A DNA stretch of 59,352 nt, counting the filler, from Dimargaris cristalligena (lineage: Eukaryota), in the NCBI GenBank assembly GCA_003614675.1. It is 4 parts of 4 records of this genome, joined end to end, with 100 filler letters (N's around TTAATTAATTAA, not from the genome) between each part and the next. Parts side by side here need not be neighbours in the genome. Positions count along the whole stretch, not along the records: positions 44,602 to 59,352 come from ML002938.1; 3 more parts are not named here. One strand, written 5' to 3'. The notes beneath the pieces were generated by a model that searched no databases, was not told the origin of the DNA, and was given only the letters and a program-made list of their open reading frames with translations. Both the position numbers and the translations under genes were made by a program. Every line of letters begins with the position of its first letter. Position 1 is the stretch's first letter. This document shows positions 1-59,352 of the stretch, one piece after another.

Positions 1-3000
1 GTAATAAGTATTGCCAATAAATAACAAAACGTCGACGGCATCTATCAACGATAATGGGCAGCAGCAACTATAGCAGATGGACTGTCGAGTTTAGGGAATA
101 CGAATGGGGGAATTCTCAGTTCGCGTTATTAGGGGTGTCTATCGAAGCGCGAGACGGTCTTCCCGAATAAGGTTGTGAAGACTGAGGAGCTCTCACTACA
201 AGGAGGGGACCCTTACCAGTAGTATCTGGCGGGTGGAAATAAGAATCAATCAGCTAAAGAATACCACACTTGGTATAGGTTACAGGGGCTAGTATGCCCC
301 CACTGAAGGTCCACGGGCTCTAAATCACCTTGAGCCCTTCCAGAAATTTGGTACAAAAGAGACGAAAAACCCCGATTATACCAGCGAGCTATACTCCAAG
401 TGGGTTTTCAACGCTTCTATTTTCAAGCACAATGATTGCTATTTGCGTTGTAGTAATAATTTTGTTATGCAGTCATCAAATGCCGCCCAAGGATGCTGTG
501 TATTCATGAAAAAACATTTAGTTATTCAGCATTTTACACGCCCTCCTCAGCACAGCACGGATGATTTAAGATCATACAAATCACACCGTTCTATTATAAT
601 AATAGCCATGGCTGTCTCTGATTTACATCTTGTTTAATATCGAATGATTATTATGGCGGCATGGTGGTGCTCAATTAGATCAACGATGTGGGGAACAGAA
701 CCCCGCCCCCAGTAGTATGGTAAACCTTGGAGCTCTAAAGCCGACAGTTGGTTACAGGTTATACCTGTATTCCCTCCACAAGCTCCACCGTGACATTGCC
801 AGGCTTGTATTTATTTTTGCACCATCAAATAATGGAGCGGCGCCTTCTACAAAAACCATAACCACAACCATACCCATGGCTATAGGTAATGGCTAGCATC
901 CTTTCTATTTAACAATACCGCTCATTTTGAAGGGCTGGGCCATTGCCAAGAAGTAGAACATGCTAGACCACTGGGACTGCCCCAGCTTTCGTATCCCTAT
1001 GGATGTCCTAACTCTCTTACCCGCTGTTTGGTTGACGGTGTCCTGTAGATGCCCTACAGTGTTCGAAGCGTTTGTTTGCAGACCTGACGTAGCGAGGCGG
1101 TGGACCATCACCACCGTGCACTATTGTTTGCCAGACCTGTGGTGGATATTCAAAGGCAAGGACGATGAGTCAGCGGCATTCTATAACCACGGTTTCGGGT
1201 AGAAGTAGTTAAATGAAAATAAACAAGCATGAGTATAGGCTGAGTAGTTCGGGAACCTCCGCCAGGGGAGCGGGATACGAAGGAGGGGAAGGGTGTGTGT
1301 GCGTGTGGATAGTGGATAGTGGATACGCCTTCTAATGGAAACGTTGGGGATGGGTGGCACTAGTATAACGTAGGTGACTCCATCACTGTTATTGAAAAGT
1401 CGGAGAGATCGACGTGCTATTTTTACTTCCGGCGTAACCAGCGGTATGGGCCAAATGACAGAGGCCCCAAACCCCGGCATTTAGAAGTGCGCGGAACCCG
1501 CTCCAATATGAGACGGGCTGAATAAGCGAAATGCCATAACACAACAAGCCAAACCAAAGCAAGCTAACAAAATAAGCCCTTAATGAAGAACAGGGATAGC
1601 TCGGTGCAACCCCAAAATAATGCCGGATAGCTTTGATCCAGTGTCGGCCACGTATTAGGTGGGAGAGGGGGATGCTTGGGTTACCACTGCACCATGGTGA
1701 CGGTGGCCCCAGACCCGTACCATTCCGCCTGTTTTTATTATTATTTCTTTTGTATCGGGAGGCTCGTTTCGACGCTGTTGCTGGGTGGACCAAAGGAAGA
1801 GGGGAGAAAAAGATTTAGGACTCAGTTCGATCTACCACAACATACACACACAGAGAGAGAGAGAACCTAACCACATCCATGCACAGAGACCATCGTCGAC
1901 ACAGTGGAATGGCTCTCTAGTCTCCCATTGCTATGGCCAAATACAGCCAGCTAGCGCTGGCCAGGGAATGGGAGTAAGTGTGGCTACGCTGGGAGCGACT
2001 GGGACGCCTAGTGAAGCAGAATTCGGGTCAGCAACAGTTGGCCACACTGGGAAAGTGTAATCACAACAAATACGCTATATACAGCAGCCAGGAACGGGCA
2101 GTTTGTCGCTTGGCTTGGCTTGATTTGATTTGACTTGACCCATGTTTGAACTCTTCTGGTATCCACCATTGTTCCTAATGAATCCGGGGCGGTTGGATAA
2201 TGCAACGTGTGAAGGTCAGAGACGGTAATTATAGTAGCCAGTGGGGGGGGGGGCTGATCAGTTTTACTCTGGGTTTAGAGTGTTGTTATTATGGTTTTGG
2301 GTCGGCTGAAATGTGCGGAGGGCTACCCAATCGTTGGCTGGGTGAATGATTGTCGGCGGACTTTGAACCAGCTGCCCCACCAACAGAACCATTCATTTCC
2401 CTCCCGTCCAAATATAGGACTAGAAGAGACTCGTCCCAAATCGGTATCGCCAACTACTGCGTCCCATGCAGCGCGGCTAACCCAGAGGGAATATCCGTCC
2501 TATGCCTATTTGAGGAAACTAGCCAACCGGCTCAGATGTAAGCCCCGACCCACGCAGACGAGAGTGTGTGGAGGAGGAATGGGAAAATCGGGGGGGGGGG
2601 GTTCGTTGAAGCACTAGGGCGGAATTCAATAACAACAATCAAGGGAAAGGGTAAGAATGCCCAGGGCGGGGTGTTGTGTTGTATGGTAAAGGGTAAGCCA
2701 ATTGGGGCCATGGGTATAGTTGAAGATTGGGCTGGTTGGTCGATTAGTGCCTGTTGGTGCAACGCGAGTCCTTCTAAGGCCAGCGGTTAACCCTTGCGAC
2801 GTACTAGTACATCCTCTCTCCACCCCCCGGGTCCGCTATTGTGCGGTTGGTAGGCAGCGGGGCTGTCCACAATGGGCTAAGATCGTATCCCTGATACTGG
2901 CAATCCTTGGTTCATTCGGCGGGGGTCAAGGCAAAAAAAAAGAAGGGGGAAGGGGGTTTTCCCGCTTGTAATGACGGGGTTCATATTCTGAACGAACTCC

Positions 3001-5045
3001 CCGATTCAAACACTCGGACGGGAGTGCGATGTCAACGAACATTTAGTGAAGTAAAACCTTTATGACGGGGTAAAGGGCCCAGGCCTTGTCTCATACGACG
3101 GCTATAATTGGGGACGTGCCAAAGGGGAAAGGAATCGGGTCGGGATACACAGAGGGTGAGGGTCTGGTCATAGAGTATCTGGTGCTGGGAGGGGAAATCA
3201 AAACAACTGCCGAGCCCTGGAGTGAATCAGCGGGGTTGGTCATTGAAGTCCCATCTGTACTCTGTCTGTCTTCCAAGCCCCTTCTCCTCAAGCCATTCCT
3301 TTATAATCCCCGGGTCCCGCCCTCGCTCTGCGACGGGGTTTCTTTTCCTTGGACACGACTGATGCGAGGCATATTAACGCCATTCCTAATCTTATTCTTA
3401 TTTCTATTATTATATCTTCATAATCTCACTATTACTCTTATTATTCATATATCCGTATTTCTTCTATTGTTACCTGTTTAATGACTCTCTCCCTAGATTA
3501 ACTCCCGCCTCGTTTACTTTAATTTTATCCCACTGCCGAGCCCGCTTAATTTCCCCTGCTTTTAATGTCCCTTTAGTAACGAACCCCTCCCCCTCTATTC
3601 CCGTAGGACTACTACTGTTAACGCCCATATACCCCGTATTATACTTATCGGTACCTCCCTCTCCGACTTGTCTCCGGTAGATTAGCCCGGTCCACCCTCC
3701 TTCACTTACATTCCCTTTCGGCCGTCTGTCTACCCTCCCCCTTCTCACTAGCTCCGACTAGTCTGGACTCGAATCCACCACTCTTTGGGATTCGCCTGTT
3801 TTCCAACTCATCTCTTGTTTCCTCTCCTCTCCTCTCCTCTCCTTTCCTTTCATTTTTTCCGGTTTTAAACAGGTGGCAGTTTATTCGCCGACCTTGTGCG
3901 TATTACCCCAGCCCAGTGCCCCTCTTGGCCCTTGAGTAACCAACCTGTCTATTCACCTATACTTCTCCACTGGGTATCCCCGTCTCTGACAGTGCCCATA
4001 CTTCAGCCCGTCGAGTCTTTTGTACTTCCGTTTCATCCTTCGGCCCACTCACACTACTTCTACGAAGTGTTGCGACGTTGTTTTATTGATTTATTTCATT
4101 CGTACATTGTTGTCCCCTTGGGTGAGACAGCCCCCCATTCATTTCTATCCATTTTTTTCTTCTATTGCAGGTGCAGCAACCCGTCCCCCTTATCTGCTCA
4201 CCCCCCCCAACCCCAATCTGTGACTTGAGATATATATATATACAGAGTCAAGTGGATCCAACACCTACAGTGAGCAGCATCAGCCCTGTTGTTCATCGTT
4301 TCAATCCGGTCCCTATATTATTACTGGCCTCTGCGGTTTAGCCAACTCCGCCCGAGCCACCCACGTGATTAACTCCAACTTAGTGAGCGGTTCTGTTCCT
4401 GTTTCGAAGCACCTTCTCCTTGCTACTCATTGTGTGTGTCCCAGGCATAGTAACGGTCTCTCCCCACATCTCCAGCGCCGTCCGTATTGCCACAGTGGCT
4501 GTTATTGCATTCGGGATTCAGTCGTGCCGCCACGCTCGGAGGGTCACACCATTTTGCTTCTGACCACTACCGCTTTCCCCCTAATTTTTAAGCTTTTGGC
4601 ACGTTCCCCCGCATACATTCGGCCCTGTGTCTATATGCGCCAACCCCTGACCTACTCCTTATAAAGCTCGCAGACCGCCCCCCCTCTCTCGCCGCCCTTG
4701 CATTTCCCCACATCTGTTTATCCTTCGTTCGGTGCATTCCGTTGAATCGCCAATGTCAATGTGTCACTGAATTATATCCATCTGTCCCCCTCCCCTCGCC
4801 TCGCCTTCATCTCCGCCTATCTTTATCCCTATTATTTATCCCTCTTTCTACGTCTAACCCGTTCATGACTCCTCCTCCTCCTATTTTCTTATTATACTCC
4901 TCTTCCCGCCTCGCTGTCTAATCGTCGTGCTTCTTATATTTCGCGCCCGTTAATTTCCCTCTAGTCTACTCTATCCGACTCTTCCCTACAACTGCTCTTC
5001 CTTCGCCCCGTTCCCTCTCATTTGGATCGGATCATACTGCCCAGC

Positions 5046-6989
5046 ATGGCCGTGTCCACCGCCCAGCTGCTCGAGTCCCATGCATCGACCCACTGCCCGT
5101 TCTCCCCGCTGCCCTCCCGCCCGGCGGAAGCCCCCTGGGCCCCCCGCATTGCTGTGGGGGAGGGTGGTGCCTTGGCCGCATTCCCCAGCGTCTCCCCCAC
5201 CAATGTCTTGTACGATGCCCCTTGGATGAAGCGGCGCTCTTGCCCCCTTCCCGGAATTATCCCCTCTCTGATTGGTCTGGATCGGCCTGGCCATAAGGAG
5301 GCCGCTGCCCTTCCCGTGAGCACTTCCTTCATGTACTCCCCTCCCCGCCTTTATCCCCGCCGGATGACCTCTTCCCTATCCATCGTATCTTCCACTTCCT
5401 TGGCTTCCACCATCGTCGATACTCCGTCTGACTCCGCCGTGTCCGTCTCCAACTTCCATTCCGCTCTCGTGTCTCTCTCCCCGCCCCCCGTTTCCGCCGA
5501 AGCGCACTGGGAGTCGGTGACCCCCAGGTGCTACCCCGTCCCCGCTGCGTCCATTGGTCCCCTTAAGCGCAAACGTCGCTCGTCCAACCAACTCCTCGCC
5601 GTCACCGCCGACACCATGTGCCAGACCCTTTCGTTTTCCTACAGTGATGCTACGGATTTGTCTATTTCCCGACCCTCCCCCACCCGCTATACCGGCCATA
5701 CCCCATCCAAGAAGCGCTCTTTCGAACGGGTTCCCTTCCACCCCCCCGTCCCCTCCCTGCCCCATCCTAACGTGTCTTCCCCATGCTGCTGTGGGCCGGC
5801 CAGTCGATCCCTCCGGACTCTCCTGGACAAGGCCCCCCACCACGGTATTCATTCGCACTTTCTGACCGCCCAGCCCTTCGAATCCATCGCTTCCCCTCAC
5901 TCCGATTACTTTCTCAAAAATCGCCCCCCGGTCTTGGCCTGTGTGGCCTCCTCCTCCTCCACCCTCTCGGTGGATTCCGCGTTTCCCGCTGCCCAGCCCC
6001 AGTCGGTCACCCCTAACCAGACAGGTCTCCACCACACGGTTCGTCTGGGCCTAGTAAATCGCATCATTCAAATCAACGATCACGAAGACCTCCAGTACCA
6101 TTCGGAAACCGTCTACACGGCCATCACCTATATGGATCGCTATTATAGCGCCCTGACCGGTCCCACGGATCCCAAGTCACCCCTAACATTGCCCAGTACC
6201 CTGATCTCCATGTGTTCATCGCGGGCCTACTGCAGCTCCTACGGGGCCACCTTTGACCAACAGCTCATTGCCGTAACCTGTCTCTACTTGGCCGCCAAAT
6301 TCAGCGAAGACTGTTACGTTCCGTCCGCTCGCACTTTTGCCCAGTTTCTAACCATGTACCAGTGCTCCACCAGCGACGTCATTGCCGCCGAAAAACACAT
6401 TTTAGATACCCTCGACTGGAATTTATTCGTCATCACCCCTCACGCCATCGCCGAGGAATTGCTGAAATGCCTGACCTGCAGTTGCAACTGGGGCCGAACG
6501 GCGGAATCTAACCCTAAGCCATATGAAGGGCCCCAGGATTACCCCAGTCCCTGCGAGTCCCAGCCCGACGCCAGCCCATCCCTACAAAATGGCCAAATGT
6601 ATCCCATGGTGCCCGTACCTTCATTACCATCCCCCGCTCCCTGGTCATTGGCATCCGGCGATATCCATGTGGTGTTCCCCAGTCCACGGTGCGCGAGTCC
6701 CCAGGATTTGCAATTCGCCTCGTTATCCCCCACCCTCTACGAAGAATCACTCGAATTTTGGAAGCTAGCGTTGTTGGATCATAGTAATGTGGGTTTATCG
6801 CCTACCCTTATCGCCTTGACTGGACTCCTCAAGGCTTCTCAGTGCATGGGCCATGATTTCCCCATGGCCAGTGCCCTAGAAATTACGAGAGTGTCCTCCA
6901 AGGAGCTCGACAGTTGTCTGCAAACTTTCGAAGATGATTTCTTTTCGGACGAGGACGATGAGGACGATGGTTATCAAATGGATCTCTAA
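5046..6989 (+). CDS. Cyclin-domain protein (intronless, ~647 aa); long Ser/Pro-rich N-terminus, cyclin box, acidic C-terminal tail
   Basis: Long ORF; first ATG at 5046 (the track starts at TTG 5022). Cyclin N-box pattern: RLGLVNRII...ETVYTAITYMDRY...QLIAVTCLYLAAKFSE...AEKHILDTLDWNL..TPH. Subfamily cannot be assigned by eye. Confidence 0.88.
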   Translation: MAVSTAQLLESHASTHCPFSPLPSRPAEAPWAPRIAVGEGGALAAFPSVSPTNVLYDAPWMKRRSCPLPGIIPSLIGLDRPGHKEAAALPVSTSFMYSPPRLYPRRMTSSLSIVSSTSLASTIVDTPSDSAVSVSNFHSALVSLSPPPVSAEAHWESVTPRCYPVPAASIGPLKRKRRSSNQLLAVTADTMCQTLSFSYSDATDLSISRPSPTRYTGHTPSKKRSFERVPFHPPVPSLPHPNVSSPCCCGPASRSLRTLLDKAPHHGIHSHFLTAQPFESIASPHSDYFLKNRPPVLACVASSSSTLSVDSAFPAAQPQSVTPNQTGLHHTVRLGLVNRIIQINDHEDLQYHSETVYTAITYMDRYYSALTGPTDPKSPLTLPSTLISMCSSRAYCSSYGATFDQQLIAVTCLYLAAKFSEDCYVPSARTFAQFLTMYQCSTSDVIAAEKHILDTLDWNLFVITPHAIAEELLKCLTCSCNWGRTAESNPKPYEGPQDYPSPCESQPDASPSLQNGQMYPMVPVPSLPSPAPWSLASGDIHVVFPSPRCASPQDLQFASLSPTLYEESLEFWKLALLDHSNVGLSPTLIALTGLLKASQCMGHDFPMASALEITRVSSKELDSCLQTFEDDFFSDEDDEDDGYQMDL

Positions 6990-7930
6990 TATCAACTCAC
7001 CCACCGCCCACTTCCCCCCTTTCACTTTTCGACTATTACCTCTCCTACTGCTCGTTTGGTCTCATTTGTCTAGTCTTCTCTTTTCTCTCTATCCTCCGCT
7101 TTGGTTAAGGTTTCTGCTGTGTCTGTTGATGTTGTGATTAGCATTGTAGTCTTGTGTTTGTAGTTGTAAACTAAATGAAGAAATTATGTGCCTACACTTA
7201 CTACAAGATCCCTTGAAAATCGATGTATTGAATGCTCCCCTCTTCGTAGCGGGGTAGGATATCAGAAGAAGTCAATCACTTCAAGCCGTTTGGCTATTCT
7301 TCCAAAAAATACAATCAATTGGGATATACACCAGTTGAAGGTGCCCTTATTCTGATATCATGGATGGTAAGGGGGAATATAGTTTAGAGTATCTACCGAA
7401 TAGCATCACCTGTTATATATTCATATACGCCTAAGACCCTGCTGGCGACCACAACGCCATTAGTGTTGATTGTCCCGCTTAATTTACATATTCTCTCATT
7501 TTCCTGTTCAGTTGGTGTCAAAATGTCAAACGTTTATTTATTCCAAGGGTCTTTTACCATTCTAAATAGTTCAGTTAAGTCAAAGACCTTCTGGGAAACA
7601 TTATATTGATCAGTTCAATGGGTGTGCTGGGTCCCAAAGTACACCTTTACTAATAGCATCAGGCCAGACTAAACTATAAAATGGCCGGTTTAACCATCTA
7701 CACAAATGGCTTGGGGCTACACCAGTTTATAATTAAAGCTAACTAGTATTTGGCCGATCCACGCAAGCATGCATCATATATGTTTTACAGGTAATTCGTT
7801 ACCTGCAGCCTAGTGCCTTATTCATAATGGAACATCATTTGAATATTCCCTGGCTAACCTAAATGTAAAGAATATCTTATAAATATATTCAGTTATTAGT
7901 AGTAGGGTATTCCAATAGTATGCCTATTAC

Positions 7931-8077
7931 ACATGGGTGAAGTGCAGCTCGGCTGTATAAGGTTTTAACTAATATATGTATATGGGAAAATCAGTGGGAT
8001 GTTTATTTTCAACCAGTAGTATTTGCCTCATCAAATGGGTTTTTCGTTATACAGCCTTGTTGAACTACTCCCACATG
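7931..8077. mobile_element. MITE-like element, copy 1 (~145 bp, imperfect ~30-bp terminal inverted repeats)
   Basis: Left end catgggtgaagtgcagctcggctgtataa and right end ttatacagccttgttgaactactcccacatg are approximate reverse complements. The interior aligns with 22348-22479. Confidence 0.65.
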
Positions 8078-8199
8078 CTATCTACTATTGATCCACCAAG
8101 AGCCCGAGTAGGTAGAGCCCTATCAGCTATAGTACTGTGGGAACCCTTAACTGACATTTGCTACTCAATAGGTAAAAGTGAGATGAATAGTGACAGTTG

Positions 8200-10950
8200 C
8201 ACATTTACTATTGAGGGGGCGAATATATAAGGGTTTAGCAGATTAACTAGATATACTATAGGCAAAGAAACTGACAGGATGTGACCTAGGCAGGGTAGTA
8301 ATGCACTCCGATAATACAATGGGGTTGCCCTGATAGGAACATTGATGAATATTAAAAATGATGAAAGAGACTAGTCTGTGGCTGTTAGTATTTAGAGGAA
8401 TCTGATGGAGACAGGAATCTTCAGAGCCACGCATAAATGTACAGTGTGGAGTCCAATAATAGCCACTGGAGCATGTATTAGATGATCCCTATGGTAGCAG
8501 GTATTGCCATGGGAAGGTGGTATGTTATAATCAGGTCTAATATAGGTGAGCCTTGCTCAAAGGCCTTGTCCGAACTCCATTGAATAACTCAATACAACAT
8601 TCAGGACTTCAGTCTACTTTGCCTATTTTTTTCATCTAACTTAATAAAAACTACATCTAAGCATTTTTCTGTACTACTTGGGGCTCTGTTTCTTCTAACA
8701 TCCTTTTAGAATTGTGCCAGGAAGATCTTGTGTTAACCCCTCAATTTATAAATCCTGTAGATATGACTTGTGTAACCCTAAGGACCATCTAGAGTCACAA
8801 TGGGTAGCTGGCTCCTGAATAATTAATCACATTGGGCTTGGCTGTTGATAGTCCCCTGAATTGTGATTCTATTAGTGTGATTATCCCAGCTGACACAGTT
8901 AAGTATTATAGGCATTAGATAATATTTTACTTGGACCAGACCACTTATTGAACCAAAGATTTAATAATAGAAATATCAATTTTACCTCTTCTTGTAAGTT
9001 GAGGACAGGTATATTCCATTGTAATGGTTTTATTTTGCAAAATAGGAGTGGGTTAACAAAGTTCAGAGAGTGAACAAAAGGTAAATTGCTAATTGATAGG
9101 GGACCTAGGTTAAAGTGAGCTCTAGTATTATCTGATATTAAAAAGATACTGGGAAAAAAGGGGCTGGTGTATAAGTATATTGACCAGACTAAGAGAGAAA
9201 AGCACACTGGATTATAAATTGCACACTATTACAGGGAAAACCAGTAAAAAATGATGTAAATTGGCCCCCTCTGGATTAAATATCCCAGCATTACTAGTAA
9301 AAAAATATGGACTGAAAGGTGGCTATATTCAATTAGGTTATGGAGGCTAATTTAGATCTACTGGGAAATTAATGTTATAGTGTTTAACTATATATATAAT
9401 ATTAGATAATACAGTGAAAAAAGAAAAATAATGGAATTAGTCTAAATAATAATGTATTAAACTCTGTAGTATAACTGTTACCTAGTTAACCACTCCTAGT
9501 CTGTTAAGAGTCCCAAGGATAGGCTTCTAACAGTAGGTGGGGCTTAGACTCAGCCAAGTAGGCTACTAGTATTAGGTACAGGGCTTGGTACTAACTAATA
9601 AAGGCTAAGTATAGGTATATACAAGGGATATGCAGTAAACATACTTACTAGTCAGTATGAGGGGGAATGAGTATATGTTGGGGTTAGTGATTGTGGGGAT
9701 CCCACTTCCCTTATCACTGTGTGCAGTGTTCAAAGGTCCTTTGATCATGACACTCGTCTGCACTCTTGCTCTGTCATCTGAAGACATAGTAAAAAAATAG
9801 AAGTGGCTTTATTTAAAGAATACAAGAGTGGTAGTAATAGTGATATTTCCTTAAGAATGGATGATGATGAATTATCATTTTTCTTCAAAACAGCAGGATA
9901 TTGCTGGGTTTATGTATCCCCTGGTCTCTCTATCCACCCATTGAACAAACTAATAACATATTATTTCTTGATTTGTCCATCTGCTGAGAAACTTTTCCTT
10001 TAACAAAGGACAATTCCTTTCATCTTAGGATCAGTTGCAATATTCATCAAATAAAAATATAATAACTTATTTGAATAAACCAAAATAATAAAATATATAT
10101 TATAATAAACAAGTACATGATTTCATAATGCTGACTTCAATTAACTTGTCATTATTAGCTCATTATCAACACAAATTTGGAATCAGATAACCATTTTGTT
10201 TACTATTGGCCAGATTATCTGTGTGTGCCATTACTATCAATTCCCATGGCACTATATATATATAGAGTTTATTGGGGTAAACTAGGGGGTAAGAATAAGC
10301 TAAGGAATTTAGCTAGTCCCAATAGGGCCTAGTTATATATATGTAGGGATAACTCCAGAGGAAGGTCCCAAGGTAATGATACTACTAAGGATATAGGACA
10401 AGTAAATAGGCTAACTAGATAGCCATTAGTATTTAGAAGACTCTGATGGTAACTGGAAAAGTCTAATAGGTTAGCACTTGAGTGATAAGTGTAAATAGGT
10501 GAAGTCCAGAAGGGGAAACATTATATATTAAGGAATGACCCCATAGTACTGGGGGTGACTATATAAAAGCTAATATGGCACTATAAGACCGAATATAGTT
10601 GGACATCTAAGCCAGCCAGATTAAGGTGGATTAGATGGTCTGATAAGGACGAAATTCAACCACAGTGTACAAGGATATAAAGGATATAAAGGAAGATAAT
10701 TGTGACATTTACTGATATCTTGTCTTCTTGCCCAAAGGGTTATTCACATTAACAAAACAGTCCAGCCCTTCTGCATACTACTGCAATAATACCCAATCAA
10801 TTAGAAATACATGTCTTCAATACTAGCATCCAGCTAAAAGGGTTTGCTGATATATTGACTTATGCTCCCCTCCGTGAACTAAGAGGGCCCCTAATATCAT
10901 TCCCACTTATTATTAGTATACTCTAAAATTTTCCTCCATATTACAATAAT
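8200..10950. repeat. AT-rich, CpG-depleted degenerate repeat / probable transposon relic with an internal diverged duplication
   Basis: About one CG dinucleotide seen in 8580-10580 (at 9755). ~8385-8550 resembles ~10415-10600 (ttagtatttagaggaatctgatgg vs ttagtatttagaagactctgatgg). Only short, stop-interrupted reading frames. Confidence 0.5.
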
Positions 10951-11842
10951 GTAACCAACCTGAGCATTTCCCCATATTGTTGCACAGTGTCTTAACTACC
11001 CATTGTGGCCATTTTCAAACCCTAATATATTCAAGTCACTTTCTATTATTCTTCCAACTGTAGCGTCTTCGAGTGAACTGGTGGCTATTTGCGCCATTGC
11101 CAACAAACCCATACTTTCATTTGGCCAACATAGTTGAGGGCCTAGCCATTTAATGACCAATAAAAATCTCCCAGGCAAAATGCTTTAGGGAATCGGACGG
11201 GTTTAGTAGGATACCATGCATTGGTCTGGCCATGTCTATGACTCGCTCGCCTAGGCCATACTTTCACGCGAATGGATATTTGGTCAGCCAATTATTTCCC
11301 AGACTCGATAAAAAGAGGACATGTCAATTTTGAGAGGGTATGAGCGCACATCGGTTTTAAGTGTGGCTAAGTTGCACTAGTGGTAGAGTAAGCTGGCCAA
11401 GCCATACACTGCTTTTATAGGTGAAAACATAATAGCATATTAGTCTAAAAACACCAAAAATAATCAATATTACATAGGCTGAATAAAGTAAAATGCTGCT
11501 AAAAATACCAATTAAACGGTAAATAAAGCATTTCTAGATGTTACTGGCGCCTACTTCTACGCTTGTAAGCCGTACATATTTATTAAAACCTGTAAGTTAC
11601 AGCAAAGAGTATTTGACAATCATTAGCCATAAATTTTTTAAGGAGGAGGCAGTAGCAGGAAGGGAGAAAACGAAGCAAGTGTCCTTATGAAGAAGGGTAG
11701 TAGGGAGGCGAGCAATCATGCCATTTATAGGGCATAACTAAGGGTAGAAGAAAAATGAAAAGAAGGTACCATGGAAGTATACCCTAGGGCAAACGCTAAA
11801 GTCTGACCAAAGTCGGAGCATTAATTTCAGGTGGGAACCCTA

Positions 11843-13381
11843 CTAGAGTGAAGGATTACGACGTCTCACCAAGTTCAACTGATTATCGAGAATATCAGGC
11901 TGTAGCCAAAGGGACTCATCCGCCTTGAATCCTTCCTTGCTGAGCAATCTCTCGGCGGCCGGGTGGCGGACTCGAATAGCCCACTTGAGTTTGCCATTGG
12001 CGTCCCGGTGCGGGTATACGAGCCCATTGGCTGTGCAAAAATTAAGACGCAGGACCTGCCTATCAGTGTGTGGATTAATAGCCAAGCACTTGGTCTCGGC
12101 ATTTTGGAATCCCAGTTTACCGCCATATCCACAGCCATACTCAAATTGTTCAGCCATTTTATCCCCTACGCCGGTGTAGGACTCGTCGAATTCCCAACGC
12201 AACACAGTCGCGCATGCCTGAAACTCCGGGAAACGCAACTTCTCGAAAGCCATCATCGTTTCCACTAGCTCCTTCAACTGATTGAATTGGTTTGTAGTGG
12301 CAAGGGCCGCACTGACACTGGCCATCATTTGCTGTATGGTTCTGGATTTGGTGTGGAATATCCACACATACGGGAAATGGTTGCCAAAGACCTTGAGTGA
12401 TTCTGTATACCGATATTTCTTAATGCTCTCGAATTTAACGTTGGGTAGAGATGAGAACGCTAACTTCAGGTTCACTTTGATAATATCGTTAACGGGCAAC
12501 GACAATAATGAATGTAATACGGGGAATATGATACGCCTTTGATCGTTGTTTAACCCTGTATAGTCCAGATACGCCCATTCCGCCTTGATGTTGTTTTGAG
12601 GGTTTTCTTTTGAGGGGGAAGATTGAGCCCACAGGATCATAGACCTCTTGACTTGGTTCTTTACCATTACCCACCTTATAACCACCACTGTGCTGCCAGG
12701 CGGTGGCCATGAGTGCATCCATCGGCTGCAATGGAAAGAGAGTTTGCAAATCTTTCAAAGTGATCGGACCTTTTGTTGATATTACAGGGTTGATGACTTT
12801 AATAAGCTTCTCATCCTGGATAATACGGTAGCAGATAAATACGAGCAACATATAATGTTTAGAAAGTGGGATGCAGTAATGGGTAGGAGGATGGGGGCAG
12901 TCCCCAAAACTCTCTGGCCGTGTGTGTACCAATCGATAACACATCATTAAAGCAGAGAACCTAACTTAATTAATGGCTGGCGAACGGGAAGCGGTTAGTG
13001 GACGATTGGGGACGAAACTGGCGGACTTACTTTAAAAATATCCAAACTATCTCTATCGTCCTGTATGGCTTTTTTTAATCTATGATCCACTTCGGAAAAG
13101 CGAAAACGGGCATCTACTGGAAAACTGCGCAAAATTATTTGTAAAATTTCATTGGGGAGGGATGCCAACGTAGTGGGGAGTTTGTTTTGGGAAGAACTCT
13201 GGGCTTGCACCCCGCCAATTAATGGTTTACCGTTTTCCTCGCTGTTAGGTGGGTGTTCAACAATGTCATTTGGGTTTACACCGCCTACTGCTTTGCTCTC
13301 ATCCATGGGTCGGGGGAGACTGGATACAGTATAGGTCAGGGCTAAGCCCAGCCAAATTGAGGAAGTGAGGTACGGCTTCAT
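11843..13381 (-). CDS. Secreted protein with N-terminal signal peptide and F-box motif (~410 aa); exons 13381-13031, 12815-12675, 12583-11843
   Basis: ATG 13381 begins MKPYLTSSIWLGLALTYTVSS/LP (hydrophobic leader). F-box-like LASLPNEILQIILRSFPVDARFRFSEVDHRLKKAI. Donors GTAAGT (13030) and GTGGGT (12674), acceptors CAG and AAG, join three track ORFs in phase 0 (1233 nt, in frame). The second acceptor is the least certain. Confidence 0.7.
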
Positions 13382-14770
13382 TCTCAAGGATCCCAGTGGT
13401 CAGTGGAAGGAATAGGAAATGGACTGAAGATATAAAGGGGGGCAACAATAAGATACCATCTTCTGTAGAATAATGTAGTGGTACACAAAAGAAGTTCAAG
13501 TATAGGATAATATTAACTGGAGCCTGGTAAATATGGAGAACCTATGCCAGAAACAAGGCAATGGAGAAGGTGGTCAGTATATATAATATAGTCGGACGTG
13601 GAGAGGAAGTACAGGTGGGCAGAGAGGTATGGGCAGGGAGGAAAGTGCCCGAGCTGGATAAGGGAAGATGTGGAATTTTCCATGCATTGCCCAACACCCT
13701 TTTTTATTAATTCCAAGGTATACAAAAATATTGCCCATTGTTTTAATTACAGTTGAGGTGTTCCACCAAAAGAGGACGGTGGATGCGTCCTAGGCCATGC
13801 CACTGGATGGTGTCATCTATACCCCCTGTTAGCAACTGCCCTTCTACTAATCAAATACCACAGATGCGGCAAAGGTGTAGCTAACAAGGCTTGGCGGGCA
13901 TAACTGGTGTAAACCCGGCGTCATGAACTATTATATTGCCGCCTTTTCAACTTGGTCTCCCGATTAGTCGTGTAACTATTCTTTTGATGCACAGTTGCTG
14001 CACAATAGTCCCCAACCATTCACCTTGATATGGGAGCAATTCAATGCATCTATAAATAATTATGATCAAAATGTAAATAGAAAAGGCAGAAACACTATTT
14101 TTAATTAGCCCAGTTAATTGCCTTTAACGGAATTTTTGCTTTACAATGGATATATGCCTTTTCCATACTCGCATGGGGGGAGTAATTGGGAACTAATGGC
14201 TAAGGGTTAGGGAAAATGCATTTGATTGGAAACGGCCCGGGATTCCTAATACCAGTAAAAAATTTTAACGTATGGACACAATACGCGTTAGGCGTAGCAT
14301 TATTTTGAAATATAATAGTTAAAAAATATATGGCCTCGTGGCTAAGTATATTTTGAATATGAGAGCAAGCAGCAGCTAGGCGCTCCTAAAAGCAAAAGTT
14401 GAATTATATAGAAATAAAGCGTTAGATCTTATAGAAAATAGGATACTGATTTAAACCATGAAGATTACATGCTGCTTGGGGACGTGGCTAAACTGTAGTA
14501 TTTTTCAGCCACTTGAATAGAAAAGGGTTGGTTCATGTAATCCTTTTAGGTGGGCTAGGATTAGTTGGCACCGGTTTCAGAATAATTATCAAATAGGCCG
14601 TTCATAATAAAAGTAGAACAAATTTAGACACATATGGGATGGTGCTGGATTCATCAAATTAACACACATAGTGGTTATTGTTGATTGAATCTATAAATTA
14701 GCCAGTACTGACATTTTCCTTATTTATACACCTATCTAAATATATAAATATATATTACGTTTCTAAGGAA

Positions 14771-14870
14771 NNNNNNNNNNNNNNNNNNNNNNNNNNNNNN
14801 NNNNNNNNNNNNNNTTAATTAATTAANNNNNNNNNNNNNNNNNNNNNNNNNNNNNNNNNNNNNNNNNNNN
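14771..14870. other. Assembly gap spacer (N run with central TTAATTAATTAA)
   Basis: 100-nt block, identical in design to the other two gaps. Confidence 0.97.
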
Positions 14871-15726
14871 CAGCAACTCAATAATAGTCATTTGGTTATT
14901 TCGTTAAACTGTGACCTACCTTTTACCTCCTCGGACTGTAGAATTTATCTATTTATAGGTGCTTAGAGGCCTCGACCTCAGGTAGCCGATACGGAAGACT
15001 GTGGGTCGCATAGTTAGGATGGGTGGGTATGAGTGATACAAGCTGCTATTTATCCCAGATCCTAAGCTGGCGATAATAGTAGGGAAGGTTCCGGTGAACT
15101 CTACGTGTCCCAACTGGTGCTACAGAGAGAACTGAGGGTATGCTAGAATGTAGACCATCGTCACCACCAACGCTCAGAGGTGGATGGATGTTACCACCTA
15201 GAATTGAGGGGGAATGATAGCAGTGCTGTATGGTTTTCGGTAGATTTGTTTCGAAACTGCCGTAAAGTGTCTGAAGTAGTCTCTTTCAAAGGTGAGGCTA
15301 GTTCCTCCACCACAAAGTCCACAGTATCGCCAATTCAAGATAGTGTTGCTGGTAGTGGGAGATTATATGGTTGAAAAGTAGCCCTTCTAAATAGGCGATG
15401 ATTTGCCGGTTCGCTTAAACCCCCAAGTATTCACTGTTTTCATTCGTTTTGAGCAACAATAAACAGAGTAGCTGCCGTGGTTTCAGGAGAACGAGAAGGG
15501 GGTGAGGGTTGAAGTTGGTTAAGGACTGACCACCTCCAAAGCAAGACCAGGCTCCTTTCACTTTGGACCTATTCTACGCTGCTTAACACTTTGACAGCCG
15601 AGGCTTGGTTAACCCCACATTGTATTGGCCATTTTAATTCCTATTTGTACTTTACACCTCCGTTCCTCCATTCGACTTCATTCGCTCTTGTGTTTCCTCT
15701 CCTCTTCCCTATTTTATTTTTTTACC

Positions 15727-16675
15727 ATGAACGTCTTCAACACCCGTTTCCTCTCGTCCTTCCGGGCTCCCCGCACCGTAGTGGACACCGGGGCTCACCA
15801 AAACCCGCTCGGCGCGGGGCCCGGCTCTAAGCAATATCAACTCCGCCGCTTCGCCGAAGCCACTCTGGGGTCTAGCAATCTGCGTTTGGCCGTGTTGTTA
15901 CCGGAGGGCGAGGACGTCTGCGAATGGGTGGCACTCCATATTGTGGACTTTTACAACCAAATCAATATGATCTACGCCGCCATCGCTGACCAATGTACCC
16001 ACGAGGCTTGCAGCGTCATGTCCGCCGGCCCCAAGTAAGTTACTCGCTCGACCAGGGCCTTCTTGTTAACAGGGCAAGCACACCCCCCTCTTCTCAACCT
16101 CAGTTGGGTAGTCCGGTTGTTATTGTTGTTATACCTATATGTATCCTTGTGTATTTTTTTATGAGCAATACAGAGCAAGCCCCCCTTCCCCCTATAGATA
16201 GGCGTACTTATCACTAACCCATCCCCTCTCCCTGCCTTTTATTTGGTTTTCACAATGGGCTTACTGCCTTACTTGAATGTTGGACCCGACCAGATACGAA
16301 TACCACTGGAGCGACGGTCAACAATACAAAAAGCCGGTGCGGGTTTCGGCCCCTCAATACATCAGCCTCCTCATGGATTGGGCTCAGAAACAAATATCCA
16401 ACGAGGACACCTTCCCCACGCAACCCGGCCGGCCGTTTCCCCTCAATTTTCTGACGGCCACCGCGGCCTTAATTTTCCGCCGCTTCCTGCGGGTCTACGC
16501 GCACATCTACCACCACCACTATACCACCTGTCGGCAGCGCAGTCTGGAACCTTTGCTGAACACGGCGTTCAAACACTTCACCTGCTTTGCCATTCACTTC
16601 AACCTAATTCAACCCAAGGACTTTGCTCCCGTTAGTGATATCATGGTTTCATTGGGCGTCACCACTACGTCTTAA
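15727..16675 (+). CDS. MOB1: MOB1-family kinase activator (229 aa); exons 15727-16034, 16294-16675
   Basis: AEATLGSSNLRLAVLLPEGEDVCEWVALHIVDFYNQINMIY...CTHEACSVMSAGPK|YEYHW...FRRFLRVYAHIYHHH...LNTAFKHF. Phase-2 GTAAGT...CAG intron restores the frame. Confidence 0.92.
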
Positions 16676-17928
16676 AAAAAAAGTCGCGGGGATATCATCA
16701 TTTCCGGTGAGGAGGGAGGGTCACACACTCACACTCCTATGGTTTTCTATAATACACGCCATGATGTATTTTTACTTTACTCTGCCATTATTTACCCAAA
16801 CGAAGCTTCGGTGGTCGCGATTATTCGTAACCAGACAACCGGTTAAATGCGTTGGCGGACCTGTTGAATCATTGCTTTACCCAGGCATTGCCAGCAGTCT
16901 CTAATCGTATCAGATTTATAGTTGATCCAAGAACAAAGTCAGCTGTGTTGATCTGATGTGTCTCTTTGAATACATGGTGGCCAAATAATAACTTTAATAA
17001 GCGATCCAGTGGAATATTAATTGTCGGCTCCTTTCTATACCGGTTTTAATAATAATAAAAAAGCTCACGACTGTTTGACAATAAATCATCAACCTATCTG
17101 GCGGTAGTGGACCATTGACTGTCGGTTTTAACGGACCTGTCAAGATTTCCTCGTAAAAGCCCGCCATCCATTCCGATAGTGGGTGGCCTTTTCCATTTAT
17201 TGTCGTCCCCTTGGCCGCTCATATCTACTACTCTTGGCCCAAATCACAGGCAAATCCGTCCTTTCGGATATCCGGTTCACTATCCCCGAGTTGGATGCAT
17301 TGGACAAAGAGACTGCACCCTTTCCTTGAACAGAGCAATAGTTAGTTATTCTAAAGCCATGTGTTGTAATAATCACCCCACTCGGGATTTAAAATTACGC
17401 TTTACAATAGATGGGTTGGTTTCATCCCTTTTCGAGGCTTGTATGATTCTATAATAATGGCTTTTAATGGGGCAGTGCTGATGATGAACATACAGGGATA
17501 TCAAAAATAAAATAGTGGCTAAAAGTACTGGGAATAAATAATAATAATAGTCCACGTGGCTCTTCTAAGGAACCAAAAATGGGATGGTGAAGCATCTTCT
17601 TTACACGTGTACATAGGCGGATTGGACTTGGATTGGGATGGGATGGGATGTGGGATAGCACGAGTGTAGCAGCGACATGTAATGGCCACTCGATTATCGA
17701 CCATTCGAATTATTCAAGGGATTTAGCCACATGTTTTCAGATTCTGAGCTGTAAGTTAGAGCAGAGGGGGGAACTAATGGTAGAATACCCTGTATAACAA
17801 GTTCTACGTATTAGATTATATATATATATATATAGTAATATCAATTTCAGTGTGATTCCGCCTTCACATTACACGAGTCCCACTCCCACTCACAATGCCC
17901 AGGAACCTCATCCCTTTACTGAGTGCTT

Positions 17929-19883
17929 TTAATTGATCACGACGGACCATTCGTGAGGGATATCACCGTACTGGATACCCATGATGGTGTCGTTAAGCCG
18001 CTTGGTCAAGGGACCGGCTTGGCTGTTGGGGTTGGAAGGGTCCAGAGGAACATTGATATCCTTGCCAAGGTAGAGGATACGCTTGACGGGAGACACGACA
18101 GCGGCAGTACCCGCACCGAAGATTTCGAGAAGGCGACCTTCATTGGCAGCGCTGGCAATTTGGGCCATCTCAATCTTGCCTTCAGAGACGTCAATGTCCA
18201 GCTCGTCGCGCCACGAGCGGGTCAGAGCCAGAATCGAGTCACGGGTCACACCGGGCAGGATGGTGCCATCAAGGGCCGGAGTGATAAGTTCGCGGCGACC
18301 GGCCTTGTTGATCCAGAAGACAAACAGGTTCATGGTACCCACTTCCATGAGTTCGTGCTTTTCACCAATAAGCCACAGAACCTGTTGGCAGCCCAGCTTG
18401 GCAGCCTCCCGAGCGGGTTTGATGGTCGGGGCGTAGTTGGCGCCTAATTTGGCATCACCCACGCCACCGGGCCAGGCGCGGACCTCGCGCACATTGGCGT
18501 AGAGGGAGATGGCCTTGAAGCCGGTGGCGTAGTAGGGGCCGACGGGACTGCAGATGGTGTAGAGCAGGGCGCGGTTGGAGGCGCGGACACCGAGGCATTC
18601 TTCGGTGCCGATCAGGGTCGGGCGAATGTACAGGGAGTAGCCATACTCATCAGGGACCCAGCGCTGGTCGACGCGCAGCAGTTCCTTGATGCACTCAATG
18701 TACTGGGCACCATCGAAAGTGGGTAGCGAGACACGGGGAGCGGAATTGTTCATCCGCTTCATGTTCATGTCAGGGCGGAAGAGGCGGATGCAGCCCTGCT
18801 TGTCCTTGTAGGCCTTCATACCTTCGAAGCACTCGAAGGCATAGTGGAACACCACGGCACTGGGAGCCAGCTGCAAGGGCCCATAGGGCTTGATCTCGGG
18901 GGCGGACCAACCGTATCCCTCGACCCACTCAACCTGGAGCATATGGTCGGAGAAGGTCTGGCCAAAGACCAATTCCTGGTTGGGCTGAAGGGGCTTCAGC
19001 TTGGGAGCCAGAGCCTTGGTTAAACGGGCGGCCTAACGAACGAGAGGGCACATGGGGATGGATATGTGGGAGGAGGGGGAGAGGAAAGAGCGATATGGGG
19101 GTTAGTGTACTGAATAGCTGTAGGATAGCCCTTTCCCTTCTAAAAATAGCAGAGAGCCGATCCCAGCGAACCAAAGAGGGAGTCGGCCGGATGACGGAGG
19201 CGATCCAATATACCCAATATAGCAGAGATAACCACAGAGGGTTGGGGGAGTACAATGTATCTGCAGGCAATGTGAGGGTTAGAGGACCCACGCTGAGGGA
19301 GAGAGGGGGAGGGGTCGTTGGGACGGGTGCGCCCCTCTCCGTGTGACTTGGGATCCCCCAGCCTACATGGGACTGCTCTATCTACGGGGCTTCTGCTCAA
19401 ATAAGGATCCTACTACTCGTCATGGCTGTAAATATACCATGAAAAATGCTCCGCTCGAGACAATATCAAGTGACTGCTCCTCCGGGCAGGCCTTAGACAA
19501 TAACTCTGAGAATATTGGCCACTTGCGCACCTGGGCAGTATAAATTGAAAATATATAGACGGTCGTACAACCAGGTTAAAAAGCGCACATTTAAGTCACA
19601 GCACTACACTTACAGAAACTTCGTGGTACTCAGGGGTGGCCTCTTCGTAGGTAGGCTCCTCAGCCGGTTGCACAGCGGGGCTGGCCGAGCTGTAGTTGGG
19701 GTTGGTGATAGTCATGGCGCGCTGGGGGGCGGGGGAGAGCGAAAAAGAACGCCGAAGAAAGTGGGCGCTGGCTAGTCTAGGAGCTGAAGAGGCACGGGGT
19801 GAGCTGCGGGTAGGAAGAGTAGCAGCAGCAGTGACGAGGGAGGGTAGCTTAAAAAGACGGGCGGTGGAGATAAGGGAAGCCAT
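17929..19883 (-). CDS. BAT1: Branched-chain amino acid aminotransferase (PLP fold IV) with mitochondrial-type presequence; exons 19883-19614 and 19032-17929 (~457 aa; extra small exons possible)
   Basis: LVFGQTFSDHML, FEGMKAY, YIRPTLIG, PLP-lysine GDAKLGANY, EVGTMN, ILPGVTRDS. The Arg/Ser/Ala-rich exon 1 ends at GTAAGT, in phase 0 with the TAG acceptor at 19033. Confidence 0.9.
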
Positions 19884-20357
19884 GGCGCCGAACCGAAGGA
19901 ATATATATATATATATATATATATAATGTGTGTGTATGGATGATATCTAGGAATAGAAAAAAGCGCTGGGAGAAGCACGGGTAGAGAGGGAGAGGGCAAT
20001 AGGGGCAGGCGGCGCGGTAGGGGTCCAATTGATGAGGTCTACTAATGTGGTATGGTATGGGGGTGAAAACGGACGGGTCTACTGATAAGATATCAGGTAG
20101 GTCAATGAAAAAAATACGAGGCCGAGCAAGCACTGCGATTCGTTGGATGCAGTGAGTGTGGCAAGGGGCTTAGAGTTAGTGCTGCAACGATAGGAGTCAA
20201 CAAGCGTCAGCACCATGCACGAATCGGATGCACCTAAGGAAAAGGAGGGAGGGAGCAGGAAAGAGAGATAAAGGCGCTGCATCTCTCCCGTTGGTGGAGG
20301 GTGAAATAGCCATCACCCCAGTCCATAATGACTAACCCTAACCGTGATTGGCCCATA

Positions 20358-20358
20358 C

Positions 20359-20384
<26 letters not shown>
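20358..20384. repeat. (GA)n microsatellite; (TA)n tracts also at ~17817, ~19902, ~23381, ~32752
   Basis: Direct reading. Confidence 0.9.
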
Positions 20385-20389
<5 letters not shown>

Positions 20390-22347
20390 ATAGGGTGATT
20401 GATTAACCCTCTCCCTCACAACCCCACAGAGCCCTAACAACTATCGCCGTCTAGTATTGCTGCTTACCTTTGGGCAGTGAACCAAAAAACTAGTAAAGGA
20501 GGGAAGGCTACCTTTGGTTGTTGATACGTGGGTTGAAATTCCTATAAAAGGTGAGGGATGCACTCACAATTATCCAGTGTGGCAGGATTATACCAGTCAC
20601 GGGGTGTGTTCTGGCTGATAATAATAATACCCCCGCAAAAATTGCAGTATGGCCTATACGAGGAAGAAACACTATATTAAGCACAAGAAGCAGGAAATAG
20701 GATGAGAATAGGGTAAAAAGGTCCAGCCAGCAGAGCCCAGGTCCCCCCTTATTTATACAGCACCCATTGTTAAGCGCGTACATCATCGCCATCTAACTAG
20801 CTCAGATACTAGAATGAATAATATACCCATGCCCCCCTCCTATTAGACACCTGTCATGAAACACGGCGCCCTAAATGGGGAAAACGAATCATCGAGCCTC
20901 CCAGGTGTGCATACGATTATATCACTGTCACTCGGGTCATATAAAGCCGTCACGCTGCCACATCAGCTGGTTAGCGCTATGATGAATCGCCCCATTACGG
21001 TGGTTCAAAGCCCTTATTCTCTCTCTCCCTGTGACTGGGGATTGACAAAAAATAATCATCCCCAACCCTCTGCATATATATATATATACAATTGAGCCGT
21101 CCAATGGCTTCGCAGTCCGCGCATCTCAACAGGGATAATGCCAATCACCATTCTTCGGGTGGGGCGGGACTGCTTCCCAGACGGATTGAAATTAGGAGGA
21201 TCGCATTATCATTGGAATACAGGAATGTAGCACCGAGCCCTTCCTTTTTATTACCCCTTCCCACCAAGCCGCCGCATTCTCTCCCCCCTTTCCCTTTTGG
21301 TTTAGCAGTCACCTTTAATTCCGCATTTGTTTGTGAACGACACTTTCCCCATGGTGCTTCCCAAAGCATACTTACCTGACGAAACGAGTGAATGGCTGCA
21401 GGAGTTCCGACTTGGAAAGAAAGTATCGCTCCAGCACAAAGCAGTCACCCCCCCTGTGTGTGATTGAAAGCAGTCACAGCCCCATCACCAATCCACGGTT
21501 TCCCAGGAGGTTCTGGTTGGATAGCTGACGTGGCTGGCATCTAAAAATACCCCCACATACTCGCTCCCTCTCCCTATATCCCCCTACCTCGTCCTCAAAC
21601 GAACAACCCCCAAGTCCAAGAACGCATGTTCCATAATACCCCAGTGTATTATATGAAGATGTACGCTACATATACTACTCCGTAAAACTGACCCAGCTTA
21701 AGTAGTTTTGGGAAGGTGCATGACCTAAAAAAGGGACGGGTTCAAAGCAATATCAACCCGCTGCTTCTGCTCGACATGTACTACGTATAGCTTGGCCCAG
21801 CCGGCTGGACTTACAAGTGTGATATGCTAAATACAAACTGCTCTGATGGTACATGATAATGCATAGTCTCGTAGGATGTAAAAGCGCAACTGGGGATCAG
21901 ATCCATGGCCTAGATAAAGATACCATCTGCCCATATTCATTTTAGGTACGATAATTGCCAAAGTGCTCAGGGCCATCACTGGAGCGCCAAATGATCCGTC
22001 AATTGATCTAATTCTAATAGCCAGCTCACTGACCAATATAATTTAATCAGAGCGGTTCTGATTGCTTGAATGCGTTGCCCCAACCCGCGCGGTTCCTGGT
22101 GTTCTTGACTAGAGCCATGCCGACTATTTCTATAAACTGGAAGCATATAGGAGATGATGGTAATCAATATTAAATTATGGTATAACTAAACTGATGTTAA
22201 TATGTCTCGAGGGGTTAGAGGCTTGCTGATCAACTCCCAGGGAGTATATCCATCTATTATTAAACATACAAATGACCAATAGACTGTCGAATTAGCCTGC
22301 TTTCTGGCCCAGTGGTTTGAAGTACCTCCGAGTATTCCCTCCTACCA

Positions 22348-22479
22348 ATATGGGTGAACTTCAACCCAACTGTATAAGATTTTACACAATTTGTGTATGG
22401 GATAATAACTTTTGACCAGTAATATTTACCTCGTCAAATGGATTATTCGTTATACAGCCTGGGTGAACTTCTGCCATAT
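22348..22479. mobile_element. MITE-like element, copy 2 (~130 bp)
   Basis: Left end atatgggtgaacttcaacccaactgtataa; right end ttatacagcctgggtgaacttctgccatat (imperfect inverted repeat). Collinear with 7931-8077. Confidence 0.7.
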
Positions 22480-24642
22480 AGTATTTTCCAACCCCAGGTG
22501 AATTAAAGCCTCCTGTTTCCTAGGTTTTAACGTTAGGCTGGGCCATTGGATTGGTCGATGCGCATCTAGTTCCCATAGTTGTGATATGCAAGCCAATTAG
22601 TTGGTGCGTATCCTAGGTGTTTAGTGGAAATCAGTCTGTAGTGGTGGTCATAAGGGGAGGGGGGGGCTCATTCATGGCAGCGGTGGGGTAGTCTATTAAC
22701 CACAAAATCGTGGGAGCCGAGAATCAGTTTGCCATTGCAGCACAGCATATCTGGCTGCAGTTTCGTATAACCAGTGCTGCTGAGTTTGGCTTAATAAAGG
22801 GCATAACCTAAGCAAATATAGTCCATGGTTAAGCCGGAGTGTAAACCGCCGTATTTCGACTAGTAATACCTATTGGTAAGCTACATAGTGGAAGAGAGGA
22901 TTGTAATTCACAATATATACTTCTTCGTGGTATTTCCAACAAGTCACTGAAACTATTGAAGGTGTGGATCTTGTCTATACACTAAACCAGCCTTGCCCAC
23001 TTGACCTTCTCCGTGGAATCGTATGAGGAGACATTGTCCCTCAGGCGGCCCCAAAGAAGTCGGCAAGGGTTTATACAGACACGCAAAGGTGTTCCCTTAT
23101 CGCTCGCTAATTATTGTGAGCGTGGAGAGGCGGGCCTATCATGTATGGTTTACTTAGCTGACGGTGCCGCCTGTTTACTTGAGGAGCCGGTACTTATGAA
23201 ATCGAAACCATGTTACCAGTCCTAACTCGCCGTAGATATGTTAGGATTGTATCGTGTAGGAAATTGCCTTAGTCGTAATTTAATTACCGGATGGGGGCGG
23301 ATGTTATTGAATAAAACTAGATATTGATAATAAACGAAAGAGTGTGTTGATTTATGAAATATAACCACCATTCAAGGGAGATATATATATATATATATTC
23401 AATAGAAGCATCCGCATATAGAGTATATGCACGGTGACCATGTCGATATTAAAATAAATGCTGATATTGACGTAGCGGGCGTGTAGGAAGTTATACGTGG
23501 GTGGAATACTTACCTATCTATGGGGGCTATACCGATAATCTAGAAAGTATTTTAGTTCTGGAAGATATGCGATGGTAAGTAGATGTGCCTAGAAGAAGGA
23601 TTGAGGTGGGTTTTCTAATGAATACATATCCAAATGGGTTTGTAGGAACCACGAAGCCTAGACATTATGCCTGAAAGGGTCTCAAGAGCGATGTCCCCCA
23701 GCATAAAACCTGGACAATAGCCTCATGGTTGGCTTATAAGCCTGCTATATAGCAACCTTTTTCGTTTCCTAGATAACCCCCAATCGGCTCTGCTATACTA
23801 TCAGCTTATTAACCCCGTTTATTACTCGGGTTCCAGGTCAACGGGGATTGGTAAATTGGGGGGAGGGCGGCAACGCAATCCCTTATTTCGTAATGTTCGC
23901 ATACCAATGCCTTTGTATTGTATTTGACTCCCTATAGCCTCGTGAGTATCGGTGGTGCGGGGGGCTACCTGTTTCTGCAGTCGGCGTCGGTAGATTATGC
24001 AACTCCCCTGGACTTTGAGGTGTCGTAGGGATAGGTGTACCACCAACCACCCTGTTACGTGTATGAGACGGTCTGTTTGCCAGCCTTGGGACCTTGCCCT
24101 CTCTTCAAACATATTTGCCATATTAATACAGTGCGCCGGTGCTACACATGTTAGTGTTGGCTGCCATCTCCCCTGAGTTCTCCCCTACCATGACCAATCA
24201 ACAGTGTAGCCAGCCATTCTATAGTCTATCCTGATATCTGCCCCTTTGCAAGGCCTGTTTATTGATTTACTCCCATCGACGTTAAAGTATTGTTTTGTTT
24301 TGGTTGGGTTCGCGTGTCCTATTGGCCAACTTCCCATTCTTATCTTTCGCCCAGACAACCCAGGCGTGTCGTGGTGCTGTGTGGTTGATGCCTGCGGCTC
24401 TCAATTTTAAGGCTAGTACTGCCTGGTGGTCTAGTAGTAGTACCTCTCCTAAACGACTCTCACTGAGTTCGTCTCTTTTCAACCCGTTCTTACAGTTTAA
24501 CCTACCTGATTACCTTAGCCCAGAACGGATCGGGTTTGTAACAAAAAAAAAGCGCTATCTCATACAAAACCAAGACTCTCTCATTCCCTGGTTCATTTCG
24601 CTCGGCCCATTGCTGCTGCTCAAGTAGTCCTCCTCATCTACC

Positions 24643-27600
24643 ATGACCAAGCCCAGTGATCGACCCGGCATCTCCGGCCTTTACCAAGCGGCTTACGCCA
24701 GCCTGTTTAAAAAATACCCCGAGGTCCAACAAGGTAACCCCAGCCTCCTGATTAATATTTAGAGGGGGGCTACTCAGCGGTGTGGCGAGTTCCCTGTTAA
24801 CGGCCCACTATGTCCATTTTCCCAATAAATCCTGATCACTTGATACCTGTATATTCCCTTAAACCCCATTATACCAACCCCCTATAGAGCGCATCATCGA
24901 GATTTTGGAGGATGTCAGTATGGATGAGGCCGATGCTGAAGCCACGTTGGACCAGATGCGTCAACGGCGGAAGCCTACCTTGGAACCCATTGTAATCATG
25001 GATGACAGCGGAAATGACACCGACGGCCCTGTTAAGTTAAAATCCAACCAACCCCATCCATTAGACAAAGCCAGCGAGTCAGATGCCGAGAGTTCCGAGC
25101 CGCCTTCCAAAGTTGTAAGTATGGGCCCAATTTTGGTGATTCGGGGGAGCCAGTTGTAATCTATGTAACTAAAGTGTAGCATCGGAGTCAGGTTGGTCTA
25201 TTCCCACAAGTCTGTAATCCGTGGATTTACCCACTGTATCATCAGGTACTGATTATGTCACAATCGGATCGGTCAGCCAACTACCCTCTGCTCCAATCGC
25301 CAGGCCTTTAACTTTAATTTGAAATATTATACTTCCGAATTTTATAGCGTACCCAGCGCCGACGTCTAGTGCCTAAAAAGGAGTTGCCCGATAGTTTGAG
25401 CGATATTCCTGACTCCGACACCGATGTCAGCGGCAGCCTCTCCCGGGGCCGGTCCGTTGCGGACAAGCGCGCTGCCCGAACCAAATCCGAAACCAAGGTG
25501 AAATCGGCCCTACCCCCAACTAAAGGTAGGTCAATAGGTTCATCCCTGGTTAATATTATACCCATTTCAGGGGACCCACTCGTTCTCTTTGAAAATACCC
25601 CCCCTCCATAATAACACTATCGTCTTACAACATCTACCTACCTACCTGTCCACCTATAACCACCCTAGTCAATCGCCCCCGTCAGATAAAATCACAAGGC
25701 TATGTGCCGGAATCCAACGAAGTCCCAGAAGACGAAAACCTTGAAGTCGTCGGGGAAGACCCATCGGATAAGCCCGGCGGTGACCTCCCCTGTCGTATAT
25801 TGGATAATTTTATTTTTTACGATTTGGCCAACAGGAATCTCCCCATCTCCATGGACGAAATCGGTCAGGAGGGCTTTGACATCACGGCCTCCGGAGATGT
25901 GGAGCCAATATACAACGACGGAGTACATCCCGACGACGAAAACGATGATGATGACGACGACGACGACGATGGCGAGTTGGGTGCCGGGGGAAGCTCGGAT
26001 GGTCGATCGCCCGGACCTTCGGATTCCGGCTTATCGGTCATGGCCCCGAAATCAAAAAAGACCGGGGGAAAACTGTCCTCCCGCCAGCTCAGTAAACAAC
26101 CCCAGGAATCCAAAAAATCTCGCAGCCCCAAGCAGCGTATCCGGCTAAGCGCCATCTTTTACTACCAGGAGCAGTACCTAGATTCAGGCTTGAGGTAAAT
26201 AATCAACCGATTTTTATAAATAATCCTCCAACTTTGCCATACATTAATAGTCAGGGTTGGGTAAGCCCGTATCGGTCTGTTGCGTACTTTCTTAAAAGAA
26301 GACGTCCGTACCAGTCTGTCTAGTATTAATGTTAGAGTATATTGCTGATCTTCTGTTGTCATTCCCGGATCTAGTGCCATCTGGTTACGCACAACCTTTG
26401 CCTGGTACAAGCTGTGTCGCCCGCATCCTCAATACGAAGGCATCTACACATCAATCGTCCAGCCGATCCGTATGGCCAACTTGGTCATTGCCTGGGCCCT
26501 CAATTGCCCGCAGGACGACTACAAAGCGTTCGTTGCCGCCTTGCCCCAGGTATCATTGCGGGGAGTCACCCAACCGGGCTGTTCTAATTTCGGGGGCGGT
26601 AAAATATCCGGGGAGGGCGATCACGATGGCCCCGAGTCCAACCGAACTTATTTATCTCGCTACGACTACCGCCACACCTGCACCGAGCGCGTTCTGTTGA
26701 ACCAGATCGATTTCGTCTGCTCCGAGGTCGAGGCCTGGTGCGAACAATCCAATGATTTTGAAATTATACAAACCCCCATTCTGCAGGAGATCTTCAAGCG
26801 GCGCTTCTCGGAGAAGATTAAACCGACCCGTCAGGGGGGACGTCAACGCAACGAATATGATGCCCATGATTCCTACCGACCGTCCGAAGAGTCGGCTACT
26901 CGCCAGGTCAGCCGGGTGCAGCGTGCGCCCAAATCTAAGAAAGGCCTCCCCGAAAACGGGGCAACCGTTACGCCCCACATTAATAACATCGCCAAGGGGT
27001 TGTTCAAGAAGAATCTGGTGGCCATCAAGACTAACCACCCTGATCTGCCGGCTTTGGTATTGAATGCGTCCGAAACCACCGTGGCCCAATTGGACCCTGA
27101 GTTGAAGGTCGCCGCTGGTAATGCGGCCGAGGCCTCTGTAGTGGACGACGAGATGGATCCAGATGGTCCCGCGGATATGGTCATCACTGCCGATGCTCCA
27201 CACGCCGGCTTTTTCATGAATAATCCGGTGGACCTCCAATTTAAGGACCCTATGTCCGACACTCATGGATTACGTGGCTCCCTGGCCCGTAAATACTATC
27301 GGGAATTGGTGGCCGCTTTCCCCAGCCCCTCCACCAGCCCCGCTTCCGCTCAGTTGTCGAAAGACCCTCTGGGGGGGATCGAGTCTGATTCCGACTGCGA
27401 TTCGGGTTCCGACGCGGCGGGTCAGTTGCCCAAGGCATTCCGTCGCCGAGTTAGTTTGCAGAACGACTCGGACCATCAGCCAACGGTGCAGCAAACTGTA
27501 CGTATCCACGATTGTGTTTACGTGTCGGCTCTCCCCGAATTGCCCGATACTAAAAGCCGGGGTCGGAATAACCAGCGGCAACTAGCCCCGTCCTCCCTCA

Positions 27601-29639
27601 GGAATGACCACCCCAAGATTGTCCGGGTAACCCATATGTATTACGATACCTACAAGCAGCAGTACAACATGCATGGTCGGTTGTTGGAATACGGACGAGA
27701 CACGGTCTTGGAAGAGGTGGCCAGTCCCCACGAACTCTTCTTGACCGACGAATGCCATACCTTCAACTTTAAGACGGATTTCCGCGGCTTGTGCTCCGTC
27801 CATTATTGTGCGCCCGAGGAAACGGGCAAGTCGCTCATGGCCAAATTTGGCATCACCACCGGATTCTTTTACCGTTTCTGGCATGACCCTCAAACAGGTG
27901 CCTACGAAGATGCGGAACGCCACACGGTGCCGGTGGACCAGTGGCCTACTACGTCGGGTTACTGCCCCGCCTGTGCTAAGCGCCAGTATCTGCAGTCCAC
28001 GGAAAAGGCCCGGTGGATCATCAGGGACCTTCCTCATTCGGCCGGCACTATGGAGAAGACTCCCATGCCCTGCCTTACCTACAAGGAGATAGATTACCAT
28101 TTGGGCGACTTCGTGTACATTATCCCTAATGTACGCGGGGTTCCCTACCGTATCGGACAGATTGTGGCCTTTAGTCCCCATAATATCTACCAACGACCGC
28201 CAACATCGATAGCGCCACTTAAACCCAAGTCCCCCATCAAGATTAATTACTTAAGTGATTCTGACAGCGACAGCGACCTTAAAGTCATCATTGAGCCATC
28301 CATTCTGATGGCCACCATCTCTTCACCGAAGCCACTGTTTGCGCAGGTGAAGTACGCATTGCCCCACTTACCCAACGACCAGCTGGATCCCGCTAACAAA
28401 GCAATTCCCCGCCACGTTTGTATCCGGGAGTATATCCGGATGGATGATGTGCCCATTCACCAGCTGCCCGTGTCGGACCGGACCTTTGTCACGGTGGACC
28501 CGAGCGCTCTGCGGACCAAAAAACCCATGCTGGCTTCCCGCTCGAACTATGCCCAGACGCTAGACGGTACCCCCGAACAGTCCCGGGTGGGTATCTCCTC
28601 GGGTTCAACGGCCGAGGGGGACTCACTTACCCCCAAGGCCAGTCCAGGCAATGGGTCGCCGGCCAACGCCCTTTTGCGGTTCCCCATCAAGGACAGTCGC
28701 CATCTTTTCGCCACCTCCAAATACACCAATATTGAACCGTCGCGGTTGGAGGGCAAGTGCTGGGTCCAACACATTTCCCATATTGACGACCTGGAAGCCT
28801 ACAAAGACGACGATACCAATGCCTTCTATGTCGAATTTGAAAATCAGCGCTCCGCCACCGCCTACGACCCCGCCGCTATACCCACTGGTTTGCGCTTTAG
28901 TCGCCTACAGCCCGACCAACTGACCACCTGTGTGTCTTGTCAGCACACCCGCGCGGTTCGTATCCAATCCCGGCGCCAGCTGCTGGCGACCGCCGCCCAG
29001 GCTATGCAAGCTCCGGTCCCCCAGTATACGCCGCAGACTCACACCAAGAATTTGCTCCGGGGACTCCAGGACGGCCAGATCATTCCGCACACCATTAATA
29101 AGGCCAAACCCCTCATTGCGCTAGATATTTTCAGTGGCTGTGGTGGATTGACCGCGGGCATGGAGGCCAGTGGGATAGTAGAGACGAAGTACGCCATTGA
29201 GTTTATGCCTAGTGCCGCCCTCACCTTCGAGCGCAATTACCCCGGTGCCACGGTGTATAACCAATGTGCCAACCTCCTGTTGGCCCGAGCCATTGGGCAA
29301 CATATGGACGGCCGCGAACTTGCCCCTGAGCAGGACTTTTTAGGGCGCCGTCTGCCCGACATGCCCGCACCGGGCCAAGTGGACTTTATCTACTGCGGTC
29401 CCCCCTGCCAGGGGTTCAGCGGTATCAACCGATTCCCTAAAGCAGATGACATCAAGAACACCCTCGTTACCACGTCGTTGAGCTACGTGGACTTCTATCG
29501 GCCGCGCTACTTCCTACTGGAAAACGTCTACGGTATGGTGCGTTTCCGTCTAGGTGGTACCCAGGACAGTTCCGCCAAGATTAAGGATGGCATTAAAATG
29601 GGGGTCCTCAAATTCATTATTCGGGCCCTTACGTCCATG
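24643..29639 (+). CDS. DNMT1: DNMT1/Masc2-type DNA (cytosine-5)-methyltransferase, 3' end lost in gap; exons 24643-24733, 24888-25114, 25348-25525, 25669-26194, 26375->29639
   Basis: RFTS/RFD-like region (RILDNFIFYD...IRLSAIF...SAIWLRTTFAWYKL). Two BAH-like domains (IHDCVYV...HELFLTDEC; YHLGDFVYI...PYRIGQI). MTase motif I LDIFSGCGG, motif IV GPPCQGFS, motif VI LLENV. All four GT-AG introns keep the frame. Confidence 0.93.
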
Positions 29640-29739
29640 NNNNNNNNNNNNNNNNNNNNNNNNNNNNNNNNNNNNNNNNNNNNTTAATTAATTAANNNNN
29701 NNNNNNNNNNNNNNNNNNNNNNNNNNNNNNNNNNNNNNN
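29640..29739. other. Assembly gap spacer; hides the 3' ends of two converging genes
   Basis: N run with TTAATTAATTAA; open reading frames run into it from both sides. Confidence 0.97.
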
Positions 29740-32223
29740 GCATGGGCATGGGGGCACCCGGGGGTAACATGCCCGGATTGGGGGGGGGAGGGCAGACACG
29801 CGGGAAGCCACGGAAGCCGAAGGGGCGGCGGCAGTCGGAGGGTGGACATCCCCACTAGTGGAAGATGGGACCGGGGGAGGCTCCTGATGCGAGGAGCTCC
29901 GTGGGACAGGGGGGATGGGGGCCGGATTTGGGAGCGGGGGAAGAGGAGCGGAGGAGTAGTGGGGAACAGGGGGGATAGACTGGCGCCTAGGCGTAGGGGC
30001 CTTGGAAGGGGCGGCTTCGACAGGGGGGAGAGGGTCAGGCGGTGGGGCGGCAGCGGGTGGCAGAGGCAAGGGGGTGTTCTGGCTCTTGCCAGGGAGGGGG
30101 AAGGCGTTGACAACCCCGCTTAGGCGGTTGTCGGCAGGGGGGCGGGGAACGAACTCAGAGCTATCGGAACCCGACCCCTCACCCGACTGGGAATCCAGAA
30201 TAGGGGGCGAATGGGCACCATGGGCAGAGGAGCGTGGAGCGGTGGCATAGAGCTTGGAAACCTCCTCATCGGTCAATACTCGGACAAACTATTGTGGTAT
30301 CATGGCAGGTTGATGAATATTGGGACAGAGTAGGTGGGATTAGGTTCCTACAGCATACATATGCGACCATCCGAATTAATATGGCTTATTCAAATTTCAA
30401 ACAATATCGACGGCTACTCAGGTTAATGAGCATCCTTTAGAAATAGCCAATGAATGGTACTTACGTTGGCGGGGAAAATCCCCTGTTGGCCGTCTTTCTC
30501 GCCTTGGTACCAGCCCTCAATTTCCTTCATGACCCCGATGATATCACCCGTAACGAGTTGAAGTTCATCGTCATCCTGGGGGTCATAGTCGAACAGCACT
30601 TCGACCATCATGGCGTCTGGAAATTGGGCGCGGGATAATTGATGGGTACATACCGGGGGGGCGGGGTTAATAGTTATAGTAATGAAAACTGCCGATGAGC
30701 GGATATACGGGCGTATTGAAAGCCAAGAGTGGTAATGACAGCCGTTCCTTGGGAGTGCCAAGGCATTTTGGTTAAGAGATGGGCACTTACAGGGGTTACG
30801 CTTGGGGCGAGTGTGGGCCTTCATTTGAGACTTTGCCTGAATTTCTTGCTGGAGTTTGGGGAGAGAGGTTTTGGGGTATTGGCCCACTTGCTTGACAAAC
30901 TGGAGGCGATTGAGATGGGAAGGTAAGGTAAAGAATAAGCAGGGAGGCGGATGGCATACGAATACGAGGGTTTAGGGACCGGAGTGGAATAGACTGAACA
31001 AAGAAGCAGTGCGGAGCCGGAGAAAAAAGACACTCGGAACTCAGTCTTGGCTATATGCTGGATAGAGTTCCGTAGCCAGTCAGAAGCGGGAGTGAGGGTG
31101 AGGTGGAGGCCAGGAGGAGCAAGTGTGGATGAGCTCCGTTCAAGAAGCCGGGCAGTGGAAAGTATGAAAATAAGAGCGTCTCAGGAGACTAGGAAGTGAG
31201 AAAGGGCACCCTCGCTAGTAACGAAGACAGGAATGGGCTCTATAATAGATGCTACTATTATTATTATAATTATAAAAATAATTAAGTGGAAAGAAAGAGA
31301 AAGACGGAGTACCCGGGCCTACGGTAACCACCGACCAGCTCCTCTATACTCGGGGCAGGCCCCAGTCAACGAAACCATCTGCCCCGGTTGCGTATATGCA
31401 GTCCACTATAGCCTCACCGCAACCTCTACTCCCCCCTCCTGTTGGCTGGAAGCCCTCCACCGCATACAGAGAGGGATGATGCGCAACATCAGAAACCGGG
31501 AAATGGTCACTTGAAACCACTGACAGTAGGCACCGCCGCCGTTTGTTTGACAGTGCTTCAAAACAAATGACCGAGCCTGGAAGGGAAACCTCCCTTTTAA
31601 GGAACACTGCCAAGTACTTTAGCTAGATTGTTGCAGTGGCCTATAAATAAACCGATAAATAAACAGGAAGATTGCCTCCCTCCACCTTGCCCATTCTAAA
31701 CTAAAATCAAGCACCCTAGGCAATCCCGGCCTGGTCCCTGAGAAAGACCCCTCCTGACCCATCTGGGTCAGCTGGAAGAGAACCCGGGGGGCGGAGAGCA
31801 TTCAATTTCAGTCAGTCTCCCCCGTATCGACGATATACAATAGAAGGGGAGGAGGATCTCTCGCGCTACTCTGCGTGTATGCAGCTGCTCGGGACCCGCA
31901 TACTGGCCTAGCCGCTCCACCAATTAATCATTAGAAGTGATTAATAGCCGACAAGAGGGCCAAATCTGCCGCCAGATGCTAATCCTATCTACAATAAGGA
32001 ACCCATAAAAATATGCACTTACGTCTTTGGGGAACCAGCCCTTATCATTAGTATGCAGGTTGAGGCCTATCCACCAGGTCTCCACTTCCTGGCTCAGCAC
32101 CAGAATGTAGTCATGCGCCCGCATCTCGAGCTCGTCTTCCCGCTGTTTGAAGTACGGCTGGCGGCAACGTACGAGCAAAAAGGTATCGTCGTCGGTCATC
32201 TCGGTTGGTGGCAATTGGTACAT
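29740..32223 (-). CDS. Double-SH3 adaptor with proline-rich tail (CD2AP/CIN85-like layout), paralog B, 3' end in gap; exons 32223-32023, 30899-30791, 30616-30465, 30288->29740
   Basis: SH3-1: VRCRQPY..REDELEM..DYILVL...TWWIG...KGWFPKD|FVKQV. SH3-2: VEVLFDYDPQDDDELQLVTGDII...GWYQGE...GIFPAN|FVRVL. Then PxxP-rich sequence. All donors are GTAAGT and phases 0,1,0 are consistent. Confidence 0.85.
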
Positions 32224-32751
32224 GGCGGGGGAACTCCGGTCTACGTGCTAAAGGCGGCACGAGTAGTAAGTAGGTCGTTAATATGGGGGAGTGCGCGGCA
32301 ATGCAGTGCCCAATGAGGGAAATGGGTTGGTTGGAGATGGTAGGGGCCCGCAAGTAAAACTAGTAGCAGTAGGTGGGAATCGGACCCCAAAAAAAACTAA
32401 ACGCGGGCAGTGGTGAGAAAAATGCAGTCGGAGTCGAGTAGACACAGGCTGGTGGTGTGCTTGAAGGTTGGTGGATATGTCTGGAGAGAGAGAGAATGAA
32501 AGAGAGCCACTCGGATATCAGCGGAGCAGTGAACCAGCGAATAGTTTTGGGAGTGGTAAAGATAATAACTCTAGGGCGGAGGAGGAGCGTTCGGTACAGT
32601 CCACTTAATAATACCGGCACGAAATTGGAGCACCGCGGTGGTCAATGGGGGACGCAGGCGCGTACGATTGGGTTACCGAATAGGAGGGAGGAAGTGTCAG
32701 CTACCACCAAATAAATGGTAGAGGTAGGTTCTTCTATCTATGTAAGCGAAT

Positions 32752-32782
<31 letters not shown>

Positions 32783-34691
32783 GCGTGCGTGCGTGTTGGC
32801 AATCGGCAGTTGGGCACCAAAAAGAGTATTAAAAGATACAACTGTGAAGCGTGGCTGGTAGTCAAAGAGGTCAAAGGCAACAATAGTAAGCAGAAGACGA
32901 TGAAGAGGAAAGAGTAGGCCGAAAAGGCAGACGAAGCTATAAGCACCAACTTACAGACGATCTTGGCTGTCAAAGTCAGCCAACACAAAATGAATAATAG
33001 GAAAAAGAGAAGCGCGGTTGTCGGCTGGGCGCCCAAGGAAAGGACTTAATAGATGGGTAGTGCCTCCCCCCTTCACCTCCACCCTTACATTATTGCCCGA
33101 CAATCCCTCCACGAAATATTTCGAAGAAGGGGGGGAATGATTGATTAGTGGGGAGAGACGGAGCACCATTACAAAGGAAGAACCAGGGGAGGCCGCCGAT
33201 CCCCCAGGCTAGATTGAGCCCCCGTTTCCCTAAAATTGATAAGGAGGGGGAGCCTTCTCTGTCCATGTATACAGCAACAGCAACTACTACTCCGCAAGCC
33301 CAATTGGCATAGTATAGATAGTGGCGACGGCGTATTTCATTGATTCCGATCCATTTCGCATTTCACCATTTGTTAGGCAGACGCGGCCCGTCCAAATTGA
33401 AGGGCAATGGTTTCACTGGGACTGGGACTGGGACTGGGGCTGGGGTGTGACCACAGGGGATTGGCGGCCTCCACCTCGCCGATCCTTGGGAATGCTATTA
33501 ATTAGGGAAGAGTGGCCAAATCCACCTTAAATGTACGATGCCGGAATGACTTGCCAGAAATCTAACCTCCCTCCTCAGTCTTGAAGTGGAAACCGACAAT
33601 CGGAACTGCCGGATAACCCAGTCTGCCATTCCATTCAATCTACAGAGTGACAATGGTCAGTCCCCTCCCCATATACATACATACACACATATGCAGACAT
33701 ATACGCCATGGGGATTATTTATTACTTTATCAACTGTTATGATACACGATGTCTTTCCTACTTGTGTTAATAAAGGCCCGGTGGATCTTGTATTAAATGT
33801 CGTTTTAAAAAAGCAGCGGTGCTGACCACAGGTTAGCGGAGAAAAGTCGAGCATGACATGTGGGTCGCACACGTAGCGGCGACCTCCCCCTTTTATTTTC
33901 CAATTCGACCGAAATTCGACACCCCTAAAAAGCGTAAAACAACCTATCGGTCAGGGTGGGTTGATTTTGCATGGCCACCCCCCATTTGAACACACTACTA
34001 GGTCAGGGGCTAAATTGGCCATCGAGGGTGTATCCCGAACCACCCCTGCCTCTATAATCAACAAGACACGCGTGCAGAACCAGTGGCCATACTCGAGTTT
34101 ATTTAGAAAATTACAAAGTCGTAGGGAAAAATTAAATATCGTTAACGGAACAAGTGGGCGCGGGGTTGGAACAGACATCATTAAAAAATATAGGCTGGTG
34201 AATCTGGGTGATTGAAATGGAACATAAGCAATAAAAATAATAATAATAAATGGGGTGTAGAATGAGGTTGCACAATCAGGTCGTGAGCCAGCCAACCAGA
34301 ATAGCGATTTTTGAGGCTTGTTAATTAGATAATATATCAGGTGCAGGAATGGGTAGAAATATAGGAGGGAAAGTGCAGGTGAGAGTAGAGAATATATATG
34401 AATATGAATATAGTAATGAATTGGAAGTGGGAGCAGGGTGTACTTCGATATGGCTTTAGAGGGATGTTTTTTTTTATCAGAGTAATTGGTTCAGGGTCTG
34501 TAGACCATGACTAGGGATTAAGCAGGGTCAGCGACGGATAGACACAACACAAATAAAACCAACGCACTATACAGTAGTACTAGAGAAGGGTATGCTGGAA
34601 GGGCAGCTAATTGGATTGATTGCGGAGGAATAGCAGCGGCTTATGGGTGAAATCGAATGCGTGGGCGTGGGCGGGGTAAGGGGTGGCCAAG

Positions 34692-36972
34692 CTAAGCACC
34701 CGAATGCATTGAGCTGCGGATACTCGAGAATCGGTTCGTAAAGAAATTGCCCACCGAAGCACGCGGCTTGCGGAGAAAGGTGAGTCGCAGCGTTGATAGG
34801 GCTGGTGGGTGGTACATTAGCGGATAGGAAGACGGTTAGCAAGGCAGAACTAATGACGTGCTGAGATGAGAAGGCAGTCCGATGCCGAAGCGGAACTAAG
34901 CCGGTGAGAAATAGGGTTGCGGTTTGGGTTACGAAGAATACAGATAATGCACTTACAAGGCTTGCGGGGGAGGGATTGCGACGGAGTATCCTTGAGGGGG
35001 GTGGTGGTGGGGGATATGGGGGAAGGGGGCGACTGGTCTGACGATTGCATAGACACGGTCGAGGACGAAGACGAAGGCAGGGGGGATCGGGATGCAGATG
35101 GTGCCGGGGACCCACACTTGGTGGGGGTAGATGATGACGCCGAGGTATGGGGCCGGGATGGGGATGATTGTATAGTAGGGGAGGTGGTTTTGCCCGATGG
35201 ACGAGGGGACAGGCGCTTGGGAAGATTCAAGTGAGCAAAATCAAGCGGAGCAGTCACCTGTGGTAAAAAACCGGACGATTGGAATAAAACATAATACAAT
35301 AGAGAAAAGCGACTACAGTTAGTTCAGTCCGCGAGTGTCGAAGACGTCACATCGCTGCACTGGTCCCGTGATCAGTGAAGCCAGGGTCACAGACTGCGCG
35401 ACGTGGAAGTAATGATATGTGCCTTTCATAAAACCGGTTGAATATGCGCCATGACGAGGGGTGGACATCCCCTATTATTCATGGAACCGGTGTAGTGTAT
35501 GACTCTGGAAGCAGCCGAATGGCCGCCGCCGTCCATCATGGATTCCGACAGTCACCCCAATAGGCAACCATTCGTTGATGCAGCCCCAAGGGGTATTATG
35601 CTTGGCGGACTGAAAAAGGGGGCCACAGTTTACACTTACCAGGCTGGGAAATATACCGGTGCGGCCGTTAGCGTAGCCCATATGCCACCCGTCACGTGTA
35701 TCAATGACCACCACAACGTCATTAGCATTAAGCGTGAATTCGTCTTCCTCGTACCTTGATTGAACCCGGTGCAGTTGGAGGGCTGGAGTATTAAAAATAG
35801 ACATAGGACAATGTAATTACGATGTGTAAGTGGCGGCGGAATAATGATTAGCCATTACAATATGACTATGGTAAATACTGTATTGGGCAGTAGTGGAAGC
35901 ACAGGTGGTGGTCAACAATATATGTTTCCAATGCCTGGTGGGGTGTGGCTTCAGTTTAGCCAAGCCTTCCCCGCTCTCCCCATTTGTAATCAGCCCACTG
36001 CTATGGGAAAGCGGCTAATGGGACCTGCCAATCCCAATGGAGTGAAGAAGAGGGCACTTAGCCACTGAATCGAGGATTGTCCCAACTAGAATATACCACC
36101 CCCCATGCCTTCGACTAATAGTCGAGCGCGGCATGCCGACTCTCCACCCCGCTCGGCTCCGGGGCCCACCGGTATCCTCATTTAAGCAGCGATGCTGACG
36201 GTGAAATTACTTTTCCTGCAGCCCAACACACACATACACATACACGTGTGCGTTTCGCCTCCTTTCGGATTTAAGGGAAGGAAAATGGATAGTCCTTGGC
36301 CATGGATAAGAGTACCCCACCAAGAAACGGGTGCATAACGACGTACCTTTGGCTTTAAGCCCGTCCAATTCACTGGGGGGGGAGAAGGGGAGGTCCTCGG
36401 TCATTGTACTTCTTGCTGGATGAGTTTCCGACCTCACCCAAGATACAGACAAACTATTCCGGGGAGATGCATAACCAAGGTGGTGGGGTTCCAAGCCGGA
36501 AGCAATCAATAGTATGATTTGAAGATAAGTAGTACACAGTGAGTCCGTGTTCTAGAAAAATAGCAGCACTGAGGATCGCCCGCAACGGTGCCCTTGCCCC
36601 CCGCGTGTATTTAGATATCTGGGGGATGGGCGGGAGAACCGGGGGGGGGACTAGTAATATCACATTCAGTATAGACCGATTTGAGTATTCCCGCAAACTT
36701 TATATGAGATGGGCTGAAATAGGGTTGGCGGTCATTTACAGGCAAGCGGCGAAATACTACGGATGACTTACATTTGATGGGAAGTAGCCCGTTTGGCCGG
36801 TACGGAGGTTAACGCCGGCCCACCAGGTGGCACAGCGGCGGTCCCACAGGCAGACCAAATCACCCTTGGTGAGAGCCAGTTCGTCCGAGCGACGTGGAGT
36901 ATGGGCATGGCGGGTATGGGCTATGAAGGAGCCGACGATGCGGGCTTCGAAGACGGGCCAGGTAAACGACAT
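34692..36972 (-). CDS. Double-SH3 protein, paralog A (~286 aa), with an apparent +1 frameshift in a C8 run; exons 36972-36772, 36453-36347, 35782-35640, 35257-34957, 34801-34692
   Basis: SH3-1: ...SDELALTKGDLV...TWWAG...TGYFPSN|FVCIL. SH3-2: KAK|ALQLH...EDEFTL..NDVVVV...GWHMG...GIFPSL|VT. Ser/Pro-rich tail; TAG at 34694-34692. Exon 2 is 107 nt but needs 106; removing one C at 36375-36382 gives LLPPSELDGLKAK-ALQLH. Confidence 0.65.
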
Positions 36973-39900
36973 GGTAGGAATGTTTGGTAAAAGGCGGGCG
37001 GATTGAGAAAAAAAAATATTAAAGCAGCGGTGCTTAAACCCAAGGTTTAAAGGTGGTATTCGATTCGGTTGTAAAACTAGACGGATTCGCTGAAAAAATG
37101 AATAGTTTACTAGTCAGGGAAACTGGGGTCACAATAAGCACGGTGTAGTATAAATAGTACTCGGTGATAGATCAGGAAGATAAGGAAGGGAAGTGACGAT
37201 AAATTCCGACAACGAATACTACTAGGGCAGCGGGCCGAGGGGGGGTTAATTTATAATCGGAAGGGTTCCCCAGAAATAATCGCAGAAATAATAAATAGCC
37301 AAGGCCAGACAGGGAGAGAGAAGGTGGTGAAAGGGAGGAGGGGGGTCAGGGCTTCTCGGACAATAGGCAGCCGTCAGGGATGATGCAAGCGTCTAAGGAG
37401 AAGGCGCGAGGAGTGGGTGATCCAGTCGGCTATGCAGTGAAGCCAAGGGACGCAGACAGACACACACACTGGGACAAGGCTGGAAACAATCGCGGGTTGA
37501 CCAAATACAGGGGAGGCAGGTGTGGGTTGCAAGGAATGATGGGGGGTCAAAGAAGACGTGGGCAAATAATTGGTGGCGGACACTATTCGGCCGGAAATCC
37601 AAGCAAAAAGGGGGGAAATAGAATAACAGAAAAGATAGTATAATATAAAAACCAACTCGCTTAAAGAAATTGCCGTCTTTGTAAGAGATGGAGTTATAAA
37701 TAGTTTACGGAAGACAGGGAAAATATAGCTGGGGAGGAGTCAATGTGTGTCTGTGTGTAGGTGTGTGCAGATGTATAGATGTGTGCGCGGAGGGCAGTTG
37801 CAGTCTCTGGGCCAACAAGGGGAAGGGAGAGGAGGGGGGCTATTATATACACGCAGTAGTAGCCGTAAGTTATGGTATATACGATCCCTGGGCGGCCATT
37901 GCGCCTTGCCGTTGGCCATGGACGGATGGTGATGATGATGATGTTGATGTTGATGTGCGCGCGTGCAGTGTTTGAATGAAGGTGGTTGGCAACCTCCCCA
38001 TTCTTCCCCTTCTATCCTTCCAATACCGTTGGCCCCCTCCTTCTCTCTTTCGAGAGAGAGCAGGCGGCTGCGGGTGTCATCGCTAGAATAATAATAATGA
38101 TACAGTCCTACGTGGCCCAGTGGTTTCTAATTACGGGAGGGGCGAGGGGAGAGAACCTGGCTCAGTGTTGTAATCCCATTCACTGCCACGGAGATGGGCT
38201 GAATAATCACTACCGGTTGCTTCACATTCTTTTTAACACGCCTTCCTCTTTTCCGCTTCATTTAATATTCCCTGCTCTATGAATTTCCTTTAGTCACGGC
38301 TGATAATCATGGCCCTCAACTACCTAATCGGTAGAGGGGGAGGGATGCCCCGGAATAATACAGGGAGGAAATACGGAAATTCCTTTGATATATGTTCCTA
38401 TTGTTCAACCGCTTCTCTGGTAAAATAGGCATCGGGGTCAACGGAGTGGGAAAACCCCCACAAAAGGCAGTAAATAATCACATCACCCGGTGGAATGGCG
38501 AGGCTGGATAGAATGGGGAGGTCGAGAGGGAGAAGGGCAATGAAATCGGGCCACTTGCAGTAACCAGTAATTATCCAAACCGTTGCCTTATTTTATTTCA
38601 CAGACGGGTTGTTCATCACGATGGGCCCAAGCACCAATGACTAATCCGCCAGGCTATGTGGATGGCCGCTTATTCCACCAGTGCCCGTTGAACGTGATGA
38701 TGTCGTCCCGTCCAGGACCACGGCGCCCAGCCAATCGAGGCCACTCGGAGTGATTGAGGGGTGATTTGCCTCGAAATGGTCAATGGGCTGGGCGTTAAAG
38801 CATCAAACCCTGGGAAGAACCGGAGCACTCTCCAGCAAAGGCTCCATTGGCAACTAGTATAATGGCCCTTCATTACATCAATATCGAGTGGGGTTGTAGA
38901 GTAAAGAACGGGAGTGGGTCACATTTCCCGCTTAGCCCGGCTTGCTTTAACCATACCAATGGGAGTGGACGACTACATCTCCCCATAGAAAAACCCCCAC
39001 CAGTGAACATTGCAGGAAGACGGAGTTTCGAGAAGTCCCTCGGTTCATTACGCAAATGACTATGCTGACCATATCCATTGGAACTTTAGTGACCCTCGGA
39101 AGAAGATAAATGTGAAATGAAGGGTCGGGATTTTATTTCATTTTAGGATGCCCGCGCGATTCATACATCATACGCCAAGTATTAAATCAACCTAGCCATT
39201 GGTACGCAATAGTGACAGCTCGGCCTAACTGCAGCACAGCTGGCATATCGGTCCAGGGAATCATTCAGGTATATCTACAGGGGATAGTAAAAGAGAAAGA
39301 GACGACGTGGTTCCCTCCCTAGCCGTCTCAGCTAATCATACCCCGGACCTCAGCAGCGGAGTTATACCACCAATTGGAATCGAAGGGCCGATTCTGAAAA
39401 TAACCATGCAAATTGTATTCCTGGGCGGCTGCGGTGAATACAGTGGCTGTAGACTATGTGGCAAGATTTCGGTGGATTAATCTGGCAACAAAGTGTCCGA
39501 TGGCTGGAAACTTCCGGATTTTACTTGACAATCACCCGATTCCACGATATATACGACCCCAACGGAGTTTTTAATGGTGAAACAGCCGATGTTACTCCAC
39601 CCTTCTAAACAATTGCTAGGCACCATCACCATCCGATGGTCGTCTATTTTTAGGCGCAATTCCTTTAAGGTGCCTTATTGTTACTTCCCCAAGGATAAAT
39701 GGGTTCACTCGGTTGAGCGGCGGGTATAGCATTTTCAAGAGAGGTGCAGAACGCAACAACTAAAGCAACCCCGCCAACAGAGCCGCCCGTAACAGTGATT
39801 AGTGTATACACTGACGGATACTACTATACACCTCTCCCCCCCCCACATACACACAATAGCAGGGGATTCAGGCCTGAGTAGCGCGGTTGCCATACGAGTG

Positions 39901-42323
39901 GGCCAGCCATGTCGAGTTGCCCCCCCCCTCACGCCCATGGTGGGTGCACTTCCGCATCAGAGTGGGGCACGACCTGCCTCGCTCGCTGGGACCACTTTAG
40001 ACACCTGTCCATTGTAGTATAATTCATACCCCGTATAAGCCACAGAGATTCTCCCCCCCCCTTCCTTGTAACAGCCCTTAACGTACCAAAATTACTCAAT
40101 TCCCGGCGACGGGAGGGGGTGAACCACTCTATACTCGTGCCCGAGCCGGTGGGTGGGAACTAATGGTGCCAATTTTTACTCAGAAGGTGCCATTTTGTTT
40201 ATGTTTTCTCGGGATTCCACGAGTGGGTGGTATTGAATAGGTCGCATTGCAGCGAAACCCGGATTTTCTGAGGGTTATAGTATTCATCGTAGTTGACCTC
40301 CGCGACAATCAACAAAATATAAAAATGAATATTTTGTTTGCCATTTTCCCTGTACCGTCAGTTTAGGTTTGTTGAGCGGGGCCGTCGGTTGCTGATCCCT
40401 AGCAAAACCAAACTATATTAGTAATAGGGGTTGGGGAGTACAGATAAGTAAGTTGCTGGTGGACTCGATTGGTGGAAAGCCCACCCGGTTTCAATCATAC
40501 TTGATTGTCTTTTTTTCTGTTTCTGTTTCTGTAATCTTCCATGGTGGGTGATGGCACGGGCGGTTATCGCACCTGAAGTGACCTCCTTGGGCGGGTAGAA
40601 TAGTGATGTGGCGATGTTTTTCGCTATGTTGCCAAGGCCTTATATGTAACCATCGTGGCATCCACCAGGTTGTTTGTCTTCATTAACTGATCTACTGTAG
40701 GCCCTTATGCTGGGGCTTGATCGTTTTTCATTAATGAGTCAACGTAGTCATTACTACTACCCCCTTCCCCTCCTTGCAGCAGGCGACCCTTGCCAATAAT
40801 TTTTTGAAATCCCGACTGCAGATTGACTACAATCACTGGCTTGGGTGGGTAGGGAGTAGGTGTGAGTGTGGGGAGGGGGCATTCCAGGGGTCTCCGAATT
40901 GTCACCGTGCTAAATCCATCGAAGGTAAAGAGTCGCTGAATCGGCCATTGCATATTCTAGAAAGTCGGTAATTGGCAGCTAGTCGACAGTGTCTTTGTTC
41001 CGTTCATAATTTACCCTCGTGCCAAGCACGGAAAGTATCAAGTGGCCCAGGCCGGCTGTAGGATTTATTCACGGCCTGTTGATTACATGGCGCAGTGGCT
41101 CATCAATTTGCTTGTTAAACCACTCGTATGACCTTCCCCAGACTATCCCCAGCCTGTAAAAGCTATGCGATATTCGGCCCCTACTATAATATATATATAT
41201 ATAGAAAATTCTAATATTAGATATGGAGGGATTGTTAAAGTTCGCTGCATACCAAATTTTCGTTTTTTGCGATTACAATGAACACTATATTAAAGGTATT
41301 ACTCTGGACCGTCTACGTTTTGCACCGCATTTTTATTTACAAGATCCCCCTTTAGCACTCCCACGAGCCAACTTCGGCAGGCCCAGTCCCTGTAACCCCA
41401 TGCCGGGAATCATGTAGGCCAGGCATACCTAGATGTTAATATACTGATTTCGCCACACTGCCAACTATACACTCGAGATATCCGATAACAAGCCACTTTA
41501 TATTAAATATATTTTAATTTTCATAGAGTGGTCAACCATAGGTATCGTCATTTTTTTTCATTATCACAATACCCTTTGCTGTGAATACTCATACATCTGG
41601 CGGATATTGAAAGGAATAGTGCCGCGAGAATACTGGGAAAATGGGGGTATGCATCGTGGTTTCTATCGGTGTGTGGGTTGAGAAATTCCGATTGGGCGGA
41701 ATAAGGGATCACTACCACCTATTCGTAGGTCCAGGGAGTTTAGGAACTAGATATTGCTATTTACATAAACGAATTCCATGCTATACCCTTTATGTATCAG
41801 CTAAAAAGTAAACCCATAGTACCAAATCAAGATGCTGTTACTAATTAGAGTGGTCGAGCAGGTCGCTTAGTTTCAATCTCATAATTCATGGGCCTGTTTA
41901 TTATATTCCTTTTCCCTAGATTAACACCAACCTTAGTACTGCTATTGGTTTCCATTTCTTAAAAAGTCATGTGATCTAATTTGTAATGCCAGCGAATTCG
42001 ATTTCTTTATTAAACAGTAGGGGTTTGGAAAAAAATAAACTAAAAAATGGCCAAAGTTGACCGAGCTTTTACACTCGTCAACCGACATACATCCGAGTCA
42101 AAGAATTCAAGTCAAGTAATATTGTAACGATTATACTAGCATCGTATTTGCTCCCCCAGTACATGTGCCCATTTCCTTCATACAGCTCCATTTTAACCGC
42201 TTACTCGACGGTCTCTTTATACTTCACTCCGATTCCCCAATTCAAAACTTGTCGGCTCACCTAGCCAGTCCGTTTCCCCCACTTTTTTTAGTCATCTCCT
42301 AGCTACTCAATTTTGAATTCACC

Positions 42324-44041
42324 ATGTCCGGTTTGAATGACCCGACGACGACCAGCCCCGTCGCTGAGGCGAACGCCACCGTCCTGACCGACCCGGCACC
42401 CCCCAAGCAAGTCCACTTCGAAGCCCACGTGGACTCTGAAACCGAGACGGAGACCGATACCGATTCCGAAACGGACTCGAGCGACTATGACTCCGACGAT
42501 TCCGAAGCGGAAGAACCGAATAGCAGTGCCTCTGCTGCTGCTGCCACCGTCGCCTCGATTGCTAGCCTGAAAAAGCCCTTCGTTTCGCTCGTTTTAGACG
42601 CCAGCCCTTTATTTCAAAGTCTCGAGGGCATTTCCCGTTTGGCCGATAAATTCTACACCGTCCCCGAAGTCGTCCAGGAAATCCGCAGTTCCAAGCACCG
42701 CGAGCAACTCGCCAACAACATTTATTTTGATCTACAGGTGCGGGAACCCAGTGCGGTTGATATGAAAGCGGTGGTGGAATTTGCCAAGAAAACCGGTGAT
42801 TACGCTTCGCTGTCCGCCCCCGATATGAAAATCCTCGCTTTGACCTACGCTCTGGAACGCGAGGCCAAGGGTATCGACCATCTGCACACCGAACCCGCTA
42901 GCGCCCGGGGGGAGGACACATCCGCCGAACCGTTGAGTGTTGATTCAGATGCGGTGACTGAGCAGATGCAATCACTAAGCCTGAATAAGGCGGATAAACC
43001 CAAAGCACCCGCCCGCGCGCCGGTGGATTTCGATGACGGTTGGATTACGCCTAGTAATGTGGCCAAGAAGAATGCCGAGTTTGGCTTTAATCGGGTGGTT
43101 GATTCGAGTCAGGACAAAATTGCTGTGGCTTGTGCTACCGGGGATTTCGCCGTACAAAACGTGATACTTCAGATTGGGTTGAATCTGGCCGACTTTAACG
43201 GCTCGTTGATCAAGAAAGTCCAGACCAGTGTCTTGCGGTGCTACTCATGTTACCAGTAAGTCCGCAGTAGATTATATATATATTGATTACATGCTCCCTT
43301 TTGGGTTCTCTGATTGCTATTAATTGCGATAAGCCTGGTTGACAACCCGTATTTATCATGGCAACACATGTTAACTAACCTTCATCGTTTAATGTAATAT
43401 ACCTTGGGTCATACTACCATCTGGCTAGCATCATGACGAGAACCGACCGGAAATTCTGCTCGGAATGTGGGCACTCCACCATTACTCGCGTCTCGGCTTC
43501 GGTGGGTGAAGATGGGGAGCTGCAAGTCCACCTTTCGAAGCACTATAAGCTTAACCTGCGGGGCACACGGGTAAGTAACATCCTATTCACCGAATCCAGT
43601 AATTCCGTCCGAGCCTACCGGTTTGTGCTTGAGGGCAGTATATTTAACAATAGGGGGCTGTCATATGGAATATAATAGTCCTCTCAGACAGTCGTATTAA
43701 GTAGCGTTTATATATATCCGCTTACCCTTCCAAATGTGATGCACCTAAATTGTATCTACCCACAGTACTCGATGCCCAAGCCCAAGGGCGGCCATAAGCA
43801 CACCAATTTGGTGGTGCGCGAGGATCAAAAGGAATACCGCCGTGGTATTCGGGCGGCTAAAGCCCGGGCCAAAAACAACGGCCCCGGTGTATTCGACGTG
43901 GACTACATCCCAACCTTCCACGCTACCGGATCCCAAGCTAACCCACGGTTCAACATCACTGACAAGGTCGGTTATGGTCGCAAGAACCCCAACGTGGTCA
44001 AGAACACGGGTAACCGCAAAAAGAAATCATCCCGGCCTTAA
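42324..44041 (+). CDS. NOB1: 20S pre-rRNA D-site endonuclease NOB1 (449 aa); exons 42324-43255, 43429-43570, 43766-44041
   Basis: PIN domain (LVLDAS...EVVQEIR...FAKKTGDYASLSAPD), GWITPSN, ACATGDFAVQNV, Zn ribbon (LRCYSC...FCSECG), RGTRYSMPKPKGG, GYGRKNPN. Introns keep the frame. Confidence 0.95.
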
Positions 44042-44501
44042 TTTATCCTCCCTCTTAAAACTATATTATTAAGATGTCCCACCGACGCCACTACCCATGT
44101 TTCCTTTTTCACTTTACCATTATTCATTCTAAAATACAACCGCACTATAAAAAAACACTGCACATGGGCAATACATTATTTGGATCGGAGCTGGCTTAGT
44201 GGGGTATATTTCAATAGTACACTCAATTTGGCAATAGTTAAGTATGATCAGTATTCCTTTTTAGATAATGTATATCGAGATTAACTATTAAACGAATTCA
44301 TTCTATATTATAGTGGTCCCTCAAGTACCCCCGTTCAGGTGATGAAGCACTAGACGGTGAAATAAATAAGAAATAAATAATTCACCGAACTGCCAGTCAA
44401 TGTATACTTGTAATATCAATATCTTCAACTGTAAAATAATTAAAAATGTTGTGCCGCCTCCCCAAGAACCACAAACTTCGGCGGCACCTATTCCTAGGCC
44501 C

Positions 44502-44601
44502 NNNNNNNNNNNNNNNNNNNNNNNNNNNNNNNNNNNNNNNNNNNNTTAATTAATTAANNNNNNNNNNNNNNNNNNNNNNNNNNNNNNNNNNNNNNNNNNN
44601 N
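44502..44601. other. Assembly gap spacer
   Basis: N run with TTAATTAATTAA. Confidence 0.97.
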
Positions 44602-45072
44602 TGTTCGGAGTTGATATTTCTTGTAACCGTAAAACTGTGCTTATATGAATGGTGTGTCTTAACTTTGTTGGAAATACTAAAGGAATATTGATAAACAGGT
44701 TCATTTTAAGTGATTAGAATAAATGGGCACAGGGTAACTAAATACACCAACGTAGTTGGACTGATACAGAAGGGAATAATAGACCCGTCGGTACATATTT
44801 TTCAACACATTAGGGAATTATTATTGAATTTCTACCACTTTTGCGGGCATACTTGATGTGCTGTTGTGATAAAAGGAATTTGGCTTAGGAGTGATAGATG
44901 GGATCGGTTTAGCCAGGCTTTATAATGAAAATTGCGTTGGATGAGGTAAATACTACTGGTTAAAAAGGAGCTTCTGGCCTATTTTCCTATACACGCTGTC
45001 TAAAATATTATACGCTTTGGTTGAATTCCACCCATATGCGTCCTGTAGAACCCACCCTTGATGTCCAATATT

Positions 45073-48000
45073 CTAATCTCGGTTATTTCGGTTGATCATT
45101 GTGTTCACTTCTATAGGGAGTTGGGGTAACAGTTGGTGTTTTAATGTCAGGTTAGAGTTATATGGGGTATCTGTGGTTGCCTCTTGACAGTTAGTCCTAG
45201 AATCTGAAAGGCTGTCTAGGGTTGGTGGAGTTATAAATCCAACTTTTACCATATACGCCAAATAAAGGCCAATCAGACTAGAAATAGGTGGGCAATCTAT
45301 ACCCCCAGTATGGCAGATGACCTGGGTATGACTAGTATCTAGGATGGGGAGTCGAGTGTTTTTGGGCATATCATCCTGAGTAAATTGTAGTACAGGGTAG
45401 AGGGCATTGTCAGTTGACTTGTCTGTGGCCTCCTTTATATAGACACACCAAAGAGAGTATGGTATTGAAACTATGCTGAATCCATAAAGGCGGAGTTGGT
45501 CAAACATATCATTATAACTAAACCGGGAGGGTGATTCAATATGAAATGTTCCTTGGTCCAAGGCCTGTGGCTGAGCAACTACCTGGACTACGAACTCAGC
45601 AATATAATCCACTGGGCACATGTTGATAGCATTATCTAGGACAGGTGCTTTACCCAGCTGGATACATCCCTTGACCAGGCGCCATTGAAAATCATCAGAA
45701 TTGATTACCCCTGTTTTACTTGACCCTACGACAAATCCAGGTCGAATAATGGTGCAGGGATAGCCACGGGCCCGGGCCTCAAGTATAAGCTTATCGGCTA
45801 CCCACTTACTCTGGTCATAGCCACTGGGGAGATCATAGCGACTGCCTTCCAAGTCATCTGATTCTAGTACACCAGTTCCTATCTTGGCTTGGGCCAGGCT
45901 GGGAGTGGTACCCATATGGGAGTCAGATACTAGAGATGGGCCTTCAAATAATGACACAATATCTTCGGGCCTGGTCAATTGTATATAGTGGCTACTATTG
46001 AACACCGAAATAGATGAAACAAAGTGAAGTGGTTTAACATGGTCAGAGGTAGCCAGTTCAATAGTCGCTAGGGTACCCAATACATTGGAAGACCGGAATT
46101 TGCTATAGGGATACATCCAATAGACTAGTGCCCCATTATGGATGATAGCATCTACACCCCGTGCTAGCGACTGCCATTCAGCCAAAGAAATTCCTAGACG
46201 TGGTTGGGCTAGGTCTCCTACAACCACACGGACCCGTTGACTACCATAGCCAATTTTACAGTCAGGGTAAGTGCTAGTTTCAGAGGTCGTGATGTCCCAC
46301 TGGGTTTGCCATAGCAAACTATTAATACAGCTTGACTTAATTCGATCAAAGGCATGCTCCGGAGACTGGGCGCGTACCAGGCAAATTACAGTAGCCGTTG
46401 GGAAGTGCATTAGCAGGTGAGCTAGGATAAAGGCCCCCAGGAAGCCCGTGGCCCCAGTCAGGAAGAATATGGGAGCTTCCCCAGACCGGATTCGCACAGG
46501 AAAGACAAATGGAGTATCACTATTGTTGAACTGTATAGTGGACAATGGGGGCGGAAGTTGGTCAATTAGAGTAGCAAAGTCATTTGAGTATTCAGTGCTT
46601 GGATCAGGTGACGATTGGACTGGAGGATGTTCAGAGGAAACTGGGCGAGTCACAGTATTGTCAATAGCTGAAGGTTTAGATACGATATTTGATGTAGCTT
46701 GGGCAAACTGATCCACTGCTGCGGCCATACTATAAACAGTGGGATGCTGGAATACCAAGCTAACTGGAATATCAATTCCAAATCTCTTGCGAACCTGAAT
46801 ACCTAGCCGAGTGGCTAAAATTGAATGGCCTCCCAATTCGAAGAAGTTGGTATGTAAGGGAATCATGGAATCTAAGCCAAGGGTTTGCTGCCAAATATTA
46901 TTAAGGGTATTCTGTGTAGGACTATACTCACTTAGTGGGTCAGTGGCTGCTGACACACTGGTATTGTCTCTAGAAACTGAGGTATACTGCTGGCTTATCA
47001 TGGACTTTAAGGCATCCTTATAGTAAGGAAGGGCAGCTTTATCTACCTTCCCATTTGTTGATAGCGGGAGTTCGGGTAGTGGTACAAACACACTAGGGAT
47101 ACTGTAACTGGGAAGCTGCTTTTTTAAGAGTCCTCGGAGATCGGAAATAAGGCAAGTATTTCTGTGGTAATGCCTTTGATCAATGTCAGTTGATTTTGTT
47201 TGATTTACATTAGCCTGTGGTACAATATATGATACTATGATCTTATCATCATTGTCATCCTTGCGGACCACAGTCACATTTGCTTGGATTGATGGGAATT
47301 GGGCGATGTAATAATCTATTTCATCCAACTCAATCCGGAATCCCCGAATCTTTACCTGGTTATCCATTCGCCCCAAATATTCTACTTCACCATTTGGTAA
47401 CCAGCGGCCAAAGTCACCTGTGGCATACAGTGTACCCTTTCCTGTAAAAGGGTTCTTGGGAAATTTAGCTTGATTAAGATCAGGCCGATTAATATAGCCT
47501 GGACTAACACCAATTCCACCAATATATATTTCACCCACAGTCCCAATGGGGACCGGCTGCATATAAGAGTTTAGGATATAGCACTGGTAATTGGGAATAG
47601 GGCCACCAATAGTGATTGGACCAGTAGAAACTACTTGGGAGTAATGGCTGACAATAGTAGTCTCAGTTGGACCGTACCAATTCCAAACTGTAGTCACAGC
47701 TAACCAACTATCAGCTAATTTACGGCTGAGAGGTTCACCTATCAAATATATGGATTTCACATTCAAATAGTCTGAGGGGCAAAGTTGGCTGAGAACAGAT
47801 GGGACAAAACAAGACATGTCCACTTGACTGAGTGTTTTTGCCAAGTCATCATTAGGGAATACTACTGTGGACCCATAGCAAGCTGGCATTAAGGCATTGG
47901 TAAAAAATACATCAAAACTGGGGGAGACACCCACCATAACTCGGGTGCCTGCTTGTTGAAAGTCATGGAAAACAGGGTTGTTGAGGTGATAATTGATGTT

Positions 48001-51000
48001 TTCATGTGTAATCATAACACCCTTGGGAAGCCCAGTTGACCCAGATGTAAAGATAATATAGGCCAGGTCGTCAGGTGTATTTTGATGAATGGTATAGTCA
48101 TAATTGGTGACTTCATAAGTTTGCAATAGTTCTGACAGAACCAGGGCACCAGGCCACATGTTAGGGGTGATGGTGGCGTTGAGGACCCATTGGCATGAAG
48201 CAGCTTCAATAATATATTGCTGGCGCTGTTGTGGTAATTTGGAATCCATGGGTACATATACAGCCCCAATATACCATATTGCCAGCATTGCCACTAGTGT
48301 GTTGGGGTGGTTAGTAACAATGACACCAAGCTTGTCACTGGGCTGGACATATCTCTTCTTTAGGGCTGCTGCAACCCTGTAAATACACTCACTTAGGTAC
48401 TGATAAGTCCAGGTTTGGCCTGAAAATTCAGTGGCAATAGCAGTAGGGTGCATCTTAGCAGCCTCGTAGAATAGTTCCAAGGCCCCATGAGGTAACTTTA
48501 CTATAGGCTCATCAGGTCCAGGGTTTCCTAGGGAAAAGTCCTCAAGTAAAATACTTAATTCCTCAGGACAAACAATGGAAGCAGTTGGCCATTGCTGACC
48601 TGGACTAATACAGGCCTGTATATAATGCATAAAGTTTTTCAATATACACTCAGCTATTGATTGTTCAAAAACATCTGGGTTATAGTGCAATTTGCACCAT
48701 GGTGAAAATATATCAGTTTGGACTATTAGCTCAATATCATAGGCAAACACTGTTTTGGGTTTGGCAGGATAATGGTACTGAAACATTTCAGAATTAGCAT
48801 TGCCAAGTATGTTTGGGTTGATAGAAAGGTGAATTCTAGATAGGCCTGAGATCTGATTAACTGTGGAAAAACCTAAGAGTTGGCCTAATCTAGTGGTACA
48901 CGTCATGCATTGTTTCAATGTTTGGGTAATCTGATTTTGTAGTTCCTTAGCTAATTGGCTGATAGTCGTGGGCCAAGTACCCCCTACTTGAACTGGTACA
49001 GTTGAGAGAGAATGTAGGTTTAACCCAGACTTATTGATATTTGATTGGCCAGATAAATCACTAAAATCTACAATGAGCTCATCCTGGCCTGTTATATGAT
49101 GAATGAAGGTGAAAAACATTGCTAACCACATTTCACTGGGTAAGACTGATCCAATAATGGCCATCTCATATACTGAGGTAACTAAGGATGTGAGAAGATC
49201 AGCTTTGACCATGCTGCATTGTAGACTTGGTAAAGGAGGGTGAAGTCTATCCATATATAAGGCCAACTTTGTAGGGGCAGCTTTAAGAAGTGATAACCAA
49301 TACTTTAGATCCAGACTAGAGGGTTCTTGGTATTCAATACTGTATCTGGCAGGTACAATTTGGGTATTGTCTGATTCAATAGTAGATAAACCTTGAATGA
49401 GTTCATGAAAAATATTTTCAAAAAAAACAGTATTACCAGCAATCTCATGTACATGTAGAAATACATATGATTGTATGCTATTAGCAGAAGGGTCTGAACA
49501 CTGGTATAGTTTAGCCTGAATAAGTACCCCCTGTTCAAGGTCAAAATGAATATCTTCTGGACCAAAGTTCTCAAAATCCATCTTAAAATGACCTAGGCTC
49601 TGGTACTCTTGTACATTAATATGGATAATTGGTAGTATGTGACAGGTCAATACACCATTTGTTAATTTAAACTGGCACCGCAGGGCTTCATAGGTGGCAA
49701 CTATATGATTGATGGTTTTCTGGACAGTTGTTAACTGAATTGTGGTTATTGAAGAAATCATACAGCAGTGATAGAAACTAACTGCAGAGTGGAGTAGATG
49801 GCTAAGGGACCAAACTCTTTGTTGATAGTCATTAGCTGGCTGACTACAAATAAAAGGGAATGTTAAGGAGTTGGATATTCTATCATAGGTATTGTTACTG
49901 GTAACTGTGACTTGATTATGGCTAAGTTGATTAGAAACTAAGTTGGCTAAAGGTTGCAGTTTGTTAACTGTGATTAAATCACTTAATATTATTCTAATAT
50001 AATATTTCTGATAGACATAGTATTGGAGGTGTTCTAATTGGGCTAGGGAAAATCCCTCAGTAGATTGTAGAGGGGTAGTTGCAGATAAACTGGTAGTTGG
50101 TTGGTGGAATAAGTACAGCTCATTAATAACTACTGCTAACCACCACTCTAATTCTGACAGCATTGAGTATAGTGGGAGTGTAGTAAGATAGGCTAGGGCA
50201 AAATAGTTAGTATTGCAACTAAGTTGGTTTGTATAATCAGCTACATGAGGGAACCCCACAGTAGAAATAATACTGCTAGGAATAAGCACCCGAGGAGTAG
50301 TAGGAGGAGCTATTTTGGCCTGCAGTTGGGCCAAATCTTCCTTAGGGGTATGGTCAACTAATACTACTAATTGTCCATTGGGTAATATTAGGACCTGGGG
50401 ATGAATAGCCCCAGCTTTAAGGAGTGCCTGTTCTAGTATACCAAGATGCACTTGCTGGCCTTTGAGATTCACCCTCTGGGAACTAGGGCCTAGTATGAGA
50501 ATTTGGTTATCTGAATTATAGGAACCAAGGCCAAGATCCCTAACCTTTTGAGGCTGAATAAAATTACCAACATCAGTAAATGCTATGTAGCCAAGAACCC
50601 CTGGAGGGCAGGGATATCCCTGGTAATCTAAAACTGCTAGTGGGTTACCCCCTAAGGAAGTATCTAAAATAGGTAGAGTAAAAGTTGCAAGTTGATTACT
50701 AGTTATAAAGCAGAATCCATCAAATATAGATCCATTATAAACTAGGTAGAGGGAGGACTGGTTAGCTAGAGGATGGATACTAGATGGTAATAGTTTGGCT
50801 AGATTTACCAGTACTATATGGTGATTATATTGAGTTTCTTGGGTGAGTTTAATGGAGGAGGTATCATGGTAGTGTGTTTGATTATCATAAGGTGGAGTAT
50901 ACACCCCTGTAGGTTTAGCAGTTACATTAAATAATAGACACAAAAGAATAAGCCAAATATTTTCCTGGCTACTAATCTCTAATGAATAATCAAAGGAACA

Positions 51001-54000
51001 CTCAAGTCTACTATTGAAATATGACTTGGCTTGGGTAAGGGCATGTGTTATTTGAGTACAGGTAATCGAAGTTATAGCAGGACCAGTTAAGCCCCAGTCA
51101 GAAATATATTGCAAGCTAATATTAGAGTTACTGTACTGGGAACTGTGAAGTTGGATATATTCTAAATTAGTGCTAGGAATATTAGTATTCCAGGATGGTA
51201 TTTGGATCACATTGGTATTTTGTGGGAAGTATTCTGAGTATGTATTTGAAAAGGAGGTATGGAGCCATACAGCCTGGGGTTCAAAAGTTACTAGAGATAT
51301 ACCCATTTGTTCAAGAGATTGGGTATATGGATGAATTGTCAGCTGAGCATTCAATTTGATAGCAGCCACTAAGCAGATGGATAGCTGGCTATAGTCTTTA
51401 ATAAAAGCCAGTATAGTTGGAGATAATCTTGAAGTATAATTAATAGTGGAGTGCACTAGGGAATCAGCTAGGTTATTAAGCTTACTGACAGATAGTATCT
51501 GTTCATCAGATTGGAGGACCAATTGGTCTGGATTCTTATTTATATTACATTCCCAGACTTCATGTAGTGATTGGGATACCATGACAGAAGAAGGATTGTA
51601 GATAGGCTGTTTGAGGTTACTTATTAATGGATATGATAGTGGTATAGTAAGGGTAAACTGATTAATATGGTTTTGTGGATCACATATAAGTATTTTTTCG
51701 AGGATTAACTGGGTCATTTCCACAATCTGAGTTATAGAGGTTCCTGAGTAGATTTCTGTACTGTAAGATACTTTAACTTGTATGGAGGAGGACTGGTCCA
51801 CAAAATTAATAGTCAATGGATATTCAATATATTCGTGAATATTAATATCTGAAATGATCAGTTCATGTAATTGGTCATTTACTAGACTAGGGAAATTCTC
51901 AAAGCCTAGGAGTGTGTGGAATAGAGGTCCAGGCTGGCCTAATCCACTCCATTGGACAATATCAGTAAACTGGGAATGCTCAAATGGAATCATATCCACC
52001 TGGTCCTTATGAAGAGATTGCAGCCATGGCTCAAGGAGAGAATTGTTTAGAAGAATCCGGCATGGTATTGTATTAGTACAGGGCCCAATAACTTGGTCCA
52101 TACCAGGGATATTTAAACTTCGACCAGATATAATTACACCAAAAGTCACATCATCCTGGTTAAGTAGTTGACCTAAGACTAAGGCATAAGCAGCCCGGAA
52201 TAGGGTTGCAATTGAGATTCCCAGACTTTGAGTGATTTGGAGTAATTGGGCTTTTGAAATTTTGAGTGGTGTTGAATAGGATGCATAGCCTGGTAAACCA
52301 ATATAGTCTGGGTATATTAATGGGGCTGGTGTAACTGTTATATTATATAGGTAGTTGGTCCAAAATATCTGTGCCAAAGTGGGATCTGACTGGCATATAT
52401 ATTTAACAACAGCTGGAAAACTAGTATGGGGTAATGATCTGGCTAATCCTTGGTGATGATAGGTTACCATCCACTGTTGAAGGAGCAAGGGTAATGACCA
52501 TCCATCTATTAATGAGTGGTGAATTGTGATAATAATATTATGGATCTGGCTATTAGGTGTGGGAAACACAAAGTTACGGACCATATGTTCCTGGAGGGTG
52601 AAGCCCTGTTGCCGGTTCTTAATAAAAAATGCCTCAATGGAATTAAGAGGCTGGTCAGATATAGTCCAGGCTGTAGGTAAAGTGGTAAGCACCACCTGGA
52701 GGAATCCTTGGGATAAAGTATTGGGTGATTCAATGAACAGTGTACGTAGGGAAGAGTGCTGGTTGACTACAGAAGCCCAGGCATGGATTAGTTGATCTGG
52801 GTCCAACTGGCCAGTTAGTTTGATTGCCATTTGGACAAGGTAGGTTGATGGATCCAAAGAAAGGTTCATAAGAAGGCCACCCTGGACTGCAATACATGGT
52901 AGTATATCCTCAACCTGGGCCAGGGGAATTCCTCTTTGGTGTATTTGGGCAAGGATTTTCTGAAACCCAGTACCAGAAAGAGATATATGTGGGAAGTCAT
53001 ATTTGGTAAGTAGAGGTTCAGGGATCATATTTTCAGACTGTGTACCAAGGCTAGTAAGTTTGACCAAATTTTGATGCCACCTGGCCATGATTTTGACAAT
53101 AATATCCCTGTGGTAAACCTGGGGGTTATACTCCATAATTAACCGGAGACAGTCACCAACTATTGTAGGCATGGGATTGAGGTCAAAAACAATGTAGTCC
53201 TGGGGGGCAAAGTCATGTAGTCCAAAGTAATCAGTCCATTCAATAAAAAGTGGATCATTACTTTGGTGAGTGTTTGAGCTATTAAATTGTCCAAAGTAGT
53301 TGAACTGGACATCCATTCTCTCAGGCGTCCTAGCTATAAGTTTACGCTTCTCATCAGCTTGGACACCTGGCATATATTTGATTATTGAGTAGGGAAAACC
53401 TTTGGCTGGGATTCTCTGCAAGGCTTCCTTTGTACATTGCAATAGCTCCAAGAGTGACTGGTTTGGTGGAATCTGAAGCACTAAGGGATAGAGGGAGGTA
53501 AACCAACCTACAGTGCGAGTAATATCTTGATCTGCAGCCCAGGGTTCCCGACCATGACCCTCCATACAGAAGGATATCTGGTCAACCCCAATAGTAGTAG
53601 CGAAGGCCTGGGCAAATGTGGCCAGTAGTATGTCTTGGGGGGTAACTCGCCATTGGGGAGTGAGCTGGAAAAGGAGATTATTGGTGGCCTCATAATCAAA
53701 ATCTAAAGACACAGAGGGGCGGGCCACTTGATTCTCTCCAGTATAAATCTCGGGTGGAGGTAGCAGTGAATAAATGTTGGGAATTGGGTGACCTGTATCA
53801 ACCTGTAGAGGCCAAATATCTGCCAAGAGAGTATTGGAGTAGCTTGCCAGCTGGGTGGCCCAGGTTTGGAACGACATTGTCTTGGGTGGGAGGGGTTTGC
53901 TGAGTAACAATGTATTTAGATCTTCTGTAATTATCCTCCACGAAACCAAGTCCACCAGAATATGGTGAATAGTGAAGAAGAGTTGGGTACTGGGCGGTTT

Positions 54001-56940
54001 GGCCAGGTCATGGATAATGGCCACAGCAACTACCGGGCCAGTAGTTAGATTAAGACTTGACTGGACTTCTAGAATAAAGGCTGAGTAGTCATCGGCGCCC
54101 ACAGGCCTTTCTAATACCAGAAGGTCAGCACTTGTGGCCACTTCAGTAGGGATTAACTGTGTCCAACTCTGCCCAGTCTCACTGAGCTGGAATCTCGCCC
54201 GTAGAATATCATGGTGGTTAAGTAAGGCAACAAGAGCATCAGTGAGAGTTGAGTGGGACAGTGGGAAATGGGGGTTGACCTTAAATAAAAAGGATTGGTT
54301 GAAGTGACTATAATTCTTAAAAGGAAGATTGGTAAACCAATTCTGAATGGGGGTGAGGGCCACATCTCCTTTGGCTTGGACCTGATAGGCTAAGCCCGTA
54401 TCAGTTTTTGTGTTAGTTTCTTGCTGAAGATACTGGGCCTGTTGCTCTAGTTTAGGGTACTGGTAGACCAGTGGGACGGAAAACTGGTAACCCAGTTTTT
54501 GGTACTTCGATATAAGTAAAATAGCTGAGATGGAATCACCACCAAGTTTGAAGAAATGGTCATAAGTTCTAATTTTACTGATGTCCTTCTGCAGGATATG
54601 TGCCCAGGCCTGTCGGAGGCTACACTCAATACCTGATAATGGCTGCTCCTCTAAACCTGTTGTGGAGGGCTGGTTTAAAACGTGATCAATTTGTGGGAGA
54701 GCCTTGCGATCTAGTTTACCGTTGGCGGTTATTTGAAACTCTGGCACCAATATGATTATTTGAGGCACCATCTGCTTAGATAGGCGACTGGATAGGAAAT
54801 TCCGAATAGCGACTTGGTCTAGATCTGCTGGGCTGGCATATAAAACAAGGGTATCCCGAACTATTTTTGCCACACAATTTTTCAGACCGGTAAAGTTACC
54901 TGCCAGCTGCTCAATTTCCTCGAGCTCAATGCGAAACCCGCGTAGCTTAATTTGATTGTCGAAGCGGCCCAGGATTTCTATTTTTCCGTCGGAGAGCCAC
55001 CGAACACGATCACCGGTCCGGTAAACTTGACCGGGGCCATGCGGGTTATCAATGAATTTGGCTTGAGTTAATTCAGGTAGGTTCTGGTAACCACGGGCAA
55101 GACCTATTCCCCCTATGAGCAACTCGCCAGGGACACCTACCGGCACCAATTGAAGCTGGTCATCGACCACTAAATTGGTCACATTTTTAAGAGGCCGGCC
55201 GATTGAAATCTCATCGCCAGGATTGATTATAGTTATATTGCTAAATATAGTGATTTCTGTTGGTCCATATATGTTCACGAGGGTGCAGTGACTTGCCCAT
55301 TGATTGCATAATTCTGCTGTACAGGGTTCACCGCCAATAATAATTGTCTTTAGATTTTGAAAATCGGCAGGATTAAGACGGGAAAGAAATGAGGGGATAA
55401 AGTCTGCTGTATCGACGCTTTGTAAGGTCTCAATAATATTACCAGTTGGAATCACGACAATACCCCCAGCACTTAGTCCATACAGAACCTCCATTACCAT
55501 CCAATCAAAAGCAACCGACATCATTAAAAGTGATCGATGACTTTTACTGCAGGCATCCATTAACATGGGATTAGTAATGACATTGGTAAGACTTTGGTGC
55601 TCAATCATTACACCCTTGGGACGACCAGTAGTGCCGGATGTGTAAACAATATAGGCAAGGTCACGCCGTGCTGATCGATGGGGTTGGAAATCAGATGGGT
55701 CCGAGTTGGGTAATGATACAGTGAAAGGGTCCGCCATCAATACAGGAATATGAGACTGAGTTGGCATTTTACTAGCGGACGATTCAGTGACAAGCACTAA
55801 TTCCGCACCACTGTCTTCCAGGACAAACCGGATGCGATCGGCTGGGTACTCCGGGTCTATGGGCACATATGCTGCACCGGATTTGAGTACCGCAAGTAAG
55901 GCGACGATGTAGGCAAATGCCTTGGGAATGAGTAGGGCAATCCGTGTCTCGGGTTGGGCACCATATTGGCTAACAAGAACACGAGCAAGCTCGGAACTGC
56001 AATTGTCCAGCTGGCGGTAGGTCCATTCATTGTGGCCATGGGTGACGGCAATATTATGAGGCGCTTTTATAACCTGGTCGCTGAATATGCTGTGCACAGG
56101 CTGGTTCACGCACTGGATTGGGACATTCATGCGAGAAAAGGTCATTAGACGAGTTCTTTCTTGGTCACCGACCCAGGGGATATCACGGATGAGGATTGGG
56201 GGCCTATTGGAATCCTTCATGGTCCAGGCATGAGCCACTGCCCCCAAAACCGTATCAAATTGATTGGAGAACTCCTCTATAGCAGAGGCCCGGTAGGCAC
56301 TGTGGGAATATGTAAAATTCAGCGTGGCAGAGTCATCCGCCAAGCTAAATTCAATCAGCAGCCTGACTCCCACTATGGCCAAAAGGGTAGACTGATAGCC
56401 TTCGGAGTTGGTGACGGTGGAATAGATAGATCCGTCCGGGTTTTTGGTGGATGGCTGATTGGGGACAGTGGACAGACTACAACGTAGGATCACCTCAGGA
56501 GGCGGGGGTGATTCAGCAATGGCATTGGAAGGGTTTCCGCTTACGTTATTTAAATTGATTTTTGGCCCGTTAAATTTGTTGCAGGAGCTAATCAACGAAG
56601 TAACCTGGGCCTCGGGATCCACGTTAAACAACACCCAGACCAGCGGGGCTCCATCGGGGTATTTATCGTTGAGGAATCCAGTGGGGTAGCCAAACGCCAC
56701 CTCCGATTGATTGTAATACCGACTTAGCAGAATGGCCAGAGAAGCCATAACCACTTTGTTTATGCCAGATTCGGGGCTATGCTGAACGATCTCCGATGAA
56801 AGATGTTGCTGATAAGTCCCAATACCCTGCTGGACTCGGCTAGGTCTGCCTAAAGGCAACTTTACATTTGCGTGGGTTTCAGAAGGTAAATGGGAAACTG
56901 GGGCTACACCATCGGCGGAGAGGTGATAATATTGCGACAT
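45073..56940 (-). CDS. Intronless nonribosomal peptide synthetase (~3955 aa): partial C - A - T - E - C - (decayed A - decayed T) - degenerate C - A - T - R (thioester reductase)
   Basis: First ATG at 56940 (track start 57048 is TTG). A1: YTSGTTGRPKG, YGPTE, YRTGD, NGKLD. T1: LGGDSI (~54535). E: HHILVDLVSW, EGHGRE, RTVGWFT. C: HHSLIDGWS (~52510). Last A: FTSGSTGLPKG (~48040). T: LGGHSI (~46825). R: TGATGFLG (~46445) and YDQSK. Confidence 0.95.
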   Translation of the reverse strand: MSQYYHLSADGVAPVSHLPSETHANVKLPLGRPSRVQQGIGTYQQHLSSEIVQHSPESGINKVVMASLAILLSRYYNQSEVAFGYPTGFLNDKYPDGAPLVWVLFNVDPEAQVTSLISSCNKFNGPKINLNNVSGNPSNAIAESPPPPEVILRCSLSTVPNQPSTKNPDGSIYSTVTNSEGYQSTLLAIVGVRLLIEFSLADDSATLNFTYSHSAYRASAIEEFSNQFDTVLGAVAHAWTMKDSNRPPILIRDIPWVGDQERTRLMTFSRMNVPIQCVNQPVHSIFSDQVIKAPHNIAVTHGHNEWTYRQLDNCSSELARVLVSQYGAQPETRIALLIPKAFAYIVALLAVLKSGAAYVPIDPEYPADRIRFVLEDSGAELVLVTESSASKMPTQSHIPVLMADPFTVSLPNSDPSDFQPHRSARRDLAYIVYTSGTTGRPKGVMIEHQSLTNVITNPMLMDACSKSHRSLLMMSVAFDWMVMEVLYGLSAGGIVVIPTGNIIETLQSVDTADFIPSFLSRLNPADFQNLKTIIIGGEPCTAELCNQWASHCTLVNIYGPTEITIFSNITIINPGDEISIGRPLKNVTNLVVDDQLQLVPVGVPGELLIGGIGLARGYQNLPELTQAKFIDNPHGPGQVYRTGDRVRWLSDGKIEILGRFDNQIKLRGFRIELEEIEQLAGNFTGLKNCVAKIVRDTLVLYASPADLDQVAIRNFLSSRLSKQMVPQIIILVPEFQITANGKLDRKALPQIDHVLNQPSTTGLEEQPLSGIECSLRQAWAHILQKDISKIRTYDHFFKLGGDSISAILLISKYQKLGYQFSVPLVYQYPKLEQQAQYLQQETNTKTDTGLAYQVQAKGDVALTPIQNWFTNLPFKNYSHFNQSFLFKVNPHFPLSHSTLTDALVALLNHHDILRARFQLSETGQSWTQLIPTEVATSADLLVLERPVGADDYSAFILEVQSSLNLTTGPVVAVAIIHDLAKPPSTQLFFTIHHILVDLVSWRIITEDLNTLLLSKPLPPKTMSFQTWATQLASYSNTLLADIWPLQVDTGHPIPNIYSLLPPPEIYTGENQVARPSVSLDFDYEATNNLLFQLTPQWRVTPQDILLATFAQAFATTIGVDQISFCMEGHGREPWAADQDITRTVGWFTSLYPLVLQIPPNQSLLELLQCTKEALQRIPAKGFPYSIIKYMPGVQADEKRKLIARTPERMDVQFNYFGQFNSSNTHQSNDPLFIEWTDYFGLHDFAPQDYIVFDLNPMPTIVGDCLRLIMEYNPQVYHRDIIVKIMARWHQNLVKLTSLGTQSENMIPEPLLTKYDFPHISLSGTGFQKILAQIHQRGIPLAQVEDILPCIAVQGGLLMNLSLDPSTYLVQMAIKLTGQLDPDQLIHAWASVVNQHSSLRTLFIESPNTLSQGFLQVVLTTLPTAWTISDQPLNSIEAFFIKNRQQGFTLQEHMVRNFVFPTPNSQIHNIIITIHHSLIDGWSLPLLLQQWMVTYHHQGLARSLPHTSFPAVVKYICQSDPTLAQIFWTNYLYNITVTPAPLIYPDYIGLPGYASYSTPLKISKAQLLQITQSLGISIATLFRAAYALVLGQLLNQDDVTFGVIISGRSLNIPGMDQVIGPCTNTIPCRILLNNSLLEPWLQSLHKDQVDMIPFEHSQFTDIVQWSGLGQPGPLFHTLLGFENFPSLVNDQLHELIISDINIHEYIEYPLTINFVDQSSSIQVKVSYSTEIYSGTSITQIVEMTQLILEKILICDPQNHINQFTLTIPLSYPLISNLKQPIYNPSSVMVSQSLHEVWECNINKNPDQLVLQSDEQILSVSKLNNLADSLVHSTINYTSRLSPTILAFIKDYSQLSICLVAAIKLNAQLTIHPYTQSLEQMGISLVTFEPQAVWLHTSFSNTYSEYFPQNTNVIQIPSWNTNIPSTNLEYIQLHSSQYSNSNISLQYISDWGLTGPAITSITCTQITHALTQAKSYFNSRLECSFDYSLEISSQENIWLILLCLLFNVTAKPTGVYTPPYDNQTHYHDTSSIKLTQETQYNHHIVLVNLAKLLPSSIHPLANQSSLYLVYNGSIFDGFCFITSNQLATFTLPILDTSLGGNPLAVLDYQGYPCPPGVLGYIAFTDVGNFIQPQKVRDLGLGSYNSDNQILILGPSSQRVNLKGQQVHLGILEQALLKAGAIHPQVLILPNGQLVVLVDHTPKEDLAQLQAKIAPPTTPRVLIPSSIISTVGFPHVADYTNQLSCNTNYFALAYLTTLPLYSMLSELEWWLAVVINELYLFHQPTTSLSATTPLQSTEGFSLAQLEHLQYYVYQKYYIRIILSDLITVNKLQPLANLVSNQLSHNQVTVTSNNTYDRISNSLTFPFICSQPANDYQQRVWSLSHLLHSAVSFYHCCMISSITTIQLTTVQKTINHIVATYEALRCQFKLTNGVLTCHILPIIHINVQEYQSLGHFKMDFENFGPEDIHFDLEQGVLIQAKLYQCSDPSANSIQSYVFLHVHEIAGNTVFFENIFHELIQGLSTIESDNTQIVPARYSIEYQEPSSLDLKYWLSLLKAAPTKLALYMDRLHPPLPSLQCSMVKADLLTSLVTSVYEMAIIGSVLPSEMWLAMFFTFIHHITGQDELIVDFSDLSGQSNINKSGLNLHSLSTVPVQVGGTWPTTISQLAKELQNQITQTLKQCMTCTTRLGQLLGFSTVNQISGLSRIHLSINPNILGNANSEMFQYHYPAKPKTVFAYDIELIVQTDIFSPWCKLHYNPDVFEQSIAECILKNFMHYIQACISPGQQWPTASIVCPEELSILLEDFSLGNPGPDEPIVKLPHGALELFYEAAKMHPTAIATEFSGQTWTYQYLSECIYRVAAALKKRYVQPSDKLGVIVTNHPNTLVAMLAIWYIGAVYVPMDSKLPQQRQQYIIEAASCQWVLNATITPNMWPGALVLSELLQTYEVTNYDYTIHQNTPDDLAYIIFTSGSTGLPKGVMITHENINYHLNNPVFHDFQQAGTRVMVGVSPSFDVFFTNALMPACYGSTVVFPNDDLAKTLSQVDMSCFVPSVLSQLCPSDYLNVKSIYLIGEPLSRKLADSWLAVTTVWNWYGPTETTIVSHYSQVVSTGPITIGGPIPNYQCYILNSYMQPVPIGTVGEIYIGGIGVSPGYINRPDLNQAKFPKNPFTGKGTLYATGDFGRWLPNGEVEYLGRMDNQVKIRGFRIELDEIDYYIAQFPSIQANVTVVRKDDNDDKIIVSYIVPQANVNQTKSTDIDQRHYHRNTCLISDLRGLLKKQLPSYSIPSVFVPLPELPLSTNGKVDKAALPYYKDALKSMISQQYTSVSRDNTSVSAATDPLSEYSPTQNTLNNIWQQTLGLDSMIPLHTNFFELGGHSILATRLGIQVRKRFGIDIPVSLVFQHPTVYSMAAAVDQFAQATSNIVSKPSAIDNTVTRPVSSEHPPVQSSPDPSTEYSNDFATLIDQLPPPLSTIQFNNSDTPFVFPVRIRSGEAPIFFLTGATGFLGAFILAHLLMHFPTATVICLVRAQSPEHAFDRIKSSCINSLLWQTQWDITTSETSTYPDCKIGYGSQRVRVVVGDLAQPRLGISLAEWQSLARGVDAIIHNGALVYWMYPYSKFRSSNVLGTLATIELATSDHVKPLHFVSSISVFNSSHYIQLTRPEDIVSLFEGPSLVSDSHMGTTPSLAQAKIGTGVLESDDLEGSRYDLPSGYDQSKWVADKLILEARARGYPCTIIRPGFVVGSSKTGVINSDDFQWRLVKGCIQLGKAPVLDNAINMCPVDYIAEFVVQVVAQPQALDQGTFHIESPSRFSYNDMFDQLRLYGFSIVSIPYSLWCVYIKEATDKSTDNALYPVLQFTQDDMPKNTRLPILDTSHTQVICHTGGIDCPPISSLIGLYLAYMVKVGFITPPTLDSLSDSRTNCQEATTDTPYNSNLTLKHQLLPQLPIEVNTMINRNNRD

Positions 56941-58779
56941 GTTGGGTTGGGAAAGTGGTGTAGATCTACTATTCAAAAGAATCCCGGAGACTGGATTAGA
57001 CAGAATACGAATGGATATACCCGGTAGTAATTGTGTTACTGCGAACAAAACGGGATGGATAACTATGATTAGCTGTAACCCGCCGGCTCGACGTTTAGAC
57101 TGTTTTATACTGAATGGAAGGAAACGTCGGTTAGATTTTTAGGGGCAACAACGCCCTGTTAGACCCATTAGTCAACAAGGGTCCCTCTTCTATCGACTAT
57201 ACATTACCGCCGAAGGATGTATTAATCAAGATTCCCAGCTATTTGTGGCACGTAAACCGGGTTTCGGCCGGTATAATAAGTCATTGAAATATATGCGGAA
57301 TAATGATTAATTTTACATGTTTACTCCCGCTGCATCATCAAGTATCAAATTGCCAGTGAATACCTTTTAAAATAATTACACTATAATTTTTTAATTACTG
57401 TTCTGGAGAAATTAACATTGTTTTATTAGAAACTGACTGGTCAGCTTTAGTAATGCATACTTGAAGAACGTGCACCGACCGTACCCATCCAAAAAAGCCA
57501 TTTGTGTTCGTTAATAACCAAGTCTCTACCACATTTAATCCGTATCTGAATATAAACCGCCAATTTTAGACTGATCCAAACAAATCATTTAACCTACTTC
57601 GAATGGCATTATTAAAGTCGACTCACCTTTATAGCGGAGACTGCGATAGCATTTTGTAAAATACCTGACATTCAAAATCTACCATTTAGAAGCGAGCACC
57701 CGTTGAAGTGACCTCTTGTACACTGCACCCATTACCTGAAACGTCGTCCACTTTTGATTGCATGCCCCAGATTTACGCGACACTCCTTATATGATAATAT
57801 GGCTTATGATACCAGCGTTCATGGGGGCAATCAAGGTATCAAAACTTAGTTAATCACTTTCACCAACCATAATAGATTAAATTGGTCATCAAAATAATAT
57901 ATGTAAAGCCATGTTTCCCGGGTTTCCAAATGATTATACAACTCTACTAGCCCAATGTTAGACTAAACCCAACCCTTTATTGTATGTTTCTTTAACTATC
58001 AATATATGTACATATAGTGTAATTTATATTGAGCAATATCATTAATATGGCGGGCTTGGTCACCAATTTAAATAACCGGCCTAAGGCGTACACTAGGCCA
58101 GCACTCGCTACATTGTAATACCAGACAGATCCACCAGCGCTGACGGCCTTTTGATTCCAGACCTAATACTCTCCCCCCACTTTGTGGGAATAATCATGAT
58201 ATTAATAAAAGCCTACGATGGTATCGCTGTTAATCCAAACATTACTACCGCAGCAAGGGGTTACTTTCCTAGGACTGCTTGAGAGTAAACTATCCTATAC
58301 TTTACTACTTTTACCAGATCCCCAGATGTACTTTAGGTGGCGAGCCCTTTTGAAACATATTTGTGACAAATTAATGTCTCTTTATTTAGAGTGAATGCAC
58401 TATCACTAGAGTAAATTGACTTATTATCAGCCCCTATTATATAATGTTTTGATAAGTGGAAAATAATAAAAGTTTATATATATACATTAATAAACCCATG
58501 TGAAATGAGTGAAAACAACTGGATGACAGCAGGCATCTCGCAGTGGCCAGTTTTACAGCATATTCCAGTTCGACAGCCACATTCAGTGTGGGTGAAGTTT
58601 ATGGATAGTGTAAATTGATCAACTAGTGCCATTGGGCAGACCTGGACAATAATTTCCACAATGGGACATATTTTCAATGTGATCTTACTATGCAATAGTC
58701 CTCAGATGAAGTAGAGTTTTATTTATAGTGAATCTAAGGCAGGTAACCTTTTGGTCATAATTTGCCATCCACAGGGAAT

Positions 58780-58825
58780 ATATGGGTGAAGTTCAACCCA
58801 GCTGTATAGGGTAAAATCCATATAG
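58780..58825. mobile_element. MITE-like element, partial copy 3 (one terminus)
   Basis: atatgggtgaagttcaacccagctgtatag closely matches the left ends of copies 1 and 2. Confidence 0.55.
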
Positions 58826-59352
58826 GTAGGTCATCATATTCAGGTCATGTGACCTTTGGGGGATGGACATAACCTTCCCCCCCCCCTATATTATCCACCC
58901 ATCCATCACCACCAATATAAGCTAAGGAGACTTAGCCTATATTGTGATGGGGAGGGGGTACACCCAGATAGGGCAGGGGCAGTACTGGTACTCAATTGAG
59001 TATCAGCATAGTAGGTGGGGTTATATTTATGCTTATAATTGTACTAACCCTATAATACAATAATACGCCCTGTCCTTTTAAGCTCTGCCCTATTTGTTTT
59101 AACTAGCTCTTTAGCCAGCTGTTTTAAATAAAAAGAAAGGGCACTTAAAGGTGCTGCCAAATGGTAAAAAGGGAATGCCAATTGGTAAATGGGAGCCAGA
59201 GGCTTCTAAATTTGAATGGGAGTAGCCAACTGGCAAATGGGGGATAGAGATTCCCTTTTTTGCATGGTGAATGTAGTGAAAGGGAATAGGGCCCTAAGGC
59301 CCTGAAATTCGAATGGGGAATTGATATTGGCAAATGTGGGCCAATGGGAATC

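Follow-up and report, generated by a model that had tools for sequence, protein, structure and literature searches.

We found that a gene on the minus strand of the Dimargaris cristalligena window (the whole stretch of 59,352 nucleotides analysed), spanning 11843..13381 with its ATG at 13381-13379 and its stop codon at 11845-11843, appears to belong to a family of about 18 paralogous loci found only in this species, whose members probably share a cleavable leader of the signal-peptide type, a disordered polar linker, an F-box, and a family-specific helical domain of ~245 aa. We tentatively adopt, at somewhat less than an even chance, the reading that the locus is a real three-exon gene of this single-species family and that its product acts via a host SCF. 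According to two reports (PMC6850671, PMC9866270), D. cristalligena is a biotrophic mycoparasite, that is, a parasite of other fungi, and the parasitic lifestyle foreseen by the original prediction is therefore correct. In the proposed mechanism, the leader would direct the protein into the secretory pathway of the parasite, the protein would be released at the host interface and then taken up into the cytoplasm of a mucoralean host, the F-box would bind the host Skp1-Cullin there, and the helical domain would pick host proteins for ubiquitination. The leader and the F-box, taken with the parasitic lifestyle, lead us to infer that the protein is delivered to the host and recruits its Skp1; these features fit a host-hijacking effector family, which is a credible candidate rather than a proven one. 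That at least 11 secreted F-box adaptors enter mucoralean hyphae, dock on the host Skp1-Cullin, and mark host proteins for degradation via a previously unseen helical fold seems to us rather unlikely. The effector interpretation proposed earlier stands in part: it gains from the leader and F-box being a family trait, from the leader being the most conserved segment, and from the parasitic lifestyle, and it is weakened by the window copy itself, in which the F-box is sub-threshold, the leader is weakly hydrophobic, and the exon 2/3 join is possibly a frameshift.

A phmmer search with the C-terminal 246 aa as query gave 20 matches in 1,835,955,588 representative proteins, several of which span query residues 1-242. 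Eighteen of these matches are D. cristalligena loci, and every one of the 18 relatives that carry a name comes from Dimargaris. The parasite holds an expanded set of paralogues (18 loci among 1.84 billion representatives) that is restricted to its lineage. A profile search with alignment A1 recovered only 2 Dimargaris proteins and no further relatives among the 8000 candidates scored, and a single-protein query of metagenome contigs gave 253 pattern matches with no relatives. The architecture, inferred at first from one gene, proved to be a conserved family trait, since the same secretion-type leader opens 11 of the 18 loci and F-box evidence (Pfam E<=1 or the UniProt name 'F-box domain-containing protein') was obtained for 8 of these 11 leader-bearing members. 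Many paralogues lie on very short contigs (2.7-8 kb), which we counted for the effector reading.

Three collinear exons are supported by the paralogue alignment. Exon 1 (13031..13381, minus strand; 117 aa) is one unbroken ORF for leader, disordered linker, and F-box-like motif, with a GTAAGT donor following at 13030; inspection of the ORF placed an in-frame TGA (13402-13400) six codons upstream of the ATG, which has A at -3. Because the leader and F-box are encoded in one exon with a stop six codons before the ATG, they are co-translated. In tblastn, paralogue residues 1 to about 111-131 matched exon 1 with E values of 1e-8 to 5e-12. Intron 1 (12816..13030, minus strand; 215 nt, GTAAGT...CAG) separates two segments that are contiguous in paralogue P0003, where the end of exon 1 (...SLDIFK) and the start of exon 2 (DEKLIKV...) correspond to adjoining residues with no gap. 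Exon 2 (12665..12815, minus strand) encodes a conserved segment with LFPLQPMDALMATAW and was matched in tblastn by residues 113-174 of P0003 and 1-56 of P0029, and exon 3 with the stop codon (11843..12606, minus strand) encodes the family-specific, mostly helical C-terminal domain with a conserved core at 12583-11846. A shorter intron 1 of 54 nt (13030-12977), which has perfect signals and a CACTAAC branch site, was rejected, as it leads to a stop after 9 codons and loses the paralogue collinearity. The original prediction had named a start at the downstream Met (MDESK) as grounds against the leader; this Met was rejected as a start, as it is not conserved among the paralogues and is therefore not a family-wide alternative start.

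Beyond the intron at 13030-12816, the minimum that the gene requires, a second frame change is needed near 12664-12607, and the exon 2/3 join is explained by a 58-nt intron or else by a frameshift of 1 nt where homopolymers are frequent. Excision of the candidate intron 2 (12607..12664, minus strand; 58 nt, GTAAAG...AAAAG) puts both frames in phase; a 91-nt alternative (12674-12584) is in frame, yet it was rejected, deleting residues that resemble paralogue P0002. With a frameshift at this join and a leader weakened by relaxed constraint, the window copy would be a decaying pseudogene, a reading that concerns this locus only and is compatible with the others, and to which we assign a fairly low probability. 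Paralogue similarity in the exon 2 frame extends up to 12639 and that in the exon 3 frame runs from 12619 onward, therefore leaving no space for an intron between them; moreover, the donor of the candidate intron, GTAAAG, is unusual, and its acceptor is AAG, the stretch at the join is homopolymer-rich, and few of the 11 leaders are less hydrophobic than that of the window copy. The counterpart in another assembly, P0001, is 99% identical, and its public model, only 201 aa long with the first Met within exon 2, leaves out ~260 nt of conserved coding sequence, which suggests that the same frame break may be present in that assembly. Against decay, the 58-nt intron (12664-12607) restores the frame exactly, and its sequence can be read as holding a pyrimidine tract and, as a branch-like site, CTCAAT; the similarity past the donor is weak, with 4 identities in the final 9 residues. 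Furthermore, exon 1 (117 codons) and exon 3 (253 codons) are intact ORFs, the conserved motifs of the C-terminal domain are retained in the window copy, and only 2 of the 186 aligned residues distinguish the two strains (the window locus vs P0001). The public P0001 gene model was itself rejected, as it omits conserved sequence that 10 of the 20 homologues align from query residue 1 or 2. Several paralogue public models are likewise N-terminally truncated, with 7 truncated models in the family, and because of these and the 201-aa model, secretome surveys based on public models would miss the family.

The putative signal-peptide-like leader (residues 1-21; 13319..13381, minus strand) would be cleaved after V-S-S. 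In agreement with the hydrophobic leader ending VSS/LP that was originally described, K2 is followed by uncharged residues at 3-23, and V-S-S precedes L22-P23. Assessed by heuristic criteria and not by SignalP, the window leader has a Sec-type layout, namely, a charged n-region, an h-region of ~7-15 residues, and small neutral residues at -3 and -1, and the same layout was seen in all 11 leaders. The common sequence, M[KR]xY..TLLGLAL..[SG] before the predicted cleavage site and [RH]PxP after it, opens 11 of the 18 loci including the window copy; as read from the alignment, -1 is S or G and -3 is A, V, or T throughout (11/11), and positive charge is N-terminal, position 2 being K or R in 10 leaders of the 11 and P0017 having R4. 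By segment, mean pairwise identity is highest in the leader (52%), followed by the C-terminal domain (30%), the F-box (25%), and the linker (14%). The core of the window leader, IWLGLAL, gives a best 8-residue Kyte-Doolittle window of 1.96 and a best 19-residue window of 1.07, so that the stretch is too weakly hydrophobic and not long enough for a membrane span. It lies near the bottom of the 11 in hydrophobicity, its 8-residue value being undercut only by that of P0009 (1.90) and its 12-residue value (1.43) being the lowest. Under the reading of host entry, candidate signals for processing or uptake would be the conserved [RH]PxP N-terminus and, ~20 residues past the predicted cleavage site, a D-x-[VA]-E-[HY]-x-P patch that is semi-conserved.

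These properties of the leader bear on the alternative that the family consists of endogenous F-box proteins for the parasite's own SCF, with the N-terminal segment acting as a tether or being non-secretory and with nothing delivered to the host. It is well established that F-box proteins normally work inside the producing cell and that eukaryotes often show F-box expansions confined to one lineage and bearing private C-terminal domains. However, the hydrophobic core of ~8-12 residues is short for a membrane span: across the 11 leaders, the best 8-residue window is 1.9-2.6, and over the first 40 residues no 19-residue window exceeds 1.71 (best values 0.96-1.71), which is signal-peptide-like rather than span-like. 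By the positive-inside rule, charge on the N-terminal flank places the remainder of the protein in the lumen, and the C-terminal part would therefore be lumenal, not cytosolic, given the K or R at position 2 or R4 noted above. Moreover, a mere tether would be expected neither to hold the -3/-1 cleavage pattern in every one of the 11 members nor to be the best-conserved segment. We consider an endogenous role unlikely.

The polar low-complexity linker (residues 22-71; 13169..13318, minus strand) agrees with its earlier description, being polar over residues about 26-70 and disordered in AlphaFold2 (pLDDT <50 for residues 30-70). It is followed by the F-box-like motif (residues 72-109; 13055..13168, minus strand), for which the claim of an F-box was borne out in position and fell short in score: the LPNEIL... 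segment matched both F-box profiles, PF00646 at residues 73-98 (profile positions 2-27 of 43; E 0.0077) and PF12937 (F-box-like) at residues 72-109 (positions 1-38 of 47; E 0.033), with 16.6 and 14.4 bits that lie under the curated cut-offs of 20.5 and 24.3 bits, respectively. In paralogue P0003, residues 73-107 exceed the PF00646 cut-off (25 bits, E 1.7e-5), and the window motif is homologous to this threshold-passing F-box, to which it can be aligned in every column (in tblastn, P0003 residues 1-111 matched 13381-13043 with E 1e-8). The isolated exon 1 was modelled by AlphaFold2 from a shallow alignment of 11 sequences and with no binding partner, giving helices at residues 77-86 and 89-116 (pLDDT ~80); at this alignment depth, the model consists of one helix plus one long helix with no clear three-helix F-box, and its comparison with the PDB retrieved no F-box chain (best Z 4.3, best Foldseek E 5.9). 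A search of exon 1 against longer proteins returned none at E<=0.01 among 1020 candidates, a result that carries no information, as the query has 117 aa and the database 5.8 billion entries.

After the F-box, the original prediction had noted ~290 aa with no known motif; indeed, roughly 300 aa follow it with no Pfam match at E<=1, and the C-terminal 303-aa frame showed neither an LRR nor any other Pfam family at this threshold. The AlphaFold2 model of the C-terminal domain is mostly helical (pLDDT 83.5, pTM 0.81), and such a confident fold is as would be expected of a substrate-binding module. Foldseek against the PDB gave 0 matches at E<=0.001, and the wide VIA-align search gave 0 at Z>=8, the best match (Z 6.7) being to generic helical repeats. 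A lead from the ESM Atlas to bacterial Rep_trans clusters (score 0.95) was dropped because the recognition value (1441) is below the benchmark of 2300, there is no Pfam match, and the model is mostly helical. Thirteen members have both cysteines of a conserved pair, C151/C166, and 4 lack both; if it forms a disulfide, the pair would point to an extracellular protein more readily than to one at work in the host cytosol.

Such a disulfide is among the points for another alternative, namely, that the family is secreted and has no SCF role, its members being extracellular, cell-wall, or lumenal proteins in which LPxEI is a weak F-box look-alike that never meets Skp1. The Pfam F-box cut-off is reached by only 1 of the 11 leader-bearing members, and P0004, P0017, P0016, and P0031 gave no Pfam F-box match; there was no structural F-box match, and a profile of the 8 aligned F-box segments run against PDB sequences found no significant F-box protein (best E 0.13). 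In addition, the X-Pro-X-Pro after the predicted cleavage site resembles the N-termini trimmed by dipeptidyl aminopeptidase in the secretory pathway. On the other hand, Pfam F-box-type matches occur at the same place in 6 of the 11 members, in register with the N-terminal end of the profile (positions 1-5 onward), the 8 aligned segments all have the L, P, and E of LPxE, one member is above the curated threshold, and UniProt automatic annotation independently labels 6 loci 'F-box domain-containing protein'. The cysteine pattern can be accounted for by a single split into two subfamilies. Secretion with no SCF role is in our view improbable.

Known F-box proteins that reach a host offer comparisons. 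Hessian fly SSGP-71 members carry secretion signals, and Agrobacterium VirF and Legionella AnkB are F-box effectors reaching the host in addition to the GALA proteins of Ralstonia. One report (PMC4617103) states that host Skp proteins are bound by SSGP-71 members, which are proposed to be mimics of host F-box proteins, and that Ralstonia solanacearum GALA/RipG proteins carry an F-box into host cells and bind host SKP1-like proteins, the F-box of RipG7 being essential for virulence. SSGP-71 of Mayetiola destructor is, like the Dimargaris family, large, specific to its lineage, and found in a eukaryotic parasite, with an N-terminal F-box followed by a target-binding domain. It differs in having leucine-rich repeats in place of a private helical domain with no Pfam or LRR match and a plant host in place of a fungal one, and it shows no sequence relationship to the Dimargaris family, for which Skp binding is only predicted. 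GALA, VirF, and AnkB, unlike the Dimargaris proteins, are bacterial, are injected by type III or IV secretion with no known N-terminal Sec-type signal peptide, and have C-terminal LRR or ankyrin repeats, whereas the Dimargaris domain has no LRR match. Neither an LRR domain nor sequence homology to the SSGP-71 or GALA families was found; by analogy, the Dimargaris protein may work like these effectors, yet it is not a member of their families. According to a further report, Rhizophagus clarus NLS_30765 is a predicted-secretome protein with an F-box-like match (PF12937, 2.8e-07) and a proposed interference with host signalling (PMC4746824). It differs as a single candidate in a plant symbiont rather than an expanded family with a conserved leader, and no homology to it was seen. 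Ordinary cytosolic fungal F-box proteins (PF00646/PF12937) likewise have a near-N-terminal LPxE F-box followed by a protein-interaction domain, and one Dimargaris paralogue is above the Pfam threshold; in contrast, they are not known to have a secretion-type leader, which in the Dimargaris family is present in 11 of the 18 loci as the best-conserved part.

If true, action on a host SCF would be the first instance of a fungus that hijacks the SCF ubiquitin ligase of another fungus and the first fungal counterpart to the SSGP-71 strategy of the Hessian fly. To our knowledge, effectors of fungus-on-fungus biotrophy in early-diverging fungi are almost unexplored, and F-box-secreting eukaryotic parasites are known mainly from one insect family. 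A family combining a leader, an F-box, and a novel domain would provide a testable handle on how a haustorial mycoparasite may reprogram its host via the host ubiquitin system, and the C-terminal domain is a new candidate substrate-recognition fold. Within a literature search having subscription journals and supplements outside its scope, we found no paper tying Dimargaris cristalligena to F-box proteins and none with the phrase 'secreted F-box'.

Regarding the DNA setting, the earlier picture of a gene alone in AT-rich DNA holds on the 3' side, where the 4.84-kb flank (GC 0.373) contains a single ORF of >=90 aa that is unrelated to the gene. The 5' side amounts to 1.39 kb and then meets an N44-TTAATTAATTAA-N44 joint, the window being four pieces joined with artificial linkers, and because the flank stops at this artificial joint, the gene has no true neighbour past 14770. 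The repeat relics mentioned in the same picture did not materialize: the search for tandem repeats gave 0, and positions 7000-17000 contain only three short two-copy direct repeats of 20-33 nt. The GC3 of the gene is 0.44-0.57 vs 0.63-0.73 in housekeeping ORFs elsewhere in the window, a difference that we counted for the effector reading.

In the window gene, which lies on the minus strand, a start codon at 13381–13379, preceded by A at −3 and, six codons before it, by an in-frame TGA, opens an exon of 117 codons (13381–13031, minus) that extends to a GTAAGT donor at 13030. As originally predicted, the gene contains a leader, a polar linker, and an LPNEIL... motif, and this single exon encodes all three in that order; the leader comprises residues 1–21, with K2, an uncharged run, and V-S-S preceding L22-P23. 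A long downstream open reading frame (ORF) occupies 12754–11843 (minus, stop included), and tblastn searches of paralogues against the window revealed three collinear blocks (13381–13031, 12824–12639, and 12619–11846). Intron 1 (13030–12816, minus, 215 nt) is well supported by this sequence comparison, because exon 1 runs on into exon 2 along contiguous residues of the paralogue P0003 with no gap in the alignment; a 54-nt alternative (13030–12977) with textbook signals was rejected for its stop after nine codons. At the join of exons 2 and 3, in a homopolymer-rich stretch, weak paralogue similarity runs in the exon 2 frame up to 12639 and again in the exon 3 frame from 12619, as it would across a 1-nt frameshift in a pseudogene; removal of a candidate intron 2 (12664–12607, minus, 58 nt, GTAAAG...AAAAG) restores the frame and results in a 421-aa protein. 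Independently of the functional readings considered below, it is rather unlikely that this particular copy is a pseudogene.

An exhaustive phmmer search of 1,835,955,588 representative proteins gave 20 matches at E ≤ 0.001, of which 14 reach E ≤ 1e-10 and 2 reach E ≤ 1e-30. Of the 20, 18 belong to Dimargaris cristalligena and come from two assemblies. They include P0001, annotated as a 'hypothetical protein' of 201 aa, which represents the window gene in the other assembly and matches the C-terminal 246 aa (12583–11846) with 99% identity. The unnamed metagenome proteins P0014 and P0015, matching via only 13 and 8 short stretches, were regarded as spurious, and neither a profile search nor a metagenome contig scan gained further family members. 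Complete N-termini were modeled at ten loci (P0003, P0004, P0024, P0009, P0025, P0016, P0017, P0030, P0031, and P0019), and the remaining 7 models start within or past the exon 2 equivalent, several of them at an internal Met of the conserved ...PMDA[IL]MA.AW motif, as does the public model of P0001. Among the public models P0001, P0002, P0005, and P0010, several begin at the internal exon 2 Met and have neither leader nor F-box. N-terminal truncation by gene predictors thus looks systematic in the public models of this family.

The window protein and all ten paralogues with complete N-termini open with M[KR]xY..TLLGLAL..[SG] followed by [RH]PxP, that is, the leader motif occurs at 11 of the 18 loci. 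The original observation stands and gains weight when seen across the family. On sequence grounds this count is a lower bound, because the upstream exon missing from the truncated P0001 model is present in the window. Position −1 is S or G and position −3 is A, V, or T in 11/11 leaders, as read from the alignment, and the best Kyte-Doolittle window scores 1.90–2.61 at a length of 8 residues and, in the first 40 residues, 0.96–1.71 at a length of 19. The leader of the window gene ranks near the bottom of the 11: its 8-residue window (1.96) exceeds only that of P0009 (1.90), and its 12-residue window (1.43) is the lowest of all. From the hydropathy windows, the −3/−1 residues, and the charge of the N-terminal flank, the leaders are predicted by the von Heijne and positive-inside rules, both established knowledge, to be laid out as a cleavable signal peptide and not as a membrane anchor. 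With leaders of this kind, an endogenous F-box family was judged quite unlikely. These otherwise divergent proteins resemble one another most in the leader, where pairwise identity averages 52% (range 28–76%, 55 pairs) against 14% in the linker, 25% in the F-box segment, and 30% in the C-terminal domain, which points to the strongest constraint on the leader. Within 13220–13318 (minus, residues about 22–55) and in the paralogues of alignment A2, two short patches are conserved against the 14% background of the linker, one being [RH]PxP immediately past the predicted cleavage site and the other a D-x-[VA]-E-[HY]-x-P-like stretch about 20 residues later, as read from the alignment. These patches may be processing or targeting signals.

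The F-box-like motif of the window protein was partly confirmed by profile searches: it falls at the start of both Pfam F-box models, but its scores lie under both curated cut-offs (PF00646, residues 73–98, profile positions 2–27 of 43, 16.6 bits, cut-off 20.5; PF12937, residues 72–109, profile positions 1–38 of 47, 14.4 bits, cut-off 24.3). P0003 passes the Pfam threshold (25 bits, E 1.7e-5, residues 73–107), sub-threshold matches occur at the homologous position in P0024, P0009, P0025, and P0030, and no Pfam F-box match was found in P0004, P0017, P0016, and P0031. Thus, 6/11 leader-bearing members, the window included, have F-box-type matches (P0019 scanned at E ≤ 0.1 only); six loci are named 'F-box domain-containing protein' in UniProt, and either kind of evidence is available for 8/11 leader-bearing members. 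All eight aligned segments keep the L, P, and E of the LPxE core. Searches for independent support were unsuccessful: a profile of these eight segments gave no significant F-box protein among PDB sequences (best E 0.13). AlphaFold2 modeled exon 1 alone with a mean pLDDT of 57.6, rising to about 80 over residues 72–116, which contain a helix (77–86) and a long helix (89–116), and fold searches with this model matched nothing (best Z 4.3; best Foldseek E 5.9). By these scores the window copy by itself does not qualify as an F-box; because of its homology to P0003, the motif probably represents an F-box that has diverged, and is a candidate Skp1 binder. That the family is secreted and its F-box a non-functional look-alike, a reading that the unmatched fold favours and the invariant core speaks against, appears improbable.

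In agreement with the original view that the C-terminal part has no recognized motif, the downstream frame (12754–11843) gave no Pfam match at E ≤ 1. Prediction of the C-terminal domain from a 19-sequence family alignment (pLDDT 83.5, pTM 0.81) gave a mostly helical model flanked by short strands. No PDB structure reached E ≤ 0.001 in Foldseek (best 0.62) or Z ≥ 8 in an exhaustive VIA-align search, where the best match was 8qx8_A (Z 6.7, rmsd 3.3, 96 residues aligned); judged from the model, the matches are generic helical-repeat proteins within the stated background of the tool. Bacterial Rep_trans clusters, a lead from the ESM Atlas, were discarded for low recognition, absence of a Pfam signal, and the helical model. 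C151 and C166 (246-aa query numbering) occur together in 13 members and are jointly missing from 4, a pattern compatible with a disulfide and equally with a single subfamily split.

Dimargaritales, the order of D. cristalligena, are described in two papers as (biotrophic) mycoparasites (PMC6850671; PMC9866270). By its sequences, a biotrophic mycoparasite has here a private, diverged family that keeps a secretion-type leader, a putative F-box, and a novel helical domain together. The most economical functional reading, by analogy, is the secreted adaptor originally proposed: the proteins would be secreted and taken up by the host, where they would bind host Skp1 and recruit host SCF ligases to a target. 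We infer secretion, uptake, Skp1 binding, and target alike, and hold this reading only tentatively. An analogous mode of action is suggested by Hessian fly SSGP-71 and bacterial GALA/RipG effectors (PMC4617103); since the window family has no LRR and no homology to them, membership in these known F-box effector families is excluded, and what they are proposed to share is the mode of action alone. The single predicted fungal precedent is from Rhizophagus clarus (PMC4746824). In the literature covered by the searches, supplementary tables of the genome papers (possible secretome lists) aside, no paper links D. cristalligena with F-box proteins and none uses the phrase 'secreted F-box'; neither 'F-box' nor 'signal peptide' occurs in the text of PMC9866270.

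The window is made up of four pieces, each about 14.7 kb long, separated by artificial joints of the form N44-TTAATTAATTAA-N44 (14771–14870, 29640–29739, and 44502–44601); genes lying on separate pieces are not genuine neighbours, and any ORF entering a joint is cut. The 4.84 kb 3' of the window gene are ORF-poor with a GC of 0.373. The 'repeat relics' previously placed beside the gene were not supported, as no tandem repeats were found and the direct repeats numbered just three, each short and in two copies. GC3 is 0.44–0.57 in the three exons of the window gene, 0.63–0.73 in the cyclin, aminotransferase, DNMT, and PIN ORFs, and 0.40 in an NRPS-like ORF. The cyclin N-terminal domain ORF (4965–6989, plus) shares the piece 1–14770 with the window gene. 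The NRPS-like enzyme (45073–57138, minus) is a single ORF of 4021 codons that carries 2 AMP-binding, 3 condensation, and 2 PP-binding stretches and ends in an NAD_binding_4 reductase domain, in keeping with the abundance of secondary-metabolite genes reported for D. cristalligena (PMC9866270). A DNMT1-type cytosine methyltransferase gene (25593–29687, plus; RFD, BAH, and C-5 DNA methylase domains) is spread over at least two ORFs and cut by the joint at 29640. A class IV aminotransferase (17929–19032, minus), an SH3-domain protein (30423–30971, minus), and a PIN_6 ribonuclease-domain protein (42303–43259, plus) are ordinary genes. On another piece than the window gene, two ORFs at 15613–16675 (plus) resemble, by eye from their translations, parts of a Mob1/phocein-type gene.

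Follow-up and report, generated by a model that had tools for sequence, protein, structure and literature searches.

Domain organization of the NRPS gene

Dimargaris cristalligena is a fungus and an obligate mycoparasite. The NRPS gene described here lies on the minus strand at positions 45073 to 57048 of the window (the whole stretch of DNA analyzed, 59,352 nucleotides) and reads as a single uninterrupted frame of 3,991 amino acids, in which the first ATG is residue 36 (window 56943). The gene is almost the sole content of its 14,751-bp contig. Among the protein matches obtained, there was no full-length public model of this NRPS; a partial D. cristalligena model (P0002) is 100% identical to it over Asub and T. 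The features are listed below, with residue numbers in parentheses.

45073..57048, minus strand: whole NRPS open frame, 3,991 codons plus stop
56149..56895, minus strand: N-terminal stretch, weak C-domain-like remnant (∼52 to 300); Pfam Condensation E 9.3e-05, 21.7 bits, below cutoff
54970..56097, minus strand: A1 core (318 to 693); TIGR01733, 392.4 bits; A3, A5, and A7 intact
54424..54618, minus strand: T1 carrier domain (811 to 875); GGDSI at residue 836
53032..54369, minus strand: probable epimerization (E) domain (894 to 1339); Pfam Condensation, 180.9 bits; HHILVD at residue 1028
51649..52911, minus strand: condensation domain C2 (1380 to 1800); HHSLID at residue 1510
49849..51648, minus strand: decayed A/T stretch (1801 to 2400); matches no Pfam/NCBIfam family
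48658..49839, minus strand: divergent C-like domain C3 (2404 to 2797); Pfam Condensation, 50.2 bits
47374..48501, minus strand: A2 core (2850 to 3225), NRPS type; A3, A5, and A7 intact
47326..47373, minus strand: A8 hinge motif GRMDNQVKIRGFRIEL (3226 to 3241); site of the NRPS-to-LYS2 switch
46969..47325, minus strand: LYS2-derived Asub (3242 to 3360); A10 lysine in NGKVDK at residue 3332
46714..46905, minus strand: LYS2-derived carrier T2 (3382 to 3445); GGHSI at residue 3406; Pfam PP-binding, 61.1 bits
45232..46464, minus strand: LYS2-derived thioester reductase R (3529 to 3939); TIGR01746 and PF07993; GATGFLG at 3532, YDQSK at 3744

The protein carries the features by which a multimodular NRPS is recognized, namely, A domains (TIGR01733, 392.4 bits for A1 and 343.1 bits for the second match; cutoff, 317.4), the carrier serine motif, and condensation domains with HHxxxD. 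Profile searches returned two PP-binding and three Condensation matches, and the core motifs are intact in both A domains, both T domains, E, C2, and R. The putative E domain is positioned after a T domain and has the HHILVD motif; its TIGR01720 score (55.6 bits) is under the cutoff of 74.2.

The N-terminal stretch (residues ∼52 to 300) is also conserved in the D. cristalligena paralog P0434/P0502, and NRPS residues 52 to 890 align with P0434 residues 16 to 844 at 45%. P0502 is additionally collinear with NRPS residues 1354 to 3468 and then continues into further modules. Within residues 1801 to 2400, a motif scan and Pfam/NCBIfam searches found no A or T core motifs, and the only similarity, itself weak, was to the N-terminal portion of an A domain (4d4g, E 1.2e-06). 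This decayed stretch is shared with paralog P0461 up to residue 2246, with NRPS residues 320 to 2246 collinear at ∼50% identity. The C3 domain has HVHEIAGN in place of the expected HHxxxDG, and no third HHxxxD was found in a motif scan of the whole protein.

Ancestry of the last module on either side of A8

The first-pass annotation described the A core upstream of the hinge as resembling the gene's own A1 and not Lys2. This description holds: the A2 core is 35.6% identical to the A1 core (237 bits), versus 23.4% identical to the A core of D. cristalligena LYS2 (57.8 bits), and in alignment it lacks the ∼30-residue A6-A7 insert carried by LYS2. Relatives of the A2 core were ranked by single BLAST HSPs; summed HMMER bits are unfit for A-core kinship because many-module proteins accumulate scores. 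The closest relatives are Dimargaritales NRPS A cores (39 to 49% identity), found in NRPSs of D. cristalligena, D. verticillata, Tieghemiomyces, and Dispira, followed by those of Basidiobolus (37%), Calcarisporiella (35 to 36%), and then bacteria (33 to 37%). The A cores of LYS2 rank 476 to 485 of 496 matches, at 23% identity. The "bacterial-style" origin that the annotation assigned to the NRPS is not evident from these ranks, in which the nearest A cores are from Dimargaritales and then from other early-diverging fungi.

From A8 on, the Asub-T-R unit is 49 to 57% identical to Dimargaritales LYS2. Asub is 48.7% identical to the Asub of D. cristalligena LYS2 (105 bits), versus 34% over 38 residues to that of its own A1 (34.7 bits), while T2 is 56.9% identical to LYS2 T (98.2 bits), versus 34.3% to its own T1 (37.0 bits). 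The T-R portion is 47 to 55% identical to true LYS2. All nine Lys2 strings quoted in the first-pass annotation are present in the translation of 45073 to 57048 (minus strand), and the onset of Lys2 likeness that it placed at ∼47375 corresponds to GRMDNQVKIRGFRIEL (window 47326 to 47373).

The NCBIfam model for Lys2 (TIGR03443) aligns residues 3206 to 3945 with profile positions 678 to 1362 of 1,390 at 645.7 bits; this is a partial model match below the cutoff of 1030.1 bits, and the NRPS thus fails as an equivalog. An intact LYS2 of the same species, as expected if a copy of the lysine-pathway gene had been used, was recovered from the protein search and not from the assembly (P0006; 1672.7 bits against the same cutoff, profile positions 1 to 1362). 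Among the 120 matches listed for Asub-T-R, 4 are D. cristalligena partial T-R proteins, all others with a functional name are alpha-aminoadipate reductases, and the remainder are "hypothetical" or unnamed and mostly of Lys2 length.

In a careful T-R tree (59 rows, 550 columns), two D. cristalligena LYS2 rows and five NRPS T-R rows form one clade (support, 100/99) that sits inside Dimargaritales LYS2 (100/100). A quick tree with Asub included gave the same placement of the NRPS unit. Constraining the five Dimargaritales LYS2 rows to a clade without the NRPS units cost 22.5 log-likelihood units and was not rejected (p-AU 0.051); the timing of the LYS2 capture is therefore not firm. The trees and the per-part similarities agree with the partition first proposed, with Asub, T, and R grouping with LYS2 and the A core grouping with NRPSs.

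A maximum chi-square test on 144 informative sites (chi-square, 77.9) located the switch between residues 3225 and 3234. Before the switch, NRPS-like and LYS2-like sites number 88 and 11, respectively; after it, they number 6 and 39. A sliding window is concordant with a single breakpoint inside A8, so that both analyses uphold the claim that an NRPS module is fused at the A8 hinge to a copy of the lysine-pathway gene. On sequence grounds, the Asub-T-R unit is of LYS2 descent, as indicated by the trees and by 39 of the 45 informative sites past the switch.

Origin of the fused end and competing explanations

We consider it quite probable that this gene is a natural chimera in which the last module of an NRPS was joined to the Asub-T-R of a duplicated LYS2 from within the lineage itself. 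The backbone would have been drawn from the Dimargaritales NRPS expansion, and the sequence following the last A core would have been swapped for LYS2 Asub-T-R in a forerunner of today's D. cristalligena copies. Because the crossover falls within the conserved A8 hinge, the donor would have passed on its native Asub-T-R interfaces together. The fused end would afterwards have multiplied to at least four loci.

The fused unit is found at four D. cristalligena loci, i.e., this NRPS and three further ones, the public models of which begin at A6. In all four partial T-R models, the A6-A7 sequence is of the NRPS type (lacking the LYS2 insert), and what follows A8 is of the LYS2 type. An R match was seen in none of the 13 Dimargaritales NRPS rows. 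The analysis as a whole supports two points that go beyond what the first-pass annotation inferred, namely, that the donor was apparently the lineage's own LYS2 and that the fused unit occurs at four loci.

The strongest competing explanation, which we nonetheless regard as unlikely, is that a genuine chimera survives only as a relic, in a nonfunctional gene undergoing decay that merely has no stop codon as yet. The decayed A/T stretch (residues 1801 to 2400) and the degenerate C3 are consistent with decay, as are the 25 inter-run variants inside the gene (8 synonymous and 17 nonsynonymous), some of which may be amplification errors or paralog contigs; no strong within-species constraint on the gene is visible from these variants. 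A look-up of sequencing runs covering the stretch listed no RNA run, from which nothing follows. However, the frame remains open across 3,991 codons, core motifs are retained in both A domains, both T domains, E, C2, and R, and the decayed stretch is itself ∼50% conserved in P0461 to residue 2246. Despite an overall identity to LYS2 of ∼50%, 99 of 115 LYS2-invariant T-R columns are kept in the NRPS, versus 64 to 81 of 115 in eight bacterial R domains. The four paralogous ends, which are 50 to 73% identical to one another, still keep 86 to 99 of these columns.

Movement in the reverse direction, with D. cristalligena LYS2 taking Asub-T-R from an NRPS, or with gene conversion ongoing, appears highly improbable. 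The sister relationship of the NRPS units to D. cristalligena LYS2 would fit such an event but alone gives no direction. In contrast, the LYS2 rows track fungal taxonomy, the D. cristalligena LYS2 branches are short (0.08 + 0.008) while the stem of the NRPS units is long (0.33), and P0006 matches the Lys2 model end to end. Recent gene conversion is excluded because NRPS-LYS2 identity is 47 to 55%.

We give almost no credence to an assembly artifact, in which the NRPS contig was wrongly connected, at a conserved motif, to LYS2 or one of its paralogs. The source assembly is fragmented (the window consists of ∼14.8-kb contigs strung by N spacers), and the Logan contigs, which together cover 30/30 depth bins of the NRPS contig from four runs with no joints, are broken at several places within the gene. 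Nevertheless, positions 47326 to 47376 are spanned in three of the four runs by contigs of X1 (46898 to 47729), X2 (44627 to 48057), and X4 (47177 to 47938), the last from the other of two studies, with few or no differences and with no joints or loose ends there. Because contigs of three runs from two studies bridge it, the junction is not a misjoin, which settles a doubt raised in the first-pass annotation. The same junction also recurs at the three further loci, and read-through from LYS2 is impossible because the T-R portion is only 47 to 55% identical to true LYS2.

Just as far-fetched is generic likeness, with the terminal R being an ordinary NRPS reductase and the Lys2 motifs family-wide: although GGHS, GYxxSKW, and the NADPH loop are common to all thioester reductases and R exceeds the TIGR01746 cutoff, the unit is nested with 100/100 support in the LYS2 clade of one fungal order, R scores 513 to 523 bits against Dimargaritales LYS2 versus 74 to 207 bits against six bacterial-type NRPS R domains (bacterial R domains are 24 to 35% identical to the NRPS unit), and among long proteins scored on T-R, the best bacterial one reached 383 bits versus 729 bits for the D. 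cristalligena LYS2 model.

Predicted chemistry and relation to known systems

The R domain scores above the thioester reductase thresholds (TIGR01746, 312.2 versus 213.35 bits; PF07993, 228.6 versus 20.1 bits) and has both the NADPH loop GATGFLG (residue 3532) and the catalytic Tyr/Lys motif YDQSK (residue 3744). Its best solved relative is the MxaA reductase (4u7w, E 5.4e-69). In the pathway that we propose for the chimera, A1 and A2 would each load one amino acid, E would invert the first residue, and the one canonical C domain would join the two residues across the decayed middle module. An aldehyde, as in Lys2, is the most likely form in which the LYS2-type R, with NADPH, would then release the thioester bound to T2. 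According to passages of PMC2835699, aldehyde release by Lys2 is a two-electron reduction.

Judged by domain content, release is probably reductive, with an aldehyde as the product, and the decay of the middle module makes it probable that the predicted peptide is only a dipeptide. A dipeptide aldehyde could cyclize to a pyrazinone- or piperazine-type product. Because the A core is of the NRPS type, alpha-aminoadipate is an unlikely substrate of the last module. Given the decay of the middle module and the absence of HHxxxDG from the C-like domain preceding A2, the assembly line may also be crippled or may work in an unpredictable way.

The Asub, T, and R domains are homologous by descent to those of Lys2/alpha-aminoadipate reductase (TIGR03443; class I adenylate-forming reductases), and the NADPH loop, YxxxK motif, carrier serine, and A10 lysine are all kept. 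Unlike Lys2, the NRPS has an A core that is only 23% identical and is missing the A6-A7 insert, has no Lys2 N-terminal domain, and carries the unit as the end of a multidomain NRPS.

AusA (Staphylococcus) is a two-module NRPS (A-T-C-A-T-R) with reductive release. In PpzA-1 (Epichloe; PpzA-1/PerA), the R domain is needed to release the dipeptidyl thioester by reduction and to cyclize it, as described in passages of PMC6926027. The D. cristalligena NRPS has the same effective working set as these systems (two A, two T, one C, and a terminal R) but differs from them in having an E domain, an additional, decayed module separating C from the last A, and an R domain derived from LYS2. The AusA model (NF047350) matches the NRPS at 344.2 bits, far below the equivalog cutoff of 2500; the NRPS is thus an AusA analogue by architecture and not a member.

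In the passages seen of Baunach et al. 2021 (PMC8097286), natural NRPS recombination is described as tending to preserve the Asub-T interface, with bacterial T-E-C exchanges beginning at the first module's A8 and ending at the A1 of its neighbor. As in those bacterial units, Asub here moves with T and A8 is the boundary. In contrast to them, the donor is one of the fungus's own primary-metabolism genes and not an NRPS module, the partner A cores are 23% identical, and the swapped unit brings a release domain.

A second set of multimodular NRPSs ending in T-R occurs in Mortierellaceae (P0187 and five more, "hypothetical proteins"). Their T-R falls within the family's own LYS2 clade (support, 100/96 and 100/100) and is 70 to 90% identical to M. 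alpina LYS2 in 40-residue windows. Because the junction lies in the A-T linker (residues 3879 to 3883 of P0187), Asub stays of the NRPS type. A single clade of Mortierellaceae and Dimargaris units was rejected (p-AU 3e-05, for a group named after the tree had been seen). By tree and by junction, the Mortierellaceae capture of LYS2 T-R is independent of that in Dimargaris.

LYS2 is a housekeeping gene present in nearly all fungi. With more doubt than confidence, we suggest that LYS2 may be a recurrent donor of T-R or Asub-T-R cassettes to NRPSs of early-diverging fungi. There would have been at least two captures, or perhaps four with Calcarisporiella and a chytrid included, with differing junctions, and the Dimargaris cassette would reside in at least four synthetases making D-residue dipeptide aldehydes or pyrazinone-type compounds for mycoparasitism.

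Terminal-reductase NRPSs and recombination between NRPS modules are already known. What is new here is that a primary-metabolism gene of the same genome appears to have supplied a whole off-loading unit, by a join precise to about ten residues of A8 between A cores that are 23% identical, and that the fused end appears to have persisted and multiplied. In this way, a housekeeping gene would have been given a second use, completing an assembly line for a secondary metabolite. The literature searched, in which subscription papers and supplements were thinly covered, yielded no account of a multimodular NRPS whose end derives from LYS2, in either Dimargaris or Mortierellaceae. The Dimargaris and Mortierellaceae fusions can be viewed as natural experiments on where an adenylation-carrier-release unit tolerates cutting under selection, and the choice of cut site is a question central to NRPS engineering.

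The gene at 45073 to 57048 is a member of the lineage-specific NRPS expansion of D. cristalligena, for which the passages seen give 27 NRPS genes, most of them alone on short contigs, or 21 NRPS and 7 NRPS-like genes (Ahrendt et al. 2018, PMC6784888; Tabima et al. 2020, PMC7466969). Those two studies are based on A domains, with the A-domain trees in the supplements, and the main-text passages seen do not mention a LYS2-derived end.

The genes bearing the fused unit are concrete candidates for the chemistry of this obligate mycoparasite. In public records, the four D. cristalligena T-R ends are labeled as partial "male sterility protein" fragments, an annotation that the present analysis corrects.

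Gene layout and assembly support

The NRPS gene is one open frame of 3,991 codons (45073 to 57048, minus strand) on a contig of 14,751 bases (44602 to 59352). Pfam and NCBIfam together gave the following layout.

Domains of the NRPS (residues; window positions where given)
~52 to 300, minus strand: weak C-like remnant
318 to 693, minus strand: A1 core
811 to 875, minus strand: T1
894 to 1339, minus strand: probable E domain
1380 to 1800, minus strand: C2
1801 to 2400 (49849 to 51648), minus strand: family-less stretch, with faint likeness to an A-domain start only
2404 to 2797 (48658 to 49839), minus strand: divergent C-like domain (C3)
2850 to 3225, minus strand: A2 core, followed by Asub
3382 to 3445, minus strand: T2
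3529 to 3939, minus strand: thioester reductase (R)

A motif scan of the protein retrieved exactly two complete A-motif sets, two carrier serines, two HHxxxD motifs, and one NADPH loop (GATGFLG), with YDQSK also present. The middle module (49849 to 51648) is decayed, having neither A nor T core motifs, and C3 reads HVHEIAGN in place of HHxxxDG. Up to residue 2246, the decayed stretch is common to the Dimargaris cristalligena paralog P0461 at ∼50% identity. All peptide strings quoted in the first-pass annotation occur in this translation, and the A8 motif lies at residues 3226 to 3241 (47326 to 47373). The best protein match, the partial D. cristalligena model P0002, is 100% identical to the query over Asub and T; thus, P0002 is a truncated public model of this gene. 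No full-length public model was found among the searched proteins of 2,195 to 6,985 residues.

Five DNA runs from two studies contain the stretch, and contigs of four were compared along the whole NRPS contig. No joints or loose ends occurred at the junction in these contigs. The junction is not a misjoin, as positions 47326 to 47376 are bridged by contigs of X1 (46898 to 47729, 0 differences), X2 (44627 to 48057, 2 differences), and, from the other study, X4 (47177 to 47938); none of the longest pieces listed for X5 spans it. The assembly itself may derive from one of the runs compared. At positions 46384 and 57369, all four runs differ from the window (A>C; the former gives I3555M in the R domain), which probably reflects assembly errors or minor alleles. 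Upstream of the NRPS, the end of the contig (58378 to 59352) looks like a repeat, with summed contig depth rising 10- to 30-fold and numerous loose ends.

Position of the NRPS-LYS2 switch

The proposed chimeric joint at the A8 hinge was borne out by both sliding-window and informative-site analyses, which give a single switch. Over 40-residue windows, the query is 12 to 42% identical to LYS2 up to approximately residue 3220 and 30 to 57% identical to the gene's own A1 across residues 3040 to 3220. Past this point, LYS2 identity climbs to 55 to 80% in conserved blocks, and beyond the shared A8 motif, A1-T1 identity drops to 10 to 40%. The gene's own A1 and three A domains of Dimargaritales NRPSs served as NRPS parents and were set against four Dimargaritales LYS2 sequences; 144 informative sites placed one switch between residues 3225 and 3234 (chi-square, 77.9). 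Upstream, 88 sites are NRPS-like and 11 LYS2-like; downstream, the counts are 6 and 39. An A6-A7 insert of ∼30 residues present in LYS2 is absent from the query.

The four partial T-R models (P0002, P0003, P0008, and P0009) all start at A6; homology to Lys2 probably seeded the gene models there. All four are NRPS-type across A6-A7 and LYS2-type after A8, a shared junction that fits a single fusion event whose product was later duplicated to give four or more loci.

Ancestry of the two halves

Pairwise identities agree with the earlier reading that the A core upstream of the hinge resembles the gene's own A1 and not Lys2.

Pairwise identity to the gene's own first module and to D. cristalligena LYS2
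A2 core: own A1, 35.6%; LYS2, 23.4%
Asub: own A1 module, 34% over 38 residues; LYS2, 48.7%
T2: own T1, 34.3%; LYS2, 56.9%

By single-HSP ranking, the nearest relatives of the A2 core are NRPS paralogs in D. cristalligena (P0434/P0502, 49%; P0435, 49%; P0461, 46%), followed by D. verticillata and Tieghemiomyces (44%), Dispira (39 to 41%), and Basidiobolus, Calcarisporiella, and bacteria (all 33 to 37%); LYS2 occupies places 476 to 485 of 496. P0502 (7,347 aa) is collinear with query residues 52 to 890 and 1354 to 3468 and has more modules beyond, and P0461 is collinear with residues 320 to 2246 at 50%. An R-domain match was absent from all 13 NRPS rows of Dimargaritales. Therefore, the backbone is a member of the D. 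cristalligena NRPS expansion, cut short and capped. The expansion itself is already described in portions of PMC6784888 and PMC7466969.

Positions 678 to 1362 of the 1,390-position Lys2 model TIGR03443 align with query residues 3206 to 3945. The Asub-T-R protein search scored 8,000 proteins, 4,599 of them with an E value of ≤0.001. Among the best 120 of these 4,599 were four partial D. cristalligena T-R proteins (P0002, 97%; P0003, 73%; P0008, 50%; P0009, 48%); all other functional names were alpha-aminoadipate reductase, led by Dispira simplex (50%), Tieghemiomyces (49%), D. cristalligena (47%), and D. xerosporica (46%), with the remainder at 38 to 44% identity. The R domain scored 513 to 523 bits against three of four Dimargaritales LYS2 sequences (461 for D. 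xerosporica), 330 to 421 against other LYS2, and 74 to 207 against six bacterial-type NRPS R domains. The species also has an intact LYS2 (P0006; TIGR03443, 1,672.7 bits, profile 1 to 1362).

A quick Asub-T-R tree (48 rows, 714 columns) and a careful T-R tree (59 rows, 550 columns, rooted on eight bacterial NRPS R domains) were concordant, and their LYS2 rows mirrored fungal taxonomy. The window unit and the four partial proteins form one clade (100/100), sister to D. cristalligena LYS2 (two rows, 100/99), and both are nested within Dimargaritales LYS2 (100/100). Stems are 0.33 for the NRPS units versus 0.08 for LYS2, which suggests faster change after capture. Constraining the five Dimargaritales LYS2 rows without the NRPS units cost 22.5 log-likelihood units (AU test, p 0.051); thus, the capture may slightly predate the split of the sampled Dimargaritales. 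Taking similarity, breakpoint, and trees together, the main inference of the first-pass annotation was right. The donor of Asub-T-R, joined at the A8 hinge in an NRPS with predicted reductive release, was LYS2 of the same organism. A recombination rule for bacterial NRPSs, as given in part of PMC8097286, likewise has Asub traveling with T.

Predicted function, related fungal NRPSs, and other observations

Across 115 LYS2-invariant T-R columns (agreement in ≥37 of 38 LYS2), the window unit retains 99; P0003, P0008, and P0009 retain 86 to 96, and bacterial R domains 64 to 81. Several changes relative to LYS2 are common to all paralogs (e.g., G to D in GYGQSKW), which points to a shared, maintained state. 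Between-run variants in the gene (n = 25) comprise 8 synonymous and 17 nonsynonymous changes and no stops. We lean toward a functional NRPS, given the open frame, intact motifs, and retained columns; against this stand the decayed middle module, C3 without HHxxxDG, and the variant ratio. The enzyme would load two amino acids, epimerize the first, perform a single condensation, and release the product from T2 using NADPH. Once free, a dipeptide aldehyde should cyclize; AusA is a precedent for such cyclization. PpzA-1 is another (part of PMC6926027), and Lys2 reduction halts at the aldehyde (part of PMC2835699).

When long proteins were scored on T-R alone, LYS2-like ends were found in NRPSs of Mortierellaceae (six), Calcarisporiella (one), and a chytrid (one). 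The Mortierellaceae units (P0187, P0243, P0244, P0246, P0248, and P0249) form a clade adjoining M. alpina LYS2 (100/96), within Mortierellaceae LYS2 (100/100). P0187 (Mortierella alpina, 4,415 aa) reads (A-T-C)x3 and then A-T-R, and switches at residues 3879 to 3883, in the A-T linker; thus, its Asub remains NRPS-type, whereas the Dimargaris junction lies at A8. A single clade of Dimargaris and Mortierellaceae units, a group named after the tree was seen, was rejected (difference, 256.7; p 3e-05). The Mortierellaceae capture of the family's own LYS2 T-R is independent of that in Dimargaris. P0250 (Calcarisporiella thermophila, 4,345 aa; 375 bits) and P0256 (the chytrid Polyrhizophydium stewartii, 5,720 aa; 337 bits) also carry LYS2-like T-R; in the tree, they are weakly placed or have long branches. 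A search of the literature, largely open-access main texts, found no account of a multimodular NRPS with an end derived from LYS2.

Two public "alpha-aminoadipate reductase" models with PPR or RasGEF domains, P0242 (D. cristalligena, 2,680 aa) and P0245 (Chytriomyces hyalinus, 2,613 aa), are probably LYS2 fused to an adjoining gene by the gene caller. Paired 44-N runs at 14771 to 14870, 29640 to 29739, and 44502 to 44601 (∼14.87-kb spacing) indicate that the window is several joined ∼14.8-kb contigs; thus, genes left of 44602 are not NRPS neighbors. The following ORFs there are ordinary eukaryotic genes on other contigs.

ORFs on other contigs of the window
5022 to 6989, plus strand: cyclin
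17929 to 18972, minus strand: class IV aminotransferase
26472 to 29687, plus strand: BAH and C-5 cytosine methylase
42324 to 43259, plus strand: PIN-domain protein

Follow-up and report, generated by a model that had tools for sequence, protein, structure and literature searches.

The window analysed here, 59,352 nucleotides long, consists of four contigs (14770, 14769, 14762 and 14751 bp) of the mycoparasitic fungus Dimargaris cristalligena, with N44-TTAATTAATTAA-N44 linkers at the joints. The fourth contig (44602..59352) carries an NRPS gene on the minus strand (45073..56940). Its coding sequence is intronless and has the domain order A1-T1-E-C2-[dA-dT-dC]-A3-T3-R. The frame is open from 57048. 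As alignments with the paralogs begin at approximately residues 48-54, we take the ATG at residue 37 of the ORF to be the likely start. Pfam searches return AMP-binding (1e-138), Condensation (6e-120), PP-binding (3e-26) and NAD_binding_4 (2e-66). As expected of an NRPS, the gene product has A, T and C domains with their core motifs, scored by the generally known patterns, and a release domain.

The A1 adenylation domain (54679..56181, minus strand; residues 290-790) has a Pfam AMP-binding match at residues 324-654 and motifs A3, A7, A8 and A10, and its CpG content is close to normal. It is followed by the T1 carrier domain (54409..54651, minus strand; residues 800-880), which has GGDS, and by an E-like condensation-family domain and C2 (together 51649..54381, minus strand; residues 890-1340 and 1350-1800), both with HHxxxD. 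The next module, dA-dT-dC (48409..51648, minus strand; residues 1801-2880), is degenerate: A-domain motifs are missing, Pfam matches it to neither AMP-binding nor PP-binding, and dC carries VHE where HHxxxDG is expected. The same module is degenerate in every paralog that covers it. The last part of the gene encodes A3 (residues 2881-3360), T3 (GGHS) and a terminal reductase (NAD_binding_4 at residues 3530-3819), together 45592..48408 on the minus strand. A1, T1, E, C2, A3 and T3 all retain their catalytic motifs. Fungal siderophore synthetases keep degenerate adenylation domains as spacers, and they share with this NRPS a motif-less module held in frame across a gene family. In contrast to the siderophore synthetases, this NRPS has a module in which A, T and C have all degenerated, and it belongs to a family expanded specifically in Dimargaris.

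We find at least five paralogous loci in the same species, and all paralog comparisons below are between copies within one D. cristalligena genome. An excerpt of PMC6784888 reports 27 NRPS genes with repeated duplications for this species. A homolog search that included residues 1750-2750 returned no protein record matching the present copy, and tblastn with five NRPS proteins found no NRPS remnants in the window outside 45000-57100.

Repeats lie on both sides of the gene. The region immediately upstream (57049..58377) is normal to high in CpG (observed/expected ratio, o/e, 1.06 over 57001-58000). Beyond it, at the contig end, is a high-copy repeat (58378..59352) with a summed depth of 2558-76580, compared with 25-2783 elsewhere; it occurs in many variant contigs, with loose ends at 58780-58783, and is CpG-poor from approximately 58700 (o/e 0.11). 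Downstream, 80 bp past the NRPS stop codon, there is a copy of a short dispersed repeat (44899..44994; blastn identity of 71-73% to 7933-8076 and 22350-22479). On the first contig, an AT-rich stretch (8000..11000) is nearly free of CpG (o/e 0.03-0.16); CpG is entirely absent over runs of 1184 and 835 bp, and no ORF within the stretch exceeds 108 amino acids. This shows that CpG decay in this genome is also found outside genes. The high-copy repeat and the ORF-less stretch, both from the same assembly, were counted for a reading of decay through methylation.

The first-pass annotation described CG as very rare in the NRPS interior and as frequent in the 5' part of the gene and in housekeeping genes. 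The counts bear this out. Between 47400 and 54500 there are 42 CpG where 289 are expected (o/e 0.15; GC 0.41; GpC o/e 0.88), fewer than in any of 1000 mononucleotide shuffles (mean 289, sd 14, minimum 243). In 1-kb windows the ratio falls to 0.03 over 49001-51000, and the interval 49981-50300, said to hold about one CG, holds exactly one (at 50291), compared with 11 GC, 16 CA and 20 TG. In contrast, there are 100 CpG between 54700 and 57000, where 131 are expected (0.77). Two genes that lie outside the NRPS contig but in the same assembly, one for a DNMT1-type methyltransferase and one for a cyclin, have ratios of 0.99 and 0.88, respectively.

Is this loss simply a matter of AT content? The synonymous third positions say otherwise, since they depend on context. 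Over residues 801-3200, C/(C+T) is 11/262 before a codon that starts with G and 528/1157 before other codons (Fisher test, p 2e-44). In the core of the decayed part the corresponding counts are 0/93 and 199/497. Before G-starting codons in the 5' part, C is found at 49 of 134 such positions (48/132 over residues 1-750). Retained G-starting codons are preceded by C in 7 of 276 cases in the decayed part and in 22 of 116 in A1. Part of the AT shift in the core is not CpG-specific: C before non-G codons, near 0.5 overall, goes from 0.52 to 0.40 in the core, and GC3 drops from 0.48 to 0.32. Such shifts, together with the degenerate state of dA-dT-dC, are what one would expect if methylation played no part and relaxed selection on a degenerate module were combined with AT-biased mutation or a change in codon usage. 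We consider this very improbable, as o/e takes base composition into account and GpC is at a normal level, the effect at C before G far exceeds that at other C sites, and the loss extends over the conserved, motif-bearing E, C2, A3, T3 and R domains.

The ratios of TpG (1.0-1.3) and CpA (0.9-1.5) include an excess of both dinucleotides, which is weakest at 50-51.5 kb, where TpA increases. The index (CpA+TpG)/(ApC+GpT), at 1.11-1.36, likewise agrees with a conversion of CpG to TpG and CpA. The loss in the NRPS bears the signature of CpG-to-TpG/CpA transitions. Among the differences listed between four DNA runs, at least 18 fall inside the ORF, of which 10 are non-synonymous and 8 synonymous; of the 13 listed in the decayed part, two touch a CpG, with no clear CpG excess among so few changes, a point against the explanation favoured below.

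The decayed stretch is longer than first described. Depletion over 47400-54500 is real, but these limits do not hold: judged by synonymous sites, the decay covers approximately 9.6 kb (45073..54700), from the A1/T1 junction (approximately residue 800) to the stop codon, roughly 90 CpG remain in this stretch, and only the promoter and the first approximately 2.4 kb of the gene are spared. The 5' edge lies in or near T1 (approximately 54650-54800), at the A1/T1 domain junction, and is fairly sharp, with 19, 7 and 2 CpG per 300 bp in 54801-55100, 54501-54800 and 54201-54500, respectively. Before G-starting codons, C is found at 2 of 165 positions over residues 1201-2850 (0/49 in the E-C2 region, residues 1201-1650) and at 15 of 161 over residues 2851-3990. 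The loss is deepest in dA-dT-dC (o/e 0.03-0.1). Despite their depletion, E and C2 retain 51-61% identity to the paralogs.

This shape bears on where the decay could have come from. With a high-copy repeat 1.3 kb upstream and a dispersed repeat just past the stop codon, leakage or spreading from the flanks might be suspected, similar to the leakage of RIP into repeat-adjacent genes. Yet CpG is normal in 54700-58377, the part closest to the upstream repeat, and the decay, which shows no gradient from the ends, peaks in mid-gene at a distance of 4-5 kb from both repeats. A flanking source is therefore very hard to defend.

A spared promoter and 5' part, a middle that is hit hardest and a somewhat weaker 3' end would fit if a long, intronless and mostly silent gene were methylated by default far from an active or poised promoter, as gene-body or silent-chromatin methylation, with repeats being irrelevant. 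An excerpt of PMC12695648 describes a complementarity of 6mA and 5mC along gene bodies in four non-fungal species with both marks: 6mA lies at the 5' end of the gene body, and 5mC climbs where 6mA drops. The window itself offers a counterexample in the DNMT1-type gene, which among the four contigs examined shows no CpG loss 2.4-4 kb from its start (o/e 0.94-1.07 up to 4 kb). Promoter distance alone therefore does not explain the decay pattern. We see methylation by default as a serious candidate, although the odds are somewhat against it; it would supply only the targeting step of the explanation that we favour below.

A DNMT1-type enzyme, on which the first-pass annotation relied, is indeed encoded in the same assembly. 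Its gene (25656..29639, plus strand) is on another contig, and the product has RFD and BAH domains and catalytic motifs I (FSGCGG), IV (PCQ) and VI (ENV). The gene is cut by the contig end, and approximately 435 C-terminal residues are absent from the contig. We considered the truncation as a biological event and rejected it, because the break is the contig join.

At the protein level, the visible effect is an erosion of Arg. As had been noticed from the sequence, the interior is poor in Arg (1-4 per 200 amino acids over residues 1401-3200, compared with 6-12 over residues 1-800), and it contains more Gln, His, Asn, Tyr and Ile than the paralogs do. Windows with less than 2% Arg make up 15 of 37 in this NRPS and number 0-1 in the paralogs, including pairs that are 63-74% identical. 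We treat alignment columns in which the paralogs mostly carry Arg as ancestral Arg columns. In the decayed part, these have become Gln or His in 25 cases and Cys or Trp in 3. Arg is retained in 20 of 27 such columns in A1 and in 18 of 39 in T1-E-C2, where 11 have Gln. In dA-dT-dC only 5 of 27 still have Arg (4 of them encoded by AGR), and 6 have His, 6 Gln and 4 Tyr. In A3-T3-R the synonymous CpG are gone, while Arg CGN codons are retained (28 CGN over residues 3201-3991).

Does the gene still work? The first reading of this sequence held that the interior has no stop codon and that selection keeps the frame open. We find no stop in 2366 interior codons, compared with 131-222 in the other five frames, and none in the 3991 codons of the whole ORF, compared with 202-347. 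The open frame and the preference for Gln/His over Cys/Trp indicate that the decayed NRPS has been under purifying selection. The missing protein record might instead suggest that the gene is dead or dying within silent chromatin and that its frame is open by chance. That the gene is dead seems hardly credible given the stop counts, the intact catalytic motifs from A1 to T3, the strong NAD_binding_4 match and the 25 to 3 ratio at former Arg sites. Under neutrality, moreover, approximately 3-8 TGA stops would be expected, by a rough estimate that starts from the loss of approximately 53 Arg, with CGA making up 10-29% of CGN codons. The companion claim, that the process speeds divergence, fared less well. 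In a crude comparison of branch lengths (this copy relative to the paralog P0186), the spared A1 gives a ratio of 1.77; among the depleted domains, the ratio is 1.66 for E, 1.10 for C2, 1.84 for dA and 1.40 for A3.

The first-pass annotation also proposed that multicopy NRPS modules are treated as repeats and methylated. The NRPS is multicopy at the level of the family, as the paralogous loci attest, but a repeat trigger finds no support within the gene, the interior of which is single-copy. By blastn, there is no nucleotide similarity among its modules beyond one 60-bp motif (80%); A1 and A3 are 35% identical as protein, and E, C2, dA and dC, the most depleted domains, match nothing else in the gene. 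Over 49522-51489 the summed depth equals that of the single spanning contig in the four DNA runs, so there is no second copy at least 90% alike in that interval, copies less than 90% alike or since lost being invisible to this test. MIP and RIP both require duplicated sequence. In the four runs, the NRPS interior has no duplicate of several hundred bases at high identity. Nor does the gene resemble a target of Neurospora-type RIP, for which TpA/ApT is high and (CpA+TpG)/(ApC+GpT) is below approximately 1.03; the latter index is 1.11-1.36 throughout the gene.

A duplication in the past is a different matter. A homology-dependent, MIP-like or RIP-like process might have recognised duplicated NRPS modules or genes as repeats and methylated them, after which maintenance kept the patch as the copies diverged, and CpG decayed. 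The reported expansion of the family would provide the duplicates, and the fairly sharp edge at the A1/T1 junction is of the kind that the edge of a duplicated segment might show. Furthermore, this copy has no protein record, so decayed sisters could also be unannotated, and a sister less than 90% alike would escape the depth test. Several observations nevertheless weigh against such an origin, in addition to the dissimilar modules, the single depth and the RIP index. A1 is spared although its paralogs (55-59% identical) are as close as those of E (58-61%) and C2 (51-54%), and younger duplicates, the pairs at 63-74% protein identity, show no Arg erosion. No other copy in the group is as divergent as the present one, and the trigger would therefore have to be ancient, whereas synonymous CpG near zero needs a present or recent pressure. 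On these grounds we regard a duplication trigger as unlikely, if not negligibly so. A recent swap or gene conversion of A1, considered as the reason for its sparing, was rejected: A1 is as far from its paralogs as E and C2 are.

The explanation that we favour, and consider probable, is that a long-standing CpG-specific transition pressure, most likely heritable CpG methylation of the DNMT1 type followed by deamination of 5mC, has acted on approximately 9.6 kb of this intact single-copy NRPS, with the outcomes filtered by purifying selection. The DNMT1-type enzyme of D. cristalligena would maintain heritable CpG methylation between the A1/T1 junction and the end of the coding sequence. Deamination of 5mC would then remove CpG as TpG or CpA, leaving the promoter and the first approximately 2.4 kb untouched. 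At codon boundaries, CpG would be resolved through synonymous C-to-T changes. In working domains, selection would retain the CGN codons of Arg; at weakly constrained sites, Arg would give way to Gln or His rather than to Cys, Trp or a stop. Depletion would look deepest in mid-gene because dA-dT-dC is degenerate family-wide and tolerates changes. The mechanism originally proposed survives in part: the transition signature, the open frame and the DNMT1-type gene speak for it, and the repeat trigger and the faster divergence find no support.

Methylation as the cause of the CpG loss is what we infer from sequence. The copies are approximately 45% diverged as protein, and synonymous sites should therefore reflect the present mutation regime; the CpG pressure presumably still acts or acted until recently. 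It is tempting to go one step further. In an early-diverging fungus, a CpG-methylated patch in the body of a working, selected gene may have been stable over evolutionary time, similar to gene-body methylation, and the mutational load may have rewritten the amino acid make-up of the protein (Arg to Gln or His, mostly in a tolerant scaffold module). We offer this tentatively, as a possibility that we would not bet on. In Cryptococcus, DNMT5 methylation is passed on purely by maintenance. Should that also hold for this patch, the patch could go back to a duplication-triggered event during the NRPS expansion and have outlived all traces of the repeat.

How does this compare with known systems? 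The decay of CpG through methylation is textbook knowledge, the known fungal targets being transposons. The methylated transposons and repeats of basidiomycetes and Tuber (DNMT1/DNMT5), as far as excerpts describe them, have in common with the present case the CpG-specific loss to TpG/CpA, a DNMT1 with RFD and CpG-poor repeats. Unlike these repeats, the target in Dimargaris is an intact, single-copy coding gene under selection, with its first 2.4 kb spared. The present case is a methylation-type footprint on an intact single-copy biosynthetic gene of 12 kb, with a sharp 5' edge and outcomes visibly filtered by selection.

Gene-body methylation of plants and invertebrates is a close parallel to this footprint, in which methylation itself is deduced from base changes. 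Both are CpG-specific, spare the promoter-proximal part, hit the middle of the gene hardest and keep the coding function. A spared 5' end and an affected body are what we find (48/132 over residues 1-750 compared with 2/165 over residues 1201-2850). In plants and invertebrates, however, many constitutive genes are affected, and the housekeeping genes on the four contigs, DNMT1 and cyclin, are not. Excerpts of reviews report fungi to be without canonical gene-body methylation. A literature search found no methylation study of the order to which Dimargaris belongs, and the paper in it that mentions both Dimargaris and DNA methylation concerns giant viruses. If the explanation that we favour is true, the NRPS would provide a clear fungal example of a functional gene whose body has carried cytosine methylation over the long term. 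The gene would also provide a natural measure of the mutational load that a coding sequence tolerates, where synonymous escapes are exhausted and Arg suffers.

MIP (Ascobolus, Coprinopsis) and RIP (Neurospora) link duplication to cytosine methylation or to C-to-T changes, and the NRPS family of Dimargaris is an expanded one. The Dimargaris gene differs from the targets of both in that our searches turned up neither a present-day duplicate of it nor nucleotide similarity, its signature is CpG and not CpA, and its RIP index is outside the range of RIP. If the explanation that we favour holds, the 27 reported NRPS genes would be a test bed for deciding whether duplication, silence or gene length directs a fungal DNMT1. 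Finally, an excerpt of PMC4014442 describes CpG-biased hypermutation in coding regions of Rhizoctonia solani AG8, and its authors propose that faster adaptation is possible as a result. CpG-to-TpG change in fungal coding regions is common to AG8 and the Dimargaris NRPS. In AG8, as far as that excerpt goes, the changes are a genome-wide heterozygosity between nuclei that affects genes and repeats alike, whereas in Dimargaris they are fixed, sharply bounded and within one gene.

CpG depletion in the NRPS gene (minus-strand ORF 45073-57048) is real and highly significant. The first-pass annotation had described a CpG-poor domain at 47400-54500, and within this interval we count 42 CpG against 289 expected (observed/expected ratio [o/e], 0.15; GpC o/e, 0.88); the minimum in 1000 shuffles was 243. 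The o/e falls to 0.03 in 1-kb windows at 49-51 kb, and 49981-50300 contains exactly one CG, where about one had been reported. CG was said to be frequent in the 5' part, and the o/e of 54700-57000 is indeed 0.77.

Is the loss explained by AT content? We considered third codon positions at which either C or T leaves the residue unchanged and calculated C/(C+T) according to the next codon. In aa 37-800 the fraction is 0.37 before G-starting codons (49/134) and 0.52 before other codons (168/324). In aa 801-3200 the corresponding values are 0.04 (11/262) and 0.46 (528/1157; p-value 2e-44), in the core (aa 1801-2800) 0/93 and 0.40 (199/497), and in aa 3201-3991 0.11 (11/103) and 0.50 (177/354). Since third-position C is lost mainly before G-starting codons, the loss is tied to CpG context; the counts rule out base content as a full explanation and also a general codon shift. 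In steps of 150 codons, C before G-starting codons amounts to 48/132 over aa 1-750, then 4/12, 2/18, and 2/13, before settling at 2/165 through aa 1201-2850 and reaching 15/161 for aa 2851-3990. Decay therefore covers about 9.6 kb, from the junction of the first adenylation and carrier domains (A1/T1, about 54700) to the stop codon, so that 47400-54500 is depleted as described but its limits were drawn too narrowly. Raw CpG seems to recover toward the 3' end mostly because selection kept Arg CGN codons, of which aa 3201-3991 has 28; the core has only two, with 11 AGR codons.

The ORF has 3991 codons, no intron, and a likely start at the ATG at 56940. Pfam and motif inspection give the domain order A1-T1-E-C2-dA-dT-dC-A3-T3-R, where dA-dT-dC is a degenerate middle module and R a terminal reductase. 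Catalytic motifs are intact in A1, T1, E, C2, A3, and T3. In the degenerate module, aa 1800-2330 have no Pfam match, the carrier part has no PP-binding match, a search for A-domain core motifs found none, VHE stands at the position of HHxxxDG, and dC scores 30.7 bits versus 161 for C2. The nearest proteins (P0002, P0184, P0185, P0186, and P0187) all come from D. cristalligena and are paralogs; their identity to the studied copy is 51-61% across A1, E, and C2 and drops to about 30% across the degenerate module. Because this module is degenerate in every paralog that covers it, the degeneracy is old and family-wide and was not caused by CpG loss. At the degenerate carrier site (aa 2322-2345; about 50050-50080, minus strand), the studied protein reads EGFSL, with Ser where the attachment residue normally sits; its paralogs read SKVPL, SRIPL, VGATL, or SEATL and lack that Ser. 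The studied NRPS ends in a reductase domain (NAD_binding_4; 45592-46461, minus strand), whereas P0002, P0185, P0186, and P0184 have further condensation or adenylation domains in its place; release chemistry thus varies within the family.

D. cristalligena belongs to the order Dimargaritales and is mycoparasitic. Its genome paper describes 27 NRPS genes, which fall into two lineage-specific expansions and are mostly alone on short contigs (PMC6784888). The studied gene is likewise alone on its contig (44602-59352; 14751 bp). Two large protein searches returned no identical or near-identical record for it, and the locus therefore appears to be unannotated, although for a Nob1-type ORF on the third contig (42324-43259) there is a partial D. 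cristalligena protein record that is 100% identical. The three N runs (14771-14870, 29640-29739, and 44502-44601) each consist of 44 N, the string TTAATTAATTAA, which has a stop codon in all six frames, and 44 N; the pieces they separate, 14770, 14769, 14762, and 14751 bp long, have the look of contigs ordered by size and placed one after another. As these runs are artificial joins, we draw no inference on linkage across them. The housekeeping genes to which the CpG content had been compared belong to the same assembly and lie on other contigs, not at the NRPS locus.

The interior was also described as Arg-poor with an open frame. There are 1-4 Arg per 200 residues in aa 1401-3200 versus 6-12 in aa 1-800, and no stops in 2366 codons versus 131-222 in the other five frames. 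Arg makes up 2.6-6.9% of the paralogs in domains where the studied NRPS has 0.9-3.3%, and 4.3-5.6% of A1 in every copy. Fifteen of the 37 300-residue windows of the studied NRPS fall below 2% Arg, compared to 0-1 in the paralogs, and across the 146 other NRPS proteins retrieved the minimum never goes below 1.3%. At alignment columns with Arg in most paralogs, the studied protein retains Arg in 20 of 27 in A1 (main replacements: two Gln, one His), 18 of 39 in T1-E-C2 (11 Gln, one His), five of 27 in dA-dT-dC (four of the five being AGR; six His, six Gln, four Tyr, two Cys), and ten of 20 in A3-T3 (one Gln, one Cys, one Tyr).

CGN codons decay to either CAN (Gln, His) or TGN (Cys, Trp, stop). 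Former Arg sites in the decayed part show 25 Gln/His, three Cys/Trp, and no stops, where a neutral strand-symmetric process would yield about as many of each, which indicates that the more damaging changes were purged; a mutational strand bias may be an alternative source of this excess. CpGs that span two codons disappeared through silent changes: of the G-starting codons that were kept, 7/276 follow a C in the decayed part versus 22/116 in A1, and G-to-A-type replacements are barely commoner in the decayed part (77/508) than in A1 (22/189). The absence of interior stops, the intact catalytic motifs, and the preference for Gln/His agree with the earlier view that selection keeps the frame open. 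The gene is thus under purifying selection, and its footprint is that of CpG transitions under such selection, most likely with 5mC as their source. A search of sequencing runs for methylation data found none; the five runs listed were all of DNA.

Two further proposals fare less well. One was that the NRPS modules are methylated as repeats, but they lack nucleotide similarity beyond one 60-bp match, shared by A1 and A3 (35% protein identity); E, C2, dA, and dC have no match in the rest of the gene. The interior is single-copy: over 49522-51489, summed depth equals that of the lone spanning contig in four sequencing runs (25.3, 24.8, 275, and 270), and none of the runs contains a second contig of at least 90% likeness over this interval. 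Along 44602-58377, depth spreads about 100-fold in run X1 (9.6 to 2783) and more than 10-fold in X2, so that depth in these two is not readable as copy number, and about threefold in X3 and X5. A1 is spared, yet its paralog partners are at the same distance as the partners of E and C2, and for this reason recent replacement of A1 is rejected as the cause of its sparing. Younger family duplicates (63-74% identical) show no Arg erosion. It is possible that an ancient repeat trigger was followed by faithful maintenance, or that a sister copy is less than 90% alike or since lost.

The other proposal was that methylation speeds divergence. Per-domain branch ratios (studied NRPS/P0186) are 1.77 in the spared A1 and 1.66 in E, 1.10 in C2, 1.84 in dA, and 1.40 in A3, a crude comparison from unrooted trees whose topologies differ between domains, and they reveal no acceleration where CpG is depleted. 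In the A1 tree, for example, P0184 joins P0185 and P0187, but in the C2 and A3 trees it stands apart; such differences suggest that the paralogs have exchanged domains or undergone gene conversion.

What targets this stretch? The promoter and first 2.4 kb are spared, the middle is deepest, and the 3' end is somewhat weaker. This resembles gene-body methylation, with its spared 5' part and affected body. In four non-fungal species with both marks, 6mA lies at the gene 5' end and 5mC rises where 6mA drops (PMC12695648). Promoter distance by itself does not account for the pattern, since a DNMT1-type gene in the window is not CpG-depleted 2.4-4 kb from its start. Spreading from flanking repeats is disfavoured because the decay is weakest beside them.

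The DNMT1-type gene (25656-29639, plus strand, second contig) has RFD and BAH domains and catalytic motifs I, IV, and VI. Its closest relatives are from Dimargaris xerosporica and Dispira (about 50% identity). Its alignment to a 1742-residue relative spans residues 283-1307 of the latter and breaks off at the contig end, a join and not a biological truncation, with approximately 435 C-terminal residues, the target-recognition part among them, outside the window. The genome thus holds a candidate CpG maintenance enzyme. The gap in frame between its ORFs 25593-26198 and 26349-29687 resembles an intron. Across the same linker, an SH3-domain gene with a proline-rich tail (29692-30971, minus strand) opens the third contig, runs into the linker, and is likewise cut by a contig end.

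Two other regions are CpG-poor. A high-copy repeat (58378-59352; summed depth 2558-76580 versus 25-2783 elsewhere) at the end of the NRPS contig has a CpG o/e of 0.11, and at 58780-58783 shows loose ends in all four runs and many variant contigs. An ORF-less AT-rich stretch (8-11 kb, or 7000-11500 in its wider limits) is nearly without CpG, with CG-free runs of 1184 and 835 bp, and may be an old mobile element. CpG decay is therefore regular in some parts of this genome. A short dispersed repeat (about 100-144 bp; copies 71-73% alike) occurs on three of the four contigs (7933-8076, 22350-22479, 44899-44994, and 58780-58808), one copy lying 80 bp 3' of the NRPS stop codon.

Fungi that carry DNMT1 or DNMT5 commonly show CpG decay where repeats are methylated. 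We regard the NRPS as a probable variant of this known process; a repeat trigger and faster divergence are not supported. Its dinucleotide signature does not match classical RIP. For Rhizoctonia solani AG8, CpG-biased hypermutation has been described also in genes and suggested to speed adaptation (PMC4014442). There it takes the form of genome-wide heterozygosity between nuclei, whereas in D. cristalligena the change is fixed and confined to a single bounded stretch of a single gene.
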